A stretch of 64,000 nucleotides of DNA from Candidatus Omnitrophota bacterium (GCA_029571225.1 JAKPTF010000035.1:12575-76574), one strand, 5' to 3'. Shown: positions 1 to 64,000, counted from the stretch's first letter. The notes: generated from the sequence alone by a model not told the origin. Made by a program: numbers and translations.

Positions 1-180
1 CTGCTTCAGCGCGGTCAAAGCGCCCGCATTCTCGAAGATCGTATTGGCGCCGATGACCAGCGCACCCTGGGTTTTTTGTTCGGCGCGCACCGCATTCACG
101 ACATTGCCGAAATACGTCGAAACCGCCTGGTACACGGCCTGATCCATCTCAAACAACGGCGCGGGCATATTCGTTGCAAC
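1..180 (-). repeat. Shared C-terminal domain, copy 1 (partial, continues beyond window), preceded by KDGG at 181-189
   Basis: ...GRVLKDGGVATNMPAPLFEMDQ...QGALVIGANTIFENAGALTALKQ matches GALVIGANTIFENAGSIAALTQ (PGI-like) and GAVILGANAIMENAGSIAALEK (FBA-PFK-GAPDH). The DNA at 25-65 is also close to 7795-7830. Confidence 0.8.
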
Positions 181-3100
181 ACCGCCGTCCTTAAGCACGC
201 GGCCGACCTGCCCAGCGGGCTTTTGGGTCGTATCGACCACAACCGGAGTTTGAACATTTTCGAACACGACGACTTTTCTGGACGACGACGGATCAGCTTT
301 GTTCGCAGTTTCCAGCTTAGCCTCTGCGATGCTCGCGGCGATCCCGCCGAACCTGAGCAGCTCCTCCTCGGTCGCAAGGCGGCGCCATTCGTCCCAGAAG
401 ATATCAACGCCTGCCCACGCGGCGCCGAGTTTGAGCGTGTCGTAGCTGATAAAGCTCAAGCCTGTGCCCAGGTCCTTGAAATATTCCAGATATTTGTCCA
501 GCTCGAGCGTGTTGGCAGGCGTGGCGATATCGACACCGACCTCAAGGCCGTCCTCGCCGGGTATGATCTTCAAGTCTTTGAGGATGTCACGCCAGGCGAT
601 CATGATCGCGCCTGCTTGCGTTCCCTTGACATGGGTGATCTGCAGACCGAAGTTCTTGCGGTCCGCAGGCGGCAATGAATCGCGCACGTTCTTGAACGCC
701 TTCAATGCCATGCGGTTGATCTGCCACATGTCGCCGATTGCCCGCGCAGCTCCGGCAATGCCGTAATCGGGATTCGGGTTGACCTGCTCCTCGAGGAATC
801 CTGCGCGCAGATCGCTGAACTGGACACAGTTGAGGCTATCTGTCTTGTGGATCACCAGCGCGCCGGGATGAGCCGCCAGGGCGCTGCGCATCGCTTCTTC
901 GAACTTTCCGGTGATGAACTGCTCGGCGGTCCGGCCGTTCAGAATCTTCGAGATGCCCGCGTTCAGGTCATCAAAGTACTGCCTGCGCAGGCCGCTGATC
1001 CAATCGTTGCCCAGCGACACCGCGCCTTTTTGCTTCGCGTCATCAAGGACATCAAGCATGAACTTTTTGATCACCGGCTCGCGCAGCGACTCGACTTTGG
1101 TTTCCAGCCTGGCAAGCAGCCATGCCCGCTTTTCGGCGCTGGTTTCCTGCATCACTTTTTCGACTTCATCAACGAGCTTGGCGACATAATCGTCAAACAT
1201 CTTGGCCTGCTCGGTCCAATCCTTCTTTTCGTATGCCAGGATAGCCCGGGGATGATACACCATGGCTGCGTACACGTCATTGGCGTTTTCGGCTACTGCC
1301 GCTTTGACCGGAACCTGCGGTTTCGTTTGCGGCACGGGAAGCCTGCGCAGCGGGGTTTTGATCTTGACGACATCGAGATTCCCTCTGTATATCTTCTTTG
1401 CGCCATAATCGACCGTCACGAACTTGCCTTCCAGAATGCCGCGCGAGGCGTTGATGCCTTTCGCTATTGCCTTGATACGCGTCGGAATGATTGATTTGTT
1501 CTTGTCGAAAACATCCCACCCGGTAAGGTCTGCGTCGGCGTCAACGATGATCGCCGGGACATACTGCAGATGCTGCCAGTCAATGCCTCTGCGTTTTAAT
1601 CCGGCAACGGAATTGTCCCAAGCCTTTTTCCACAGCTCAAGGATTTTCTTCCTGGCGTTCGGGTCCGTGATGCTGGCGTCAACCTGCTCCTTGAATTTCA
1701 TTTCGGGGACATCCAGGTTGGTCCAGACAAACAGGCCGTTATCCAGTTTCCGCATAAGCGGTTTCTGCCCCGGCGTGAGCGTCAGATATTCGAAAGCGCT
1801 TGCTCCGACTGCCGCGGATATCTCTTCCTTGGAAAAGGCGACCGGATTTCTGGTTATCACCGCGATCTTTTCGAAGAAGCGCGAAGTGGACCGGGCATCT
1901 TTCAGGCTTTGCAACTTGAGCGATTCCTTTTTGGCCAGAAGATCAGGGCCCTGCAGGCCTTTCAATGCGTCAGGAATCAGATCTTCGATGCCGTCCACGA
2001 AAACGATTTCGCCCTTGATAATGCCTTTTTTCTGCCGGACTTCACCCTGGCTCAGGTCGAACAGCGGATGTTTTTTTGCGTCATCAGGCAGGGATTTTAT
2101 TTCTTTCGTCGCAGCCATGACGTCGTACCGTGTCATGGACGCAGGCAGCCGGACTTTCATCATGCTGACGCCGAATGAATCCAGAAGCACCATGATCTTG
2201 CCCGCGGTTTCGTAATCGCCGCGGTTGACCAGGGCGGTGATCGCCTCGCCGCACAGACTTGTCGCAACCTCTTCATCTTCTGCGGATGCGACAACCGCTT
2301 CGATCAGCTGGAGCATAACGTCGGCGCCTTCATCGATGAGCGGAAGCCGCTTGGTCCCCTCGTCGTAAAAGTATCCGGCGCGTTTCATCTCGGGTATGGC
2401 CGCGATGGCTGCCGGATCCATGATCTTGAGTTTCATCTTCGGGTCCTCGCGGTCTCCCATGCCGGCAAGATGCGAATAGTCGTTGGTGCCGAACGAAAAG
2501 AACGTATGCTCAACGCCGTATTTCTTATATTTCCTGCCCATATCGGCCATTTTCTTTGCAAGCTGCGGCACATCCATGGCAGCGCTCGGAACCTCGATCA
2601 TGATGCCGATTTCTTTGGGCAATTTTCCTTTTTGCCTGGCCTTATACTCGATGATCGTATCCAGTGTTTCCAGCTCGCGGATCGAGCGTATGAAAACATA
2701 AAACCAGGCCTGGTTTTTGGTATTCTGATGCGCTTCGATGACCGAATCGAACAGAAAATCGAGCACAAGCTGGTTCCCGCCGAACTGTTCGTCAAACGCC
2801 TCGATCTCAAGCGAAGTTCCGCGCAGGCCGACAAGGGGATTGACCCCCGGCCATGAGAATATCTCGGAGCCGGGCATGCCGCGGATCTTATCCTGGGCAA
2901 AATCATACGCGCGGTTCTTGGCAACCTGGTCAGGCGCGATGGTAAATCCCATGAGGTTATAAAAATAGAGAAACTCCTTGCTCACGTACTCTTTGAAGTT
3001 TGCATACCCTTTTTCATTCAGTTTTTTATTAACCTCATCCAGTATCCAGGGATGATTCTGCAGGTCGGTCAGAATGTTGTAATTATAGTTGAACCTGCGC

Positions 3101-6100
3101 TGGAACTTGCCGTAGGCATATGAGAAAAACTCATAGTCGTCCTTGTTTAATCCTTCCACAAAATTAAGATCGGCTTTTTGCTGCGGAAACACCTGCGCCG
3201 CATCTATCTTGTTCAACCTAATATCAGACATCAGGTCAAAAACAGACAGAACGGACAGCATATCGTTTATCTCCGGCAGCCGGCCGTAGGTTTTTACGAA
3301 CGTAGCTGCGGCTGTCGGGTGTTTGCGCATATACTCAAACATTTCCCGGCTCATAGTATCGAGGAACTTTTCCGCGCCTGGCATGGACGTGCGTGCCCGG
3401 TCATTCGCGTATACCCGCTGCGGCATTGCAATTGTGCCGTCTGCGATCTGCTGAAGCAGGAAATGTCCGTAGCCCGCATACACATTGATGCCGATCTCCT
3501 CGCCCTTGAACTCGGCGCGCGTCAGGGCATTGCCTGCAGAGTCGGTCGCGAGCATGATGGGTGAATTCTGCTGGGCTGCGCTCGTGGCCGCGATAATCTG
3601 GCCAATTTTCGGATAGGGCATGTTATCCGGATCTCCAGGAATCAAAGGCGGCTCAACCGTAAACTCTACGTAATTGACCGGTATGCGCTTTTCCGGATCA
3701 GAATCCATTTCGTAGATATTGCCGTTATTTGCGTCAACAGTAAGCGCATCGCCGGTCTTGACAAGCTGACCTCCAAGCATGACCTTCCCGGCGCCCGTTA
3801 CCGCCGGAATACCCTGCTCGCGGCAGAAAATCGCAGCATGACACGTATCCCCGCCACGGATCGTGACGACGGAATTAACGAGGCGCATAATCGGATCGTG
3901 GTTCGGATCCGCTTCCAGAAGGTATAGGATGACAGGAAGCGGGTTATCAGGGCCGATATCGTTCAAGTCAAACCCGATCTCCTGTATGCGCCGGCGTTCC
4001 TCATCGGTGAAATCCCCTGATTTCAACCTGCGGATCTGGTCGGCATGCCAGGCGATATCCTTGTTCGGATCGAACACAAGCACGTATCCGTGCGTGGCGT
4101 TTTCTCCTTTCGTACCGCTGGCAATCGGTTTGGCATCCGAATGATCTTCGATCCATTTTTCATCGGCCTCTGTCCTGGCACGGACGACGTCCGTTTTAAG
4201 GTATTCCGCGGTATACGGCCGCGCCTGGACATTGTACAGCCGCATGGGCATTGCCTTGATGCGCGCCTTATCCTCCTCGCTTTTAACCTCAGCGCGCTCG
4301 CCCCTGGCATCCACCCCCCATATCCGGCCGTCTACGTCTATTTCGTAGATGCGCAGCGCCTTGTCTTCGGGCGCGGTCCGGTCGACTTCGATGGCGAATT
4401 CGATATCGCGTTTGTCACCGTAATATTCGACGATATTCCACCCCATGCGCGCGACATGCGCTGCCATTTCGTCGGCAAACGTAAAGGTGTTCTGATGGAC
4501 CTTGGTCGTCTTGAAATTCGACGTAAAGCTGTTATCGACGAGCGCCCGCATGAGATAGCTCAGATTTTCCATCTCCACGCCGGAAAGGCCGAGTTTATTG
4601 AGCACGGCAATCCGTTCGGGAAGTTCGAATTCCTTGTTCTCCCATGTCTCTTTGATCATGTAGATGAACGTATCGGCTTTCTTCATATCGCCGAGCTGCG
4701 CTGCCAGTTTATGCATACCGCGGGTTGTCTCTTTTTCCGCTTTGGTGACTTCCTCGAAGACGTTACGCACAACGCCCGATAATTCCGCTTCCTGAAAACC
4801 TTTTTCGCCCTTGCGATGAGCAATGAGAAATCGCTCCTTGATAAAATCCATGACCGCCGCTTCTGGTTCTTTGGCTTTGATCATGGCGGCAATGTCATTG
4901 GCAATACGCTGCACCTGAGCCTTTTTCTGTTTTTCGTCAATACCTTCTGCTCTCAAATATCTGGTACCGTATAATTTGGTAGCCAGGATACCGTTAATGC
5001 GCTTGCCAACCTCGTCATAGGCAATCGCTTCTTTGAGCGTGACGGCCAGCGTATTCAATTCTTTTTCGCTCATCTTGCCCGTGAAAGACTCGATCACATC
5101 CTCGACATTGCGCATCTGAATAAGTTTATTGCCCTTGTTCTTTTCGATCACGAACCAGTGTTCGCCGTCATACGTCGCCATGACATACTTGTCAGGGCTG
5201 ACCTTGCCGCCGACCACGTTTTCCCCGTATCCGAACGCGATCTCGAAGCTGGCTACGATCGCCTTGGTGCCGGTGATCAGTCCGGTCTTTTTATCCCTGA
5301 AAAGCAGAGAATCATCGTTCTTGAACCATGCGTTGTATAAGGACTGAGCTACGCCGGCCATTTTCGTTGCGGGATTGACGGTAAACAGGACGCCTGCAAG
5401 ATAACTCTTGACCATCTGCATGATGACGACGTCGATGCCGATCTGTTCAGGATGCGTCACCTCTTCGGATTTCTTTTTCAGCACCTTGAGTGCCTCAGCC
5501 AGCCACTCTTCCCGCTCGTGACTCAAAATTTCTTCCATCGCATTCATAAGATTTACGGACCCGGGATTCGGGCTCGATATTTGCGACATCTGGTCGGCAT
5601 ACGCGGCATATTCGGGCTTGTTGAGCTTCTTGGCATATTCCCGCAGTTTTGCCACAATGTCCCAATACACATCCTGCGAAAGCTTGCCTTGATAGTCGAT
5701 GGCTCCTGAAAACTGCAGGAATGTGGCGTCATCGCGGTAGCTGACTGCGCGGTCGGTAAAAAGGCTTGCGAAATCAGCGCGGGTCTTATCAAGGACCGCT
5801 TTGTCGCCTTTGACGTTCAAAAATGTATCCGATTGCCCTGCCTGCGAACCGGTGGATACCGGCAGCCAGGTCTTGACATGGATATCCTCTTTCGTGCCCG
5901 AGGAGCGCACGGCGACTGCCGCAGGAACGGCCTTGCCTGTGACCTGATACCTGATCATGCTCAACTGGTGGTACATCGAGATGATCTCATCCTTGATATC
6001 CGTCGGGATGGGAGCGTTCTTTATGGTTTCCCTTATCTCAGACGTAACCACATCCCGCTTCTGGTCGTCCATGGTGTCCAGCGTCTGAAGCTCATTGAAT

Positions 6101-7179
6101 ATCTTTTCCCAGACGTTCCTGTTGTTCCTGACAAACTCGAAATATGCCGTCGTTGTGACGTTCTGTCCGCGCGGCACATCAACGATACGGGACATGACCG
6201 ACAGGCTCAATCCCTTGCCGCCTGCAAGCGCAAGGCCTACCTGCTTGGCCTGTCTGCGGCCGACCTCTTTGGCGTCTTCAGAAACCGACACCTGTGTCGA
6301 AACATCAGTCGCGACACCGGTCACTGCGATAGCCCCTGCCCCTGCGCCGGCGGTTTCCGCCCCGCCGGTCGGGCCAAACATCGGCCCCGCACCCATCCCC
6401 ATATGGACCATGTCGCTGCCGACGAGCAGGGCAGCCATTTCCTTTGCCTTTTCCATCCCGACTTTCCTGGCCAGTTCATACACATAATCGCGCAATTCGC
6501 CGAACTCCACGACCATGCGCTCATTGACCGGGACCAGGCTTCTTTTTTCCAGCACCAGATAATCGTGGACGAGAATATCCACGACCGAAATCCCTTCCCG
6601 TTTCATTGCCGCGACATCCTCTTCGATGTTCTCGGCATCGCGCGCGAACACCGATAGCGGCAGATCCGGAATATCGCTGACGATCGCCTTGACCACGTGT
6701 TCCCCGGCAGCGTCCTCTTTCACCAAAGCAAGGGGAATGTCCGTATAGGTCAGGGTGTAAAATTTATCGCCCGGGTTGACCGCGCCGAAATAGTCCGCAA
6801 GATTCGCCTTTGCCCTGGGAGAACGAGCCAGGTCTATCTGCTGTTTTATAAATGTCCCGTAGGCGAGATTATCGATGGTCGCCGAAATCTTATAGTCGCC
6901 CAGAAATGCCTTGAAGGCATCCGCGCCTTTTGCCTCCTGGGAAGCGCCTGACCCGCCGTCCTTTGGAGCGAGAATCTCGGTTTTGGCAACTGACGCGGGC
7001 GCGACGTCAAGCGCCCGGCGTATCTCGGTAAGCCTGCCGCCGTCACGCGCAGGCGCGGGACGCAGGTTCGAATCACCAGCCAGCGCGCGCAGGGGCGCTG
7101 CACTCACGATAAACTGGACGGAAACAATGACGGCGATTATCTTTCTGGTAAACATAGATTTCGTCAACCTCTGGAACAT
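1..7179 (-). CDS. Giant PEP-utilising enzyme (pyruvate,phosphate dikinase / PEP synthase family) with signal-like N-terminus and shared C-terminal domain; >=2393 aa, 3' end runs off the window
   Basis: Absent from the ORF track because it has no in-window stop. Reading the minus strand from ATG 7177-7179 (GGAGGA 5 nt upstream) gives an unbroken frame to position 1 (7179 nt = 2393 codons). No listed minus-strand ORF lies in this frame. Motifs read: GGKGLSLSVM, VAVRSSGTKEDI, GYGENVVGG, DIEFAIE (ATP-grasp half); TIRGGDTCHAAIFCREQGIPAVTG (phospho-His swivel, His codon 3838-3840); NPLVGLRGTS, GIMIEVPSAAM, FFSFGTNDYSHL, LCGEA (PEP/pyruvate barrel). The N-terminus MFQRLTKSMFTRKIIAVIVSVQFIVSAAPLRALA is signal-peptide-like. 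Confidence 0.88.
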   Translation of the reverse strand, partial: MFQRLTKSMFTRKIIAVIVSVQFIVSAAPLRALAGDSNLRPAPARDGGRLTEIRRALDVAPASVAKTEILAPKDGGSGASQEAKGADAFKAFLGDYKISATIDNLAYGTFIKQQIDLARSPRAKANLADYFGAVNPGDKFYTLTYTDIPLALVKEDAAGEHVVKAIVSDIPDLPLSVFARDAENIEEDVAAMKREGISVVDILVHDYLVLEKRSLVPVNERMVVEFGELRDYVYELARKVGMEKAKEMAALLVGSDMVHMGMGAGPMFGPTGGAETAGAGAGAIAVTGVATDVSTQVSVSEDAKEVGRRQAKQVGLALAGGKGLSLSVMSRIVDVPRGQNVTTTAYFEFVRNNRNVWEKIFNELQTLDTMDDQKRDVVTSEIRETIKNAPIPTDIKDEIISMYHQLSMIRYQVTGKAVPAAVAVRSSGTKEDIHVKTWLPVSTGSQAGQSDTFLNVKGDKAVLDKTRADFASLFTDRAVSYRDDATFLQFSGAIDYQGKLSQDVYWDIVAKLREYAKKLNKPEYAAYADQMSQISSPNPGSVNLMNAMEEILSHEREEWLAEALKVLKKKSEEVTHPEQIGIDVVIMQMVKSYLAGVLFTVNPATKMAGVAQSLYNAWFKNDDSLLFRDKKTGLITGTKAIVASFEIAFGYGENVVGGKVSPDKYVMATYDGEHWFVIEKNKGNKLIQMRNVEDVIESFTGKMSEKELNTLAVTLKEAIAYDEVGKRINGILATKLYGTRYLRAEGIDEKQKKAQVQRIANDIAAMIKAKEPEAAVMDFIKERFLIAHRKGEKGFQEAELSGVVRNVFEEVTKAEKETTRGMHKLAAQLGDMKKADTFIYMIKETWENKEFELPERIAVLNKLGLSGVEMENLSYLMRALVDNSFTSNFKTTKVHQNTFTFADEMAAHVARMGWNIVEYYGDKRDIEFAIEVDRTAPEDKALRIYEIDVDGRIWGVDARGERAEVKSEEDKARIKAMPMRLYNVQARPYTAEYLKTDVVRARTEADEKWIEDHSDAKPIASGTKGENATHGYVLVFDPNKDIAWHADQIRRLKSGDFTDEERRRIQEIGFDLNDIGPDNPLPVILYLLEADPNHDPIMRLVNSVVTIRGGDTCHAAIFCREQGIPAVTGAGKVMLGGQLVKTGDALTVDANNGNIYEMDSDPEKRIPVNYVEFTVEPPLIPGDPDNMPYPKIGQIIAATSAAQQNSPIMLATDSAGNALTRAEFKGEEIGINVYAGYGHFLLQQIADGTIAMPQRVYANDRARTSMPGAEKFLDTMSREMFEYMRKHPTAAATFVKTYGRLPEINDMLSVLSVFDLMSDIRLNKIDAAQVFPQQKADLNFVEGLNKDDYEFFSYAYGKFQRRFNYNYNILTDLQNHPWILDEVNKKLNEKGYANFKEYVSKEFLYFYNLMGFTIAPDQVAKNRAYDFAQDKIRGMPGSEIFSWPGVNPLVGLRGTSLEIEAFDEQFGGNQLVLDFLFDSVIEAHQNTKNQAWFYVFIRSIRELETLDTIIEYKARQKGKLPKEIGIMIEVPSAAMDVPQLAKKMADMGRKYKKYGVEHTFFSFGTNDYSHLAGMGDREDPKMKLKIMDPAAIAAIPEMKRAGYFYDEGTKRLPLIDEGADVMLQLIEAVVASAEDEEVATSLCGEAITALVNRGDYETAGKIMVLLDSFGVSMMKVRLPASMTRYDVMAATKEIKSLPDDAKKHPLFDLSQGEVRQKKGIIKGEIVFVDGIEDLIPDALKGLQGPDLLAKKESLKLQSLKDARSTSRFFEKIAVITRNPVAFSKEEISAAVGASAFEYLTLTPGQKPLMRKLDNGLFVWTNLDVPEMKFKEQVDASITDPNARKKILELWKKAWDNSVAGLKRRGIDWQHLQYVPAIIVDADADLTGWDVFDKNKSIIPTRIKAIAKGINASRGILEGKFVTVDYGAKKIYRGNLDVVKIKTPLRRLPVPQTKPQVPVKAAVAENANDVYAAMVYHPRAILAYEKKDWTEQAKMFDDYVAKLVDEVEKVMQETSAEKRAWLLARLETKVESLREPVIKKFMLDVLDDAKQKGAVSLGNDWISGLRRQYFDDLNAGISKILNGRTAEQFITGKFEEAMRSALAAHPGALVIHKTDSLNCVQFSDLRAGFLEEQVNPNPDYGIAGAARAIGDMWQINRMALKAFKNVRDSLPPADRKNFGLQITHVKGTQAGAIMIAWRDILKDLKIIPGEDGLEVGVDIATPANTLELDKYLEYFKDLGTGLSFISYDTLKLGAAWAGVDIFWDEWRRLATEEELLRFGGIAASIAEAKLETANKADPSSSRKVVVFENVQTPVVVDTTQKPAGQVGRVLKDGGVATNMPAPLFEMDQAVYQAVSTYFGNVVNAVRAEQKTQGALVIGANTIFENAGALTALKQ
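2230..3620 (-). other. PEP/pyruvate-binding TIM-barrel domain (PEP-utilisers C)
   Basis: GNALTRAEF, NPLVGLRGTSLEIE, KEIGIMIEVPSAAM, HTFFSFGTNDYSHLAGMGDRED and SLCGEAITA occur in canonical order. Confidence 0.8.
3700..4140 (-). other. Phosphohistidine swivel (PEP-utilisers mobile) domain
   Basis: IASGTKGENATHGYVLVF ... TIRGGDTCHAAIFCREQGIPAVTGAG ... GDALTVDANNGNIYE. The catalytic His codon is at 3838-3840. Confidence 0.85.
4385..6260 (-). other. ATP-grasp / nucleotide-binding region of the PPDK/PEPS-like protein (with insertions)
   Basis: Runs from GGKGLSLSVM (about 6200-6235) through VAVRSSGTKEDI and GYGENVVGGKVSPDKY (about 5190-5240) to YGDKRDIEFAIEVD (about 4385-4425). The motif order is as in PPDK_N. 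Confidence 0.75.
6952..7179 (-). other. N-terminal leader: signal-like hydrophobic segment + NLRP motif + two DGG sites
   Basis: MFQRLTKSMFTRKIIAVIVSVQFIVSAAPLRALAGDSNLRPAPARDGG...ILAPKDGG. DGG codons are at 7036-7044 and 6952-6960, checked against the DNA. Confidence 0.6.
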
Positions 7180-7217
7180 TGTACTCCTCCCATGTTAGGA
7201 CGATTTTAAAATATCGG

Positions 7218-10073
7218 TTATATCTTGTTCAATGTATCTTCGAATATCACCTGGAGTCTGGCTATGTCATCGCTGACCGCAACCAGCGGAATATCCGATA
7301 TCTGAGCTGTTAATTCATTAAGGGACTTGGCATCCGCCTCGCTGATCATGCCCCTGTCCTTAAATGCCTGCACCATTTTGGCGAACTGCGCTCTCGTAGT
7401 GCCGACGTCGAATATAATGGCGATCGCCTTGGCGATTGCCAGCGGGACTGCGTTGATCTGTTTGACCGCCCCTGCCGTCCGCGCGGTCGAAACATGGACC
7501 ATCTGCAGCTCGCGATTATTGTTGAAGAATACGCTTGCATCGGGTACCTTGTACTCATCCTTGATATTATCGAGATCGAGATCCGAGTTGATGAGCACGA
7601 CTTTTCTGGGTGATATTTTGAGCTTCTCCATTGCCATGAGGGTTTCGCCCAGGCCCGTGTAGATTGTCGCTATTTTGTCAACGCCCAGCGCCTTTAACGC
7701 TGCGACGTCATCGTTATTCCTGGCCCATACGGCTATGGTGAGGACATTGGCCGCGTCGCGTGCCTGAGTGAGCGCTGCAATGCTGCCCGCGTTCTCGAAT
7801 ATGGTGTTGGCACCGATGACCAGCGCTCCTTCGATCCCTTCTATTTCGCGAACGCCCTTGATGATACCTTCATACATAAATGACGTTGCGCTGTACACGT
7901 TTCGGTCGGCGTCCTCGATGAACGCGGCAGCTTTACCAACAAGAGAATCGGCCGCATCCCGTACCCGTGCGAGGTCCAGATACGCCTTGACCTTGGAGAA
8001 AAAGTCCGCATACGCGCTTTCGACCTCAGGGGTCATCTGCTCGGCAACGAACAATACCGCTTTGCGCGGATCGAGCGAAGTGTACATCGCCTTGACCGTG
8101 CCGATGGTCTGGGCGAAAAGCAGGTTATCGTCGAATGGCACAGCCGGCTGGGGATTATTCAATGACGTAAAATATGTGGAAAAGAACATGTTCCTGCCGT
8201 CCTGGATGTTCTGCTGGTACGAATGGTTCTTATCCGGCCCTTCACCGAGTTTCGAAGGTATCCGGAGGCCGCGGGTAAATATGTCCCGGCGGGCGTCTTC
8301 AAGAATCCTCGTCATGGCAGGGCTCAGCTTGCCGTATGAAGACAACTCAGCGGCATTGAACTCGGTCTCGCCTGCTTTGGCCTTCTGTTCCAGAATCTGG
8401 GTGATTGCCGCATACACTGCAGCCGCGTTCTGCATATCCGCGCCCATTCTGCGCACCTGCGCGTCCAGAGCATCGGCAGTGATAATCCCTGACATGACAA
8501 GCGGCGCATAATACAGCGTGAATGCGTTTAAGTAATCGGCCGAAAACGGCGCCCATGCTGCCAGAACATCCTGTTTGGTTTGCCCGGAATCCTTCATGGC
8601 TTGAGCAATCGCCTTTGATTCTTTTTTGTATGCTTCGACGCCCGGTTGATTCACAAACCTGATATCCCATAAATAACCGATCGTCGCTACCATGCGCTGC
8701 AATCCGAGCATAACCCCGCCGATATCGGTAATATCCTTGATATTGATCTCCAGGGTCGGATACCCGTTTTCCTGCAGATACTTCCAGAATTCCCTGTTTG
8801 TCTCTGTTGCGCCGAGGTTAATCCTTAGGAAAACGCGGTCATTCTCATCAGCCGGCTTCAAAGACGCTTTCCACTGGTCATTGTCCGTTCCCAGGTCTTC
8901 TCCGTAAAAGACCGTGACGCCTTTTCCATCCTTGCCGAGCGATTCCTCGAATAGTTGTTCGGCCCACATAGGCAGAGCATTCAGTTTTTTCGGCACCAGC
9001 ATGGTCAGCTTGTCTTGTTTCAGATTTCTGGCGCGCACGAAGATCTCTGCCCCCATTTTCAGAAAATCGCCCTCACTGAGGCCCGAATTCATCCGCACGG
9101 CGCTCTTTAATATCGGCTCGATATCATCAGCCCCGGGCGTCAATGACCACGGAAGCATGAATATATTCGTGGTCGGCGCGGTAAACCGTCCCCCCACGTC
9201 CTTGAGATTATATACTTTGCCGGGGTTGACATCGTTCATCTGGATATATGCCCCCTGGCCTTTTTTGACATGGTCCCCATCCCACGGGCTGCCGGGATCG
9301 GTCACGTAAAACAAATGTTTTTCCGGGCCGGACACTGCGTATGCTTCGAATAATTTCCTGAAATATTTCTCGTGCTCAGTGGTTTCCTGGGTGGTCGCTG
9401 TCTTTGACATGAAAACCGCAACGGTTTTTTCCAAACCCGCCTTCATGTCATTACCCTCGGCACGCGCGATCTCATCGAGTATGGCTTTTATCGCGGCAGG
9501 ATCGGTGGTCCTCAGGCTATAGAACGGAGTACCTTCAGAATCGGGATCAAATGTTTGTTTGACCAGCTCCACGCTTAAGCCTGACCCGCCCATTCCACAG
9601 AACACCGCGTATTTAAAGCGGTTTACCAGCATTAAATTTTTAAGCCCTGTCGCCTGCCAGGGGACATATTCGTCAGCGCGCGCCAGATCGTCCAGAATAG
9701 CCTGGGCATTCCTCACGGTCCACCCAAGGCGAGAGGTAACGCCGTCTTCCTCATATCCCCACGCCGCGAAATCGCTGTCCGCCGACTCAAGCCGCTCGTT
9801 CATGCGCTCGGCCTTCAATCGTTGCATAAGCGTTTCGACTTCCCGTTTAACATTCACCGGCTTTCCGCCGTCTTTCAAAAGCGATAAGCGGCTGATGCCG
9901 AGATCCTGGCCAAGACTGTGTAAGCGCGAATTGCTCTGCTTTGCCGAAACCGGCCGGAGGTTATTGCCAGCAGCATAACCAGGAACAGCAATGCTATCGA
10001 CAAAAAAAGCCGCGCTCATGGCTACGGCTATTGCTTTACGAACGCGCCTTAAAGTTTCCGTCGAAGCAGGCAT
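7218..10073 (-). CDS. Glucose-6-phosphate isomerase (PGI/SIS family)-like protein with signal-like leader and shared C-terminal domain, 951 aa
   Basis: ORF track entry. GGGGGAGA sits upstream of the ATG. PGI motifs: FCGMGGSGLS, FMSKTATTQETTE, VGGRFTAPT, EESLGKDGKG, GPDKNHSYQQNIQDG. The N-terminus RKAIAVAMSAAFFVDSIAVPGYAAG is signal-like. Confidence 0.88.
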   Translation of the reverse strand: MPASTETLRRVRKAIAVAMSAAFFVDSIAVPGYAAGNNLRPVSAKQSNSRLHSLGQDLGISRLSLLKDGGKPVNVKREVETLMQRLKAERMNERLESADSDFAAWGYEEDGVTSRLGWTVRNAQAILDDLARADEYVPWQATGLKNLMLVNRFKYAVFCGMGGSGLSVELVKQTFDPDSEGTPFYSLRTTDPAAIKAILDEIARAEGNDMKAGLEKTVAVFMSKTATTQETTEHEKYFRKLFEAYAVSGPEKHLFYVTDPGSPWDGDHVKKGQGAYIQMNDVNPGKVYNLKDVGGRFTAPTTNIFMLPWSLTPGADDIEPILKSAVRMNSGLSEGDFLKMGAEIFVRARNLKQDKLTMLVPKKLNALPMWAEQLFEESLGKDGKGVTVFYGEDLGTDNDQWKASLKPADENDRVFLRINLGATETNREFWKYLQENGYPTLEINIKDITDIGGVMLGLQRMVATIGYLWDIRFVNQPGVEAYKKESKAIAQAMKDSGQTKQDVLAAWAPFSADYLNAFTLYYAPLVMSGIITADALDAQVRRMGADMQNAAAVYAAITQILEQKAKAGETEFNAAELSSYGKLSPAMTRILEDARRDIFTRGLRIPSKLGEGPDKNHSYQQNIQDGRNMFFSTYFTSLNNPQPAVPFDDNLLFAQTIGTVKAMYTSLDPRKAVLFVAEQMTPEVESAYADFFSKVKAYLDLARVRDAADSLVGKAAAFIEDADRNVYSATSFMYEGIIKGVREIEGIEGALVIGANTIFENAGSIAALTQARDAANVLTIAVWARNNDDVAALKALGVDKIATIYTGLGETLMAMEKLKISPRKVVLINSDLDLDNIKDEYKVPDASVFFNNNRELQMVHVSTARTAGAVKQINAVPLAIAKAIAIIFDVGTTRAQFAKMVQAFKDRGMISEADAKSLNELTAQISDIPLVAVSDDIARLQVIFEDTLNKI
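7221..7931 (-). repeat. Shared C-terminal domain, copy 2 (about 237 aa, ends VIFEDTLNKI)
   Basis: GALVIGANTIFENAGSIAAL...VWARNNDD...IATIYTGL...DLDNIKDEYKVPDASVFF...INAVPLAIAKAIAIIF...GMISEADAKSL...IPLVAVSDDIARLQVIFEDTLNKI. It is collinear with the 1726-aa protein tail. Confidence 0.85.
7974..9776 (-). other. PGI-like catalytic region
   Basis: Covers aa about 100-700 of the 951-aa protein. The PGI motifs listed for the CDS occur in canonical order. Confidence 0.75.
9864..10073 (-). other. N-terminal leader: signal-like segment + NLRP + KDGG
   Basis: MPASTETLRRVRKAIAVAMSAAFFVDSIAVPGYAAGNNLRPVSAK...SRLSLLKDGG. DGG codons at 9864-9872 were checked in the DNA. Confidence 0.6.
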
Positions 10074-10120
10074 TATCTCCCCCTTTTTATCGGCTTAGAT
10101 GGCATTACGATATATGCATG

Positions 10121-10153
10121 CCTGCGCGGCAGGCATCATGCCTGCCGCGCAGG
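10121..10153. repeat. GC-rich perfect inverted repeat (16+1+16 nt) in the intergenic gap between the FBA-PFK-GAPDH and PGI-like genes
   Basis: CCTGCGCGGCAGGCAT-C-ATGCCTGCCGCGCAGG. It lies 10 nt downstream of the TAA (10163-10165) on the transcribed strand. No U-tract follows it. Confidence 0.6.
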
Positions 10154-10162
10154 TAATTGATA

Positions 10163-13100
10163 TTAAATCTTGTTGAGCGTATCTTCGTACACGGTCTGCA
10201 TTGCTGCGACTTCGTCGCTGACAGACACCAGCGGCACATCGGCCAGCTGCGCGGCGAGCTGCGTGATGTTAAGCAGGTCTTCCGAGCTGATGAGGCCTTT
10301 GTTCATATACGCAGCGGCCATGTTCTGGAGCTGCTGTCTGACCGTATCCTCGGTATTGAAGATCATGGCGAGTGCCTTTGCCATGACAAGCGGCATCGCA
10401 TTGATGCGTTTCTGCGTGACGGCCGCGCGGGATCCGGTTACGCGCACGTTCTTCACCTTTGCCTTTTCGAAGAACAGCGACGCATCGGATACGGTAAACT
10501 CGGCTTCGATATTGTCCATATCGGCATCCGCGCTGATGAGCGCGATCCTGGCCTGCGGGATCTTTGCCGCGGTCACTGCCTCAAGTGCCGCCTTCAAACC
10601 AACATGGATCGTCGCGATCCGGCCGACCCCTAATGCCTCAAGGGTCAGCTTAGCCGCGTCGTCCTTTGCCCATACGCTGAAGTCCACAACGCCTGCCGCA
10701 TCTTTTGCTTTCTCGAGCGCCGCGATGCTGCCGGCGTTTTCCATGATGGCGTTGGCGCCGAGGATAACCGCGCCCCTGGCGTTCTGGACATCGCTGATTG
10801 ATTTGACGAGATCATCGAAGTTCAACGCGCCTGCATTGTACACGCTTGCATCGCTCTTAAGCACAGTCTCGATGAGATCGGCGATATCGACCATTTCGGG
10901 AAGCACCGTCTCTGTTTGCGCAAGCGCAACGGAGGCGCCTCCGTCCTTTGCATAGTCGCCATTGACGAGGGCGCGCATTCTCACGCCGTCCACCATCCAC
11001 GGTGACCATTTGGAGATCATCTGGTTGGGAGCGGCTGACTGGTTGTCATACAGGCCTTTGATGATCACGGTCTTCTTGTTTTCCAGCACCTGGATCAGCA
11101 CGCTGTCGATGATTGATATATTGTTCCAGCCGACGACCGCATTGACATCGAGCGGGCCAGGGTTGACCTCTGGATCGCCCTCATAGAATTTCACCACTCC
11201 GTCCGACTTGTTGAGCGCGAAATCCTTCAAAGCGGCACGGACCTCCTCCACGGTAGTTTCTCTTTTCAGGTTCAGGGTCACTTCCCACAGGGACGCAGAA
11301 ACCGTATCCGTGCGCACAGCGGTTATCTCGAACTTGCCTTTGAGCTGCGGTATCATCTTGAACAGGTTCTTCTTGGCCCCGGTGGAGGCGGGAATGATAT
11401 TGTCGCGGATCGAATCTCCGCGGGCAATATCAAGCGGGTCGCGCGCCCTCTTGCTCTTCATGGGGAAAGTCTCGTTCGAATCGGTCTCCGAATGGATGGT
11501 CAGGCCGGTCCCGTTGACGATACCGAACTCGTCCCACATGGCCTTGATGACCGAGATCATGGCGTTGGACGTGCAACTGAGCGTGTCAACGATCTTGACA
11601 TCCGGCCCGATCTGTTTGCGCATGGCAGAATACAGCGCTTCTTTGAACACGGCGCTGACGGATTTATCGACCGTGTCGGCGCTGACGCCTTCCTGAAGGA
11701 ACTTTTCCTTGAGCATATTCTTCACCGCGTCGGTGTTGACCGGGGAGGCGGCGACAACGGGGAATCCGGCTTCCATGAACTCCTTGAAAATGCGCGGCTG
11801 GACCTTTTCGTCAGTCGGGCCGTAATACGATACCACATCCGGCTTGACTCCGAGTGTCCTGACGGTATCGAGCACCTGCTGATTCGTCGTTTCTGGGCCG
11901 AAATACGGAATCTTTATATCGGGCCTTCCTATATTTTTGTCGCCCGGCACGAAGATGAAATTGACCTCGACGCCGTCAACGACCCTGCGCTCGTCCTTGA
12001 GCACGCGCATACCTTTCACCTGGTACGGCCCGAACGGGCCGTTGTACCTGCTGTTCATGCGCACGAATTCCTCTGCGCTGGCTTCTTTGCCGCCCTTCAT
12101 GGACTTGAGAGCCGCCAGATTGACGCCCGGCTCCCAGTTCTTATAGAAAAGCGCAAACGCTCCGGCGCGGAAAATAAGCGCGTTCGCCGCGATGACCACG
12201 ATGTTCTGGTCCTGCAATGCCAGATCAAGCTTCTTGGGCGTATTGCTTTTCGCAAAAACGCCCATTCCGGCAAGGATCTTGACCTGCGCAAGCTGCCGGT
12301 CATCGATACGGTGCAGGATCCTTCTGATCGACTGCATGACTTCCTGGTTATCGCCGCTTTCCTTCTTGATTGTATTCAATTTCCACAGAACAGCCTTCAT
12401 TTCATCAAGGCCAAGGGACAGTATCTCACCCGGCTTGAGCTGATACAAACGCTTGACCGCAGCCTGATACCGCAGTTGATTCATAGCTGCCTTACCAAGC
12501 TTGAGGTTTGTTTTTTCATTGACAAGCGCCATATTCGCCAGCAGGTATTCATCGCGGTGGGCGCCTTTGTAATCCAGCTGCCTGCCGCCGAGTTCCTGAT
12601 CGAACGGTATGGACTTGATCTGGCCCTTATAGGCGTAGAGCAGCTGATTGTTCTGAAGGTCGGCGATTTTCTCAACAGCCGCTTTGCCGAGCATGCCGGT
12701 CATTTCCTCGTCAAGTTTGGAAATATCAGCCGAGCGGAAAAGATAATCGGCCTTGCCTGCGAGGCTGATGTCGATTTTATCTTCCTTGAGCGCCGTCTTT
12801 ACCACGGCCGCGACGATTAAACCGGCGTTCTCGAGTTTGGGATGACCGAAATCGTCAACGCCGGCTTTCATTGATTTAATGAACGCCGCTTTGGCAACCG
12901 GATCGCTGTTGAACGCCGCCAGCAGCAGCTTGACATCGGCATTGCGGGGCTTGACGACTTCAAGGTCTCCGTTGTCGTTCAGCCTGAAGCCGTCGGTCGC
13001 GATGCTGGCTCCTTCAGCTACGACGACGACGCCGTATTTGTTCTGCTTGTAATACGCTCGCAGATCATCCACCAGCTTCTTCAGATCCACCATCTCTTCG

Positions 13101-15313
13101 GGGATCAGGGTACGGGTAGCACCGACATTGGCGCCGATGCGCGCCGCAACAAACCCTGCGCTTCTGCCGAACACTTCGCCGATGAGAATCCTTTTTGTCG
13201 ATATGGCGTCGATTTTTCCGGCTTCGAAGGCGTCCGTAGCGGCCCGGGTAAAGCTGTCAAAACCATAGGTCTGCGCATCCGGTTCTGGAAGCGCGATATC
13301 ATTGTCCATGGTCTTGGGCAGGCCGATAAAAAGGAATTCAGGATGCTCTTTCTGCAGCTTTGCCGTAACGCCATTGGTATCGTCGCCGCCCAGGGTAACA
13401 AGGCCGTCCAGATCGAGCTTTTTGATATTCTCCCAGACTTTCTGCGCGTCACCTTCCTTTTTATACGGATTGGTGCGGCTTGTCTTTATGAATGTGCCGC
13501 CTTTTTTCTCCCACTTTTCGGCTTCCGAAAGGCGTATCGCCCTGGCCTGCGCCACAAGATCGTCTTTGATGAGGCCGGCCCATCCTTCGGGGATAGCAAC
13601 GATCTCGATACCGTTCTTCAGACCTTCGCGCACCATCGCTGCAAGGACCTTGTTATGCCCTGACGCGGGTCCGCCGCCGGTTAACACTCCAATCCTCTTG
13701 GGTCCGACCAACTGTGAAAATTTGACCCCCTGGCGGTCGGTAACGACCTGCTCCTTATACCTGATACCGGTGATAAATTCCACGGCATCGGCAACGGTCG
13801 AGTTCTCTTTGCCGCCGATCTCGCCGACTTCGGCTTCCAACCCGGCGTCCTCGGGAATAAAACCGGCAAGAAATGCGCTCACAAGCACGTTCAAGCGCGT
13901 GGGCATGAACGACGCGTCAAGCGCAAAGACGGCATGATCTTCTGCAACCTGCTTCTTTACCTGAAGCATGGCCTTGTTGACTGCCTTCATCGCTTTGCCC
14001 ACGCCGGGCGCTGCGTTGAATGCTTCGTCCTTTAAGGCCGCATTGAACATGGCTTCTCTTTTCGCGATGTCTTTTTCAGCCAGTATCCTCTCGAACAGCT
14101 CCGCAACCGCATTCTGCGCCCCCGTGTCCTTCAGGAATGCTTCATCGACTTTGACGGTGACGTGGTCCGACTTGTTCATATAATCGCGGAAACCCTCTTT
14201 CATCGCGGCTGCTTTGGTGTTTGCCGCAAACCTGGCGACGTTATCGAGGCTGTATCCGCCCGGCCAGGTGTAATCGAGTTCGCTCATGGCTTGCTGGAAC
14301 ACGACCACACTGCCGGTCTTTTTTGCCGCGCGTATGATGCCGGGCAGGCTGAGCGGATGGCGTATATTGCAGCACATGATCGCCTTATCCGTTCCTTCGA
14401 GCGCCTTGAACACATGATAACCCTTGAGCGACGAAAAATCGGACGGGTATTCCAGGCCGTTGGCCTGATAATAATCCCTGACCATCTGCGCCGTGCCGTC
14501 AGAGCCAAAACCGATCATGTGCTCGGTCGCCGATTTCTCGGTCGCGGCGTCGATCTTTTCGATAAGGCGCGCGGGAAGCCCCAGAAGCTCCTGATGGAAA
14601 TCGCCGATGACCATTTTCAGCTCTTTGCCCAGAAGCTTGTCGAGGTCTTTGTCTTTTCCTGCGACATACACGCTGTTCTTGGCTTCATCGCTGCGGGGAG
14701 AAACCTTGTATTTCTTTTCCACGTCCGCGGTCTTGGCGATCGTCGCGTCGATCATGCGGTTGACGATTGATTTGGCCGTCGCGTCTCCGTTCTGCGCTTC
14801 GGCAACAAGCGTTTCCCAGATGATATTCTGCCAGTTCGTGCCGACGTGAGCGGCGCTGATGCCGACATTGCGCAAGGCCTGGAGGTTCTCAATGGGAGTA
14901 CCGGTAACGCCGTGCTGCACGATCTTGACGCCGTAGGGTTTGATCGCTTCGTAAATGGCGCCGGTCATCTTCAGGTTCATCTGCGTCTTGATGAGATTGC
15001 CTTCGGCATCGTAGTTGTTGCCGTGGGCGGTGCCGTTATTGATCGCAAGACGCTGGATCATGCGCGGCAGGTAATCAGCAAGCCCCTTGCCTTTGCTCAC
15101 CACGATGAATTTCCCGGTCGCCAGCGAACCGCCGTCCTTGCCGAGAAACTCGCTTTTCATGGCCAGAGGCTGATTGGTATGGTTGGCCGATCTGCCCCGG
15201 AGGTGGTCAAATGAGACGACGCCTGCCATCGAGGCGGTGTTGAACGTGAATATGCCGATAATAAGCAATGCCGTTATCCTGAATAACACCCGAGCGAACC
15301 GTGAACCGTTCAT
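10163..15313 (-). CDS. Triple-enzyme fusion: class II fructose-bisphosphate aldolase (permuted) + phosphofructokinase (PPi-type motifs) + GAPDH, with leader and shared C-terminal domain
   Basis: The ORF track gives 10163..15343 (1726 aa). I prefer the ATG at 15311-15313 (MNGSRFARVLF...) because AAGGAG lies about 8 nt upstream and it removes the overlap with the upstream stop (15330-15332). Domain motifs are listed in the sub-features. Confidence 0.88.
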   Translation of the reverse strand: MNGSRFARVLFRITALLIIGIFTFNTASMAGVVSFDHLRGRSANHTNQPLAMKSEFLGKDGGSLATGKFIVVSKGKGLADYLPRMIQRLAINNGTAHGNNYDAEGNLIKTQMNLKMTGAIYEAIKPYGVKIVQHGVTGTPIENLQALRNVGISAAHVGTNWQNIIWETLVAEAQNGDATAKSIVNRMIDATIAKTADVEKKYKVSPRSDEAKNSVYVAGKDKDLDKLLGKELKMVIGDFHQELLGLPARLIEKIDAATEKSATEHMIGFGSDGTAQMVRDYYQANGLEYPSDFSSLKGYHVFKALEGTDKAIMCCNIRHPLSLPGIIRAAKKTGSVVVFQQAMSELDYTWPGGYSLDNVARFAANTKAAAMKEGFRDYMNKSDHVTVKVDEAFLKDTGAQNAVAELFERILAEKDIAKREAMFNAALKDEAFNAAPGVGKAMKAVNKAMLQVKKQVAEDHAVFALDASFMPTRLNVLVSAFLAGFIPEDAGLEAEVGEIGGKENSTVADAVEFITGIRYKEQVVTDRQGVKFSQLVGPKRIGVLTGGGPASGHNKVLAAMVREGLKNGIEIVAIPEGWAGLIKDDLVAQARAIRLSEAEKWEKKGGTFIKTSRTNPYKKEGDAQKVWENIKKLDLDGLVTLGGDDTNGVTAKLQKEHPEFLFIGLPKTMDNDIALPEPDAQTYGFDSFTRAATDAFEAGKIDAISTKRILIGEVFGRSAGFVAARIGANVGATRTLIPEEMVDLKKLVDDLRAYYKQNKYGVVVVAEGASIATDGFRLNDNGDLEVVKPRNADVKLLLAAFNSDPVAKAAFIKSMKAGVDDFGHPKLENAGLIVAAVVKTALKEDKIDISLAGKADYLFRSADISKLDEEMTGMLGKAAVEKIADLQNNQLLYAYKGQIKSIPFDQELGGRQLDYKGAHRDEYLLANMALVNEKTNLKLGKAAMNQLRYQAAVKRLYQLKPGEILSLGLDEMKAVLWKLNTIKKESGDNQEVMQSIRRILHRIDDRQLAQVKILAGMGVFAKSNTPKKLDLALQDQNIVVIAANALIFRAGAFALFYKNWEPGVNLAALKSMKGGKEASAEEFVRMNSRYNGPFGPYQVKGMRVLKDERRVVDGVEVNFIFVPGDKNIGRPDIKIPYFGPETTNQQVLDTVRTLGVKPDVVSYYGPTDEKVQPRIFKEFMEAGFPVVAASPVNTDAVKNMLKEKFLQEGVSADTVDKSVSAVFKEALYSAMRKQIGPDVKIVDTLSCTSNAMISVIKAMWDEFGIVNGTGLTIHSETDSNETFPMKSKRARDPLDIARGDSIRDNIIPASTGAKKNLFKMIPQLKGKFEITAVRTDTVSASLWEVTLNLKRETTVEEVRAALKDFALNKSDGVVKFYEGDPEVNPGPLDVNAVVGWNNISIIDSVLIQVLENKKTVIIKGLYDNQSAAPNQMISKWSPWMVDGVRMRALVNGDYAKDGGASVALAQTETVLPEMVDIADLIETVLKSDASVYNAGALNFDDLVKSISDVQNARGAVILGANAIMENAGSIAALEKAKDAAGVVDFSVWAKDDAAKLTLEALGVGRIATIHVGLKAALEAVTAAKIPQARIALISADADMDNIEAEFTVSDASLFFEKAKVKNVRVTGSRAAVTQKRINAMPLVMAKALAMIFNTEDTVRQQLQNMAAAYMNKGLISSEDLLNITQLAAQLADVPLVSVSDEVAAMQTVYEDTLNKI
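10166..10906 (-). repeat. Shared C-terminal domain, copy 3 (about 247 aa, ends TVYEDTLNKI), preceded by KDGG at 10937-10945
   Basis: GAVILGANAIMENAGSIAAL...VWAKDDA...IATIHVGL...DMDNIEAEFTVSDASLFF...INAMPLVMAKALAMIF...GLISSEDLLNI...VPLVSVSDEVAAMQTVYEDTLNKI. Confidence 0.85.
10994..12286 (-). other. GAPDH-like domain (divergent NAD-binding half + catalytic half)
   Basis: VDTLSCTSNAMISVIKAMWDEFGIVNGTGLTIHSETDSNE (catalytic Cys and His context) and IIPASTGAKKNLFKMIPQLKGKFEITAVRTDTVSASLWEVTLNL. The N-terminal half is only weakly Rossmann-like (VKILAGMGVFAKS). Confidence 0.72.
12644..13702 (-). other. Phosphofructokinase domain (GGDD / PKTMDND motifs typical of PPi-dependent PFKs)
   Basis: KRIGVLTGGGPASGHNKV, TSRTNPYK, LVTLGGDDTNGV, IGLPKTMDNDI, GRSAGFVA. 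Confidence 0.8.
13754..14446 (-). other. Class II FBA, N-terminal two-thirds (placed second)
   Basis: KGYHVFKALEGTDKAIMCCNIRHPLSLPGIIRAAKKTGSVVVFQQ corresponds to the FbaA N-terminus (...FALPAVNCVGTDSINAVLETAAKVKAPVIVQFS). KSDH corresponds to HTDH. GLEAEVGEIGGKENS corresponds to TLEIELGCTGGEEDG. Confidence 0.7.
14744..15121 (-). other. Class II FBA, C-terminal third (placed first in the polypeptide)
   Basis: GTAHGNNY corresponds to E. coli FbaA GNVHGVYK. VQHGVTGTP corresponds to VFHGGSGST. AAHVGTNWQNIIWETL corresponds to KMNIDTDTQWATWEGVL. Confidence 0.7.
15128..15313 (-). other. N-terminal leader: signal-like segment + HLRG + KDGG
   Basis: MNGSRFARVLFRITALLIIGIFTFNTASMAGVVSFDHLRGRSANHTNQPLAMKSEFLGKDGG. 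DGG codons at 15128-15136 were checked in the DNA. Confidence 0.6.
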
Positions 15314-15329
15314 CGTTTCTTCTCCTTTT

Positions 15330-16859
15330 TTAATCTTCCGCAAGATATGTATCCTCGAGTTCTCCCTGTTCCCCCCGGAGAACGGAATAATAGATTGACG
15401 GGTCAGACCGCTGCGATATCGAAGGGGTAACCACGGCGTAGGAATAACCGTGCTCCTTGAACAACCTGCTCAAACCGGATGTGTGAAAACCGCCGGTAAT
15501 GACAGCGACATAGCTGCTGTCCGATGCGGTATTGATCTTCCGGGCGATATTGCGCATGAACGCCTGTTCGCGGTCGATCCCGACTTTATAAAAACTGTCG
15601 AGCGCATCGAAATTTTCATCGATGACCGTAGACGCGACGGGCCGTGACGGAAGGCCGTACCTTCTGCATGAATCGGATAGAAACACGATCCATCCGGCGG
15701 TCACATAGCGGGAGCGGTCGGCCTGCATGGCGTCGTATTCTGCGGGCGTCAGGTCGAGCCGCAGGAACTGATCGAGGGTATCGAGCGCCTCCGAAATGTC
15801 GCTCAGGCGGCGTTCGTCATTATTAACAAAAAGCTCCTGCCGCACACGCGCCTCCAGTTCGGAGATCTCCCTGATCAATTTCTCCGCATCGATATTCCTG
15901 CCCATAGCGACATACCGCATGTATGCGTCGAACTGCGGATAGGCTGCCGCCAGATCAAGGTGGTCCTGCGCGGCATTGCGCAAAAAGTCATAAAATTCCT
16001 GAGCGGATATCTTTTTGTCCTTGAAATCCGCCGTCTTATCTATCAACTCCTTAATCGAGGCGCCCTGCAATTTCTGGGCAAGGTCCTTGATGAATGCGCT
16101 CCGCTGGGACTCCGCCTGTTTGAAATCGATCGTCTTTTCAAGTTCGAGGCTTTCCCTGAACAAATTGACCTGCTGGCATTCGGACAGAGAGATACTCTTC
16201 TTTTGCGCCGATTCGGCAAGATATGTAACGTATTTGACCAGCGGTAACGCTTTATGCTTGAATGCTCGTTTCTGCGCATCGAGCTCAATCAGCTCGGGAT
16301 TGAACATATGCGGCTTGAGCGCCTCGACAATAGCGGCCAGCCCGTTGATATCGTTCAATCCCTGCTCCTTGTATGCCTCTATATTAAGGAAGGAATCCAG
16401 GTTGCTGTCGTATAATGCGGGGTCTTCAATGCCGAAAAGCTCAAGGTTATGGTCGGAAACGATGTCGAGGTATTCTTCCCCGGATATCTTGCCGTCGCGG
16501 AGGTATTTTTCAGCGACTTCCTCGCGCGCCTTTTTATCCGCAAAGTCCCTTAAGAACGAAAGGCTCACGTCGCCGCTGCCCCCTTCGACCATGATGAGCC
16601 TCAATTTCTTTTCGCGGGCAAGATAATCAAGGATCTGCGCAAGGTTCTTTTGTGCTTCGTAGTTACAATGGGCGTCCTGGATCTGTATTATTGCAGGGCC
16701 GGGCCGTCCTGCCTGTGGCGCTTCGAAGACTTCCTTGATTGTGCCGAACTGGGAAGGTATCTGAAGATTTTTTAAAGGGGTGCTTGGAAAAACGGGATTG
16801 ACATAAATTAAGGAAAGCAATAAGAAGAATGGAATAGTTTTTTTAAGTTTTTTATTCAT
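15330..16859 (-). CDS. Secreted/anchored hypothetical protein (about 509 aa), family not recognised
   Basis: The ORF track gives 15330..16991. I prefer the ATG at 16857-16859 (MNKKLKKTIPFFLLLSLIYVNPVFPSTP, a clean signal peptide). The 44-codon upstream extension is encoded by a hairpin and T-tract and looks non-protein. Conserved-looking strings: IQIQDAHCNYEAQKN, IMVEGGSGD, AVITGGFHTSG. Confidence 0.7.
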   Translation of the reverse strand: MNKKLKKTIPFFLLLSLIYVNPVFPSTPLKNLQIPSQFGTIKEVFEAPQAGRPGPAIIQIQDAHCNYEAQKNLAQILDYLAREKKLRLIMVEGGSGDVSLSFLRDFADKKAREEVAEKYLRDGKISGEEYLDIVSDHNLELFGIEDPALYDSNLDSFLNIEAYKEQGLNDINGLAAIVEALKPHMFNPELIELDAQKRAFKHKALPLVKYVTYLAESAQKKSISLSECQQVNLFRESLELEKTIDFKQAESQRSAFIKDLAQKLQGASIKELIDKTADFKDKKISAQEFYDFLRNAAQDHLDLAAAYPQFDAYMRYVAMGRNIDAEKLIREISELEARVRQELFVNNDERRLSDISEALDTLDQFLRLDLTPAEYDAMQADRSRYVTAGWIVFLSDSCRRYGLPSRPVASTVIDENFDALDSFYKVGIDREQAFMRNIARKINTASDSSYVAVITGGFHTSGLSRLFKEHGYSYAVVTPSISQRSDPSIYYSVLRGEQGELEDTYLAED

Positions 16860-16863
16860 GGGC

Positions 16864-16924
16864 AAATAAAAAAGCCACGACTCACTGAATCCTCTTTTCC
16901 GGAGGCATTCAGTCATCCGTGGCC
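16864..16924 (-). terminator. Imperfect long hairpin followed by TTTTTTATTT (candidate intrinsic terminator of the giant gene, or a leader attenuator)
   Basis: Minus strand: GGCCACGGATGACTGAATGCCTCC-ggaaaa-GAGGATTCAGTGAGTCGTGGC-TTTTTTATTT. The stem has about 17 pairs with a few mismatches and one bulge. It ends 4 nt before the ATG at 16859. Confidence 0.45.
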
Positions 16925-16945
16925 ATTCCATACTGTATGTGCTTC

Positions 16946-16965
16946 TTTTGAAAGCGCTTTCAAAA
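16946..16965. promoter_or_regulatory. Perfect 20-nt palindrome TTTTGAAAGCGCTTTCAAAA
   Basis: Read directly from the sequence. It lies between the promoter-like element and the hairpin. It could be an operator or a small stem-loop. Confidence 0.35.
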
Positions 16966-16981
16966 CGCCTTACTATTAAAA

Positions 16982-17010
16982 AAGATACCATAGAACACCA
17001 TTTCTGTCAA
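16982..17010 (-). promoter_or_regulatory. Sigma70-like promoter candidate (TTGACA - 17 nt - TATCTT)
   Basis: The minus strand has TTGACA at 17005-17010, a 17-nt spacer and TATCTT at 16982-16987. It sits in the AT-rich 217-nt gap after the giant gene. Confidence 0.3.
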
Positions 17011-17076
17011 GAAATACTTTTATAAAAGATTGATAATCTATTTACCTTGTTTCCCATGCACAAATTAATATAGCGA

Positions 17077-20000
17077 TTAAATATTTGTCGAGAAACAGCC
17101 GTCTATCCATACAACAAACTCGATCGCTGTTTTTTCAAGGACATTGTTGTTAAACGCTCCCGCAAGAAAGGCTTTGATGCCGCCGTCTTTGTTCTCAGGC
17201 GCATTGTCGTTCTTATTGTCTTTCCCACCCTTATCATATTTCACATAAAATCCTGAAGCAGTTCTCTGAGTCTTCTGCGCATCCGTGCACGCAGCCCGCA
17301 TAGTATCAATAGCCGCGTCTATATTGCCTGCTCCCTGAACCAACGACCGCACGTGATCGGTCTCATACCCGCACCGGCACCAAAGATGCGCAAGCTGTGA
17401 TTTTTGTTCGCAGGTCGCTTTAAGGCCCAGAAGATAACAAATATCCTCTTCGCTGAACACGTAGCTGCCGGTATACTCTGATCGCCGACAGCACAGCTCG
17501 ATCAAAAAACTTGTTGTTTCGGCATCGAGGACAATAAGGCTTGCTTTGCTCATGTTCCTGATCTGAGTCTTATTGAACAACGGTTTATTGCCTCTATAGA
17601 TAAGCGAAAGCAGGAATGCGTTTCGCTCCCGCCGAAGCCAGTACGCGATGCTCTTCAGAGGCCCGGCATTCATTCCTTTGCGAGATTCCATGAATTCGCC
17701 AAGCCTCACATACGGGCTTATATTATCGGGCACCAGGCCTGCTTCCACCAGCGCCGTAACAAGCTTGCCCATGCGCGTATTGCAAAGTTCAGCCAGCCGT
17801 CTGCTGTCCATCCGCAGGTCCTTAAGGAAAAGGAACTCGGGGTCCCCATACTCTCCTGCCGGATTGTTTATCCGGCAACACAAATTGAACCCCTGCTTTC
17901 TCCAGAAACCGGTCAAGCCTGCCAGATTATTCTGCGAAACGAGCACGGACGCAAAATCGCTCCCCATGGCCCTGCATACCGGTTCCATGAATTGTTTATA
18001 CAAAAATGTGCCAATGCCTTTCCCACGCAGGGCCGGGTCGAGCATAAGCTCGATCTGTGCGCGCCGCTGGGTATCTATTTTGGTAAAGTGCATCATTGCC
18101 AGCGGCATCTCCGTTGGTTGCGCGGTTCGGTCTCGCAGGAATACGGAATACGCAAAACCATCCCGTGATGTCACGACTGCCCGGAGCGAAGCGATCCCGG
18201 TCAGCTTTCGCAGCTGTCGTATCGGCAGTTCCGATTCGATGAAGGTCTTGACGGGAATTGCGCCTCCGTCCGAACGGCGCACCGCGTATCCAGCCCCGGA
18301 CCGCCGGATATTGACAGCAGGGTCACGCCGCGGATTGAACACGTAATAATATTCGCTCCTGTCCTCGCAGGGCAGGGACAATTCCCGGCTACGATAATCG
18401 TCGCTGTCAAGCGCCTCCTTTGCGTCTGCGGTAAAGCAGGCCCCTCCTGCAGTGAATACGTACGTACGGCTATCCATTCTGACTTTCTTCGACTCGCTCA
18501 AGGCGCTTTTTCTTACCAGATACTTGAGATAAATCCGCCTCTCCAGAAGCTGTTCGTACAGACACTGTTCCCCGTGCAGAGTCGCATCGGGATAACTTCT
18601 GCAAAAAGCCAATGCCTCCGCATAGATACGGCAGCTGGTGCTCAGGGTAAAACCTGCCTCAGGCGAATAATCGAACAGTATCTGTAATGCGCTGCACGGC
18701 CACCTGAAGAGGTATCGGTCAAGCGGGATCTCGTCGCAGGCCCTGCGCCCTGACGGACAGAACGCAAGGGCAATGTCTTTCCTGCCATGCGCATGTGTAG
18801 CTCCGAATTTGCGCTGCAACAATGTATTGATTTCAGGGAATCCGCGCTCTGACCGGGCAAAGCAGCACGCCCCGTCTGCGCATCTGATCCTGCCTGCCGT
18901 TTCCCGGGAAAAACGAAGTTCTATACCGTGATTTCCGCCGTCTCTGCCTCTTTTCCCCCCACCAGGATCGTCCGGAAGAACCTCAGATTCGGCCTTTGAA
19001 CGGGTATAATGCACCACGACGGCTGCACAGAATGCCGCTGTCAATATCGCGCTCAAAATGAAAACCGTATTGGACGGCAGCGCAATCAATCCCATGTCCT
19101 CAATGCCCGAAAGGAACAAATAAACCAGGAGGCCGGCGGTAATCAGTTTGCTTACCCATCTCAGGCATGTTGAGATCATCGGATTGTGCTGCAGCGTAAG
19201 CTGGCAAAGGGATTTTGATACGCATACGTCCAGCACAATGACCAGTAAGACCACATTGATTATGAAAGCCGCAAAGGTAATCCCCGTGCCGAACCGGCTG
19301 AGCAGCAGCGGCGTTATTCCGAGCAATCCGGGGCCCGCGATCAAAGGAAAAGAAACCGGGATTACGCAGAACCATTTATAGGGAACGGCCTCGAAATATC
19401 TGCACACATGGAGGCGGGGCATGAAGAAATCAAGACAGAATATTCCCAGGACGATGACGCAGGCGATCTTCAATATCCCCAATTGGAACAGGGACAGGGA
19501 AAGCCCGAGCGCCATGAAGGCAATCACAAAAACGATTGATATCGGCATCGACAGCAACAACAACCTCCTGATGCTGCCGCGCGTCAAATTAAGATGCTGG
19601 GCAATCGCACGGAAAACGATCGCGGTTCCGATGATATTGATCGCCATGCCGACTACAAATACCGCCATGGCCAACTGGTAAAGCAGGCCCATCATGCCTC
19701 CGTCCTGCTGCGCCTCAAGTCGCCGGAGCATATCGATCGACCGAGCCTGCGCATAAAGGCCTTTGCCTCTGAGTACCTCCCGGTAAAAAACCAGTATTTC
19801 AATCCACGTCCGGCCGGAAAAGTAAAGTTTCTGGTTGCCGAACCTGACCGGATGGCCGTTATCTATCAGGAAAAGCCCTGTTGATTCTTCAACGACCTTA
19901 ATGACTTCTTCCGGCGAGACCGATAGAGAGACCTCCTTGATGAGCCGGCGGTAGAATAACATCCGTTCCTGCTGGGATACGAGCCGCTTCGACCATGGAG

Positions 20001-23000
20001 CGCGCCTCTTGCGCGTCTCGATACGCGCGAGTATGTTATCGTACTGGCGGATCAGTATTCCGAACAGGACCTGATGAAGAAACGCATGGACGCTTTGATC
20101 CGTACAGGCGAGCTCGCTGTAGAGAGCGCCCGGGGAGGACAGTTTTCTTTCGAAACGCAAGCTTGCGCGCTCGAACCTGCGTTGAGCACGCTCGATCGCA
20201 CGGCTGCTGTTCGCCGGATATACGGACACGATATCAAAACCGACGTGGTTATTCTCGAATACGACGAGCGCGCCGATATCCGGGTTGATGGCCACAAAAC
20301 GGCCGTCATTGATGAAGTAATTCGTATCATGGCTCAAGACCACCTCATACGGCATTGCCTCATACATGCGTAGCAGCTCAAGGACCGGTTTATTGCGGTC
20401 GTACAGCGGGCTGCGGCTCGGCCATTCGTATAAATGGCGGGAAAAATGCCAGCACAGATTTTCAACGCCGGACCATGCGATCCTGCGAGCGCCTCCGTCG
20501 AGATGGTTATTGCCGTTCTTGATGAATTCAATATACGTGGGAAGCGCTTCGACCACATCGTTGTCCCCTTTGACGAGGATCGCGTACATGCCGAGGCTGC
20601 GGGCCGGATGGATATCACTGTCAAGATTATCCCCCACCATAATGGCCTGCGAGCTGTCGATATTAAAATCCCGCAACACAATCCTGAACGCTTCCGGGTG
20701 CGGCTTTTCTTTCTGAGACGGGAAATCGTCCTGCGTGATGATACGGGAAAAATATTTCTTGATCTTAAGGTATTCGAGCGTCTTATATGCCATCGCTTCG
20801 CAGTTGTTCGTCAGAAGCACCAGGGGATAATCCTCTGACAGCCTATGAAGCACACCCTGCAGCTCGGGATTCGGCTGAAGGTACCGGGAAAGATCAATAC
20901 TGGCAGTCAAGTATTCATGATAATCGTGGGCGCTCAATCCGAACATGCGGCATATCCTGCTATGGCTCTTTTCGCTGCCGACGCGCTGTTCGATCTCCGC
21001 GGCGGATAAAAACGGCCTTCGGCACCTGATGAACTCGAGCAGCGCCTGGTCATATTTTTGTGCGAGCTCATCGCTGTCGTAGAGCGTGTTATCGAGATCA
21101 AAGATGATAACCGCGACGCTTCCCGAAACCCGCTGCTGGACAGCCGGCAAAAACGTAGAAAAGAAATAGTACACCAGACCCGAGAGCTGCTTGGGCCCCG
21201 GATGCTGCTGCTGGTAGTAGATCTTGCGCAGCCGCGCAAGATATCGTTTTTCAATGGGGATCCCCGCGTTATCGACAACTACGATGAATTCAGCCAGCTC
21301 CAGAGGATGCGCCTTGAAATATTCATAACTGATGCGGCGGCCGCCCCGTTCCCCTTGATGGGCAAGATGCGCCAGCTCGTGACGGAGGATATCTTCCTGG
21401 ACGACCCGGGGCAGGGTCAGAAAATACGGATGGAAGCAGATGGTATTGGTCTCCCGGACGCTGTGGGCGACCTTGGACCAGCGCAAAGACTCTTGCGCCG
21501 AGATAAGGACGTTGAATTCCGGCGGGCCGCGGATGATGCCGCGTGCCGTATGGACCAGATTGGCGAATTCCTGGAAGCTCCAGAAATAATCATACACGAT
21601 GGCTCCCGGCTTGATGGCATATCTGCCTTTGGAGATTGAAAAGGATAGGCTCGTCGGTATCCTTTTTGCGTATTTCTTTTGGCCTTCCTTTCGGGCGTGC
21701 GCCGGTATGACAAGCGGGTAAAAATGACGCCGATGGCCGTTATTATACATTCTAAAAATCTTCCCGATCAGGATCAGAGAATTCACCGCAAGCCAGACTG
21801 AAATACCGATGCTGATGGCCAGGTCGAAGAACGGCATGCCGGTGACGAAGATGGCGATCCCCGCTGCTATTGCGGCGATAGATGCCGCAAGGTCCCCGAG
21901 AACATGGATGTATGCCCCTTCCATGTTGATATCGGTGCCCGAATGGCCGCAGAGGAACCGGTACCCGACCAGATTCACGATCATGCCGAAGAAAGCGATG
22001 ATGAGAACCTCAGCCCCCCCCACCGGTAGCGGCTTGAAAAACCGGACTAATGCGGATATGATGATATACCCCGATGTTATCCCGAGGATCAGCGCGTTAA
22101 TGCCCGCTGCTGCCAGCTGGAGGAAAGAGTTGCCTTCGTATTTCGGTGCAAGCCCGAACCGGTGCGTGGCCCAATGCGCGACCAATGCGCAGCTCAGCCC
22201 TGAAATATCCGTTATCATATGGCCGGCATCGGCGACAAGCGCCAGGGAATGGAACCAGAGGCCGCCGATGACCTCGATAAGCGCATATCCGGCGGTAATC
22301 GCCAGGACGATCATGAGCACACGTGTCCCGGCGTGATGATGTTCGTGGCCGCCATCCCTGAAACCATTACGATGGTTGACGTTGCCGTTGAACGTCTCGA
22401 CCATCTCCGGGTATTCGGCATAGGCAGCATAGCCCTCGCCGATCACCTTTCTTGTCGCCGCGAATATGACCGCGGAAAATACCAGGGTCTGCGTCATGCC
22501 AATAGCAAACATGAAACCGAATACCAGATAAGCGCCGATAGACATCACAAAACTGCGCAGGAAATCGCGGCGCGCCGTGCTGCGGCGGTAGCCCCGCAGG
22601 ATACGCTGGGCATAATTGAGCGGCCCGCCGACCATGCTCACAAGAATGATATCAAGAATTATATTGACCGCCATGTTCCCGCCAAGCATCAATGCAAGCG
22701 GGTCTGAAAGATACATTTTAGCCGCGACAATGGGTATGCATGACAGGCCGCTCGCGAACAAATCATTGGCGAGCTTCTTACGGCGCACATAACCGTACGC
22801 GCTTATAAGCTTTCGCACGCGCGTGGAAATATCAGCGATCCGGGGACATACAAGCTGATCGCCTACATATCCGCACGCTTTCATATCGACAAGGGCATTG
22901 CGCACGATCACAAGGCTGATCCAGACGCAGGAAAGCACAATACTGATCTGCCCGATGCCCTGTCCGAGCGACATGCCGATAACGGTTGCAAGTATCCCCG

Positions 23001-26000
23001 CAATAACCTTGGCATAGGTCAACGACCTGAACCTATTGTCCTCGAACGGCAGCTTGTTCTCCATGATCGCGTCGCTGATGTCCTGGAACCGCCGGCTGCC
23101 CCCGTCTGCGATGCTGTTGTCAAGCACCAGGTCATACTCGTCATCCGGCACAAAAACCAGGCACCGCGATACGGCGCCCCATCCTCTGCACCGGGAATAG
23201 TGGCGGCGGTCCTCTTCCCGGGCAACAATCTTGACCTTGATATCGAACATGCCCCGGTCAAGGCTGCTGAGCGAGTGGATACCCTCGACGACAACCACCC
23301 TGGCCGGACATTTTGTCGCGCATTCAACGATGTCTGCGGTCAAGGAAGCCCAGTTATGGTGCCCGCAGGTATAATCAAACGATTCTATATACGCATCAGC
23401 TGCAAACACCTTCACCCAAAACCTGTTTGCAAACACAAGACCCGTAAAATACGTTTTGCCTACTCCGCTCGACCCGTCGATGAGAACAAACGCCCTGCCT
23501 TTCTTGCGGCACACGCCATCGATCATAGCAGGAAGCAGCGCCTGCCCTTCCTTGAGCGTGGCGCGGAGCGCTCCTCCGTCATTCCGGGGATACCGGGGGG
23601 AAGAGGCGGGATCTTCCGCCACGGTAGATTCATCCGCCTCTTTTGGCCCCCCAATATGATCCCTGGAATCATAACTCACGAAATGTATTGCTTTGCGTAT
23701 TGCTGCGGCGTAGAGCTTCCAGACATTGCCCGAATGGTTCTTATGATACAGGTATGATAACAGCACGATCCACGGCACTGATGCGCATTGCGTGATCATA
23801 TAAGAATACTGCGGGAACACCAGAAATGCGAAGAATACGACCGGAAGCCAGTACGGCAGGTTGGTCATGAATATGAGCCTGGGATATTTCAAATACCGGT
23901 GCACGCCCTGTGCCGTACCGTCATAATACACGTCGCGCAGGCTCTGGCGCAGCGGATGCCTTTCGACCCAGAACCTGCCCAGGAAGTATCCTGCGCCCAG
24001 GCCGAACCAGGTGCCCGGACCTTGATCAAGAAATGCTTTTATGACAGGGATCGGAAGGCCGGATGCCGGGATGCCGAGCGCTCCGGCGGTATATGCCGTC
24101 GCCAGCGGCAGGACTATCCCATACCACCCTATGCCGAACCAGGCAGCGCTGAACGTAAAACCCAGTATCCCTGCCCTGATGACCCTGCCCGTATCGAGAT
24201 GGCAGTGTTCTTCATCTATGCGGATCTCATAACACTGCGCGAAATAATTTGAGATCGCCGCGCTGATGCACCCGACGATCGCACAGCGTACATAATCAGC
24301 CAGAATATAGCTGCTCACATAGGCATCCACGGAAAGGCCTGTCGGAATCGGAAAGATCAGCATGATCGCTGCTGCAAACACGGTGAAAATGACTGACGTA
24401 AGCGCCAGCTGTATGATAAACTGCCTGACCTGGCCGTTTTCAGCGCCGCCGTCTTTGTTCAGATCACCAAACAGATGCCGCGCGACGCCGAACCATTCGC
24501 GCTCATAGGTGAGGCGCGAACGTTCGATGCCCCGGGCAAGCGCCATCGCCTTCTTTTGTTTCACGCCGAGAAATACCAGTTCTTTCCATGCGCCCTCTCG
24601 CACGCTCGCAACGAACAAATCAGCGCCCTTTTCGTCAATAACCCCTTTGCCGATCTTTTCGAACACGCCGGAACCCAATATCTGATGCTGAATAAAATCT
24701 TCGTTCAGGTACGCATACATATACGCGGCCATGGCCGCGCCGGCTTCCCTGCCGATCTTGCGTATCAATTTACGGGCAGCACCATTGCCCCGCACAGCTT
24801 CTTCAGTCAGCGAACGCAGTGTGAATCCCTGTTTCTTGAGTTTCCTGGTCAGGTTTGGCCCGGAAAACAGGTCTTCAAAATCGCCCCGCAGGTCATTCCC
24901 CGACTCGTCCTTCGGGTGATCCCCGCGCGTTTTGGAACCCAGGAAAATGAACCTGCCGCGGTATCCCTCCGGAATATCGGTAAGCGGCACCACGCTGCGC
25001 AAGACCACATTATGGCCGAGTTCCCGTATTTCGCCATGCTCGCCGGCATATACTTTATTGTCACGAGCTGCAGCGGCATTACTGCCCGTTCCGGATATCC
25101 AGACTGTCCCATGTCCCCAGGGGAACAGGGCACCTTTCGGCGTTAGTTCTCCGTCAACAGCCGCATTGCAGTCATTATCGATATACACGGGCATACTGCG
25201 GCCGAATGCCTTTTCCATCCGCTGCCCGAGCGCCTCCCGGAGCGGATAGTGGTCAAACGGCATGTTCTTTGCGGCAAAAGGCGTTCCGACAACCCCCTTT
25301 TCCTGGTCCAGAGGGCCGGCAAAAGCTATCCCCAAACCAGCGATCCTATCAACGGCAATCCGGTTGTCGCGGACCACCCGTTCGATTTCGCTTACCATGG
25401 CATCAACGCACTCCTCAGGGCTCGCCTGCATAAGGCCCTGTCTGAAATAATCGTTCCACAACAATTCGTCCCCGCGGGCAGCGACCTCATACTGTTTGGT
25501 GATCGCGCCGACAGCAAGCTTGCTTCCGCCCACGCTCGCCGCCATCACGAGCGGCCCGGATTCATCGTGCCGGGCTTTTTCGACAATATATCGTACGGGC
25601 TCAAGGGATTCGTTATACTGGATGACGTTACGGGCAATACCAGCGGGATTGCTGAAGCTTATATAGACGTCGAAATCCTGCGCCGTAGGGATACGATTAA
25701 AATCATCGAACGTCCGTTCCAGATAATTCCAGACCCTCCTTTTTGACAGGGACTGTTTGGTTTCCAGAATATAGCTGTCGATCATTTCATCGTCCGTCAG
25801 GAGCAGCCTGAAATCTGTGATCGCAAGCCTGACCGTATAGCCGTCGCCGTTCGAAACAACCCGTGACCTGTTGCCGGGGCGCCCCTCCAGGCGCCTGACG
25901 ACGCGGTCAACTACTGCAGCCACCGCATCGTCGTTTTCCGCGAAATAGACGATGTTCTTGACACGCTCGAGTCGGCGGTCGTCTTCAAGAGAAAATATGC

Positions 26001-29000
26001 GGTCGTCGGCATGGGCGTCAAGGATCATGCTGAAAACCGAAATATGCTTGCCGAAACCGGCAATCTGTTCATACAGGTCCTTGAAATGCGCGTTGAACTT
26101 GAATTCCATGATGCCGTTGACCGTCGTAGCATCGACTTCCTTTGAACCCTTGGCGGAGATGAACACCCTCTCAAAATCATCGATGTCCCCCAGGTTCGCG
26201 AGGAACGCGATGATGTCCTCGAACTCGAAGCTGAACTTATGAATGCCCGAGGTCTCGCCGAGCATGCCTTTCACCCGGCCATAGCATTTTGTATCATGCC
26301 TGCAGCCGACGTCATGGGTCCCCAGACGGCTGAACCTGGCGAGCGTCGAGCGCACAACATTAACGAGCATGCCCTTGTGGGGGAAACGCGAATACATGAC
26401 ATTACGGTTGCCTTCCTGCATCAGGTCGTCGAGTTTGCTGACAAAAACCCCCATGTCCGCCTTGCGCACGAAACGGTTCCAGTCCGGTATGATCTCGATG
26501 CCGCGGAACAGCTCCTGCATCTGGCAGGACAGGCGCGCATCGGCAGCGCCGGCTTTATTGGCGTAAATCAGGCCGAGCAGAAGGCCGGCGATCCTGCCGT
26601 CTTCGATCCTGATCCGCTTATCGGTAAAGGCCGCGCGCATTTTCCTGAACTGATCATCGAGAGCGGACGCAGCGGGACAGAACGAACGTATGTCTTGGCC
26701 ATAGAGCAGCTTGAATATGCGTTCCATGGCGTCCGTGTTTCCCGTGGCAGGAACCGTAAGATCATTAAGCGCCTTATCAGCTGACGCAAGGGCCTCAGAG
26801 GCCGGATACGAGTATCTGACAATATTGGCAAGTATGGCCTGCCGCTCGTGTCCGGGCAGGCGCAGGAAAAAGTTCAGGTCGCCGTTAATTACCTCCTCGT
26901 TGCAGGAATCTTTTATCAAACATCGGTCGCAATGCAGTTTATGGCGGAGGATGAAGGTAAAGGTTGGTATATCGTGCAGGGCTGATGCGGGCAGATCGAT
27001 GACTCCGGTGACGGCGCAGGTCGTGAATATGCCTTTGTCGCTCGGGGAGGAAACAAGCTGGTAATCAGGAGGGCTCCTGATCGAATACACGTATCCCCAT
27101 ACCTTGTATTTCTTGAGCGTGTCAAGGGCGGCATTGAGGATACGCACGATATCGTCCTTGGTAAAACCCTCGCACTGGCAATTCTCAATGATCACCTGTT
27201 TGCCGATGATCCTGCCGTAGATGCCCGGCGCTGTCGCTGACGGCGCAATCGGGGCTTCGCCGCCGTCTTTGCGGCTGTTCATCCTGTCAAGCACCGACAG
27301 GAGCCTCTTTTGCTCCCGGCTTCTGGCGATCTGCAGGTCTTTTTCATGCAACCCTGCCCAGAAGTCATGATGCAGATGCCCCGCATTCTCGATAATGATC
27401 TGATCGATGCGCCCGCCGATTCCGCCGCGGGCCATTACCTCCAGGACGAATTCGAGGCGGAAGGACTTGCGCAGCGGCAGATTGATATTGTCGATCAGGT
27501 ACGGCACGCAGCCGCGCTCGCCGAATGTTTGGATAAATTCTTTGTAGGGCCACCGGCTGTCTTTGGCCATAACCGCCACGCTTGCGAGCACCCGCTGCGC
27601 AAGCAGGCCGGTAAGGATATCGCGGTAACTCCATCCGAACATCTCCGGATTTGCGGCTTTATGGATCGATTCGATGTATTCGATAAACCTGCTGCCGAAA
27701 CCGTCGGTGTCTTTTGCAAGCTCCTCGATGACCCGGGAATTGAATTGCAGGTTGAACACGCCCATCAGGAACTCAAGATAGAGGTCGAATAACGGCATCT
27801 TTTTTTCCGATGTCAGGAATATGATGCAGCCTGCCAGCCGGTCAACGATGATATGGCGGGCGGCATATTTCTGCCGGGCGTCTGATGGCAGGAGGCGGCG
27901 GTCAAGCACCCACACCTGCATTTCTTCCCTTTGAATCTGACCGCTGTTCAAATGCCTCTTCCACCATTTCGGCTTGACCGATTTTCTGTCAGTGAAAACC
28001 GAGGCGAACGCGAGCATCATGCGGAATGGTTCGCGTTTTTTCTCCAGAATACGGTTATAGATACCGGGGTATCTCTCGAACAGCGCAGCGACCTCTTTCG
28101 GTTTGTGCTGTTCGATGAGATCGCGCATGGCCGGCTCGGAGATGGCAAAGACTGTGCGCGGGATGCCTGATTTTTCCATCTGGCCGAGAAAGATGTCGCG
28201 CGCCTTGGAAACGCCGGAGGCAGTCGTCGTATCGAGGTCTGCCTTCAGGAAATTCCTTCTGATCTCGGCGAGCATCTGATTCAGTTCTTCCGGGTTATAG
28301 AGGTCCTTGCGGTACCGGTTCAGATGCATGGCGCGGATATTGCCCATCGCGTATCCCAGGTCGATCTCGAGGTCGCTCGTGATCCTTGTCGCGCTCACCA
28401 CCGAACCCGTACTCCTGAATTTCTTGCGGTTAAATGGTATAAGAAAGTGGATGTTTTCCGCGACCTTGCGGCGCAGGACCAGCTTCGGAAACAGGTAATC
28501 GATAAAACCGCTGACCACCTGGCTGAAAAGTTTCCTGCTGATCTGGTATGCGCCGGTTTGGCCGAGGATATTGCTGCCGCCGAGCAGGGTACAGCCGATC
28601 GTCGCAATGGTAAAACCGACGTCCTTATACGCTTCCGTGTATTGGGCATCGACGCCGAATCCTTCTTTTTTGCGCGTGTACATGGAATACAGGACTCCGG
28701 CGACGATATTGACAGGCAGCTGGATCAGGACGATGGCGAGTATCTCACCGTATCCGAGGATATTAACGGCAGTCCAGAGCGACGCGATGTTGAGGACGGA
28801 AAAGATGATGAGGCCGTAAAGCCCGTACTGGAGGAATTGCGCGAATTTCTGCCAGTCGATATCGGCCCAGTCCCATTTCTTGACCTTTCCGCCGTACCAG
28901 TGTATCTCATCCGTTATCACCGAGCGCAGGAATACGCTGACATGCCACAATATCCAGGAAATAACGGCCCACTCGTATCCGATAGGGATGCCGATGGTGA

Positions 29001-32000
29001 TGAGGAACACCGCAAGGACACCGACAAGCGACAGGGCGATCCAGCCGATATATTCCCAGCGGATCTTCTTCCTTTCATAAATATTCTTGATGACCGGGTC
29101 CGCAGCGACTTCCTTGCCTTCTCCGCCGTCCTGAACGGCCCCGGCTCCCCATCGGGAATAAATCCTGCGGTACGCATTCTGCGTGGCTTGGTCCCTGCTG
29201 AGCCTGAACTGGTCAACGGTGGCATCGAGGATATATCCGGAATCCTTGCCCGGAGGCGTTATAATGACGAAACTATGGCCGTCGAGTGCATGATACCTGT
29301 TCTCTTTAGCATATACCTGATCGACCCGGTACCCGAGCAGGGAGAATGCCTCGGCAAGCAGATACGACGCTAATCCGCAGCAACGCGGATATGCGGGAAG
29401 CGTTTTGATATACAGGTGCAAAATCCTGACCACGGCATCCGCCTGCGCTTCTACCGTGTCCATTTCATTCACCCGCAGCACCCGCATGCCCTTGAGCATC
29501 TTACTGCGCAGGACGCGCGCCTGCAGATACGGCCGCCTGCTTCCGGGGATAATGGAAATAAATCCGATGTGGTTGGCCAGATAATCAGGCGCAGGCTGCG
29601 AGGAAGCAAGATAGAAGTTATAGACAAGCGACCGCTTATCGAGTTTGTCCATTGGGAACAGAACATAATCGCGTCCCTTCTGCCCGGAAATTGAGCGTAA
29701 ACGCGTATATTCGCGCATGCGCCGTACCCTGACTTTTCTTCCTCCGTCCTGCGTGACGCTTCTTGCATTGCGTCTTTTTTCAATGGCCATAATGGCTTCC
29801 CGAACCGCACGGCGCACCTCAAGGTTCCTGTCGTCGCGGAATCTGGCCAATACTTCGATGTCGTTTTCATCCCCTATTTTACCCAATGCCGCAGCGGCAT
29901 TGGAACGGCTGCGGAAATACACGGACGGTTCGAGATATCGCGCCAGCATATGTTTTGCCCGACAATCACCGGTTTTTGCGCTGATTGTTCCGATTGCTTC
30001 AATGAAATCGGGGGTAACGTTTTCATTGTCGCTTTTGCGCTCCAGGGCAAGCATCAAAAACGGTATGGCGCCGGGATTCGCCATTTGCCCCAGATGACCT
30101 GCTCCTGTCCTGTTCCAGCAGTTATGATAATTGAATATCATGTTGATCTGCTGCCAGATGGGGGCCTTGCCCTCTTTTGTCTCGATCCTGCCTCTGACCT
30201 TTCCGGCTGCCTTAAACGCCTCAAAAACAGACGCATCGATATAAAATAAGCGGATAACGCTCTCTGAACGCGCATGCCGGAATGTTTTCTCGCACGCCGC
30301 GAGCCCATCCTGTTCCATATCGTGCTTTATGCGCCTGAATATCTCAACCGGAACTTCATAAACCGTTCCGCGTACCCGGCTACCCGGTTCCCTGACCGCG
30401 ATCGCCGAACTATATACTTTGCCGTTGTATTCGAATGCATATTTATAGATGCCAATACACCCGATATCGAGCTCGGCGTTCGTTTCGCGGAACATCCTCA
30501 ATATATCAAGGTCAAACCCAAGTTTCCACGGCCCATAGACAAACAGGGAAACATTCTCTTCTCCGCCGTCGCGCCTCGTATGATTATTCGTTGTGCGCAC
30601 GCGCTCCAGCAGGGCTGCCAGCTCGCCGCGCCGGTAGCGTTCTAAAAGTATCGCGCGCTCGCGAGCCACAGATGTATTGCTTATTCTCCTGCCAAGTTTC
30701 ACAGACACTTCCCATGCGGTAATTCTTTGCTCTCCGGCAAGAAGGTTATCGATAGCGGCACGGTCATCCAATGTTATGCCATTTCGTTCCATGGTATCAG
30801 ACAGAACTTCAACGACCCCGTCCCGGATCGTCCTGGGATAGCGGCCCATGTTATTGTCAAACTCTTGAATGTCCGGATATATGGCCTTCATGATCTTCCG
30901 GTCCACGCTTTCTATCTGGAATCCCTCTTTATTGACAAACCTGATCGTGATTGCTCCGAGGAATGCAAGAACGCGCAGATCCAGATTCGGGTTTAATGCA
31001 CCCGTAATGCCTTTTGATAAAAGAGCCACAGCCATGGCCCATTTCGTCAACGGACCTGACCCGTAATCATGCGTATAGATGAGGTACAGCCTGCGGCGCT
31101 GCAGGGGGATCGGGTTCAGAAGTATTCGTTCGACGCGCTGAACCGTATTGCGGCTCACGTTCTGGCTTTTTTCCAATGACTTAATCCGGGCAATGCGCGT
31201 ATCTTTGGAGAACAGCGTTTTCATGGTACGCATGAACATTATCACATGCCTAACAGACGTGACCTCCGAAAGGCCGGCCTTTCCTTTGAGATGCTCGAGC
31301 AAAGAATCCAGTTTGACTGCATCGGGATCTTTTCCTCCGTCACGGAAAGGCTCACAAAACATCCTGGTCCGCTGAATGGCGCGTTCCTGTTCTTCCGCGA
31401 TCCGGTAAAACTCTTTATCGGTAAAATAAACGCTGCCACCGTATTCCACTTCCAGAGCATCCACAATAAGCTGGAACAAAAACATCTCAAACTGAACCTT
31501 GTCCAGCGGAAAGCTGATGCCGGAATCGATATAATGGGACAAAGGCGATTCGACCCTCTCGCCGTAATAATACTGCGGCAAAGCTGCCAGGATGTCCTGC
31601 TCCCTGCTCAAGATCCCCCGCTGATGCATGATCCTGATAATGAACAATTGCAAAACCATTGCGAGATCGTGGAACTCGGCGTCCGGGCTATTATCGGGCA
31701 TCGTGATTGTGATCTGCGAAAGTCTGCCCTGTGGATCATAGCCGACATCTAAGGTGCCGTAATCGTCCGTCCTGTTTTCACCAAGGGGATATATTACGGT
31801 CTCGATATTCACCTCCAGGTTTGTTGCCAGGCAGCGGATGAACGCCCTGAAACCGGGGAGCATCATCTTTTTTGCCTGCCGCGAGCACGCGGACGCGTGC
31901 ATCATGCGCATTGCGCTTTGTACCCTGAAGAAATATTCCTTCAGCCTTCGCGCCAGGGAAATATGGCTGTAATAGAACCGTGTTTGCGCATACACCGCTG

Positions 32001-35000
32001 CATCATCCTTGCCGGTAAGCACTGCAGCACAAGGGTCCACGGTATAAGACCTGAAGAAACCGATCGCGATCTTCTTCACATCCTTCCTGTCCATCCCCTC
32101 ATCGATCTCTTGCTTATAGATACGGTACAGGCCGCGCACCTCAGCCGCGCAGGCGCGCTCCGCAGGTGCGCCGAGACCGCCGTCTTTGGCAGCCGGGGAT
32201 CGCAATAATTGCCGGACGCGTTCGTGCAGCGCTTCTATGGAGCCGTTGTTGTCGATGATACGTGTCCTCGGATCACCACGGAGAGCGTCAAGCGCCGGTT
32301 TCTGACGCGCTTCGATATCGCCTATCTGCTCCCTGCTCAAACCGCGCGCAGCGAGACGGCTGTGCCTCACAGATTGGTCGGCGTCAATAAGCCAGATCTC
32401 ATCGCACAGGTCATCCAGCTCCTTCATCTCATTGAGCACTGCGGCTTCGATGACAATCATGGCCTTTCCCGACCGTTTTGCTTGAGCTATCCCGGCAAGC
32501 GCCCGCTCTTTCATGGGCTCGAACATGATCGCGTTCAGGGCGCGGCGCTGCGATTCATCGCCGAATACGATCGCGCCGAGTTTCTTCCGGTCAACCGCTC
32601 CGTCAGGCGCCAGGACGCCTGCGCCGAATCTTTGTACGATCTTTTGAATCATACCCGGATCAGCCCTGACTTCATGGCCTATGGCGTCCATGTGAATGAT
32701 CCTGACGCTCTCCATGACCTCTCTCTCGATCAGTGTGCATACCGTTGTCTTGGCGCTTCCGATATACCCGGCTACGCCGATTATTCTGGGCGTGCGGAAT
32801 GCCCTGTCTGCGGCACCCGGAAGCAGCGATTTGGCCATGACAACAGTTCCGTCATATTCAAGCGGCCCGCGGAATCCGAGAGACCTCAGGAAGCCGACAA
32901 CGTCCCTGCACGGTTTCCCGGTCTTCTTATTGGGCCTGACATGCACGATCAATTCCGTTATGGCCGGATCCCTGCTGAACTCGTTTTCAAGCAATGCGCA
33001 GAATATGCGTCCGCGCCTCAGTTTAAGGTCCTGCGGATACGTGCGCCAGAAGCTGACCACTGCCGCGTTCCCCCGCGTCCGGACCCTGGCAAGCCCGACC
33101 CAAGAAGACCGCTCACCGCCTGTTGCCAGATAGACAGTGTCCGGTTTCCGCTCGCTGAACTCAAGCCGATATTCCGGAATTCCTGTCTTGCCGCCGTCCT
33201 GCTGCGCAGCCGCCTGCAGTGGCGGCACCGGCGCATTGAGATCAACGGCATGATTGAGAATATGCCATTGGCTGTCATTGACGTTATGCGCCCTGGCATA
33301 CTCCTGTAATGCATCTGCCCGCTCGGCAACGGCATATTCTTTCCACTGCTGCGTCCCCTGCATCACGTAGAGATCAGCGACAAGGCCCGAAAGCCGGTCA
33401 TGCACCGGTTTGTGGGTCAGGTCAGGCCGCAGGACCGTGCGCAGGTATGCATGGGTCCAGATGCCTGCAGGGCCTTTGTTTATAAGATCGGCTTCGGCGC
33501 ACAATTCAGCGAGCTTCTGCTCTTTCTCATCAATACTGCCGGCCTTTTTTTCGCTCAACCATTTCCAGTACCTGCTTTCCACAGCTCCAAGCAAGTACAA
33601 CCAATCAACTGCCTGCAGGTTGCATTTGAACTCTTCGAAGCTACGGACATTGCGCGCAGCTTCAGGAACCCCGTCCCTGAAAGCATCACCGGCGTATATA
33701 CCGAGGCTGGCCAGGCGCAGGTTCATCTCTGCCATAAGCCCCAGCGCCTTGCGCAGATCTTCGAGCGAAAGATTGCCCACCATGCCTATGAACTCGTCTC
33801 TGACGATGGTTTCGAAGAACGGCCGCAGCCGTATGAATGAGTGGACTATCGGGCCTGCAAGAAAGCCTGCATTGGGAGCGCGTTTCTCCCTTCTTTCAAC
33901 CAGATAATCCTGCGGGAAAGCCGTGCGCATATCATAAAGCAACGCTATTTTCTCCCTGGCATCCGTATCCGAAACTCCTGCAGAGCGCATTTTCTCGCGC
34001 AGAAACGCATCGGAACGGAGATCTAACCGGAATTCCGCCCTGTGATATTTATTCCACACCGGCACGTCAAGAAGCTTTGCCGCAAGTTCTGCCCTATCGT
34101 CGCGCAGCAGACGGGTAAATGCATATACACGGTGCTTCTTCGCAAGGCGCGATACTGCGCGCGCTGCGCGCTTCAGGTAAAAATCAGGCATTTCTTTGCG
34201 TTCCGGATCCATAAGCATCTTGACGGCGTGGTAATCAAACGGGAACATAACCGCATTGCGGAGAAAGGGCGCCAGCAGGCCTGCAGATCCGAACAACGAG
34301 ACGAGTGCCACGAATAAAGCGTACGGTAATCCGGCAATTGAGGCTCCGGCAAAAGCATATAGGCCTGTAACGACTGTGAACAATGCGCAGGCGCCACAAT
34401 AAAACGAAGAGAACCATTCAGACGATCTTTCTTTTTTATTCAAATAGACAATACGGCGAAACAATGGCGCTGGTGAAAAATCGAACGGTTCCATGGGTTG
34501 ATTCTCGTATTGCGGCACATGGTGCGGCCAGGTGGCAAACGTGGCATGCATCTTGTCAGGGAAATCCTTATACTCTTTGCCGCCTGTATATGTCAGCCAG
34601 GGAATCAATATAACAAAGATGAACACGCCTGCCGCAAACGCAAGGACCGGGATAAGCAGCCCGCCGTCCCTGACCTGCTGGCCGCCTGCTGTCTCCGGAT
34701 CGACTGCATGGTTGAGCAGGATCCAATCATTCTCGGTCAGCTCGTTCTCACGTGCCAGATCCCTGAGATACTGTGTTCGCTCATCTGCAGAGCGGTTCTG
34801 CCAATCGGACGTTGTTTCCTCTATATAAAGCTTGGATACGGCTTTTTTGATGTTCTCTGGCGCAGGGGCAAGCACAGTCCGGAAATAGACGAATGTCCAG
34901 CATCCGGCAGGCGCATCTTTATGCAAACCATGTTTATCGAACATCCGGAGCAAAAGCTCATCCTGTTCGATAATGCTGTAAAGAGCGAGCTCCCATTTGA

Positions 35001-38000
35001 TATGCTGGAAATCCTCGATGATATGGTTCTGGATGATCGAAACTGCAAGAGCATCAAGATACTGTTGGAACGCAGGCAGGCTGGTAACGCTTCGGCATGC
35101 TGCCGGGATCCATGTGGACACGGTCTTATCATCGACCATGTTCATCGAGGTCAGACGGGCCTGGAATTCCTGGGCATACTGCAGCGCCTGACGGAAGTCG
35201 TCGAGGGTGAGATTTCTCGCAAGATCGTACAGGGAAGCGGACCTGCCGTCCTGGAACCAGATCTTCTGGAGGTCAGGCAGGCCTTTCCAGTATATCGTTT
35301 CCTGGAATGCCTGCGCGTAGGCGCGGCCATGGGCCCTTTCGCGGGCGTTTTCCAGGATGCCTTGCTGGACCTCAAGCCGCAATGCAACGCGCCTGGAGGC
35401 ATATTCCCTGAGATCATCCGGTATTGCCGGATGGGCCAGTATTTGCCTCGCCTTATCAGCTTCGAACCGTTCGATCCAGTTATTAAGTATCGACACGAGC
35501 GATCCCCGCTCGATTCGTGCGAAAATCGGCGCTGCATTATCAACATCTCTATCGGTCAGATAATCTACGGAAACACGATCGAAGCGCCGGACAATCGCCT
35601 GATCATTGGCAAGGCGAAGGATATGCAAACAACATGTGCCTGCACGGCGGCCGAATACATCCAGCATCATCAAACACCATACTGCCAAAGCCTTTGAACG
35701 GGGTAATTTACTGATCAAATAGACGGCAAATGAATACCCGACGCATCCCAGAACAATCGACATATATATATTTCGCGTATTCCACCATACGAACATGGGA
35801 TATATGGCCGGAATGACCCATGCGATAATAAATGTAAGGATGATCGGCACGGCATTGCTCTGCATCCTCGGATTCGCTGCTGCGGGATACGCCGGCTGAT
35901 CCGGCCACAGGCGCAGGTTCTTGATGAAACCGAACGGCCGGAGCAGGGACTGTCCGCCAATACCTCCATCGAAATTCTCGAGAATATATCCGTGCTTTTC
36001 CATATGATCCGTGCTGACAAACGCGAACGTCGGGCTAACGCCGGCCTCGCGGTTGGGTACTTTTATTATGCGGTAAAGGCCTAAGAGCCAAATGGAGTGC
36101 ATACCGAGGTACAGAGTCTCATCAGTTGCATTAAAAAAGACATGTTGTATCAGGCGGGAATGAAATATATCGGATTCACCACAGGCATAGTCCCGCAAGC
36201 CGAACTGGAGGCCTAAACGGGATGACGTGCTGATGCGCGTCGTATTTGAACGGCCGTCTTCGATGATCAGCGTATCCCACGTTTCGTGAAAATCGCCGGT
36301 GCGATCGCCATGGCACAAAAGCGATGACAGGTATATGGAAAAAGACAATTCTTTCCGGTCATATACCAGTGTAAACCGCCTGTTATCCGGCTGCCATATG
36401 ACGGTATCCCGTGTTTTTTCCCTTCGCAGGGCGTCTACTTTATCCAGATGTTTCGCAAGAAGATCAAACCTGGCCTGCGCCAGGCGCATGTGATGATACC
36501 GTTCATCATCGATCTCATCGAGCTTATCGAACGGGATGAAGCTGCTTCCGATCGGCAGGCTTGCGAGCAATTCCTGTTCATTCCTGAATGACTCGATTTT
36601 TTTACCGGCTATCGCGGAGACCGCCAAAGAACTGGTTTGTGCGCGCACAACTATCAACGCTTCAGACGGTTTCCCGAAGGCTGAATTTGAAAGTTTGCGG
36701 AATATGATATCACCGGCTTGTATCTTTTCCAATCCGGATATTTGGGGGGCAAAAGACTGTAACTCTGACATGTGGTTGGAAAGCTTGTGTTCTTCAGACA
36801 AAGTGTCCTTGTTAAATTCGCTCAGATACAGACGCATCCAGTCGCGGAGGCTGCGGCAAGGACTTGTCTTTTCCTGGCGCAGAAGATCAAACGCCGGCGG
36901 ACCGCGTAAGTCTTCGACAACATTGCGGTCAAACCACGATAAATCAACCGATGCCGCCTGGCTGATCGACTGCGCAACACCATGAAGGTCATCGTCGCTA
37001 ACGGATCTCATGGATCCGAAGCGGATCGTATTGTTTATCTCCGGGCAAATCCCTGGTACGCGGCTTGCCAGGGCATGCGCGGAGGACTGAAAAAGCAGCG
37101 CTTCATCCCTGGTAAGACTTCGGTACGCTTCAACCCGTGCAAGGAACGCGGATACTTCGGCATTGATACCGGGCTGTTCGCCTTTGCTGCGAATATAGAG
37201 CAAGTGCGCAGGCCTCATAAGCGCCATGAACATGAATATTTTCCTCTGCGGGATAGTCAATTCTTCCATGGCCTGCTTCAGCGCATTATTCATAACCAGA
37301 CAATACGTTGTACTGCCCTGTGCCTCATCCATGATGTTCACATCCCAGGGGCTCTCAGTGCGATCCGCCCAGAAAAACCCCGTTGAGCCTTTTGTAAGAG
37401 CGCAATAATAACACGGGTATACGATCTTCATCATGGCCAGGCCATGCTCATAAACCCTGGTATCCATGGGAAGCGCGACAAAATCCGCAGAGTGCTTTTC
37501 GATGAACGAAGACTCAAGCGCAAGCTCCCCGGCAATAAAACTGATGTTTCCTTTCCTGTCCGCGCCTCCGTCTTTGGGCTTCTGCGCATAAAGATTGACC
37601 TCATACAATTCAGACCGTTCCCAGTACGGGAACGCTGCTTTGGCAAGCAGCGCCCGTTCGTATTCGTTCAATTTCATATCAGAAGCAATCCCGTCAATTA
37701 TTGCCTGTTTATCCTTGGCCGGCAGCGCGTTCCAGTCATGCCTGCCCTGCTCCACAAAAAGCCTGCTGGCTGCGGCAGACGCCTGATTTTTGATTAATCG
37801 AATTTTACCGCCGTGGGGAAGGGTTTCAGAAACAAAAGATTCATCTTCCAGTACCGTGTTTATATATAGTCTCGTCCAGCCGCCCGAAGCCACCTGCTCC
37901 TGAAACGCCAGCTCCCTGCAGATATCGATCAGCTTTTGGTCTCTGCTGAACCACCGATTGTACCTGGTATAAGCTCTGTAACGGGATGTGATCTCAGTAA

Positions 38001-41000
38001 TGATCGCCATGGCCTTGATAGCATCCAGATTTCGCTTGAATTCGGCAAGGTCAACTGCCAGACAGGCGGCGGGGATACCGTCATTAAATAATGGTTTGAT
38101 ATCGACTTTACCGTTCAGATACACATAAAACCCCTTGATATGTTTCAGTGCCTGTTCGAAATCCCGTGCAGGAATAGTTTTCAACAGGCGCAGGAAGTCC
38201 GTGTTTGAGAACAAATCCCTGAAGAGCCGGTCAGCATCTGCGTTTCTTTCATTCTCCAGCAATCTGAAAACGGAACGCTGATCTAACGGATACGCCTTGA
38301 TCTGGTTCAGCATATCGTAAATCAACTTCGCCTTTTCCCTGCCGTCCGGCTCCGATGCCGCAGCCGTGACGATCTTATAGTAAAATTCGGTTTCTTTCTT
38401 TGCCCGCGGCAATAATATCCAATCGCGCCTTTCTTTCAATTCACGCGTCATTTTCCACCACGGATGGTCGACGATTTTGATTGTTTTCATTTCCTGGCCA
38501 TTGATAAGCCACTGGGTCAATACGCGCATCAATACATCATTATCCAGCCGCCCGTACAACGCTACTGCCCGGGCATACTCCTTATCTGCAATAGACGCGG
38601 GATCCTGTTCATCGAAATCCCTCATTTCCTTCAGGTCATTCCCGAATGAGCTCACTCTCTGTATAAACAATTGGACCCGCTGCGCCCGTGCAATAAGCAG
38701 GCACAATCCGGTGGTGAGACCCAGAACGATTAATAGTGCCGTTTGATTATCTACTAAAATAAAACAGGCAACGATGGTGACAACCAGGAAAACGCCGAAA
38801 GCGAGTATATTAAAGAATTCCTCTTTCATGAGAGAAAGATCGCCTTCTTTTACCTGTGCCATCTGCAGGCGGATACCCGGCTCTAACAGAATCTCGCTGA
38901 TTCCGGTGCCGGATCCCTGCTGCCTGCCGCCGTCTTTTAAAGGCGGGAGCGCATCTTCGGAAATGCCAGGATCCAGGGATTTATTCAGATGGTACCATTC
39001 CTTAAGAGAAGATAACTGATTGTCCTGAAACAGGGTTCTCATGAATCCGGCTTTCTGCTCGGGCGTATACGCCTTCCACTCAGGTTTTGATTGCTCGTTG
39101 AAGATCCTGAATACTGCTCTTTTGAGATTATCCGGGCCATGTGCCAGGATAGTTTTCAGGTATACGTGCGTCCAGGAACCAGTCTGGCATCTCGTCCAGA
39201 GTTCCAGATCATCGGCGAGTTCCTTCAAATACGCGACCTGCGCGAGCGTATCATTGGCGCGGTATTGTGCCTGCTGCCATTTGATAAACCTGGCAACGAT
39301 GCCTTCGATGATCACCATGCTCTCGACGCCCTTAAGGTTCTCCCTGAAAGACTCGATGCTTGCCACACCACGGCATGCGGCCAGCAACCCTTCATTGACC
39401 AGCTCACCTGTGCCGAGGCCTGAACGCGCCAGGAATGCATACAGGCCGCTAATCAGTTTCAGGCATTCCCGGAAATCCTCGACAGACAGGTTACGCACCA
39501 GATCCTTGAATTCCTCGCGCGTGCGCATTTCGACAAAATCCTTTTCGATTTGCTGCGCGCGAACATCCCCCAGGGATGCGCTGTTCATATCCCTCAGCAT
39601 ACTGCATAATGACTTAACTTTTGCCTTGGCGTCACCGAAAGACGGCACCGCATCCTGCATTGCGTCAAGGAGAAGTGCCTCATTCTGTATCAGAGATTCA
39701 TATACCTTGCGTCCTCTGCTCATCGGCCGATGCGCCATAATAAGCGCTATCTTGTCGGACTCTCCCCTGAACAGCAGGTCCTTTAAAAGCAGAACGGTCA
39801 TGTAATGCGTGGTCCAATAGATGGCCCTGCTGGCGTTTTTGATCTGCCGTTCTGAAAGGGCCTTTGTTTGAACTGCATAAAATGTATTCAGGGCTTCAAA
39901 TGTCCAGGAAATACGCCACATTTTCCCGAAAAGACCGTACATATAACGGGTAAATTTAAATATACAGGCAAAGAACATCCAGATAAACGGCCAGATTGCT
40001 GCTAAAACTACCGCCGCAAAAATGCCCGTGTTCTGCGATATGATTACGCCGCCTACGAGATGCGGGCCGAAGATACCAAAGGCCACAAGCCCAGAAATCA
40101 AAAGAATACCACTGATAGAGTGCCATGGCAAGAAGCCTTTCGTAATGATCTCAAGAGCACGTTTAGCCTCCTGCCAGAAAATGTTGGTCAAGTACTCTAT
40201 CAGCCGCTGCCTGGCAAGTTCCAACGACAGCCTTCGATATTCCTCGTACGTATAGGGGAATCCTTCTGCCTTATGCCGCGTGCTTCTGCCGCCGTCCTTC
40301 TGGCCATTGCCGTTGACGTCACGGCGGCCTGCGGCGTAGAACCCGCGCTCCTGCAGGATCTCGTCGCGGATGATCGAAGCAATGGCAAGCGGCACGTTCT
40401 CGATGTCGCCCTCAACAACCCAGTGCGAATACACCTGCTGGACATAGGTAATACCTTCACCGATGCCTAAACCGATGACCTTGATGCCTTCAGCTTCGGC
40501 TTTCTCAATTTCCTCCTGCATGACCGCGGTATTATTGAAGTGGCCGTTGCCCTCTCCGTCTGTGATGATGATAATAACACGGCTATCTACTGTTTCTTCG
40601 CGCATCTTTTCTACTGCCAGCCGCAGCGCATCGACGTCGCATGTAGCGCCGCCACCCATGAAGTTTATGATCTCGCTGATCAGCTCTTCTTTTTTGGCCA
40701 GGTCAAGCTTCTCGTCAAATTCTTTGTGCACCCATGCCCCTGAATGAAACCCGATGACGTTGAATTCAATGTTCAGGTACTGGAGCGTCTCCATGAGCAG
40801 GACCAAACCATGGATCTCGTCTTCCACGCGGCCCATCGCGGGAATACTGCCGCTTTCGTCCAGCAGCAGCGAGAACCTGTGGCTGCGCGATTCCGGCCGC
40901 GTCTTGCGCAGCCAAACCTTATCGTCGCTAATGCCCTTGACCTCATATGCGATATCCGCCTGCATTAGCCTGCGAAGGTCTATCTTCTTGCCGGTGCGGT

Positions 41001-44000
41001 AGAAACCCTTGAAGCGCGGCTTTGTATCCTTGTGCAGGATGTTGTCGAGATAACCGATGAGCGTATTGATGATGACGCTGACCGGGGCGTAGTATTTGTC
41101 ATAATCAGTAGAGTGCTTTTTGCGCTGGATCTCGAATTTACGCTTGAGGTCGATCAGATCGCCCAACGACCTGCCTTTGAACTGCGCATCGCGGGCCGCT
41201 TTCTTCTGGTCAAGCCGCTTGTCGCTATCCTTATTGCTTTTCCTGTCCGTTTCGTCTTTCTTTGGTTTTTCGCCGGCTTCCTGCGCTGCCTTTGCTTCTT
41301 CTTTTTCGCGCTCTTCCTGCTCCTGGCGCAGGCTTTCCTCCGCCGCTTCGATCTCATTCTCCTTCTGGGCTTTCTCTTCCGCGTTCTTTTCTGCGTGCGT
41401 ATATACCTTTGCGCCGAATTTATCAGCCATTTCCTTCGATTTCTCATCGACGATCTGGCGCGCACGTTGCACGATCTCTTCTTCGCTTAATTCATGGTCC
41501 CAGTCCTCTTCGTCGTTCTGGTCGCTGCTTCCACCTTTCTGATCCTTATTTTGAGGTTCCTGGCCGCCCCCGCCGCCACCCTGCTGGTCTTTTTGATCCT
41601 TATTGTCCTGCTGGCCTTGCTGCCCCTGCTGGTCGCCCGACCCGCTACCGCTCCGGTTGCATTGCTTGCAGCCTTGTTGATTCCGTTTCCTGACCTGGTC
41701 CTTCACGAGATTTTCCGATTCCTGCACTAACGGCTCGTACACAGGCATGATCTTGTCGCGCAAGACACGCATCACGTTCTTGGACGCCTTGAGCTTCTCG
41801 GTCGCGGTCGGGTTGAGGTCCATAAGGACTTTTGTCTTCTCGTTGATATCCGGGGCTGATATCTTGCGTTCATGTCTGCGGTTATCTTTGATAACAAGAT
41901 CTTTTTCCCCGTCCCTGCGCACGGATAATCCCAGGTCTGGAGCATCGACTGCCTCATCGCCTTCAGGATACATGACTGTCTGGCGCCTGCCGTCCGCCGT
42001 TGTAATAGTCAACTTATCTTTGTCCGTGCGTTCAACGTCTATCGTGCCGGCAAGGGTGTTGAAGATGCCGGTATAATCCTTTCTGGTTTTCTCCAGAGCT
42101 TCCAGGACATTCTTGTTTTTGATGCGCGGATGCGGTTTGCCGTACGCCCAATCGTGTATGGCGCCAAAACCGTACTGCAGATGCGGCAGGACCTGCTGGT
42201 CATTGAATGGCTCGTTCGAGTCAGCGCCGAGCAGCTTGGGATCCTCATAAAGCGCGTCAATATACTTATCAGCTCCTTCGAATTTCTTTTTTGTCCAGTT
42301 ATTGACGCGCGGGTCTTCGAGGGCGTTCCAGACGAATTGCCTCGTCGGTTTCTGCTTGACGTACGGATCAGGGAAGGTGATGTCGCGATGGGCGCCTTCA
42401 TGAAGGCACGCGCCAAGCACGAATTCTTCCTTCTTATCAAGCAGGTCCGATTCCGGGCAGTGCATCACCGGCGGCTTGGCTTCAAGGTCAACGCCCCACA
42501 TGGGGCCCGGGCCGGGCTGGATCTTCATGTCATGGCCGAACGACCGGGCCATGGATTCGACGCGGCGCACCTTATCCTGAATCTTGCGTTCCTTTAATTT
42601 CCGGGCGAGCCAGTTCTCCTGGTCCTGCCTGGCATCGTCCGCAGCCGGCTGCTGCTCATTCTCATCCCCCCCGTCTTTCCTGCGCAAGACCGCGTCAGGA
42701 TGAACAAGCTTTGATGCAGCAATCTTCTCGGCAATGGCTTCTTTTGTTACGATGAGGGGTTTTACGACTGCGGGGCCCATTGCAAGCAGTTCTTCCCGGG
42801 TGATTTCGCGTGTCAGATTATCCAGGCTATCGAAACGTTCGATGATCGTCTTAAGCTGCGCATCGCTGATGGCGGCGACTTCTGATGCGCTTGCGATCGC
42901 GACCGGGCTGAATTCTTTCATGACACAAACCGTTTTATCCAGCGCTTTGTCAATCAGAGGCAATAACGCGCAGCACACGACCCGGTGCGCCAGCGGCAGA
43001 GGCGGGCCCGTGGTCAAGACAGGCGATGCCTTTCTCTGCGCGCGAATGATATCTTTTTCATTCGGGTTTATTCCGCTTAATGCCTCGGCAATGCAGCAGC
43101 GCGGCCACTGCGCATACAGAATATCTTCCAGCTCATCACTGAGTCTTTCCATTGCATCCAGGACAGCATCAGTACGCAGAGCCCGAGGTTCCATTGCTGC
43201 AAATTCCGCATAGTGCTGCTGCACATATGCCTCATCCAGGCTTAAGGCTTCAGCGATAAACCGTATATTCGCATCCTCTTTTTCTCCACCGTCCGCTTCC
43301 TGCTCTTTGGAGTACGCCGGGATATCTTTATTCGGGTCAAGCGCTTTGTTCAGCTTATACCATGCATGGCCGTTAAGCCGAAAATCCCTGGCCAATGCCC
43401 GCAGGAATGCATCTTGTGCGGATGGAGAACGGCCTTTCCAATCAGGCATTGCCTGTTCTGCGAACAATTTTTTTACCGCTTCTTTCAACGGTCCCTCATC
43501 TTTCTCAAGGATCGCAGCATAATAGACCTGTGTCCAGGCGCCAGCTGGGCCTCTTGATTCCAGTTCCATCTCCTTGCTCAATCGGAGAAGCTCTTGTTCC
43601 TGCAGGAAAATGTTCTCCTGGCGGTATTGCTTGGTTTTCCACTCGTTGAATTTAACGATAATACCTTTAACTATCTGCTGGCCCTCAATACCTTGTATGC
43701 TGGACCTGAATTCCTCAAGGTTTGAAACTGCGCGCGCCGCAGCGGGAACTCCCTCGGAAAGCGCCTCATTGGGATCAATATCCTTGCTGCTTAGAAACAT
43801 ATACATATCTTTGATGAAATCGAGGCTTTTACGGAAATCATGTGTCGGCAGGCGGCGGATCAGATCAAGGAAATCAGGATTCCTGCGCATTGTCCCGAAT
43901 GCCGCTTCAAAATCGACCGCCTTGCCCCAGACGTTTTCGAGCATTGCGTCTTTAAGGGCGACCAGTGCATTGACATTATCGCGCGCTTCTTCCGGCGACC

Positions 44001-47000
44001 AGGACATGATCCATACCTGGTCAAAGAAAGAAGCTTCCTCGCGGATATCCTCTTCAATCGATTTCTTCTCTTCGTCGGTCCATACGGACTCAAGCTCAAG
44101 GATCCTCTGTATCCTGTCCTCTTTTCCGTTGAGCAGCATCCGGCGGAGCACCATGGCGCGGTATTTTGCAGACATCTGTTTCAGGAATTTTCCCGCGAGT
44201 GCAATATCTTCCTGTGATATGTCTTTCACAGGCCTATCATAAACCTTTGAAAATCCGCGGAACCTCTTGTCAAAACGGACCGACCGCACGGCGAACCGCA
44301 ACGCATTAACCCCTGTGTAGAGCGCCAGCGTAAAAGCAAAAAAGATAAACAACGGCACGAAACATACGGGCTGCAGTAACAGTCCGTACCAGATCCAGTC
44401 AATGATAGTGTAAAGATATAAGTGAACACCCAGGAACACATCAAGCAGATATGCCGCGATGGCCGGCATCCACACAAAACCAGCCATCAAATAAACAAAA
44501 AGATACTTGCAAAATATGTCCTCCAGGACTGCATTCAGTTTCGCGCGCGTACCTAACCGCTCCGATTCTTTGCCCCTGATAAATTCGTGTTTCATATCAT
44601 CAACAGGGAACACAGGCGCATCGCTGCCGCCATCTTTAACCGGATTGGCGCATTCAGGCGCGCTGATACCTTTGGTCAAACAGGAATTAACGATCTGTTC
44701 CATTTCCTCCGGCCTGAACTCGCCGTCGATCCAGAATTCCTGGAACTTATTCCTCATGGCCAGCGAAAGCCGGTTGCGGCCTGCATACCTGCTCGGGTTC
44801 ATGGCGGCGAAGAGGCGGAAATCAGGATGCGGCCGCACCATTTCGCCCTCATGTTCGGTGATGACCAGGTATCCGTCGTCGTCAAGCAGGGAATTGATGC
44901 GCTCGAGTATCTGCGGTTCTGCGAGATTGATCTCATCGAGCAATATCCAGTATCCCTTTTTCATCGCCTCAACAAGCACGCCGTCGCGCCAGCCATATCT
45001 GCGCTTACCCTCTCCTTCCAGAGGCAGATATTCGCCGATAAGTTCCGACGTATCGGTCTGGCCGTCAAGCGACACGCGCACGAAATTGGCATTGGCCAGG
45101 CGCGCCATATAACGGATAAGCGACGTCTTGCTGGATGCGGTCGGCCCGACAAGAAGGACATACTCGCCCATTTTTATGGACGGCGCGATCCTCACCAGGT
45201 ACGACAGCGTTGTCTGGATGTGAACAAGCGCCGCATCAGGTCCTGGTATGTACGGCCCGCCATGCCGGAGCTTTTCAACCCTGACACCGCTGAAATCGAC
45301 CCCGTCAGGATCATCGGTAATGCCGTACGTGCGTGACGCCTGCGCGGGAACATGGCAATGCTTTGCAACAATCCGGTCGAACACCGCCTTGTCCTTTGCG
45401 GTGCGCAAACAGCTGCCGTACACCTCTTTCATCTGGCAGCACAAAAGGTCATGCAAGTCACCCTGGCCGTTGTTGAGCAGGTTTATCCTGTTCGACACGC
45501 GCAGGAGGTTGCGGAGGGTAAAATAATAGAACTCCCCCTCCTCTGAACCGAACAGTCCTTCGACGCCAGCGGTGCGGATTTCGTAGTGAAGGTCGCGGAT
45601 GATCCGGAGGCTGTTGCCGTCCACCTGCGTGAACTTGCGCTCGAGAAGGTCAAGGAGCTCCGATTCCGGCATCTCGTCGATCCATTTGACCCTGAACCGG
45701 TTCATGAAGGCAGGCGATAGCGCCTTGCGGCCCGCATATTCCACCGGGTTCATGGTCGCAAAAAGCCTGAAGTCCGGGTGGGGCACGATCTTTTCGCCTT
45801 CGTGTTCGCGCAGGATTATGTTGCGGTCGTCATCGAGCAGCGAGTTAATGCGCTCGATGATCTGCGGCTCAGCAAGGTTGATCTCATCCAGGAGCAGCCA
45901 TTGGCCTTTTTTCATCGCGTCGATAAGGATGCCGTCGACCCAGGCGAATGAACCGTTGATCTGCGGCCGCGATCCGCCGATGAACTCCAGCTTGTCGGTC
46001 TGGCCGTTCAAGTTGAACCTGCGGAAATCGTTATTTGTCATGGCAGCCAGGTAGCGGATGAGGGATGTCTTTCCGACGCCGGTCTCGCCGACGAGAAGCA
46101 CCTGCTCGTTCATGGCCACCGCATACGCAAGTGACTGGAGGTTATGCACGGTGCTGGGCGTATGGATCAGCTGCGCCGTTGCCTTATTGGGCACGTATGC
46201 CCCGGCTTTTTGGTTGACCGGAAGGACGGTCAGGCCCACGGTCACCTCGTCATCCGTAACCTTTATGGCATCCTGCGGCGTTGGAACAAATACCGCAGTA
46301 TCGGCGCCGCTCGCCGCTGCTCCGAGGTCCTGCAGAAGAACCGCAAACTGCCGCATGTCTTTCTGTGTTTCCATGCGGTCCTGATATACGTACATGGCGC
46401 CTTCCAATACCGCTTTCTCGGTCCCGATGGACTGATACATGTTCACGAAACGAGCCCACGATTTCAAGTCCCTGATGCTGAACACATACCCCTGCAGGCC
46501 GCTGCCGGAGAGCGCGCCGGTATTGACGAGCGAAAGCAGCCTCATATGCAGCCTGACCATTGCCCCGGCAATCGCGTCCTTATCCGGTACCTGCAAATAC
46601 CTGCCCACGATCGTGATCAGCTCATCCTTTTGGAAATTGCCGTCAATCCAGATCTCATGGAACTTGTTGCGCATTGCTGGCGAAAGCTTGTTCCTGCCGG
46701 AGTACCTGCTCGGGTTCATGGCGGCGAACAGCCTGAAGTTCGCATGCGGCCTGACCTGCTCCGCCTCATGCTCGGTAACGATGATTGAGCCATCGTCGTC
46801 AAGGAGCGGATTGATGCGCTCGAGGATCTGCGGCTCGGCGAGATTCACCTCGTCCAACAGCACCCAGTATCCCTTTTTCATCGCATCAATAAGGACACCG
46901 TCGCGCCATACATATTTCCTGCCAAAACCGTTGCCTTCAGGCGCGTATTCGCCGATGATCTCTGCGGTATCGGTCTGGCCGTCAAGGGACACACGGACAA

Positions 47001-50000
47001 AATTATTTCTGGTCAGATATGCCAAATACCGCACGAGGGACGTCTTGCTTGCTGCGGTCGGGCCGACAAGAAGTACGCGCTCGTTCAGCCGGATCGCCGG
47101 AATTATATGGCGAAGGTAGCGCATGGTTGTCGGGATATGCACAAGGCTTGATTCCTTTCCCGGGACATACGGGCCGTCCACGTTGTTTATCTCCGACGTA
47201 TCCAGCGCCATATTGTTCGGATCATGCGCTCCGTTGGGGCTCAGACCGCTGAACGTCGTATCAAGCAGGTCTGCGAATATCTGCTGGTCCGTCTCGGAAC
47301 GGAGTGCGCTCGCATAGACCTCCTTGGCCTCTTCGTTGAACAGCCGCTTCAGCGCGAATTCATTAACCTGTTCGCCGTCCTCCCTCATCCGCTTTTCGCG
47401 CAGTTTAACGCGCTCGCACAGGCGGATCAGGTGCCTGAGGGTAAAACAAAACGGCTCTCTTTCGTCCCTTCCGAGGATCCTTTCCTTACTGTCGCGCACG
47501 AGCGATTGATGCAACTGGTCAATGCGGCCGAGAAGCAGGGTATCGAACCCGAATTTCTCATTCAGCAGGCTGATCCGTTCGCTCGGCAGCATCTCATCGA
47601 TCCATTTGACCCTGAAGCGGTTCATAAGCGCGGGCGAAAGGACGTTCCTTCCTATATAATCGGTCGGGTTCATGGTGGCGAACAGGCGAAAATCCGGATG
47701 CGGCACGATCTTTTCGCCGTCGTGCTCCCGCAGGACGATGTTATGGTCGTCGTCCAAAAGCGAATTGATGCGCTCGATAATCTGCGGTTCTGCAAGGTTG
47801 ATCTCATCCAGAAGGAGCCACTGGCCCTTTTTCATCGCCTCGATAAGGATGCCGTCAACCCAGGCGAATTTCCCGTTTGCCTGGGGCCTGCGGCCTCCGA
47901 TGAATTCCAGCTTATCGGTCTGGCCGTTCAGATTGAACCTGCGGAAATCATTGTTGGTCATGTATGCGAGATAGCGCACGAGCGACGTCTTGCCCACGCC
48001 GGTTTCACCGACCAGAAGCACCGGATCGTTCAATGTCACTGCCTGCGCGACCGCTTCAAGGTTAGAGACCGTGCTTTGCGTATGGACGAGCTGCGAGGAC
48101 TCTTTCTTCGGAACGAATGCGCCTGCCTGTTTCTTCACGGGAAGGATAACCGAATCAACCCGCACCGTATTGTCTTTTATTTCGATAGTGCCTTCCTTAT
48201 ACGGCAATACGACAGGCCCCTCTTCCTCTTTCTTTTGCTGCTGGTCCGCTGCCGGTTTTTCTTTCGGGCCTTCGACGGCCTTGCGGAACCTGATGAATTT
48301 CTCCGCAACGTCTGCGGACAACGGGCCGACCGCGATATGCGCTGCGTCAACGCTGTCGGATTCGTTCTCCAGCTTCTGCAGGGCAACGGTAACAGCCGCG
48401 CTCAATGCAGGGTTCAACCCCATGAGAAGCTCATTGCGCAGCTTTTCCGAAAATGCGCGCAGGCGCAAGTCGCCGATAACCTCGATGGCCGCCTTTTTGA
48501 TCTGGGTGACCTTGCTGGCAAGCGGAACATCGAGCAGCACCGTCGCAATCTCGCGCGGAAGCAGGACGAATATCCGTATGCCTTCCGCGATCTTCGCGTC
48601 CTCGCGGCTTGCAAGCATCTGGGCGATCTGTTTGAGGTACGGCTGCAGGTCCTGCGGAAAGTTCTCCGTTGCCCTGCGGAACTGGTCCGCGAGGCTAAGC
48701 GACGTAAAATCCTCCTCCTGGACGAAGTCAGCCATGGACATGATGTCGTATGTCTCATAGGTCTGCTCTTCCCACACTACGTCGATGTCGAAATCCCTCG
48801 ACTTGCTGCCCGTTGACGCGAATTTAGATTCCTTGACGATCTCCTTGAGCTGCTCCTTATCCTGCGGGGATTCCAGGCGGTCCTTGAACACGTACATGGC
48901 GCCCTTGAGGAACGTAGTGCGCATGTCGGCGTTGAAATTCTCGTTGAACGTCTTGATGAAATACGCCCATTGTTTCACGTCGCGCAGGGAGAAACTGTAT
49001 CCGTCATTGCCCATCTTGCGCCTGCCGATCTGCCCTTCCTGGATGCGCTTCTGGACATGCTTGTAGATCTTGATCATTTCCGCAATGACGTCGTCTGCGG
49101 CAAAACTGCCGAGGTAATGACGGATGATCGAGGTCAGCTCCTCATCGGTAAACTCACCGTCCATCCATATCTCGTGAAACTTGTTGCGCAAAGCCGGGGA
49201 GATCTTGTTGCGGCCCGAATACCGGGTCGGGTTCATGGCGGCGAAGAGCCTGAAGTTCGCATGCGGCCTGACCATCTCGCCTTCATGCTCGGTGACGACG
49301 ATAAAGCCATCGTCGTCTATGAGCGAGTTGATGCGTTCGAGGATCTGCGGTTCGGCAAGGTTCATTTCGTCAAGGAGGATCCAGTAGCCTTTTTTCATCG
49401 CCTCAATAAGGACGCCGTCGCGCCACAGATAGGAACGCTCCGCCGCATTCTCACCCGGGATATATTCCCCGATCAGCTCGCAGGTATCGGTCTGGCCGTC
49501 GAGGGAGACGCGCACGAAATTGTTCCCGGTCAGATGCGCAAGGTAACGGATGACCGATGTCTTGCTCGAGGCAGTCGGCCCGACGAGCAGGATGCGCTCA
49601 TTCTGGCGGACAGCCTTGATGATCTTGCGGGCATAGCACAAGGTGGACTTGACGTGCACGAGCTTTGCTTCTTCCCCGGGCACATACGGCCCCTGCACGT
49701 GTTCGATGCCGGACGTATCCAGCTCCTCGTCGGATACCGGGCAGGAATAGCAGTCGACGCCCGGAAAGACCTGCTGCATCTGTTCTTTGAAGACCTGCTG
49801 GTCTTCTTTTGACCGCAGCATGCTGCCGTAAATATCGCATGCCTCCTGCGCGAACAGCTTCATCACCAGCGGCCCGAACTCGAAATTATTGTTCGTGCGT
49901 GCTTTGACGCGCTTGGCAATGCGCAGAAGATGCCTGACGGTGAAATAATACGGTTCCGGCTCGTTCTTGCCCAGGGTCGGAGCAATGCTGCGCAGGTTCT

Positions 50001-53000
50001 GGTGAAGCATGATAACGCGGGCGATCACGTCCTCATCGAAGCCGAATTTGCGGCGCACAAGATTCAACAACTCGCGCTCGCTCAGTTCCTCGATCCATTT
50101 CACGCGGAAACGGTTCATCAAAGCGGGAGACAAGGCCTGGCGGCCGGCATACTCAACCGGGTTCATGGTAGCGAACAGGCGGAAGTTGGGATGCGGAACG
50201 ATCTTCTCACCGTCATGCTCGCGCAGGATGATATTGCGGTCGTCGTCGAGCAGCGAGTTGATGCGCTCGATGATCTGCGGTTCTGCCAGGTTGATCTCAT
50301 CCAGGAGCAGCCAGTATCCGTTCTTCATGGATTCTATCAGTATGCCGTCAACCCATTTCAACGTGCCGTCGGCCTGCGGCCTGCGGCCGCCGATGAACTC
50401 CAGCTTATCGGTCTGGCCGTTCAAGTTGAACCTGCGGAAGTTATTATTGCTCAAATAGGCCAGATAGCGCACAAGCGACGTCTTGCCAACGCCCGTTTCG
50501 CCGATGAGCAGGATAGGATCGTTAAGCGTCACTGCCTGGCCGATCGCCTCGAGATTGCTCACGGTCGAGGCTGTATGCACGAGATGAGCGACGTCTGCGG
50601 AAGGGACATACGGCCCGCCCTGTTCATTGATCATTACCTTCGCGCAGCCGACCTGCACATAACCTTCCTTGGGCGGCAGGATGCGATTGTTCGCGTCGCG
50701 TTCGTTGAAGTGCTTGCGCGACCGCACGGACTCAAAACATTGCTTCATTTGCGGATGATATTTGGCAAAAACAGCTGCCACTTCATCTGATTTCTTCTGC
50801 AGGTCTTCCGGCAGGACCGGCGCATTGAGATCGACTTCTGCAGCCACATCTTTTAATAATCTGCCGTCCACTTTCTTATAGCCGAGCGTAATGAGCGCCC
50901 GCGCTGCCGATGCTGCCACAAACCTGTCTTTGCGGTCCAGGAGCGTCATCAAGTATGTTGCGTATTTCTTGAACCGGAATTGATTGACCAGGTCGATGAT
51001 CGCCCGTTTGATCGGCCCATCCTCATAGGTAATGGTATGGTCGATCAGCTGTTGCGCTATTTCAGGCGGCAGGCCTTTCCAGGCATAAATTGCGGCAACG
51101 GTCGTCATATCGACTTTATCGCTGAGCATTCCGGAACTTTCCCTGATCGCTCCGGCCAGATCTTCAGTTTGGCCGCGGACAAAATACCTGAACAGGACAT
51201 CCAGGTTGTTTGAGAACAAAATGTCCCGCTCGTCAAATCCTTTGAATTCCACGATCTGGTCAAACTCATCGCTTGCCGCGACATCGATAAAGCTGCCCAG
51301 ATTCAGCTCCGACATAGTTTTCATGAATTCTTTGCGGTCCTCGGGCTTTTCCATGCGGTCGCGGTATACGTACATCGCGCCCTTGACGAATGACCGGGCA
51401 AGGCCCAGTCGAGGGCTGAACTCGCGCACGTAATTCGACCACGCGCGCAGGTCTCTCAGGCTGAACTCATACGGCTCTTTGCGGCCGGCGCCGATCATGT
51501 TCTTTTTAACCTTTTCCCTCAGCTTGGAATGCAGACAGACCATCTCCTTAACCACCTCATCCTTCTGCGTGAGGTTCTCAAGGGGTTTTATCGCGTCTGC
51601 GACCAGGTCTTGTTTACCGCCGTCCTTCATCGGCGCAAGTGTCGCCTCGGTCACCGCAGGATCGAGCGCCTTGTTGAGCTGATACCATTCTTTCTGGTTT
51701 AACCCGTAGTTCGCAGCCAGGGAATGCAGGAAATCCACCTTTTGCTGCTGCGAATACGCTTGCCATTCGGGCTGGGCCTGCTTGTCATAGAGTTTAAGTG
51801 CGGCGTCATGGAAATCCGGCCGGATATCCTTGAGGATAGTCTTGAGGTAAACATGCGTCCATCCGCCCGGAGGACCGCGCGCAGCAAGCTCCATGTGCTC
51901 ATAGAGCCTGATCAACTGTTGTTCCTGTCCGATAACGTCCTTACGCCTGAATTGCCGTCCAAGCCACGATTCGTATTTGGCGACCACGCCCTGGACCAGC
52001 TGGTAACTTTCGATGCCTTTGAGATTGCTGATAAAGTCGTCTGCGCTCCTCGCTCCCCTCGCTGCTGCAGGCACGCCTTCGGAGATAGCCTCATCAGCCG
52101 CGATCTCCTTGGAACGGAGGAACTCGGCCAGCGCCTCGATACTGCGACAGCACTGCCTGAGCTGTTCCGGAGCCAGGCTAAAGACGAGTTTTTTGAAATC
52201 TTCGTGCCTGCTCATGGTCTTGAACGTTTCAAGGCTGACACCGGCCTTTTTGTCAAGCCGCACCTGTGCCGCACTAAGCACCAGTATTTTTAACCTGGCT
52301 TCTTCAAAAGACTGTGAGTGATCCGCAATCTCATCCTGAAATGCACCTTCTTCCTGCAATTCACGGAGCAAAATTTCCGTGTTGCGCTTGTCAGAGAGTG
52401 TATTAATGATCCTGCGGGCAACATCCGAGCGGGAATTAAGCAGGAATAATTTAAGCAGCCCTGCTATGTCCTTATTCGACCACTGGCCGATGATGCTGTT
52501 CATCTTTAAGATCAGCTCATCAGGGCACGGATCACAATCAGGGATCAGCATTTTTTCGATCACCGCTCTCTCTTTGTTACTTATGGAACAAGATACCCGC
52601 AACTGCCTGAATGCGAACACGGCATATATGCCAAGATGAATAAGCGACGCTACCAGCATCACAGGCACGAAAAGGCAGCAAACGCTTCCGAAGAGCCAAT
52701 AATACCAGGGGATTACAAAAGTTATGCCATAAAACCATTCTATTCCGACTAAGGCTATGGCGAATATTATTCCACCGAGGATTTCGCCGACGGGTACTAT
52801 ATGAAGCGCTATAAAGGCCCCGAGAAACTTCGAGTCCCATAAACCTTGGATCCTCTGATCACATTTGGCCGAGAGCTGTTCCAATGCAGCGTCTTTATTC
52901 GCCAGGGGCAGCGCCGCATACTCGGCAAACAGTTCCTCCTCGTCCGGATTGCCGCCGTCCATCAGCGGCGCCAGGGTCGCCTCGGTCACCGCAGGATCGA

Positions 53001-56000
53001 GCGCATAGACAAATTTCTGCTGTAGTGATAACGTCTCCCAATCAGGCCGCAAGCGCCGGTGATACAGCTGGGTAATAGCCTCTTTCAACCGGCCGGGACC
53101 GCATGCTTCCCTGGCGATAACAAGAAATTCCAGATTCTCCTGGCGGCCGCCGTCGAATGCCCCGGACATGCGATAGTGCTGATCTATTGCGGCATACTCT
53201 TCTTTTACCCTGGCCATCCATTGATCATGAGCTTCCCTGCCGTTTTGCCCGGAGAATTCCGGTATTGTTTTCTGCGCTGTCGTTGATATCAGGTCAAACA
53301 GTTCCGTGTCGGATCCGGTCCCGGTGCCGAATGTATGCTGCAGGTCGCGTATAAGACATATCCCCATGCCGATGCGCTCGAGAACCGTCTGATCGTACAG
53401 ATTCTGATATGACAGAGAAGAAATATTCCTGGCCAGATGAGCCGGCGACAGGAAAAGCCATTCTAACATAAGCGATTTGATAATGGTCGCCGGAACGGAT
53501 AATGAGATCCCACCCAGCACCAGAGACACGGCAACGGCGGAGAGCCAGGTAATAGGCGAGACGATCACCACCCATATCAGGATGTAGCCGATGTTAAGGG
53601 ATGCCTTTGCGCACCATGAAAGCACGGTATCAATGGTGTTTATCGTCTTGCGGTGCCTGCCAAGGGCGAGCGGCCATCCTGCCGCATCTTTACTGCGTGT
53701 TTTCCATCCGATCAGATGAGCTGTCATACGGCAGGAATCAGTTTCCAGGGACGGATATAAACCGTTGAACACCGCCGCTGCCAGATTGACATGCGTGAAT
53801 ATTATCAGCGCAAGCCAGGGAGACGCGATGTTCGGGATCAATACCGAAAAGGGCGCGATCCCCAGGGAATACAGGACGATAAGGCCGATCACTGCCAGGA
53901 TGAGGTTGGATAAAGGCCCTGCCGCTGCTACGTAGAAGCCGGACCGGCTGGAGCTAGTGATCGCCGTTGCGGGATCCTCCTCGACATATGATGAGACAGC
54001 GGACAGCCTGATGCGTCTTATGGGCCTCTTGAATCGGATCATGACGAGCGCATGCGCGGCCTCATGGATGGCTGATATGGAATATACTCCGAGAGTCAAG
54101 GCGCCCAGCACCGGGTTCAAGACCCACAGGACGATTATTGCAGGAACAAGAAGAACCAGATTAAAGTGCAGTTCGATCGGGATCGATGTGGGCAGGTGAT
54201 AGACGCTTGAGAACCCTCTTCCGGTCCAGCCGGATTTTCGCCGCTCCGTTTCAGATTCTCCGCCGTCGCGCAGGATGACGTGCGGCAGGGTCTGATAATC
54301 GGGCACGACGGTGCGGATGTTCACCGCGCGCTTGAGCTTCTCCCAATCGACCTTATTGAGCTGATGCTCTGCGGCGATATTCTTCAACCAACCCAGCTTC
54401 TCCTCCAAGGATAAGCCGTTCCATTCAGGCCCGCTTGTCTTCTCAAACACCTTGACCGCCGCTCTGCGCAAAGGCGCATGGGGTCCGTAGTTTTCCTGTA
54501 TCTGTGTCCTGAAATACAAATAGGTCCAATCTGCGGAATCACGAGGTATCGTCAGCCCGATTTCTGATATAAGATCCTTCAGTTTAGTCTCCTGAACGTC
54601 AAGTTCATAATTATGCCCGAGCGGACCGTTAATAAAATAACCCAATTCCCACTGTTTATATGCCCGCACCACAGCTTCTTTCAGGGCCCAGAACTTAATG
54701 GCATGCAGATTCCGAGCAATCTCCTCTTTGGTGGCGGCGCGGGTCGCCGCGGGCACAGAATCGCATAATATCCCGTCGACTGCGATCCCCCGGCTGCGAA
54801 GGCCGCTGCACATCGAGACGATCATATCAAGGCTTTGCTGAAAATCATCCTGCGCGAGATTGCGGATCATTTCCAGAAATTCAGTCTGCGTGGTAAGATG
54901 AAGAAACACCTCGTGGGCATGCCGCATACCTTCCGACCCCTCTCCCAGGTACGGCACAAGCTGACGCTCAAATCCATACAGGGCGCGCAACCTATCCCTG
55001 GCGGTTTCGGCACTATCTGCCAGGCGGAATACTTCGCTCTGGAACTTTAACTCTGCCTGTAGCGATTCCGTAAGCCTTGCTCTTCTTCTATCGTTCCAGA
55101 CAGACAACGCGCAAAACCGCACGGCCTTGTCGCCCTGCAGCCGGGAGAGCCAATCCTGGATCAGAAACGTCAAATACCTGTCCGGAAGCTGGCTGAAGGC
55201 TTTTGCCGATCTCTCCAGACTATTATCAGATACATCGGAGCTGTCAGATACTATGATCTTCTTCATCCGGGGATGATCAACGCAATGGTGCACGGCCAAC
55301 GCAATATCATACACATGACCCGTGAGGAATAAAGCGCCCATAACAGGCATGATATAAAGAATATTCAGGGAAAGCGTGAAACCCACGCCAGCAGCTATAA
55401 AGTTTAAAATTACAGTCATGAAGAAAACTATCCATCCAAGATCAGCTTCTGGTGACGTATGATATGTCCGCGCCTCCAGTGTTTTCCAGAAAGGGACCTG
55501 CGGCAGAGCCTTGCATAAGCGATTAGAGATTTCTTCATCTGCCACAAGCAGCATATTGACTACGAAGTTTAAAATAGATATCATGAATATTGTCGCGCAC
55601 AAAATGAGGCCCAGAGCGGACAACATAAAAATTCCATCGATAGTCACGGCCTGCGTATAGAACTGCCATGCCAGACCTGTATCGCCTCCTGACAACGCAG
55701 CCCAGGCCTGCGCAAAATATGAAAGAGATATCTGATCCTGGGGGGTTAAGAAACCGGCGGCGAAAACGCTGCATGCAGTCCACAGCGACCCGCCATCCGA
55801 ACGCAGGCTCGCCAGTCCGTCCTGGTCTGTTAATTTCTCCCGAATAAGACCGTTGTTGAACTGCGGGTTGACCCAGACGATCCTTCCATCAGGCGTAATG
55901 TCGCAGAGCGCGGGGCACACAATATCGATGCCGAAGGTCCTGTGCCACTCATCCTGTATATCGCGCGGCAATATCAAACGGTATATGTCGGCCACCGCAC

Positions 56001-59000
56001 GACCCTGCTCGACGTGGGTATATGCGGCCCTGTCCGGCCAATTCGCCGGGTCAAGAACCGTTTGCCAATCCGCCTCTGTAATCTCTCCCTTCTGCAGGCC
56101 CAACACCACCCTTAAACTGCTCAAGAGTTTTTGTCTTTCCTTCGAAAGGTCGCCGCCGTCATGCTCTGCCGCTAAACTAGTCTCCTTGGCACTGATTATT
56201 TCAAGCGCATCCCCGGCCATTTGAAGCGTTGCTTTCATACCCCGTATCTGCTCATCGGAAAAATCGCCGCTGGCGCGCACACTTTCAGCGATCTCATCGC
56301 GCATCTCTGCGGCGCGCGCGCGGCGGTCCGCAGGCTTTTCCTCCGCAACCAGATGGTGAATACCCTCGGCGATCATAACCAGGTTCCGGTCGTTCATGAA
56401 GTCTGCCGGGCGCAACTGGCCGGCAATATCCTTGAGCTGCTGTACCGACGTTATGGCATAATCGTGGTTAACCAGGCCAAAGGCTGAAAACATCAAAACG
56501 AATACACCTATAATTCCCAGGCTGAAGGGCACATAAAACGGAAGAATGCCGATTACGGACAATACCGCCAGGGCAATGCAACTGACCGCGACAATCCGGC
56601 TGTAGACTACGGTCACCCTGTTCGCATAAACGACATTTGTTTTCATCGCAAGCAATGACCTGATCACGCGGCCCGAATCAAGCGGGTACATCGGCATGAA
56701 AAGATTGAATATGCCCAGAATCCAATTGATCAGGCCAAGCGACACCAGCCAGGCGAGCGGGCTTGCCATATCTATGACCGGCCAGGCGAACAGGTTGAAC
56801 GAAGCACCCAGGAGCGCTGCGGGAACGAACAGCGACGCTGCTATGCCGAAACTTGCAAGGGGGCCGGCAATGGAAACCAGAAATTCCTGTTTCGGATCCC
56901 TGAACTTCATGTCCCGGATCGCCGTAGTGCCTCCCAGGATATGAAGCGTAATATGATCCGTTTCAAAGCCGTATCGCCGGGCAGCGCGGATATGCGAAAA
57001 TTCATGCGCCAGCACTGACAGAAGAACGGCAATATAGAACAACAGAAGTTCCCATCCGGTTAACGCAAACAGGGCAATCGGAATAACCAGCGTGATGTGC
57101 AGCCGCAGCGGGATCCTGGTCGGTATCTGTAACGATGGAAATATCCCGTCGCCGACCAATTCCCAGGATTTGCTCTGCGCTGCGCCGCCGTCCCGGCTCG
57201 CATCGATCCGTGTCGACGGACAAACCACCCTGGCTCTGAACCATAGAGGAACATGCCGGATCATATCCTGCCTGATCGAAACAGCTTTTATAAAGCTGTC
57301 CTGCGCCATGTCTTCAAAGCCAAGGGCAAGCGACATTGCCCCCAGGTTTACATGTGATATATGGCACGCCGGATTGAGCTCGATTGCCTTCTGCATCTCT
57401 ATAATGGCTTGCTGAAAATAACCCTGCCGGTAATAGAGTAGCATGCTGCGGTTATAGAGAACCGACGCGTAATCGGGATTCTGCTCAAGCGCCTTCCGAT
57501 ATGCCGAAAGTGCGGCGTCATAGTGGCCGAACTCCGCATATACCGCTCCCAGGTTATTATAAATACAACAGCTCACGCCCGGCTTATCCATTATCTGGAA
57601 CCCGAAGTAAAACAGATTCAATAATTCTTTCTTTGTGATGCGGTCGACATCCAGCACGCCTGCCTGATATTGCTGCTCGAGTTCGATAACACGCTCGCCG
57701 GATATTTTATAGTTTGGCTTGAGTACCCAATATACGCCTGCTTTGCGGTAATATTTCCTAACATTGACGACCCGCAACGTGTTTAATATGAAATCGATCA
57801 CCAGCAATCTTTTCTTGTCAAGCATGAGCCCGACAAAACAATGTCCGATACGGCTGCAACCCCGGACGTTGAATCCCAACATTGCCAGGATGATATACGT
57901 CAATTGCGCGGTTACAATACATCGCGCGAGGCATGCTTTCATAGCAGCGCTTTCGCTGCCGGAACGGGAATCGGCATCAATGACATCGAATATATTTTCG
58001 TGGTTCAGGCTGTTGACTAACAGCATGCTTATCTGCGGCGGATCAACCTCTTCAAAAATCCGGTTCCTGTCGAACAGGTCCCACACCACAAGCATTAATT
58101 GGCCGAGATGCTTTCTGCCTTCGGGGGCATTACGCAGGCACTGATGCCATTGCGCTGATTGTTCTGTAAGGGTTTGCCATGTATCTTCAGGAAGGACCTG
58201 TTTGATCTGAGCGTTCAACGCCGGAACGGCATTTTCAGGATACCCGATGCTCACGAGAATACCGGATAATTTTTCATCATACGCTCCGCCGTCCAGGCTG
58301 AGATACAACTCCAGAGCCTTGTTCCTGACCAGCGCAGTCATTTCCGCTTTCATATCGGCATCGTCAGGGTGCGCCATGCAGCGGCGGAAGGCGCTATCAA
58401 AAACCCGGGCCGTGAATTCAAATCCTGCGTTATAGTAAAATTTTATGTAGCCGAACATCCCTGCCGGATCGCGGTCGATCACCGGCGACGGATCATGCGC
58501 AAATCCCCTGACCGCGCCCTCATGAAGGGAATATATTGCACGGAGCCGTTCGATGAATATCTCGCGCGTCCAACCCTGATGCCGGTATTCCGGGAACAGG
58601 AAGAACCCGGTATTAAAGAACCACTTGGAATGCCAGCCAAATCCGACAATCCCATCCCTGTTGGCCAGGATCTCGAGCCTTTCATGGCGGCCGCCGATCG
58701 TGACGTTGAACCCGCGGGGTCTTTCCGAACAGGACCAGTGTATCCCGCGGCCGAGGATCGTCGTGTAGAACGGATCGTTCTCGAACATCATGATACCTTC
58801 TGTCTCAAGACAGAAATACGTCCTGCCGTAACGGGCGCTGTGCTGACTTATTTTTGCATCAAGCATTGCTACCTGGTCAGAGCTATCGGCCCAATCGGAA
58901 TCGAAAAGCTCGATCGGCTCTTTGATCCTGCTGACGATTTCTTCGCGTCCTGTCCCGCCGTCGCGCAGCGCTCTCTCGATCATCTTGATGTCGCTTGAAA

Positions 59001-62000
59001 GCCTGTCCATGGCAAAATCGGTATACCTGCAGGCGATCATGCGTTTATTGACCGGCAGTTCTCCCCGCGCCACGCGCGTCCGGATGCCCTTCATGGTAGA
59101 GGTAAACCCGCTGATGAAGCTATCCCTTGCCGCAGGCCGGATATCCCGGGCCGCGATATTCGACAGGAGGGATTGCAGCATTCCGGCCTGGGTGCTCAGA
59201 TCGTCTTTGTCCAGAGTGAACGCGCTGACAAAATCTATATTGTACATTTCAATAACCGTATCGAGGTCAAGATCAACCCGGATATTGCTCGGGTTCCTGT
59301 CACCGAGGCCGATCAAATAAGCGGCAAATGCGGTCTTGCCCAGCAAATATGCCAGTTGCGGGACAAAACGACGGTTCGCGAGCAACGCGTCATTGAAAAG
59401 GTAGATATCCTCAAGGCTCGAATTGCCCACGTTGGTATAAACATAGTAATGGCTCCGGTAATCGACGAGCATCTGCGTCGGCAGGGTAAACGCCTCCAGG
59501 ACTATCGAGGCATACGGCTCATAGCTGTACGAAAAGGCCTCTTTCAGGATGAGCGTTATATGCTTCGAACCGAACCGGACTTCCGCGCGGTACGTCCGGA
59601 GGTCATCAAACGAGGTCTGGATTACGCCTTTTATTAATTTCACGGATCCGATGCCGTCGCAGCCGAGGCGGCAGAGAAGCTGCCTGATAAACTGTTCTTC
59701 CTGGCCGCCGTCGCACGATTGTTTTGCGGAAGCCGCATCCTCTTTCCCATCGGCAGCAAGATACTTTTCTATGACGTGGCCGGGGATCAGCCTGTTCAAT
59801 CGTTTGACAGCAGATTCCTTTTCGTCAGGGCCAAGCACATTGATCACGTGCAGATTTCCCGGCGACAGGACAATCGCCTTCATGAAATTTTCCATCGCCT
59901 CCTGTTTATTTTCCGAATACAGATTAACGAGCCCTAAGCCAAGATAACTGCTGTAGTCTGCGGGATTGAGTTCCCGGGCAAAAGAAAACTCTTCCTCGGC
60001 ATTCTGGTAATCCCCTCTCTCAAGGTAATTGAATGCGGCGCCGATGTGCGCAACGACATAGTCCGGTTTAAGTTTAAGGGCCTTAAGATAATGCGCCAGC
60101 GCCGCATCCTTATCGTTCAGCCGGTCATACGTCATCGCCGCTTTCTTGTACATGACCGCCATAAGGCCTGATGCGTCGGTAATATATATATTCGAGTAAT
60201 ATAACGGGAACATCTGGGCATCTTTGAGCGTGTACGCAGGCTGATTTTTCCTGTCGGACCTTTCTTTCAGCCGGAGCAATGCCGCAGGCTCAAGCGGCCA
60301 GTTCCATGACAGATATTTTCCCTCGGCGTGGTAGGTATCCTGCAGCGGCACTGCCTTAATAATGCCGGTGAACAGGTCGACAAAAATGTGCTCGCCTGCC
60401 CAGGGGACAACCGCGAACACGGGGCCGGAGCCGACGGCAATCCTTGTCTCATAACCAAGCATCGATAACAGCAGATACATAAAAGCAGTCTTGTTGGCGC
60501 ACGTAAAAAACGAGTCATAGATCCTGTTTTTCTCTTCTTGCGCGAGGGGCGAGGCAAAAAGGGCGTCGAAAATATGCTGTATCGGCAGCGAGTGCACCAG
60601 ATATTCGTGGATTAACCAGACAGACCTGATATAAACCTTGTCATGCGCAAACCCGACTTCAGGGAGTTCGTCGTGCGTTGTTTCAAATACGATCTCTCGC
60701 GTCTTTCCGTCCCGGACGCTCTCGTCAAATATTTCCCTGAAGGTCTTTTCCATGATGAGAAGCGTGTCCCGGCTGAATTGCGCGCGGAGCTCTTCGATGA
60801 AAGCGGGCATGATCTCCTTTTCGCAGGACAACCGGCGCAGGATTTCAATCAGGTCCCCGTCATCGGCTATATGCCCGCGGTTGGGAAGCAGGAGCGCCTG
60901 CTCCGCCTTGAGCATGGCCTCTTTTTCAGCTCGCGATTTCCTTTCTATCTCAAGGTACATGGAAAGATACGGGATATCAAGGAACGTCGGGCAGACCACG
61001 ACATCGACCGCATCCGTATTTGCAAAGCCTTTCTTGAGGCCGCGGTAATAATTCATGATGCAATCGCCTTTTTCGAACATCTTCAGATTAAAGATGACGA
61101 ACGGTTTCTTGGCCTTCTTTTCCGCAAACGCCGCTGCCTGCAAGACAATACCCGCAGCGCTTTCAACCGGCATGGCGAATCGGGCGACAAATACGCCGTC
61201 GATGTCTGGTTGCCCTAAATAATCCGCGGCATTGTCCGCATTGACGTACCTGCCGTACATAAGATAGATCTTTCGCGCAATGCGCGGCCCGTACCGTTTG
61301 TTCCGGGCGAGCCACGTCCGCAGTGTCCGGCAGACCGCCTGGGCCTCGGCAGGATCTATTGCCTTCTGCTGCGACTCCTGCTGCTGCTTTACCCACAGCG
61401 GCAGATAAATGACAATGACCTTCTGGGCCTGTTTCCTGCCGATGCCCTGCAGGGCGGTGCTTAACTGGTTGATCAAAACCTCATTCGTGACCCCGCGTTT
61501 TCGTTCATCGAGCGTATCAGACACGAAAATGGCCGGTATCAGGCCGTGCGCCAGCGCAGCCTTGACCTTCTTATTGACGAGTTCATACGATTCCACGATC
61601 TCGACAACGCCGTGCGTCCGTTCCGGATGCCCGACCATGACAAAGGCGACCTGCTCGCGTAAAAGCATGGAGGGCGAAACCTCTCCCGTATACGGCCCCG
61701 CGTCCTTGTAGAACATGTTCTGGGCGCCCATGAATATACCGCCGTCGCGGTCGGTATCGGGGGCGCATTTTTCACGGTCGGACAGCTCGGTCATATACCC
61801 CTGCGCCGCCAGGAATTCGGCTTCTTCGAACCATGTCAACTTCGCATTGCGCATTTGTTCCATGACAATGCGGCGGTACAGCGATCCGGGATCGAGTACG
61901 ATGGTCACCAGATAACTCCACGGAAGCCGCTCGATGCGCGTTCCGTTCCTGATGGTCCTGCCGGAAAGCGGCACCGGCAGTTCCTTGCACATGATGCCGG

Positions 62001-64000: not shown

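Follow-up and report, generated by a model that had tools for sequence, protein, structure and literature searches.

The PDZ-bearing M50 site-2 proteases (S2Ps) RseP and SREBP-S2P cleave type-II (N-in) helices close to the cytoplasmic side of the membrane, and helix-breaking residues are often required in S2P substrates such as SREBP and RseA. To our knowledge, none of RseP, SpoIVFB and SREBP-S2P reads a sequence motif, and we know of no intramembrane metalloprotease that matures a polyprotein. Viral polyproteins with membrane-flanked internal proteases resemble the giant chain described below: each is a long string of functionally unrelated modules, has proteases embedded in it and shows a short motif that recurs at the junctions. 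Their enzymes are soluble serine or cysteine proteases with defined junction specificity, unlike M50, and cleavage of the giant chain is itself putative. Another S2P subgroup includes MjS2P of Methanocaldococcus jannaschii (MJ0392, structure 3B4R) and SpoIVFB of Bacillus subtilis (8VJL/8VJM). In SpoIVFB, the nearest solved relative here, water gets to the active site from the cytoplasm, the substrate pairs with the reentrant loop, and the segment engaged is N-out/C-in (PMC11486902).

Giant proteins have been described from Omnitrophota, among them multi-enzyme 'class 1' giants that combine many unrelated Pfam families with dozens of TM helices (10.64898/2026.06.07.730766). In full-length Omnitrophota giants, C39 double-glycine peptidase domains have been reported close to the N-terminus and proposed to cleave these proteins (10.1101/2023.11.21.568195), and a 24-protein C39 architecture cluster is included in Nielsen & Lui 2026 (10.64898/2026.06.07.730766). 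The peptidases discussed for these giants are C39, S8 and signal peptidase II, with no mention of M50 or of a DGG junction in either Nielsen & Lui 2026 (10.64898/2026.06.07.730766) or West-Roberts et al. 2023 (10.1101/2023.11.21.568195). Here, two M50 modules are described within such a chain, which are most likely captured housekeeping-type S2Ps. The reading judged probable is that the pair was captured from a stand-alone gene and duplicated, that both copies are predicted zinc endopeptidases, and that they are probably not the enzyme that cleaves at DGG.

A giant reading frame divided by DGG

The window, i.e., the whole 64,000-nucleotide stretch that was analysed, comes from a metagenome-assembled genome of an uncultured bacterium of Candidatus Omnitrophota, the name that NCBI gives to identical fragments. 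Both M50 modules lie in a single minus-strand open reading frame (ORF), 15,639 aa or longer, whose frame is open at the window end. About 38 DGG-delimited modules make up this chain. Pfam and NCBIfam searches along it return DUF1152, TIM, TPR, M50 (twice), six AAA_5, VWA, CoaE, HEAT, ROK, CDF, HAD and GNAT, among at least 13 distinct domain families, and a crude caller that undercounts finds at least 52 hydrophobic segments. Its length above 10 kaa, its many distinct Pfam families and its numerous TM helices place it with the Omnitrophota multi-enzyme giants, and the ROK, HAD, GNAT, HEAT, TPR and peptidase families match the 'class 1' description. The TIM module lacks beta1-2 and the catalytic Glu and is catalytically dead; decay is thus tolerated in the giant chain. 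HExxH occurs five times against 0.42 expected. Apart from the two M50 domains, no peptidase is recognised with confidence in the visible 15.6 kaa. The same domain searches detected no C39 or other cysteine peptidase in the window, the sole C39-family match spanning just the TPR part of that model.

DGG is the most over-represented tripeptide of the ORF (z=16), with 37 occurrences against 4.2 expected and a maximum of 10 in 300 shuffles. The junction signature is a strict [KR]-D-G-G, with Lys or Arg at position -1, and the Gly codons follow background usage, which indicates conservation at the protein rather than the nucleotide level. The same motif closes the N-terminal leaders of four neighbouring separate proteins. 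DGG is the mark of old gene boundaries. Each M50 module starts at DGG+1, as the first-pass annotation had noted (Table 1), and a CDF transporter module likewise begins at DGG+1 with a natural His-rich N-terminus. According to the same undercounting caller, the distance from DGG to the next hydrophobic segment exceeds 100 residues at 22 of the 37 sites; a segment lies within 60 residues at 15/37 and within about 12 at 4/37. These last four, with a hydrophobic helix 0-12 residues downstream, are at aa 9776, 13181, 13880 and 14764. Three sites singled out earlier as preceding a hydrophobic segment do so, with gaps of 0 (34660), 9 (19696) and 12 residues (24445).

Table 1. Coordinates of the giant ORF, the two M50 modules and their motifs, in window positions
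Feature	Position	Strand	Description
Giant ORF with both M50 modules	17077..64000	-	frame still open at base 64000; N-terminus beyond window
DGG before module 1	57184..57192	-	sequence
M50 module 1	56152..57183	-	ORF aa 2271-2614 (0-based); six-TM S2P core and ~105-aa non-CBS tail
FPSLQIPTR, module 1	57115..57141	-	insertion preceding IPLRLH; common only to module 2
HEFSH, module 1	56992..57006	-	two zinc-ligand His and catalytic Glu, TM2; invariant alignment columns
ITLHILGGTTAIRD, module 1	56911..56952	-	membrane-reentrant beta-loop with conserved GG; aligned to MjS2P LLLPIGGVAMMD
NLFMPMYPLDSGR, module 1	56668..56706	-	second S2P motif, TM4; Asp, third zinc ligand, at 56677-56679
DGG closing module 1	56152..56160	-	sequence
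DGG before module 2	54259..54267	-	sequence
M50 module 2	53146..54258	-	ORF aa 3246-3616 (0-based); divergent six-TM S2P core, ~110-aa non-CBS tail
SVYHLPTS, module 2	54184..54207	-	insertion; shared with module 1
HEAAH, module 2	54052..54066	-	in hydrophobic TM2; invariant alignment columns
IRLSAVSSYVEED, module 2	53974..54012	-	reentrant-loop region; conserved GG lost, beta-hairpin still predicted
NGLYPSLETDSCR, module 2	53728..53766	-	second motif; Asp ligand at 53737-53739
DGG closing module 2	53146..53154	-	sequence

Family membership, fold and topology

Both modules are genuine Peptidase_M50/S2P domains of the SpoIVFB/MjS2P subgroup. The first-pass annotation had placed two M50 modules here and named an HMM search as one of its checks. 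That search recovers the relationship in both: with a cut-off of 27.2 bits, Pfam Peptidase_M50 (PF02163) matches module 1 at 60.0 bits (E=2.7e-16) and module 2 at 32.1 bits (E=9.5e-8), about 5 bits above, and the HEFSH or HEAAH and second motifs are present. In each module HExxH lies inside a TM helix (TM2), and the N, P, D and R of the second motif, N-x-x-x-P-x-x-x-x-D(G), are in register. Both have D-S where D-G is usual, and in module 2 the second Pro and the Gly after it are missing as well. The six-TM core of the SpoIVFB/MjS2P type, with its N-terminal extra helix and IPxxLH, is found in both. The S2P fold is recovered for module 1 by a full-length sequence alignment to 3B4R (E=1.4e-14), with 8VJL also matched by sequence (E=2.5e-5), and for module 2 by AF2 and Foldseek. 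The AF2 model of module 2 shows an S2P fold with a core pLDDT of 85-97 and an intact beta-hairpin, confidence being low past residue 190. With this model, Foldseek returns only 3B4R, the best fold match (E=4.6e-7, TM 0.62 on target), and 8VJL/8VJM, the next match lying at E=0.63.

As in MjS2P and the stand-alone bacterial and archaeal M50-CBS 'Zn-dependent proteases', the six-TM core is combined with an N-terminal IPxxLH strand, HExxH in TM2, AGPL in TM3, NxxxPxxxxD in TM4 and a reentrant beta-hairpin. The modules differ from these proteins in lacking the CBS pair, in lying within a chain of >15,600 aa rather than a ~370-aa gene, in having Asp-Ser for Asp-Gly and in carrying 8-9 extra residues before IPxxLH. 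The best homologues of module 1 are M50-CBS proteins of 360-400 aa with 32-47% identity; stand-alone homologues carry PF00571, for which the modules gave no match and their isolated tails none at E up to 10. SpoIVFB shares the S2P subgroup and fold of the modules and presumably also a cytoplasm-facing active site and substrate capture by beta-augmentation (PMC11486902), whereas nothing in them detectably corresponds to its interdomain linker and CBS domain, both of which contribute to Pro-sigmaK binding. RseP and SREBP-S2P have the catalytic motifs in common with the modules, and the orientation of their substrate helices is that of the helices directly after DGG in the giant ORF. They differ in helix count and in their PDZ domains, for which neither module gave a match; the periplasmic PDZ tandem that the RseP type carries between core helices is absent. 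Both the match to the NCBIfam RseP model (E=0.05, over 36 residues around HExxH) and the one to PDB 7W6X (E=0.74) are marginal.

Counts of Lys plus Arg in loops 0/2/4 are 3/6/4 in module 1 and 4/7/7 in module 2, against 0/0/0 in loops 1/3/5 of either. By the positive-inside rule, the active-site face, both termini of each module and the DGG sites next to them are predicted to lie on the cytoplasmic side. ATP- and CoA-dependent modules of this chain must likewise be located there. The active site and the candidate DGG sites would thus share one side of the membrane, and the opposite arrangement, which the first-pass annotation held to be fatal to its proposal, is not what the charge distribution predicts.

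Descent of the two modules

The similarity noted earlier between the stretches that precede the first TM helix holds. It consists of IPxxLH, a conserved N-terminal element of this S2P subgroup, and of an 8-9-residue insertion (FPSLQIPTR or SVYHLPTS) that occurs, among 41 aligned sequences, in modules 1 and 2 only. Asp-Ser replaces Asp-Gly in 2 of 189 sequences, again modules 1 and 2. Judged by these two shared derived characters, the modules are true paralogues. They are not nearest neighbours in a simple distance ranking, a failure attributed to saturation, and the ranking gives no independent proof of paralogy. The His of IPxxLH lies 29 and 31 residues past DGG in the modules, compared to a median of 19 past Met in homologues, because of the insertion. 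The closest metagenomic relatives are ordinary genes in 80/80 cases, none of them in a stop-to-stop frame longer than 798 aa. A CBS-less M50 is also present in a second giant protein from Omnitrophota; the junction motif of that protein is GDGS, and none stands before its M50.

It appears likely that the ancestor of both modules was one ordinary stand-alone M50-CBS gene, which would have entered the giant fused 'multi-enzyme' ORF of an Omnitrophota bacterium, shed the CBS domains and undergone duplication. Copy 1 would have stayed canonical, and copy 2 would have evolved fast with its catalytic residues still under selection. DGG would then represent the joining points of former genes, and DGG+1 lies only a few residues away from where stand-alone homologues have their start codon.

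Catalytic state of module 2 and putative cleavage at DGG

The first-pass annotation called one module intact and the other degenerate. Module 2 is indeed divergent, keeping 15/31 conserved columns, the lowest of 189 homologues, compared to 27/31 in module 1 and equally in the other giant-embedded M50 copy, and to a homologue median of 30. "Degenerate" is nonetheless an overstatement and only partly apt: all nine invariant residues (H, E, H, G, P, N, N, P, D), including the His-Glu-His and the Asp ligand, are kept, as they are in module 1. In the ungapped BLASTP alignment the Asp falls opposite the zinc-ligand Asp of module 1, and the N, P, S and R of NGLYPSLETDSCR are in register with module 1 too; in NGLYPSLETDSCR, Glu, Ser and Cys stand in for the near-invariant Pro and Gly-Gly near the Asp. 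Of the invariant columns, module 2 retains 9/9, compared to 6/22 of the remaining conserved ones (Fisher p=2.5e-4), a contrast that suggests an active site under selection. It is rather unlikely that module 2 (perhaps module 1 as well) has ceased to be a protease and persists as a pseudo-enzyme or a relic in decay, whose role would be that of a six-helix membrane anchor or of a partner that binds substrates or regulates, in the manner of iRhoms among rhomboids. Such a role would fit the low number of conserved columns in module 2, the loss of the substrate-binding reentrant-loop Gly-Gly (kept in 98-99% of homologues) and of the Pro and Gly-Gly around the Asp, the Pfam score just 5 bits over the cut-off, the enlarged cytoplasmic loop 4, the low-confidence model beyond residue 190 and the presence of a dead TIM module in the same chain. 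It fits poorly with nine invariant residues kept though 16/22 others have changed, with a core confidently modelled as an S2P fold with its hairpin, and with a module 1 only slightly under the homologue median.

The M50 domains had also been put forward as an alternative or additional processing activity at DGG, a proposal that found no positive support. They are probably not the enzyme for any cleavage at [KR]DGG junctions, given the distances between DGG and hydrophobic segments, the Lys or Arg at -1 and the use of the motif to close the neighbours' leaders. That the embedded S2Ps mature the giant chain, whether in cis or in trans, by cutting at DGG sites that abut a TM helix or close to them, and so release upstream cytoplasmic modules or free modules from their anchors, is very improbable, even though they are the only confident peptidases in the visible chain and their active sites face the junctions on the cytoplasmic side. 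At four DGG sites the following helix would enter the membrane from the cytoplasm, and these sites sit roughly where RseP-type S2Ps cut type-II helices; Gly-Gly is helix-breaking, as S2P substrates often need, and a second giant with a CBS-less M50 exists. Yet at 22/37 junctions no hydrophobic segment is called in the following 100 residues, [KR]DGG is unlike known S2P specificities, and the other M50-bearing giant has GDGS junctions, none of which precedes its M50. The 80/80 closest relatives are ordinary short genes, and the N-out/C-in segment taken by SpoIVFB (PMC11486902) is opposite in orientation to a helix directly after a cytoplasmic DGG.

Cleavage at DGG, if any, more likely needs a sequence-specific soluble peptidase, for instance one of the C39 double-glycine type whose coding sequence lies beyond the window, and the strict [KR]-D-G-G signature fits a sequence-specific soluble endopeptidase. 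It is possible, although the balance leans against it, that DGG is in fact cut by another double-glycine-specific protease (C39-type, or JAMM/DUB-like as on polyubiquitin-like precursors), encoded in the N-terminal part of the ORF beyond the window or elsewhere in the genome, the M50 domains being bystander cargo. C39 peptidases cleave after Gly-Gly, and DGG, which closes the leaders of four neighbouring proteins, is conserved as protein with Gly codons at background usage. The hydrophobic residues that canonical double-glycine leaders carry at positions -4, -7 and -12 are missing at DGG; no C39 or cysteine peptidase is detectable in the window, where the only C39-family match is a TPR part, and cleavage at DGG is itself putative. 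The C39 domains near the N-termini of full-length Omnitrophota giants, proposed to cleave them (10.1101/2023.11.21.568195), and the 24-protein C39 architecture cluster (10.64898/2026.06.07.730766) argue for such a protease.

If the modules are, as preferred here, a captured and duplicated S2P pair, each M50 domain would form a self-contained six-helix module whose zinc site (His-Glu-x-x-His of TM2, Asp of TM4) opens to the cytoplasmic leaflet. Both may be zinc intramembrane endopeptidases that reach membrane-inserted segments from the cytoplasm and, like SpoIVFB, capture them through beta-strand augmentation at the reentrant loop.

Two site-2 protease cores in a giant chain

Two modules of the M50 family of site-2 proteases (S2Ps) are embedded in the minus-strand open reading frame (ORF) that dominates the window, running from base 17077 past base 64000. 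The frame is open at the window end and its N-terminus lies outside, the 15,639 aa listed being a lower bound. Profile searches describe this giant ORF as a patchwork of unrelated families: DUF1152, triosephosphate-isomerase (TIM)-like, TPR, two Peptidase_M50, a midasin-like block of six AAA_5, VWA, dephospho-CoA kinase, HEAT, ROK kinase, CDF metal transporter, HAD phosphatase and a weak GNAT. The protein databases contain it only as short identical fragments (P0040, P0044, P0193), deposited as proteins of Candidatus Omnitrophota MAGs, and these fragments, together with the domain patchwork, mark it as one of the Omnitrophota giant proteins of the 'multi-enzyme' class (10.64898/2026.06.07.730766; an earlier description of Omnitrophota giant proteins is 10.1101/2023.11.21.568195). 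Neither study mentions M50 or the Asp-Gly-Gly (DGG) tripeptide that recurs at the module junctions. Protein-pattern and exact 50-mer scans of genome contigs and an exact metagenome scan found no orthologue of the giant ORF; a neighbouring gene is present verbatim in ENA assembly ERZ773284 and run SRR5007359. Rfam and tRNA scans detected no RNA genes in the window, and no opposite-strand ORF of notable size was found.

The first-pass annotation had proposed two M50 modules, each starting at the residue that follows a DGG, and the present analysis bears this out: both are found at the positions and with the motifs proposed, both begin directly after a DGG (at 57184-57192 for module 1 and 54259-54267 for module 2) and both end with one. 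The Pfam Peptidase_M50 profile scores 60.0 bits for module 1 and 32.1 bits for module 2, against a cut-off of 27.2. The archaeal MjS2P (3B4R, E=1.4e-14) aligns over the whole core of module 1, as does SpoIVFB (8VJL, E=2.5e-5). Module 2 matches 3B4R weakly by sequence (E=0.043); an alignment of 41 sequences gave an AlphaFold2 model with a pLDDT of 85-97 over residues 20-190, which retrieves only MjS2P and SpoIVFB in Foldseek (E=4.6e-7 to 2.9e-4; next match E=0.63). The modules are self-contained (~345-370 aa), with tails of ~105-110 aa. Most homologues carry regulatory CBS domains, of which neither signal nor remnants were detected in either tail in searches to E up to 10. The M50 family, of which both modules are members, and the giant-ORF class are already known, and one giant-protein fragment has been labelled 'site-2 protease family protein' by the NCBI pipeline. 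What is new is the architecture, in which duplicated CBS-less S2P cores form DGG-delimited modules of a chain of >15,600 aa, and the sequence evidence that the divergent module 2 keeps its putative catalytic set.

Each module contains six hydrophobic helices. Lys and Arg residues in the N-terminal segment, loop 2 and loop 4 number 3/6/4 in module 1 and 4/7/7 in module 2, and loops 1, 3 and 5 have none. This bias predicts an N-in/C-in topology in which the ends of TM2 and TM4, bearing HExxH and the Asp, lie at the cytoplasmic leaflet, as they do in S2Ps of known structure. The DGG junctions on either side would thus be cytoplasmic, which fits neighbouring ATP- and CoA-using modules that need the cytoplasm, and the active-site side is compatible with the candidate DGG sites.

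Features of the window
Feature	Position	Strand	Remarks
M50 module 1 (M50-1)	56152-57183	-	ORF aa 2271-2614; HEFSH
M50 module 2 (M50-2)	53146-54258	-	ORF aa 3246-3616; HEAAH
Family X, seven paralogous modules	54259-55788; 51616-52950; 43285-44625; 38926-40287; 37564-38925; 34660-35961; 33190-34659	-	
65-aa module directly after M50-2	52951-53145	-	
AAA_5 module	44626-51615	-	2,330 aa; six AAA_5 and midasin-lid domains, 521 bits
VWA module	40288-42666	-	two modules after the AAA_5 module
TIM-like module	61114-61737, esp. 61390-61407	-	
TPR-containing module m03	59704-61737	-	
TPR-containing module m06	57184-58284	-	
HELAH region	21097-21741; motif 21367-21381	-	motif at aa 14205; between CDF transporter and HAD domain
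Glycolytic-fusion neighbours (L001 genes)	6852-14573; 14595-16813	-	DGG at 9864-9872 and 15128-15136

Module duplication and divergence of module 2

Modules 1 and 2 share 28% identity over 187 residues (E=3e-8), and module 1 is closer to stand-alone M50-CBS proteins (32-47% identity) than to module 2. The two are not nearest neighbours in a distance ranking, but module 2 has diverged so far that this ranking is saturated and uninformative on paralogy; rare shared characters were used instead. Directly before the family element IPxxLH, both modules carry an insertion of 8-9 residues (FPSLQIPTR in module 1, SVYHLPTS in module 2) that none of 39 aligned stand-alone homologues has and that, by sequence inspection, is also missing in the M50 of a second giant. 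Both also have Asp-Ser in place of the Asp-Gly found in 99% of 189 homologues, to which they are the exceptions. From the shared insertion and the shared Asp-Ser we conclude that a duplication in this lineage gave rise to the two modules; at the DNA level, no similarity or repeat links them any longer. The 65-aa module directly after M50-2 is homologous to the C-terminal 65 residues of family X, a seven-fold repeated module of the giant ORF, and is 38% identical to the next module. M50-2 thus appears to have a full family-X module on one side and an orphan C-terminal fragment of that family on the other, possibly the trace of an insertion or duplication event.

Module 2 had been called degenerate, a description that stands for its overall conservation and fails for its catalytic residues. 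Among 31 columns each kept in ≥80% of 189 homologues, module 2 retains 15, the lowest of all, compared with 27 in both module 1 and the other giant-embedded M50. All nine invariant columns are nevertheless kept (the His, Glu and His of HExxH, the TM3 Gly-Pro, two Asn, a Pro and the Asp ligand, which aligns gap-free to that of module 1), against only 6 of the remaining 22 (Fisher p=2.5e-4). The losses are the Gly-Gly of the membrane-reentrant loop, where SpoIVFB takes hold of its substrate through beta-augmentation (PMC11486902), and the Pro and two Gly around the Asp; the reentrant-loop hairpin is still predicted in the model. On this residue pattern, 'fast-evolving but catalytically equipped' seems a fair description of module 2, and a loss of its activity is rather unlikely.

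The DGG junction motif

DGG is the most over-represented tripeptide of the giant ORF (37 copies versus 4.2 expected, z=16), and 44% of its Gly-Gly dipeptides are preceded by Asp. The residue before DGG is Lys or Arg at 19 of the 37 sites (4.5 expected) and never Asp or Glu, so that the junction motif is [KR]-D-G-G. GAC encodes the Asp at 32 of the 37 sites, versus a background of 47% (p=7e-7). The Gly codons follow background usage (the first is GGA at 11 of 37 sites), which argues for selection at the protein level. A nucleotide signal such as an internal Shine-Dalgarno was rejected on the same codon usage and on the presence of GGAGG at only ~11 of 37 sites.

Module starts after DGG resemble gene starts. 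In the M50 modules the distance from DGG to the conserved His of IPxxLH is 29 or 31 residues, versus a median of 19 past the start in stand-alone proteins, a difference accounted for by the shared insertion. The CDF transporter module also starts directly after DGG, its natural N-terminus being rich in His and leading into TM1. Most called hydrophobic segments are near module starts, downstream of DGG, and none ends within ~20 residues before a DGG. The motif extends to four separately encoded neighbours, which are fused glycolytic enzymes (PFK/GAPDH/aldolase; PGI; PPDK; TIM/M54/PGK/enolase). All four have a signal-peptide-like N-terminal segment and then K-DGG at residues 45-73, indicating that DGG also closes N-terminal leaders; an 'AG[DN]xNLRP' element follows the signal-like segment in three of them. 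Two carry a second DGG ~250 aa ahead of a conserved C-terminal domain ending in EDTLNKI. DGG therefore has the look of a signal that marks junctions of former genes or the ends of leaders, and cleavage at DGG is an attractive but unproven idea.

Processing of the chain or capture of a protease

Whether giant Omnitrophota ORFs act as one chain or as cut pieces is a question raised in both earlier studies (10.64898/2026.06.07.730766; 10.1101/2023.11.21.568195). The first-pass annotation had suggested the M50 modules as an alternative or additional processing activity. If the giant ORF were a true polyprotein, M50-1 and, in a specialised role, its paralogue M50-2 could release membrane-anchored modules from it, and the pair would be the first S2Ps acting as polyprotein maturases. 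The processing idea is left standing by the two tests set for it beforehand, on M50 relationship by HMM and on topology, and the M50 modules are the only confident peptidase domains within the visible 15.6 kaa. At four DGG sites (aa 9776, 13181, 13880 and 14764), moreover, a helix enters the membrane from the cytoplasm within 0-12 residues. However, at 22 of the 37 sites the next called hydrophobic segment is >100 residues away, and SpoIVFB, the closest characterised relative, engages an N-out/C-in segment (PMC11486902). The comparison with other giants also speaks against processing: full-length ones are reported to carry C39 double-glycine peptidase domains near their N-termini (10.1101/2023.11.21.568195), a part of this ORF that lies outside the window.

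Relatives of the modules point the same way. The best 80 metagenomic relatives all lie in frames of ≤798 aa (median 385), and only one other giant protein occurs among 150 top representatives. This other Omnitrophota giant, known from fragments P0160/P0114 (NCBI MDD3987654.1, MFA5437889.1), has a canonical CBS-less M50 (HEFAH, PLDGG) along with PAS, URO-D, Fer2 and RACo domains, yet its recurrent motif is GDGS (4 copies versus 0.08 expected), which does not flank its M50. After three of the four copies come first 'PL..(L.)EG.N.SG' and next a TM helix; the remaining copy sits where the fragment is truncated. Moreover, the strict [KR]DGG signature differs from every S2P specificity known to us. 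Given these points, processing of the chain by the M50 pair is improbable, including release of modules through cuts in helices adjoining DGG junctions, or in hairpin anchors after them; the M50 modules are reasonably likely to be captured S2Ps and not the DGG enzyme.

Even as mere cargo, such captured S2Ps indicate that a giant multi-pass chain can take up a membrane protease whose in/in topology is fixed, and that the regulatory CBS domains are missing from the embedded M50s seen (the paralogous pair here and one in another Omnitrophota giant). The main value of the locus is a tractable experimental entry to whether giant proteins are polyproteins, with a sharp [KR]DGG motif, module boundaries that are former gene starts and two apparently catalytically equipped intramembrane proteases as handles; being small and self-contained, the M50 modules should be expressible and testable on defined junction reporters.

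Other parts of the chain were considered as proteases. Family X combines one or more N-terminal TM hairpins with an all-alpha domain of ~300 aa bearing GVPAAxR and GxWTxVY motifs, and ends in W-x-x-LNKAxDP...DGG. It has no Pfam, NCBIfam or PDB match, and its sole database match is a fragment from the same MAG. A hidden protease was rejected, since a profile search against PDB sequences gave nothing meaningful and the AlphaFold2 model (pLDDT 76) is an all-alpha solenoid resembling generic helical repeats only. A HEGAH motif (aa 7198) is likewise unsupported as a metalloprotease site, the DUF2201_N match (E=9) lying elsewhere. The HELAH region has the motif at the centre of a sub-threshold match to YgjP-like metallopeptidases (PF01863, E=0.052, 14 bits) and may possibly represent a third, soluble metallopeptidase-like element.

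Some further modules deserve mention. The TPR-containing modules m03 and m06 are paralogues with 26% identity over 251 aa (E=3e-20), and m06 directly precedes M50-1. The TIM-like module begins at strand beta3 immediately past a DGG, the NWK segment with the catalytic Lys and Asn being absent upstream, and has YLPLWV in place of the TIM YEPVWA, so that the catalytic Glu is gone; it is probably a pseudo-enzyme. The AAA_5/midasin-lid and VWA modules form a midasin/MoxR-VWA-like pair within one chain.
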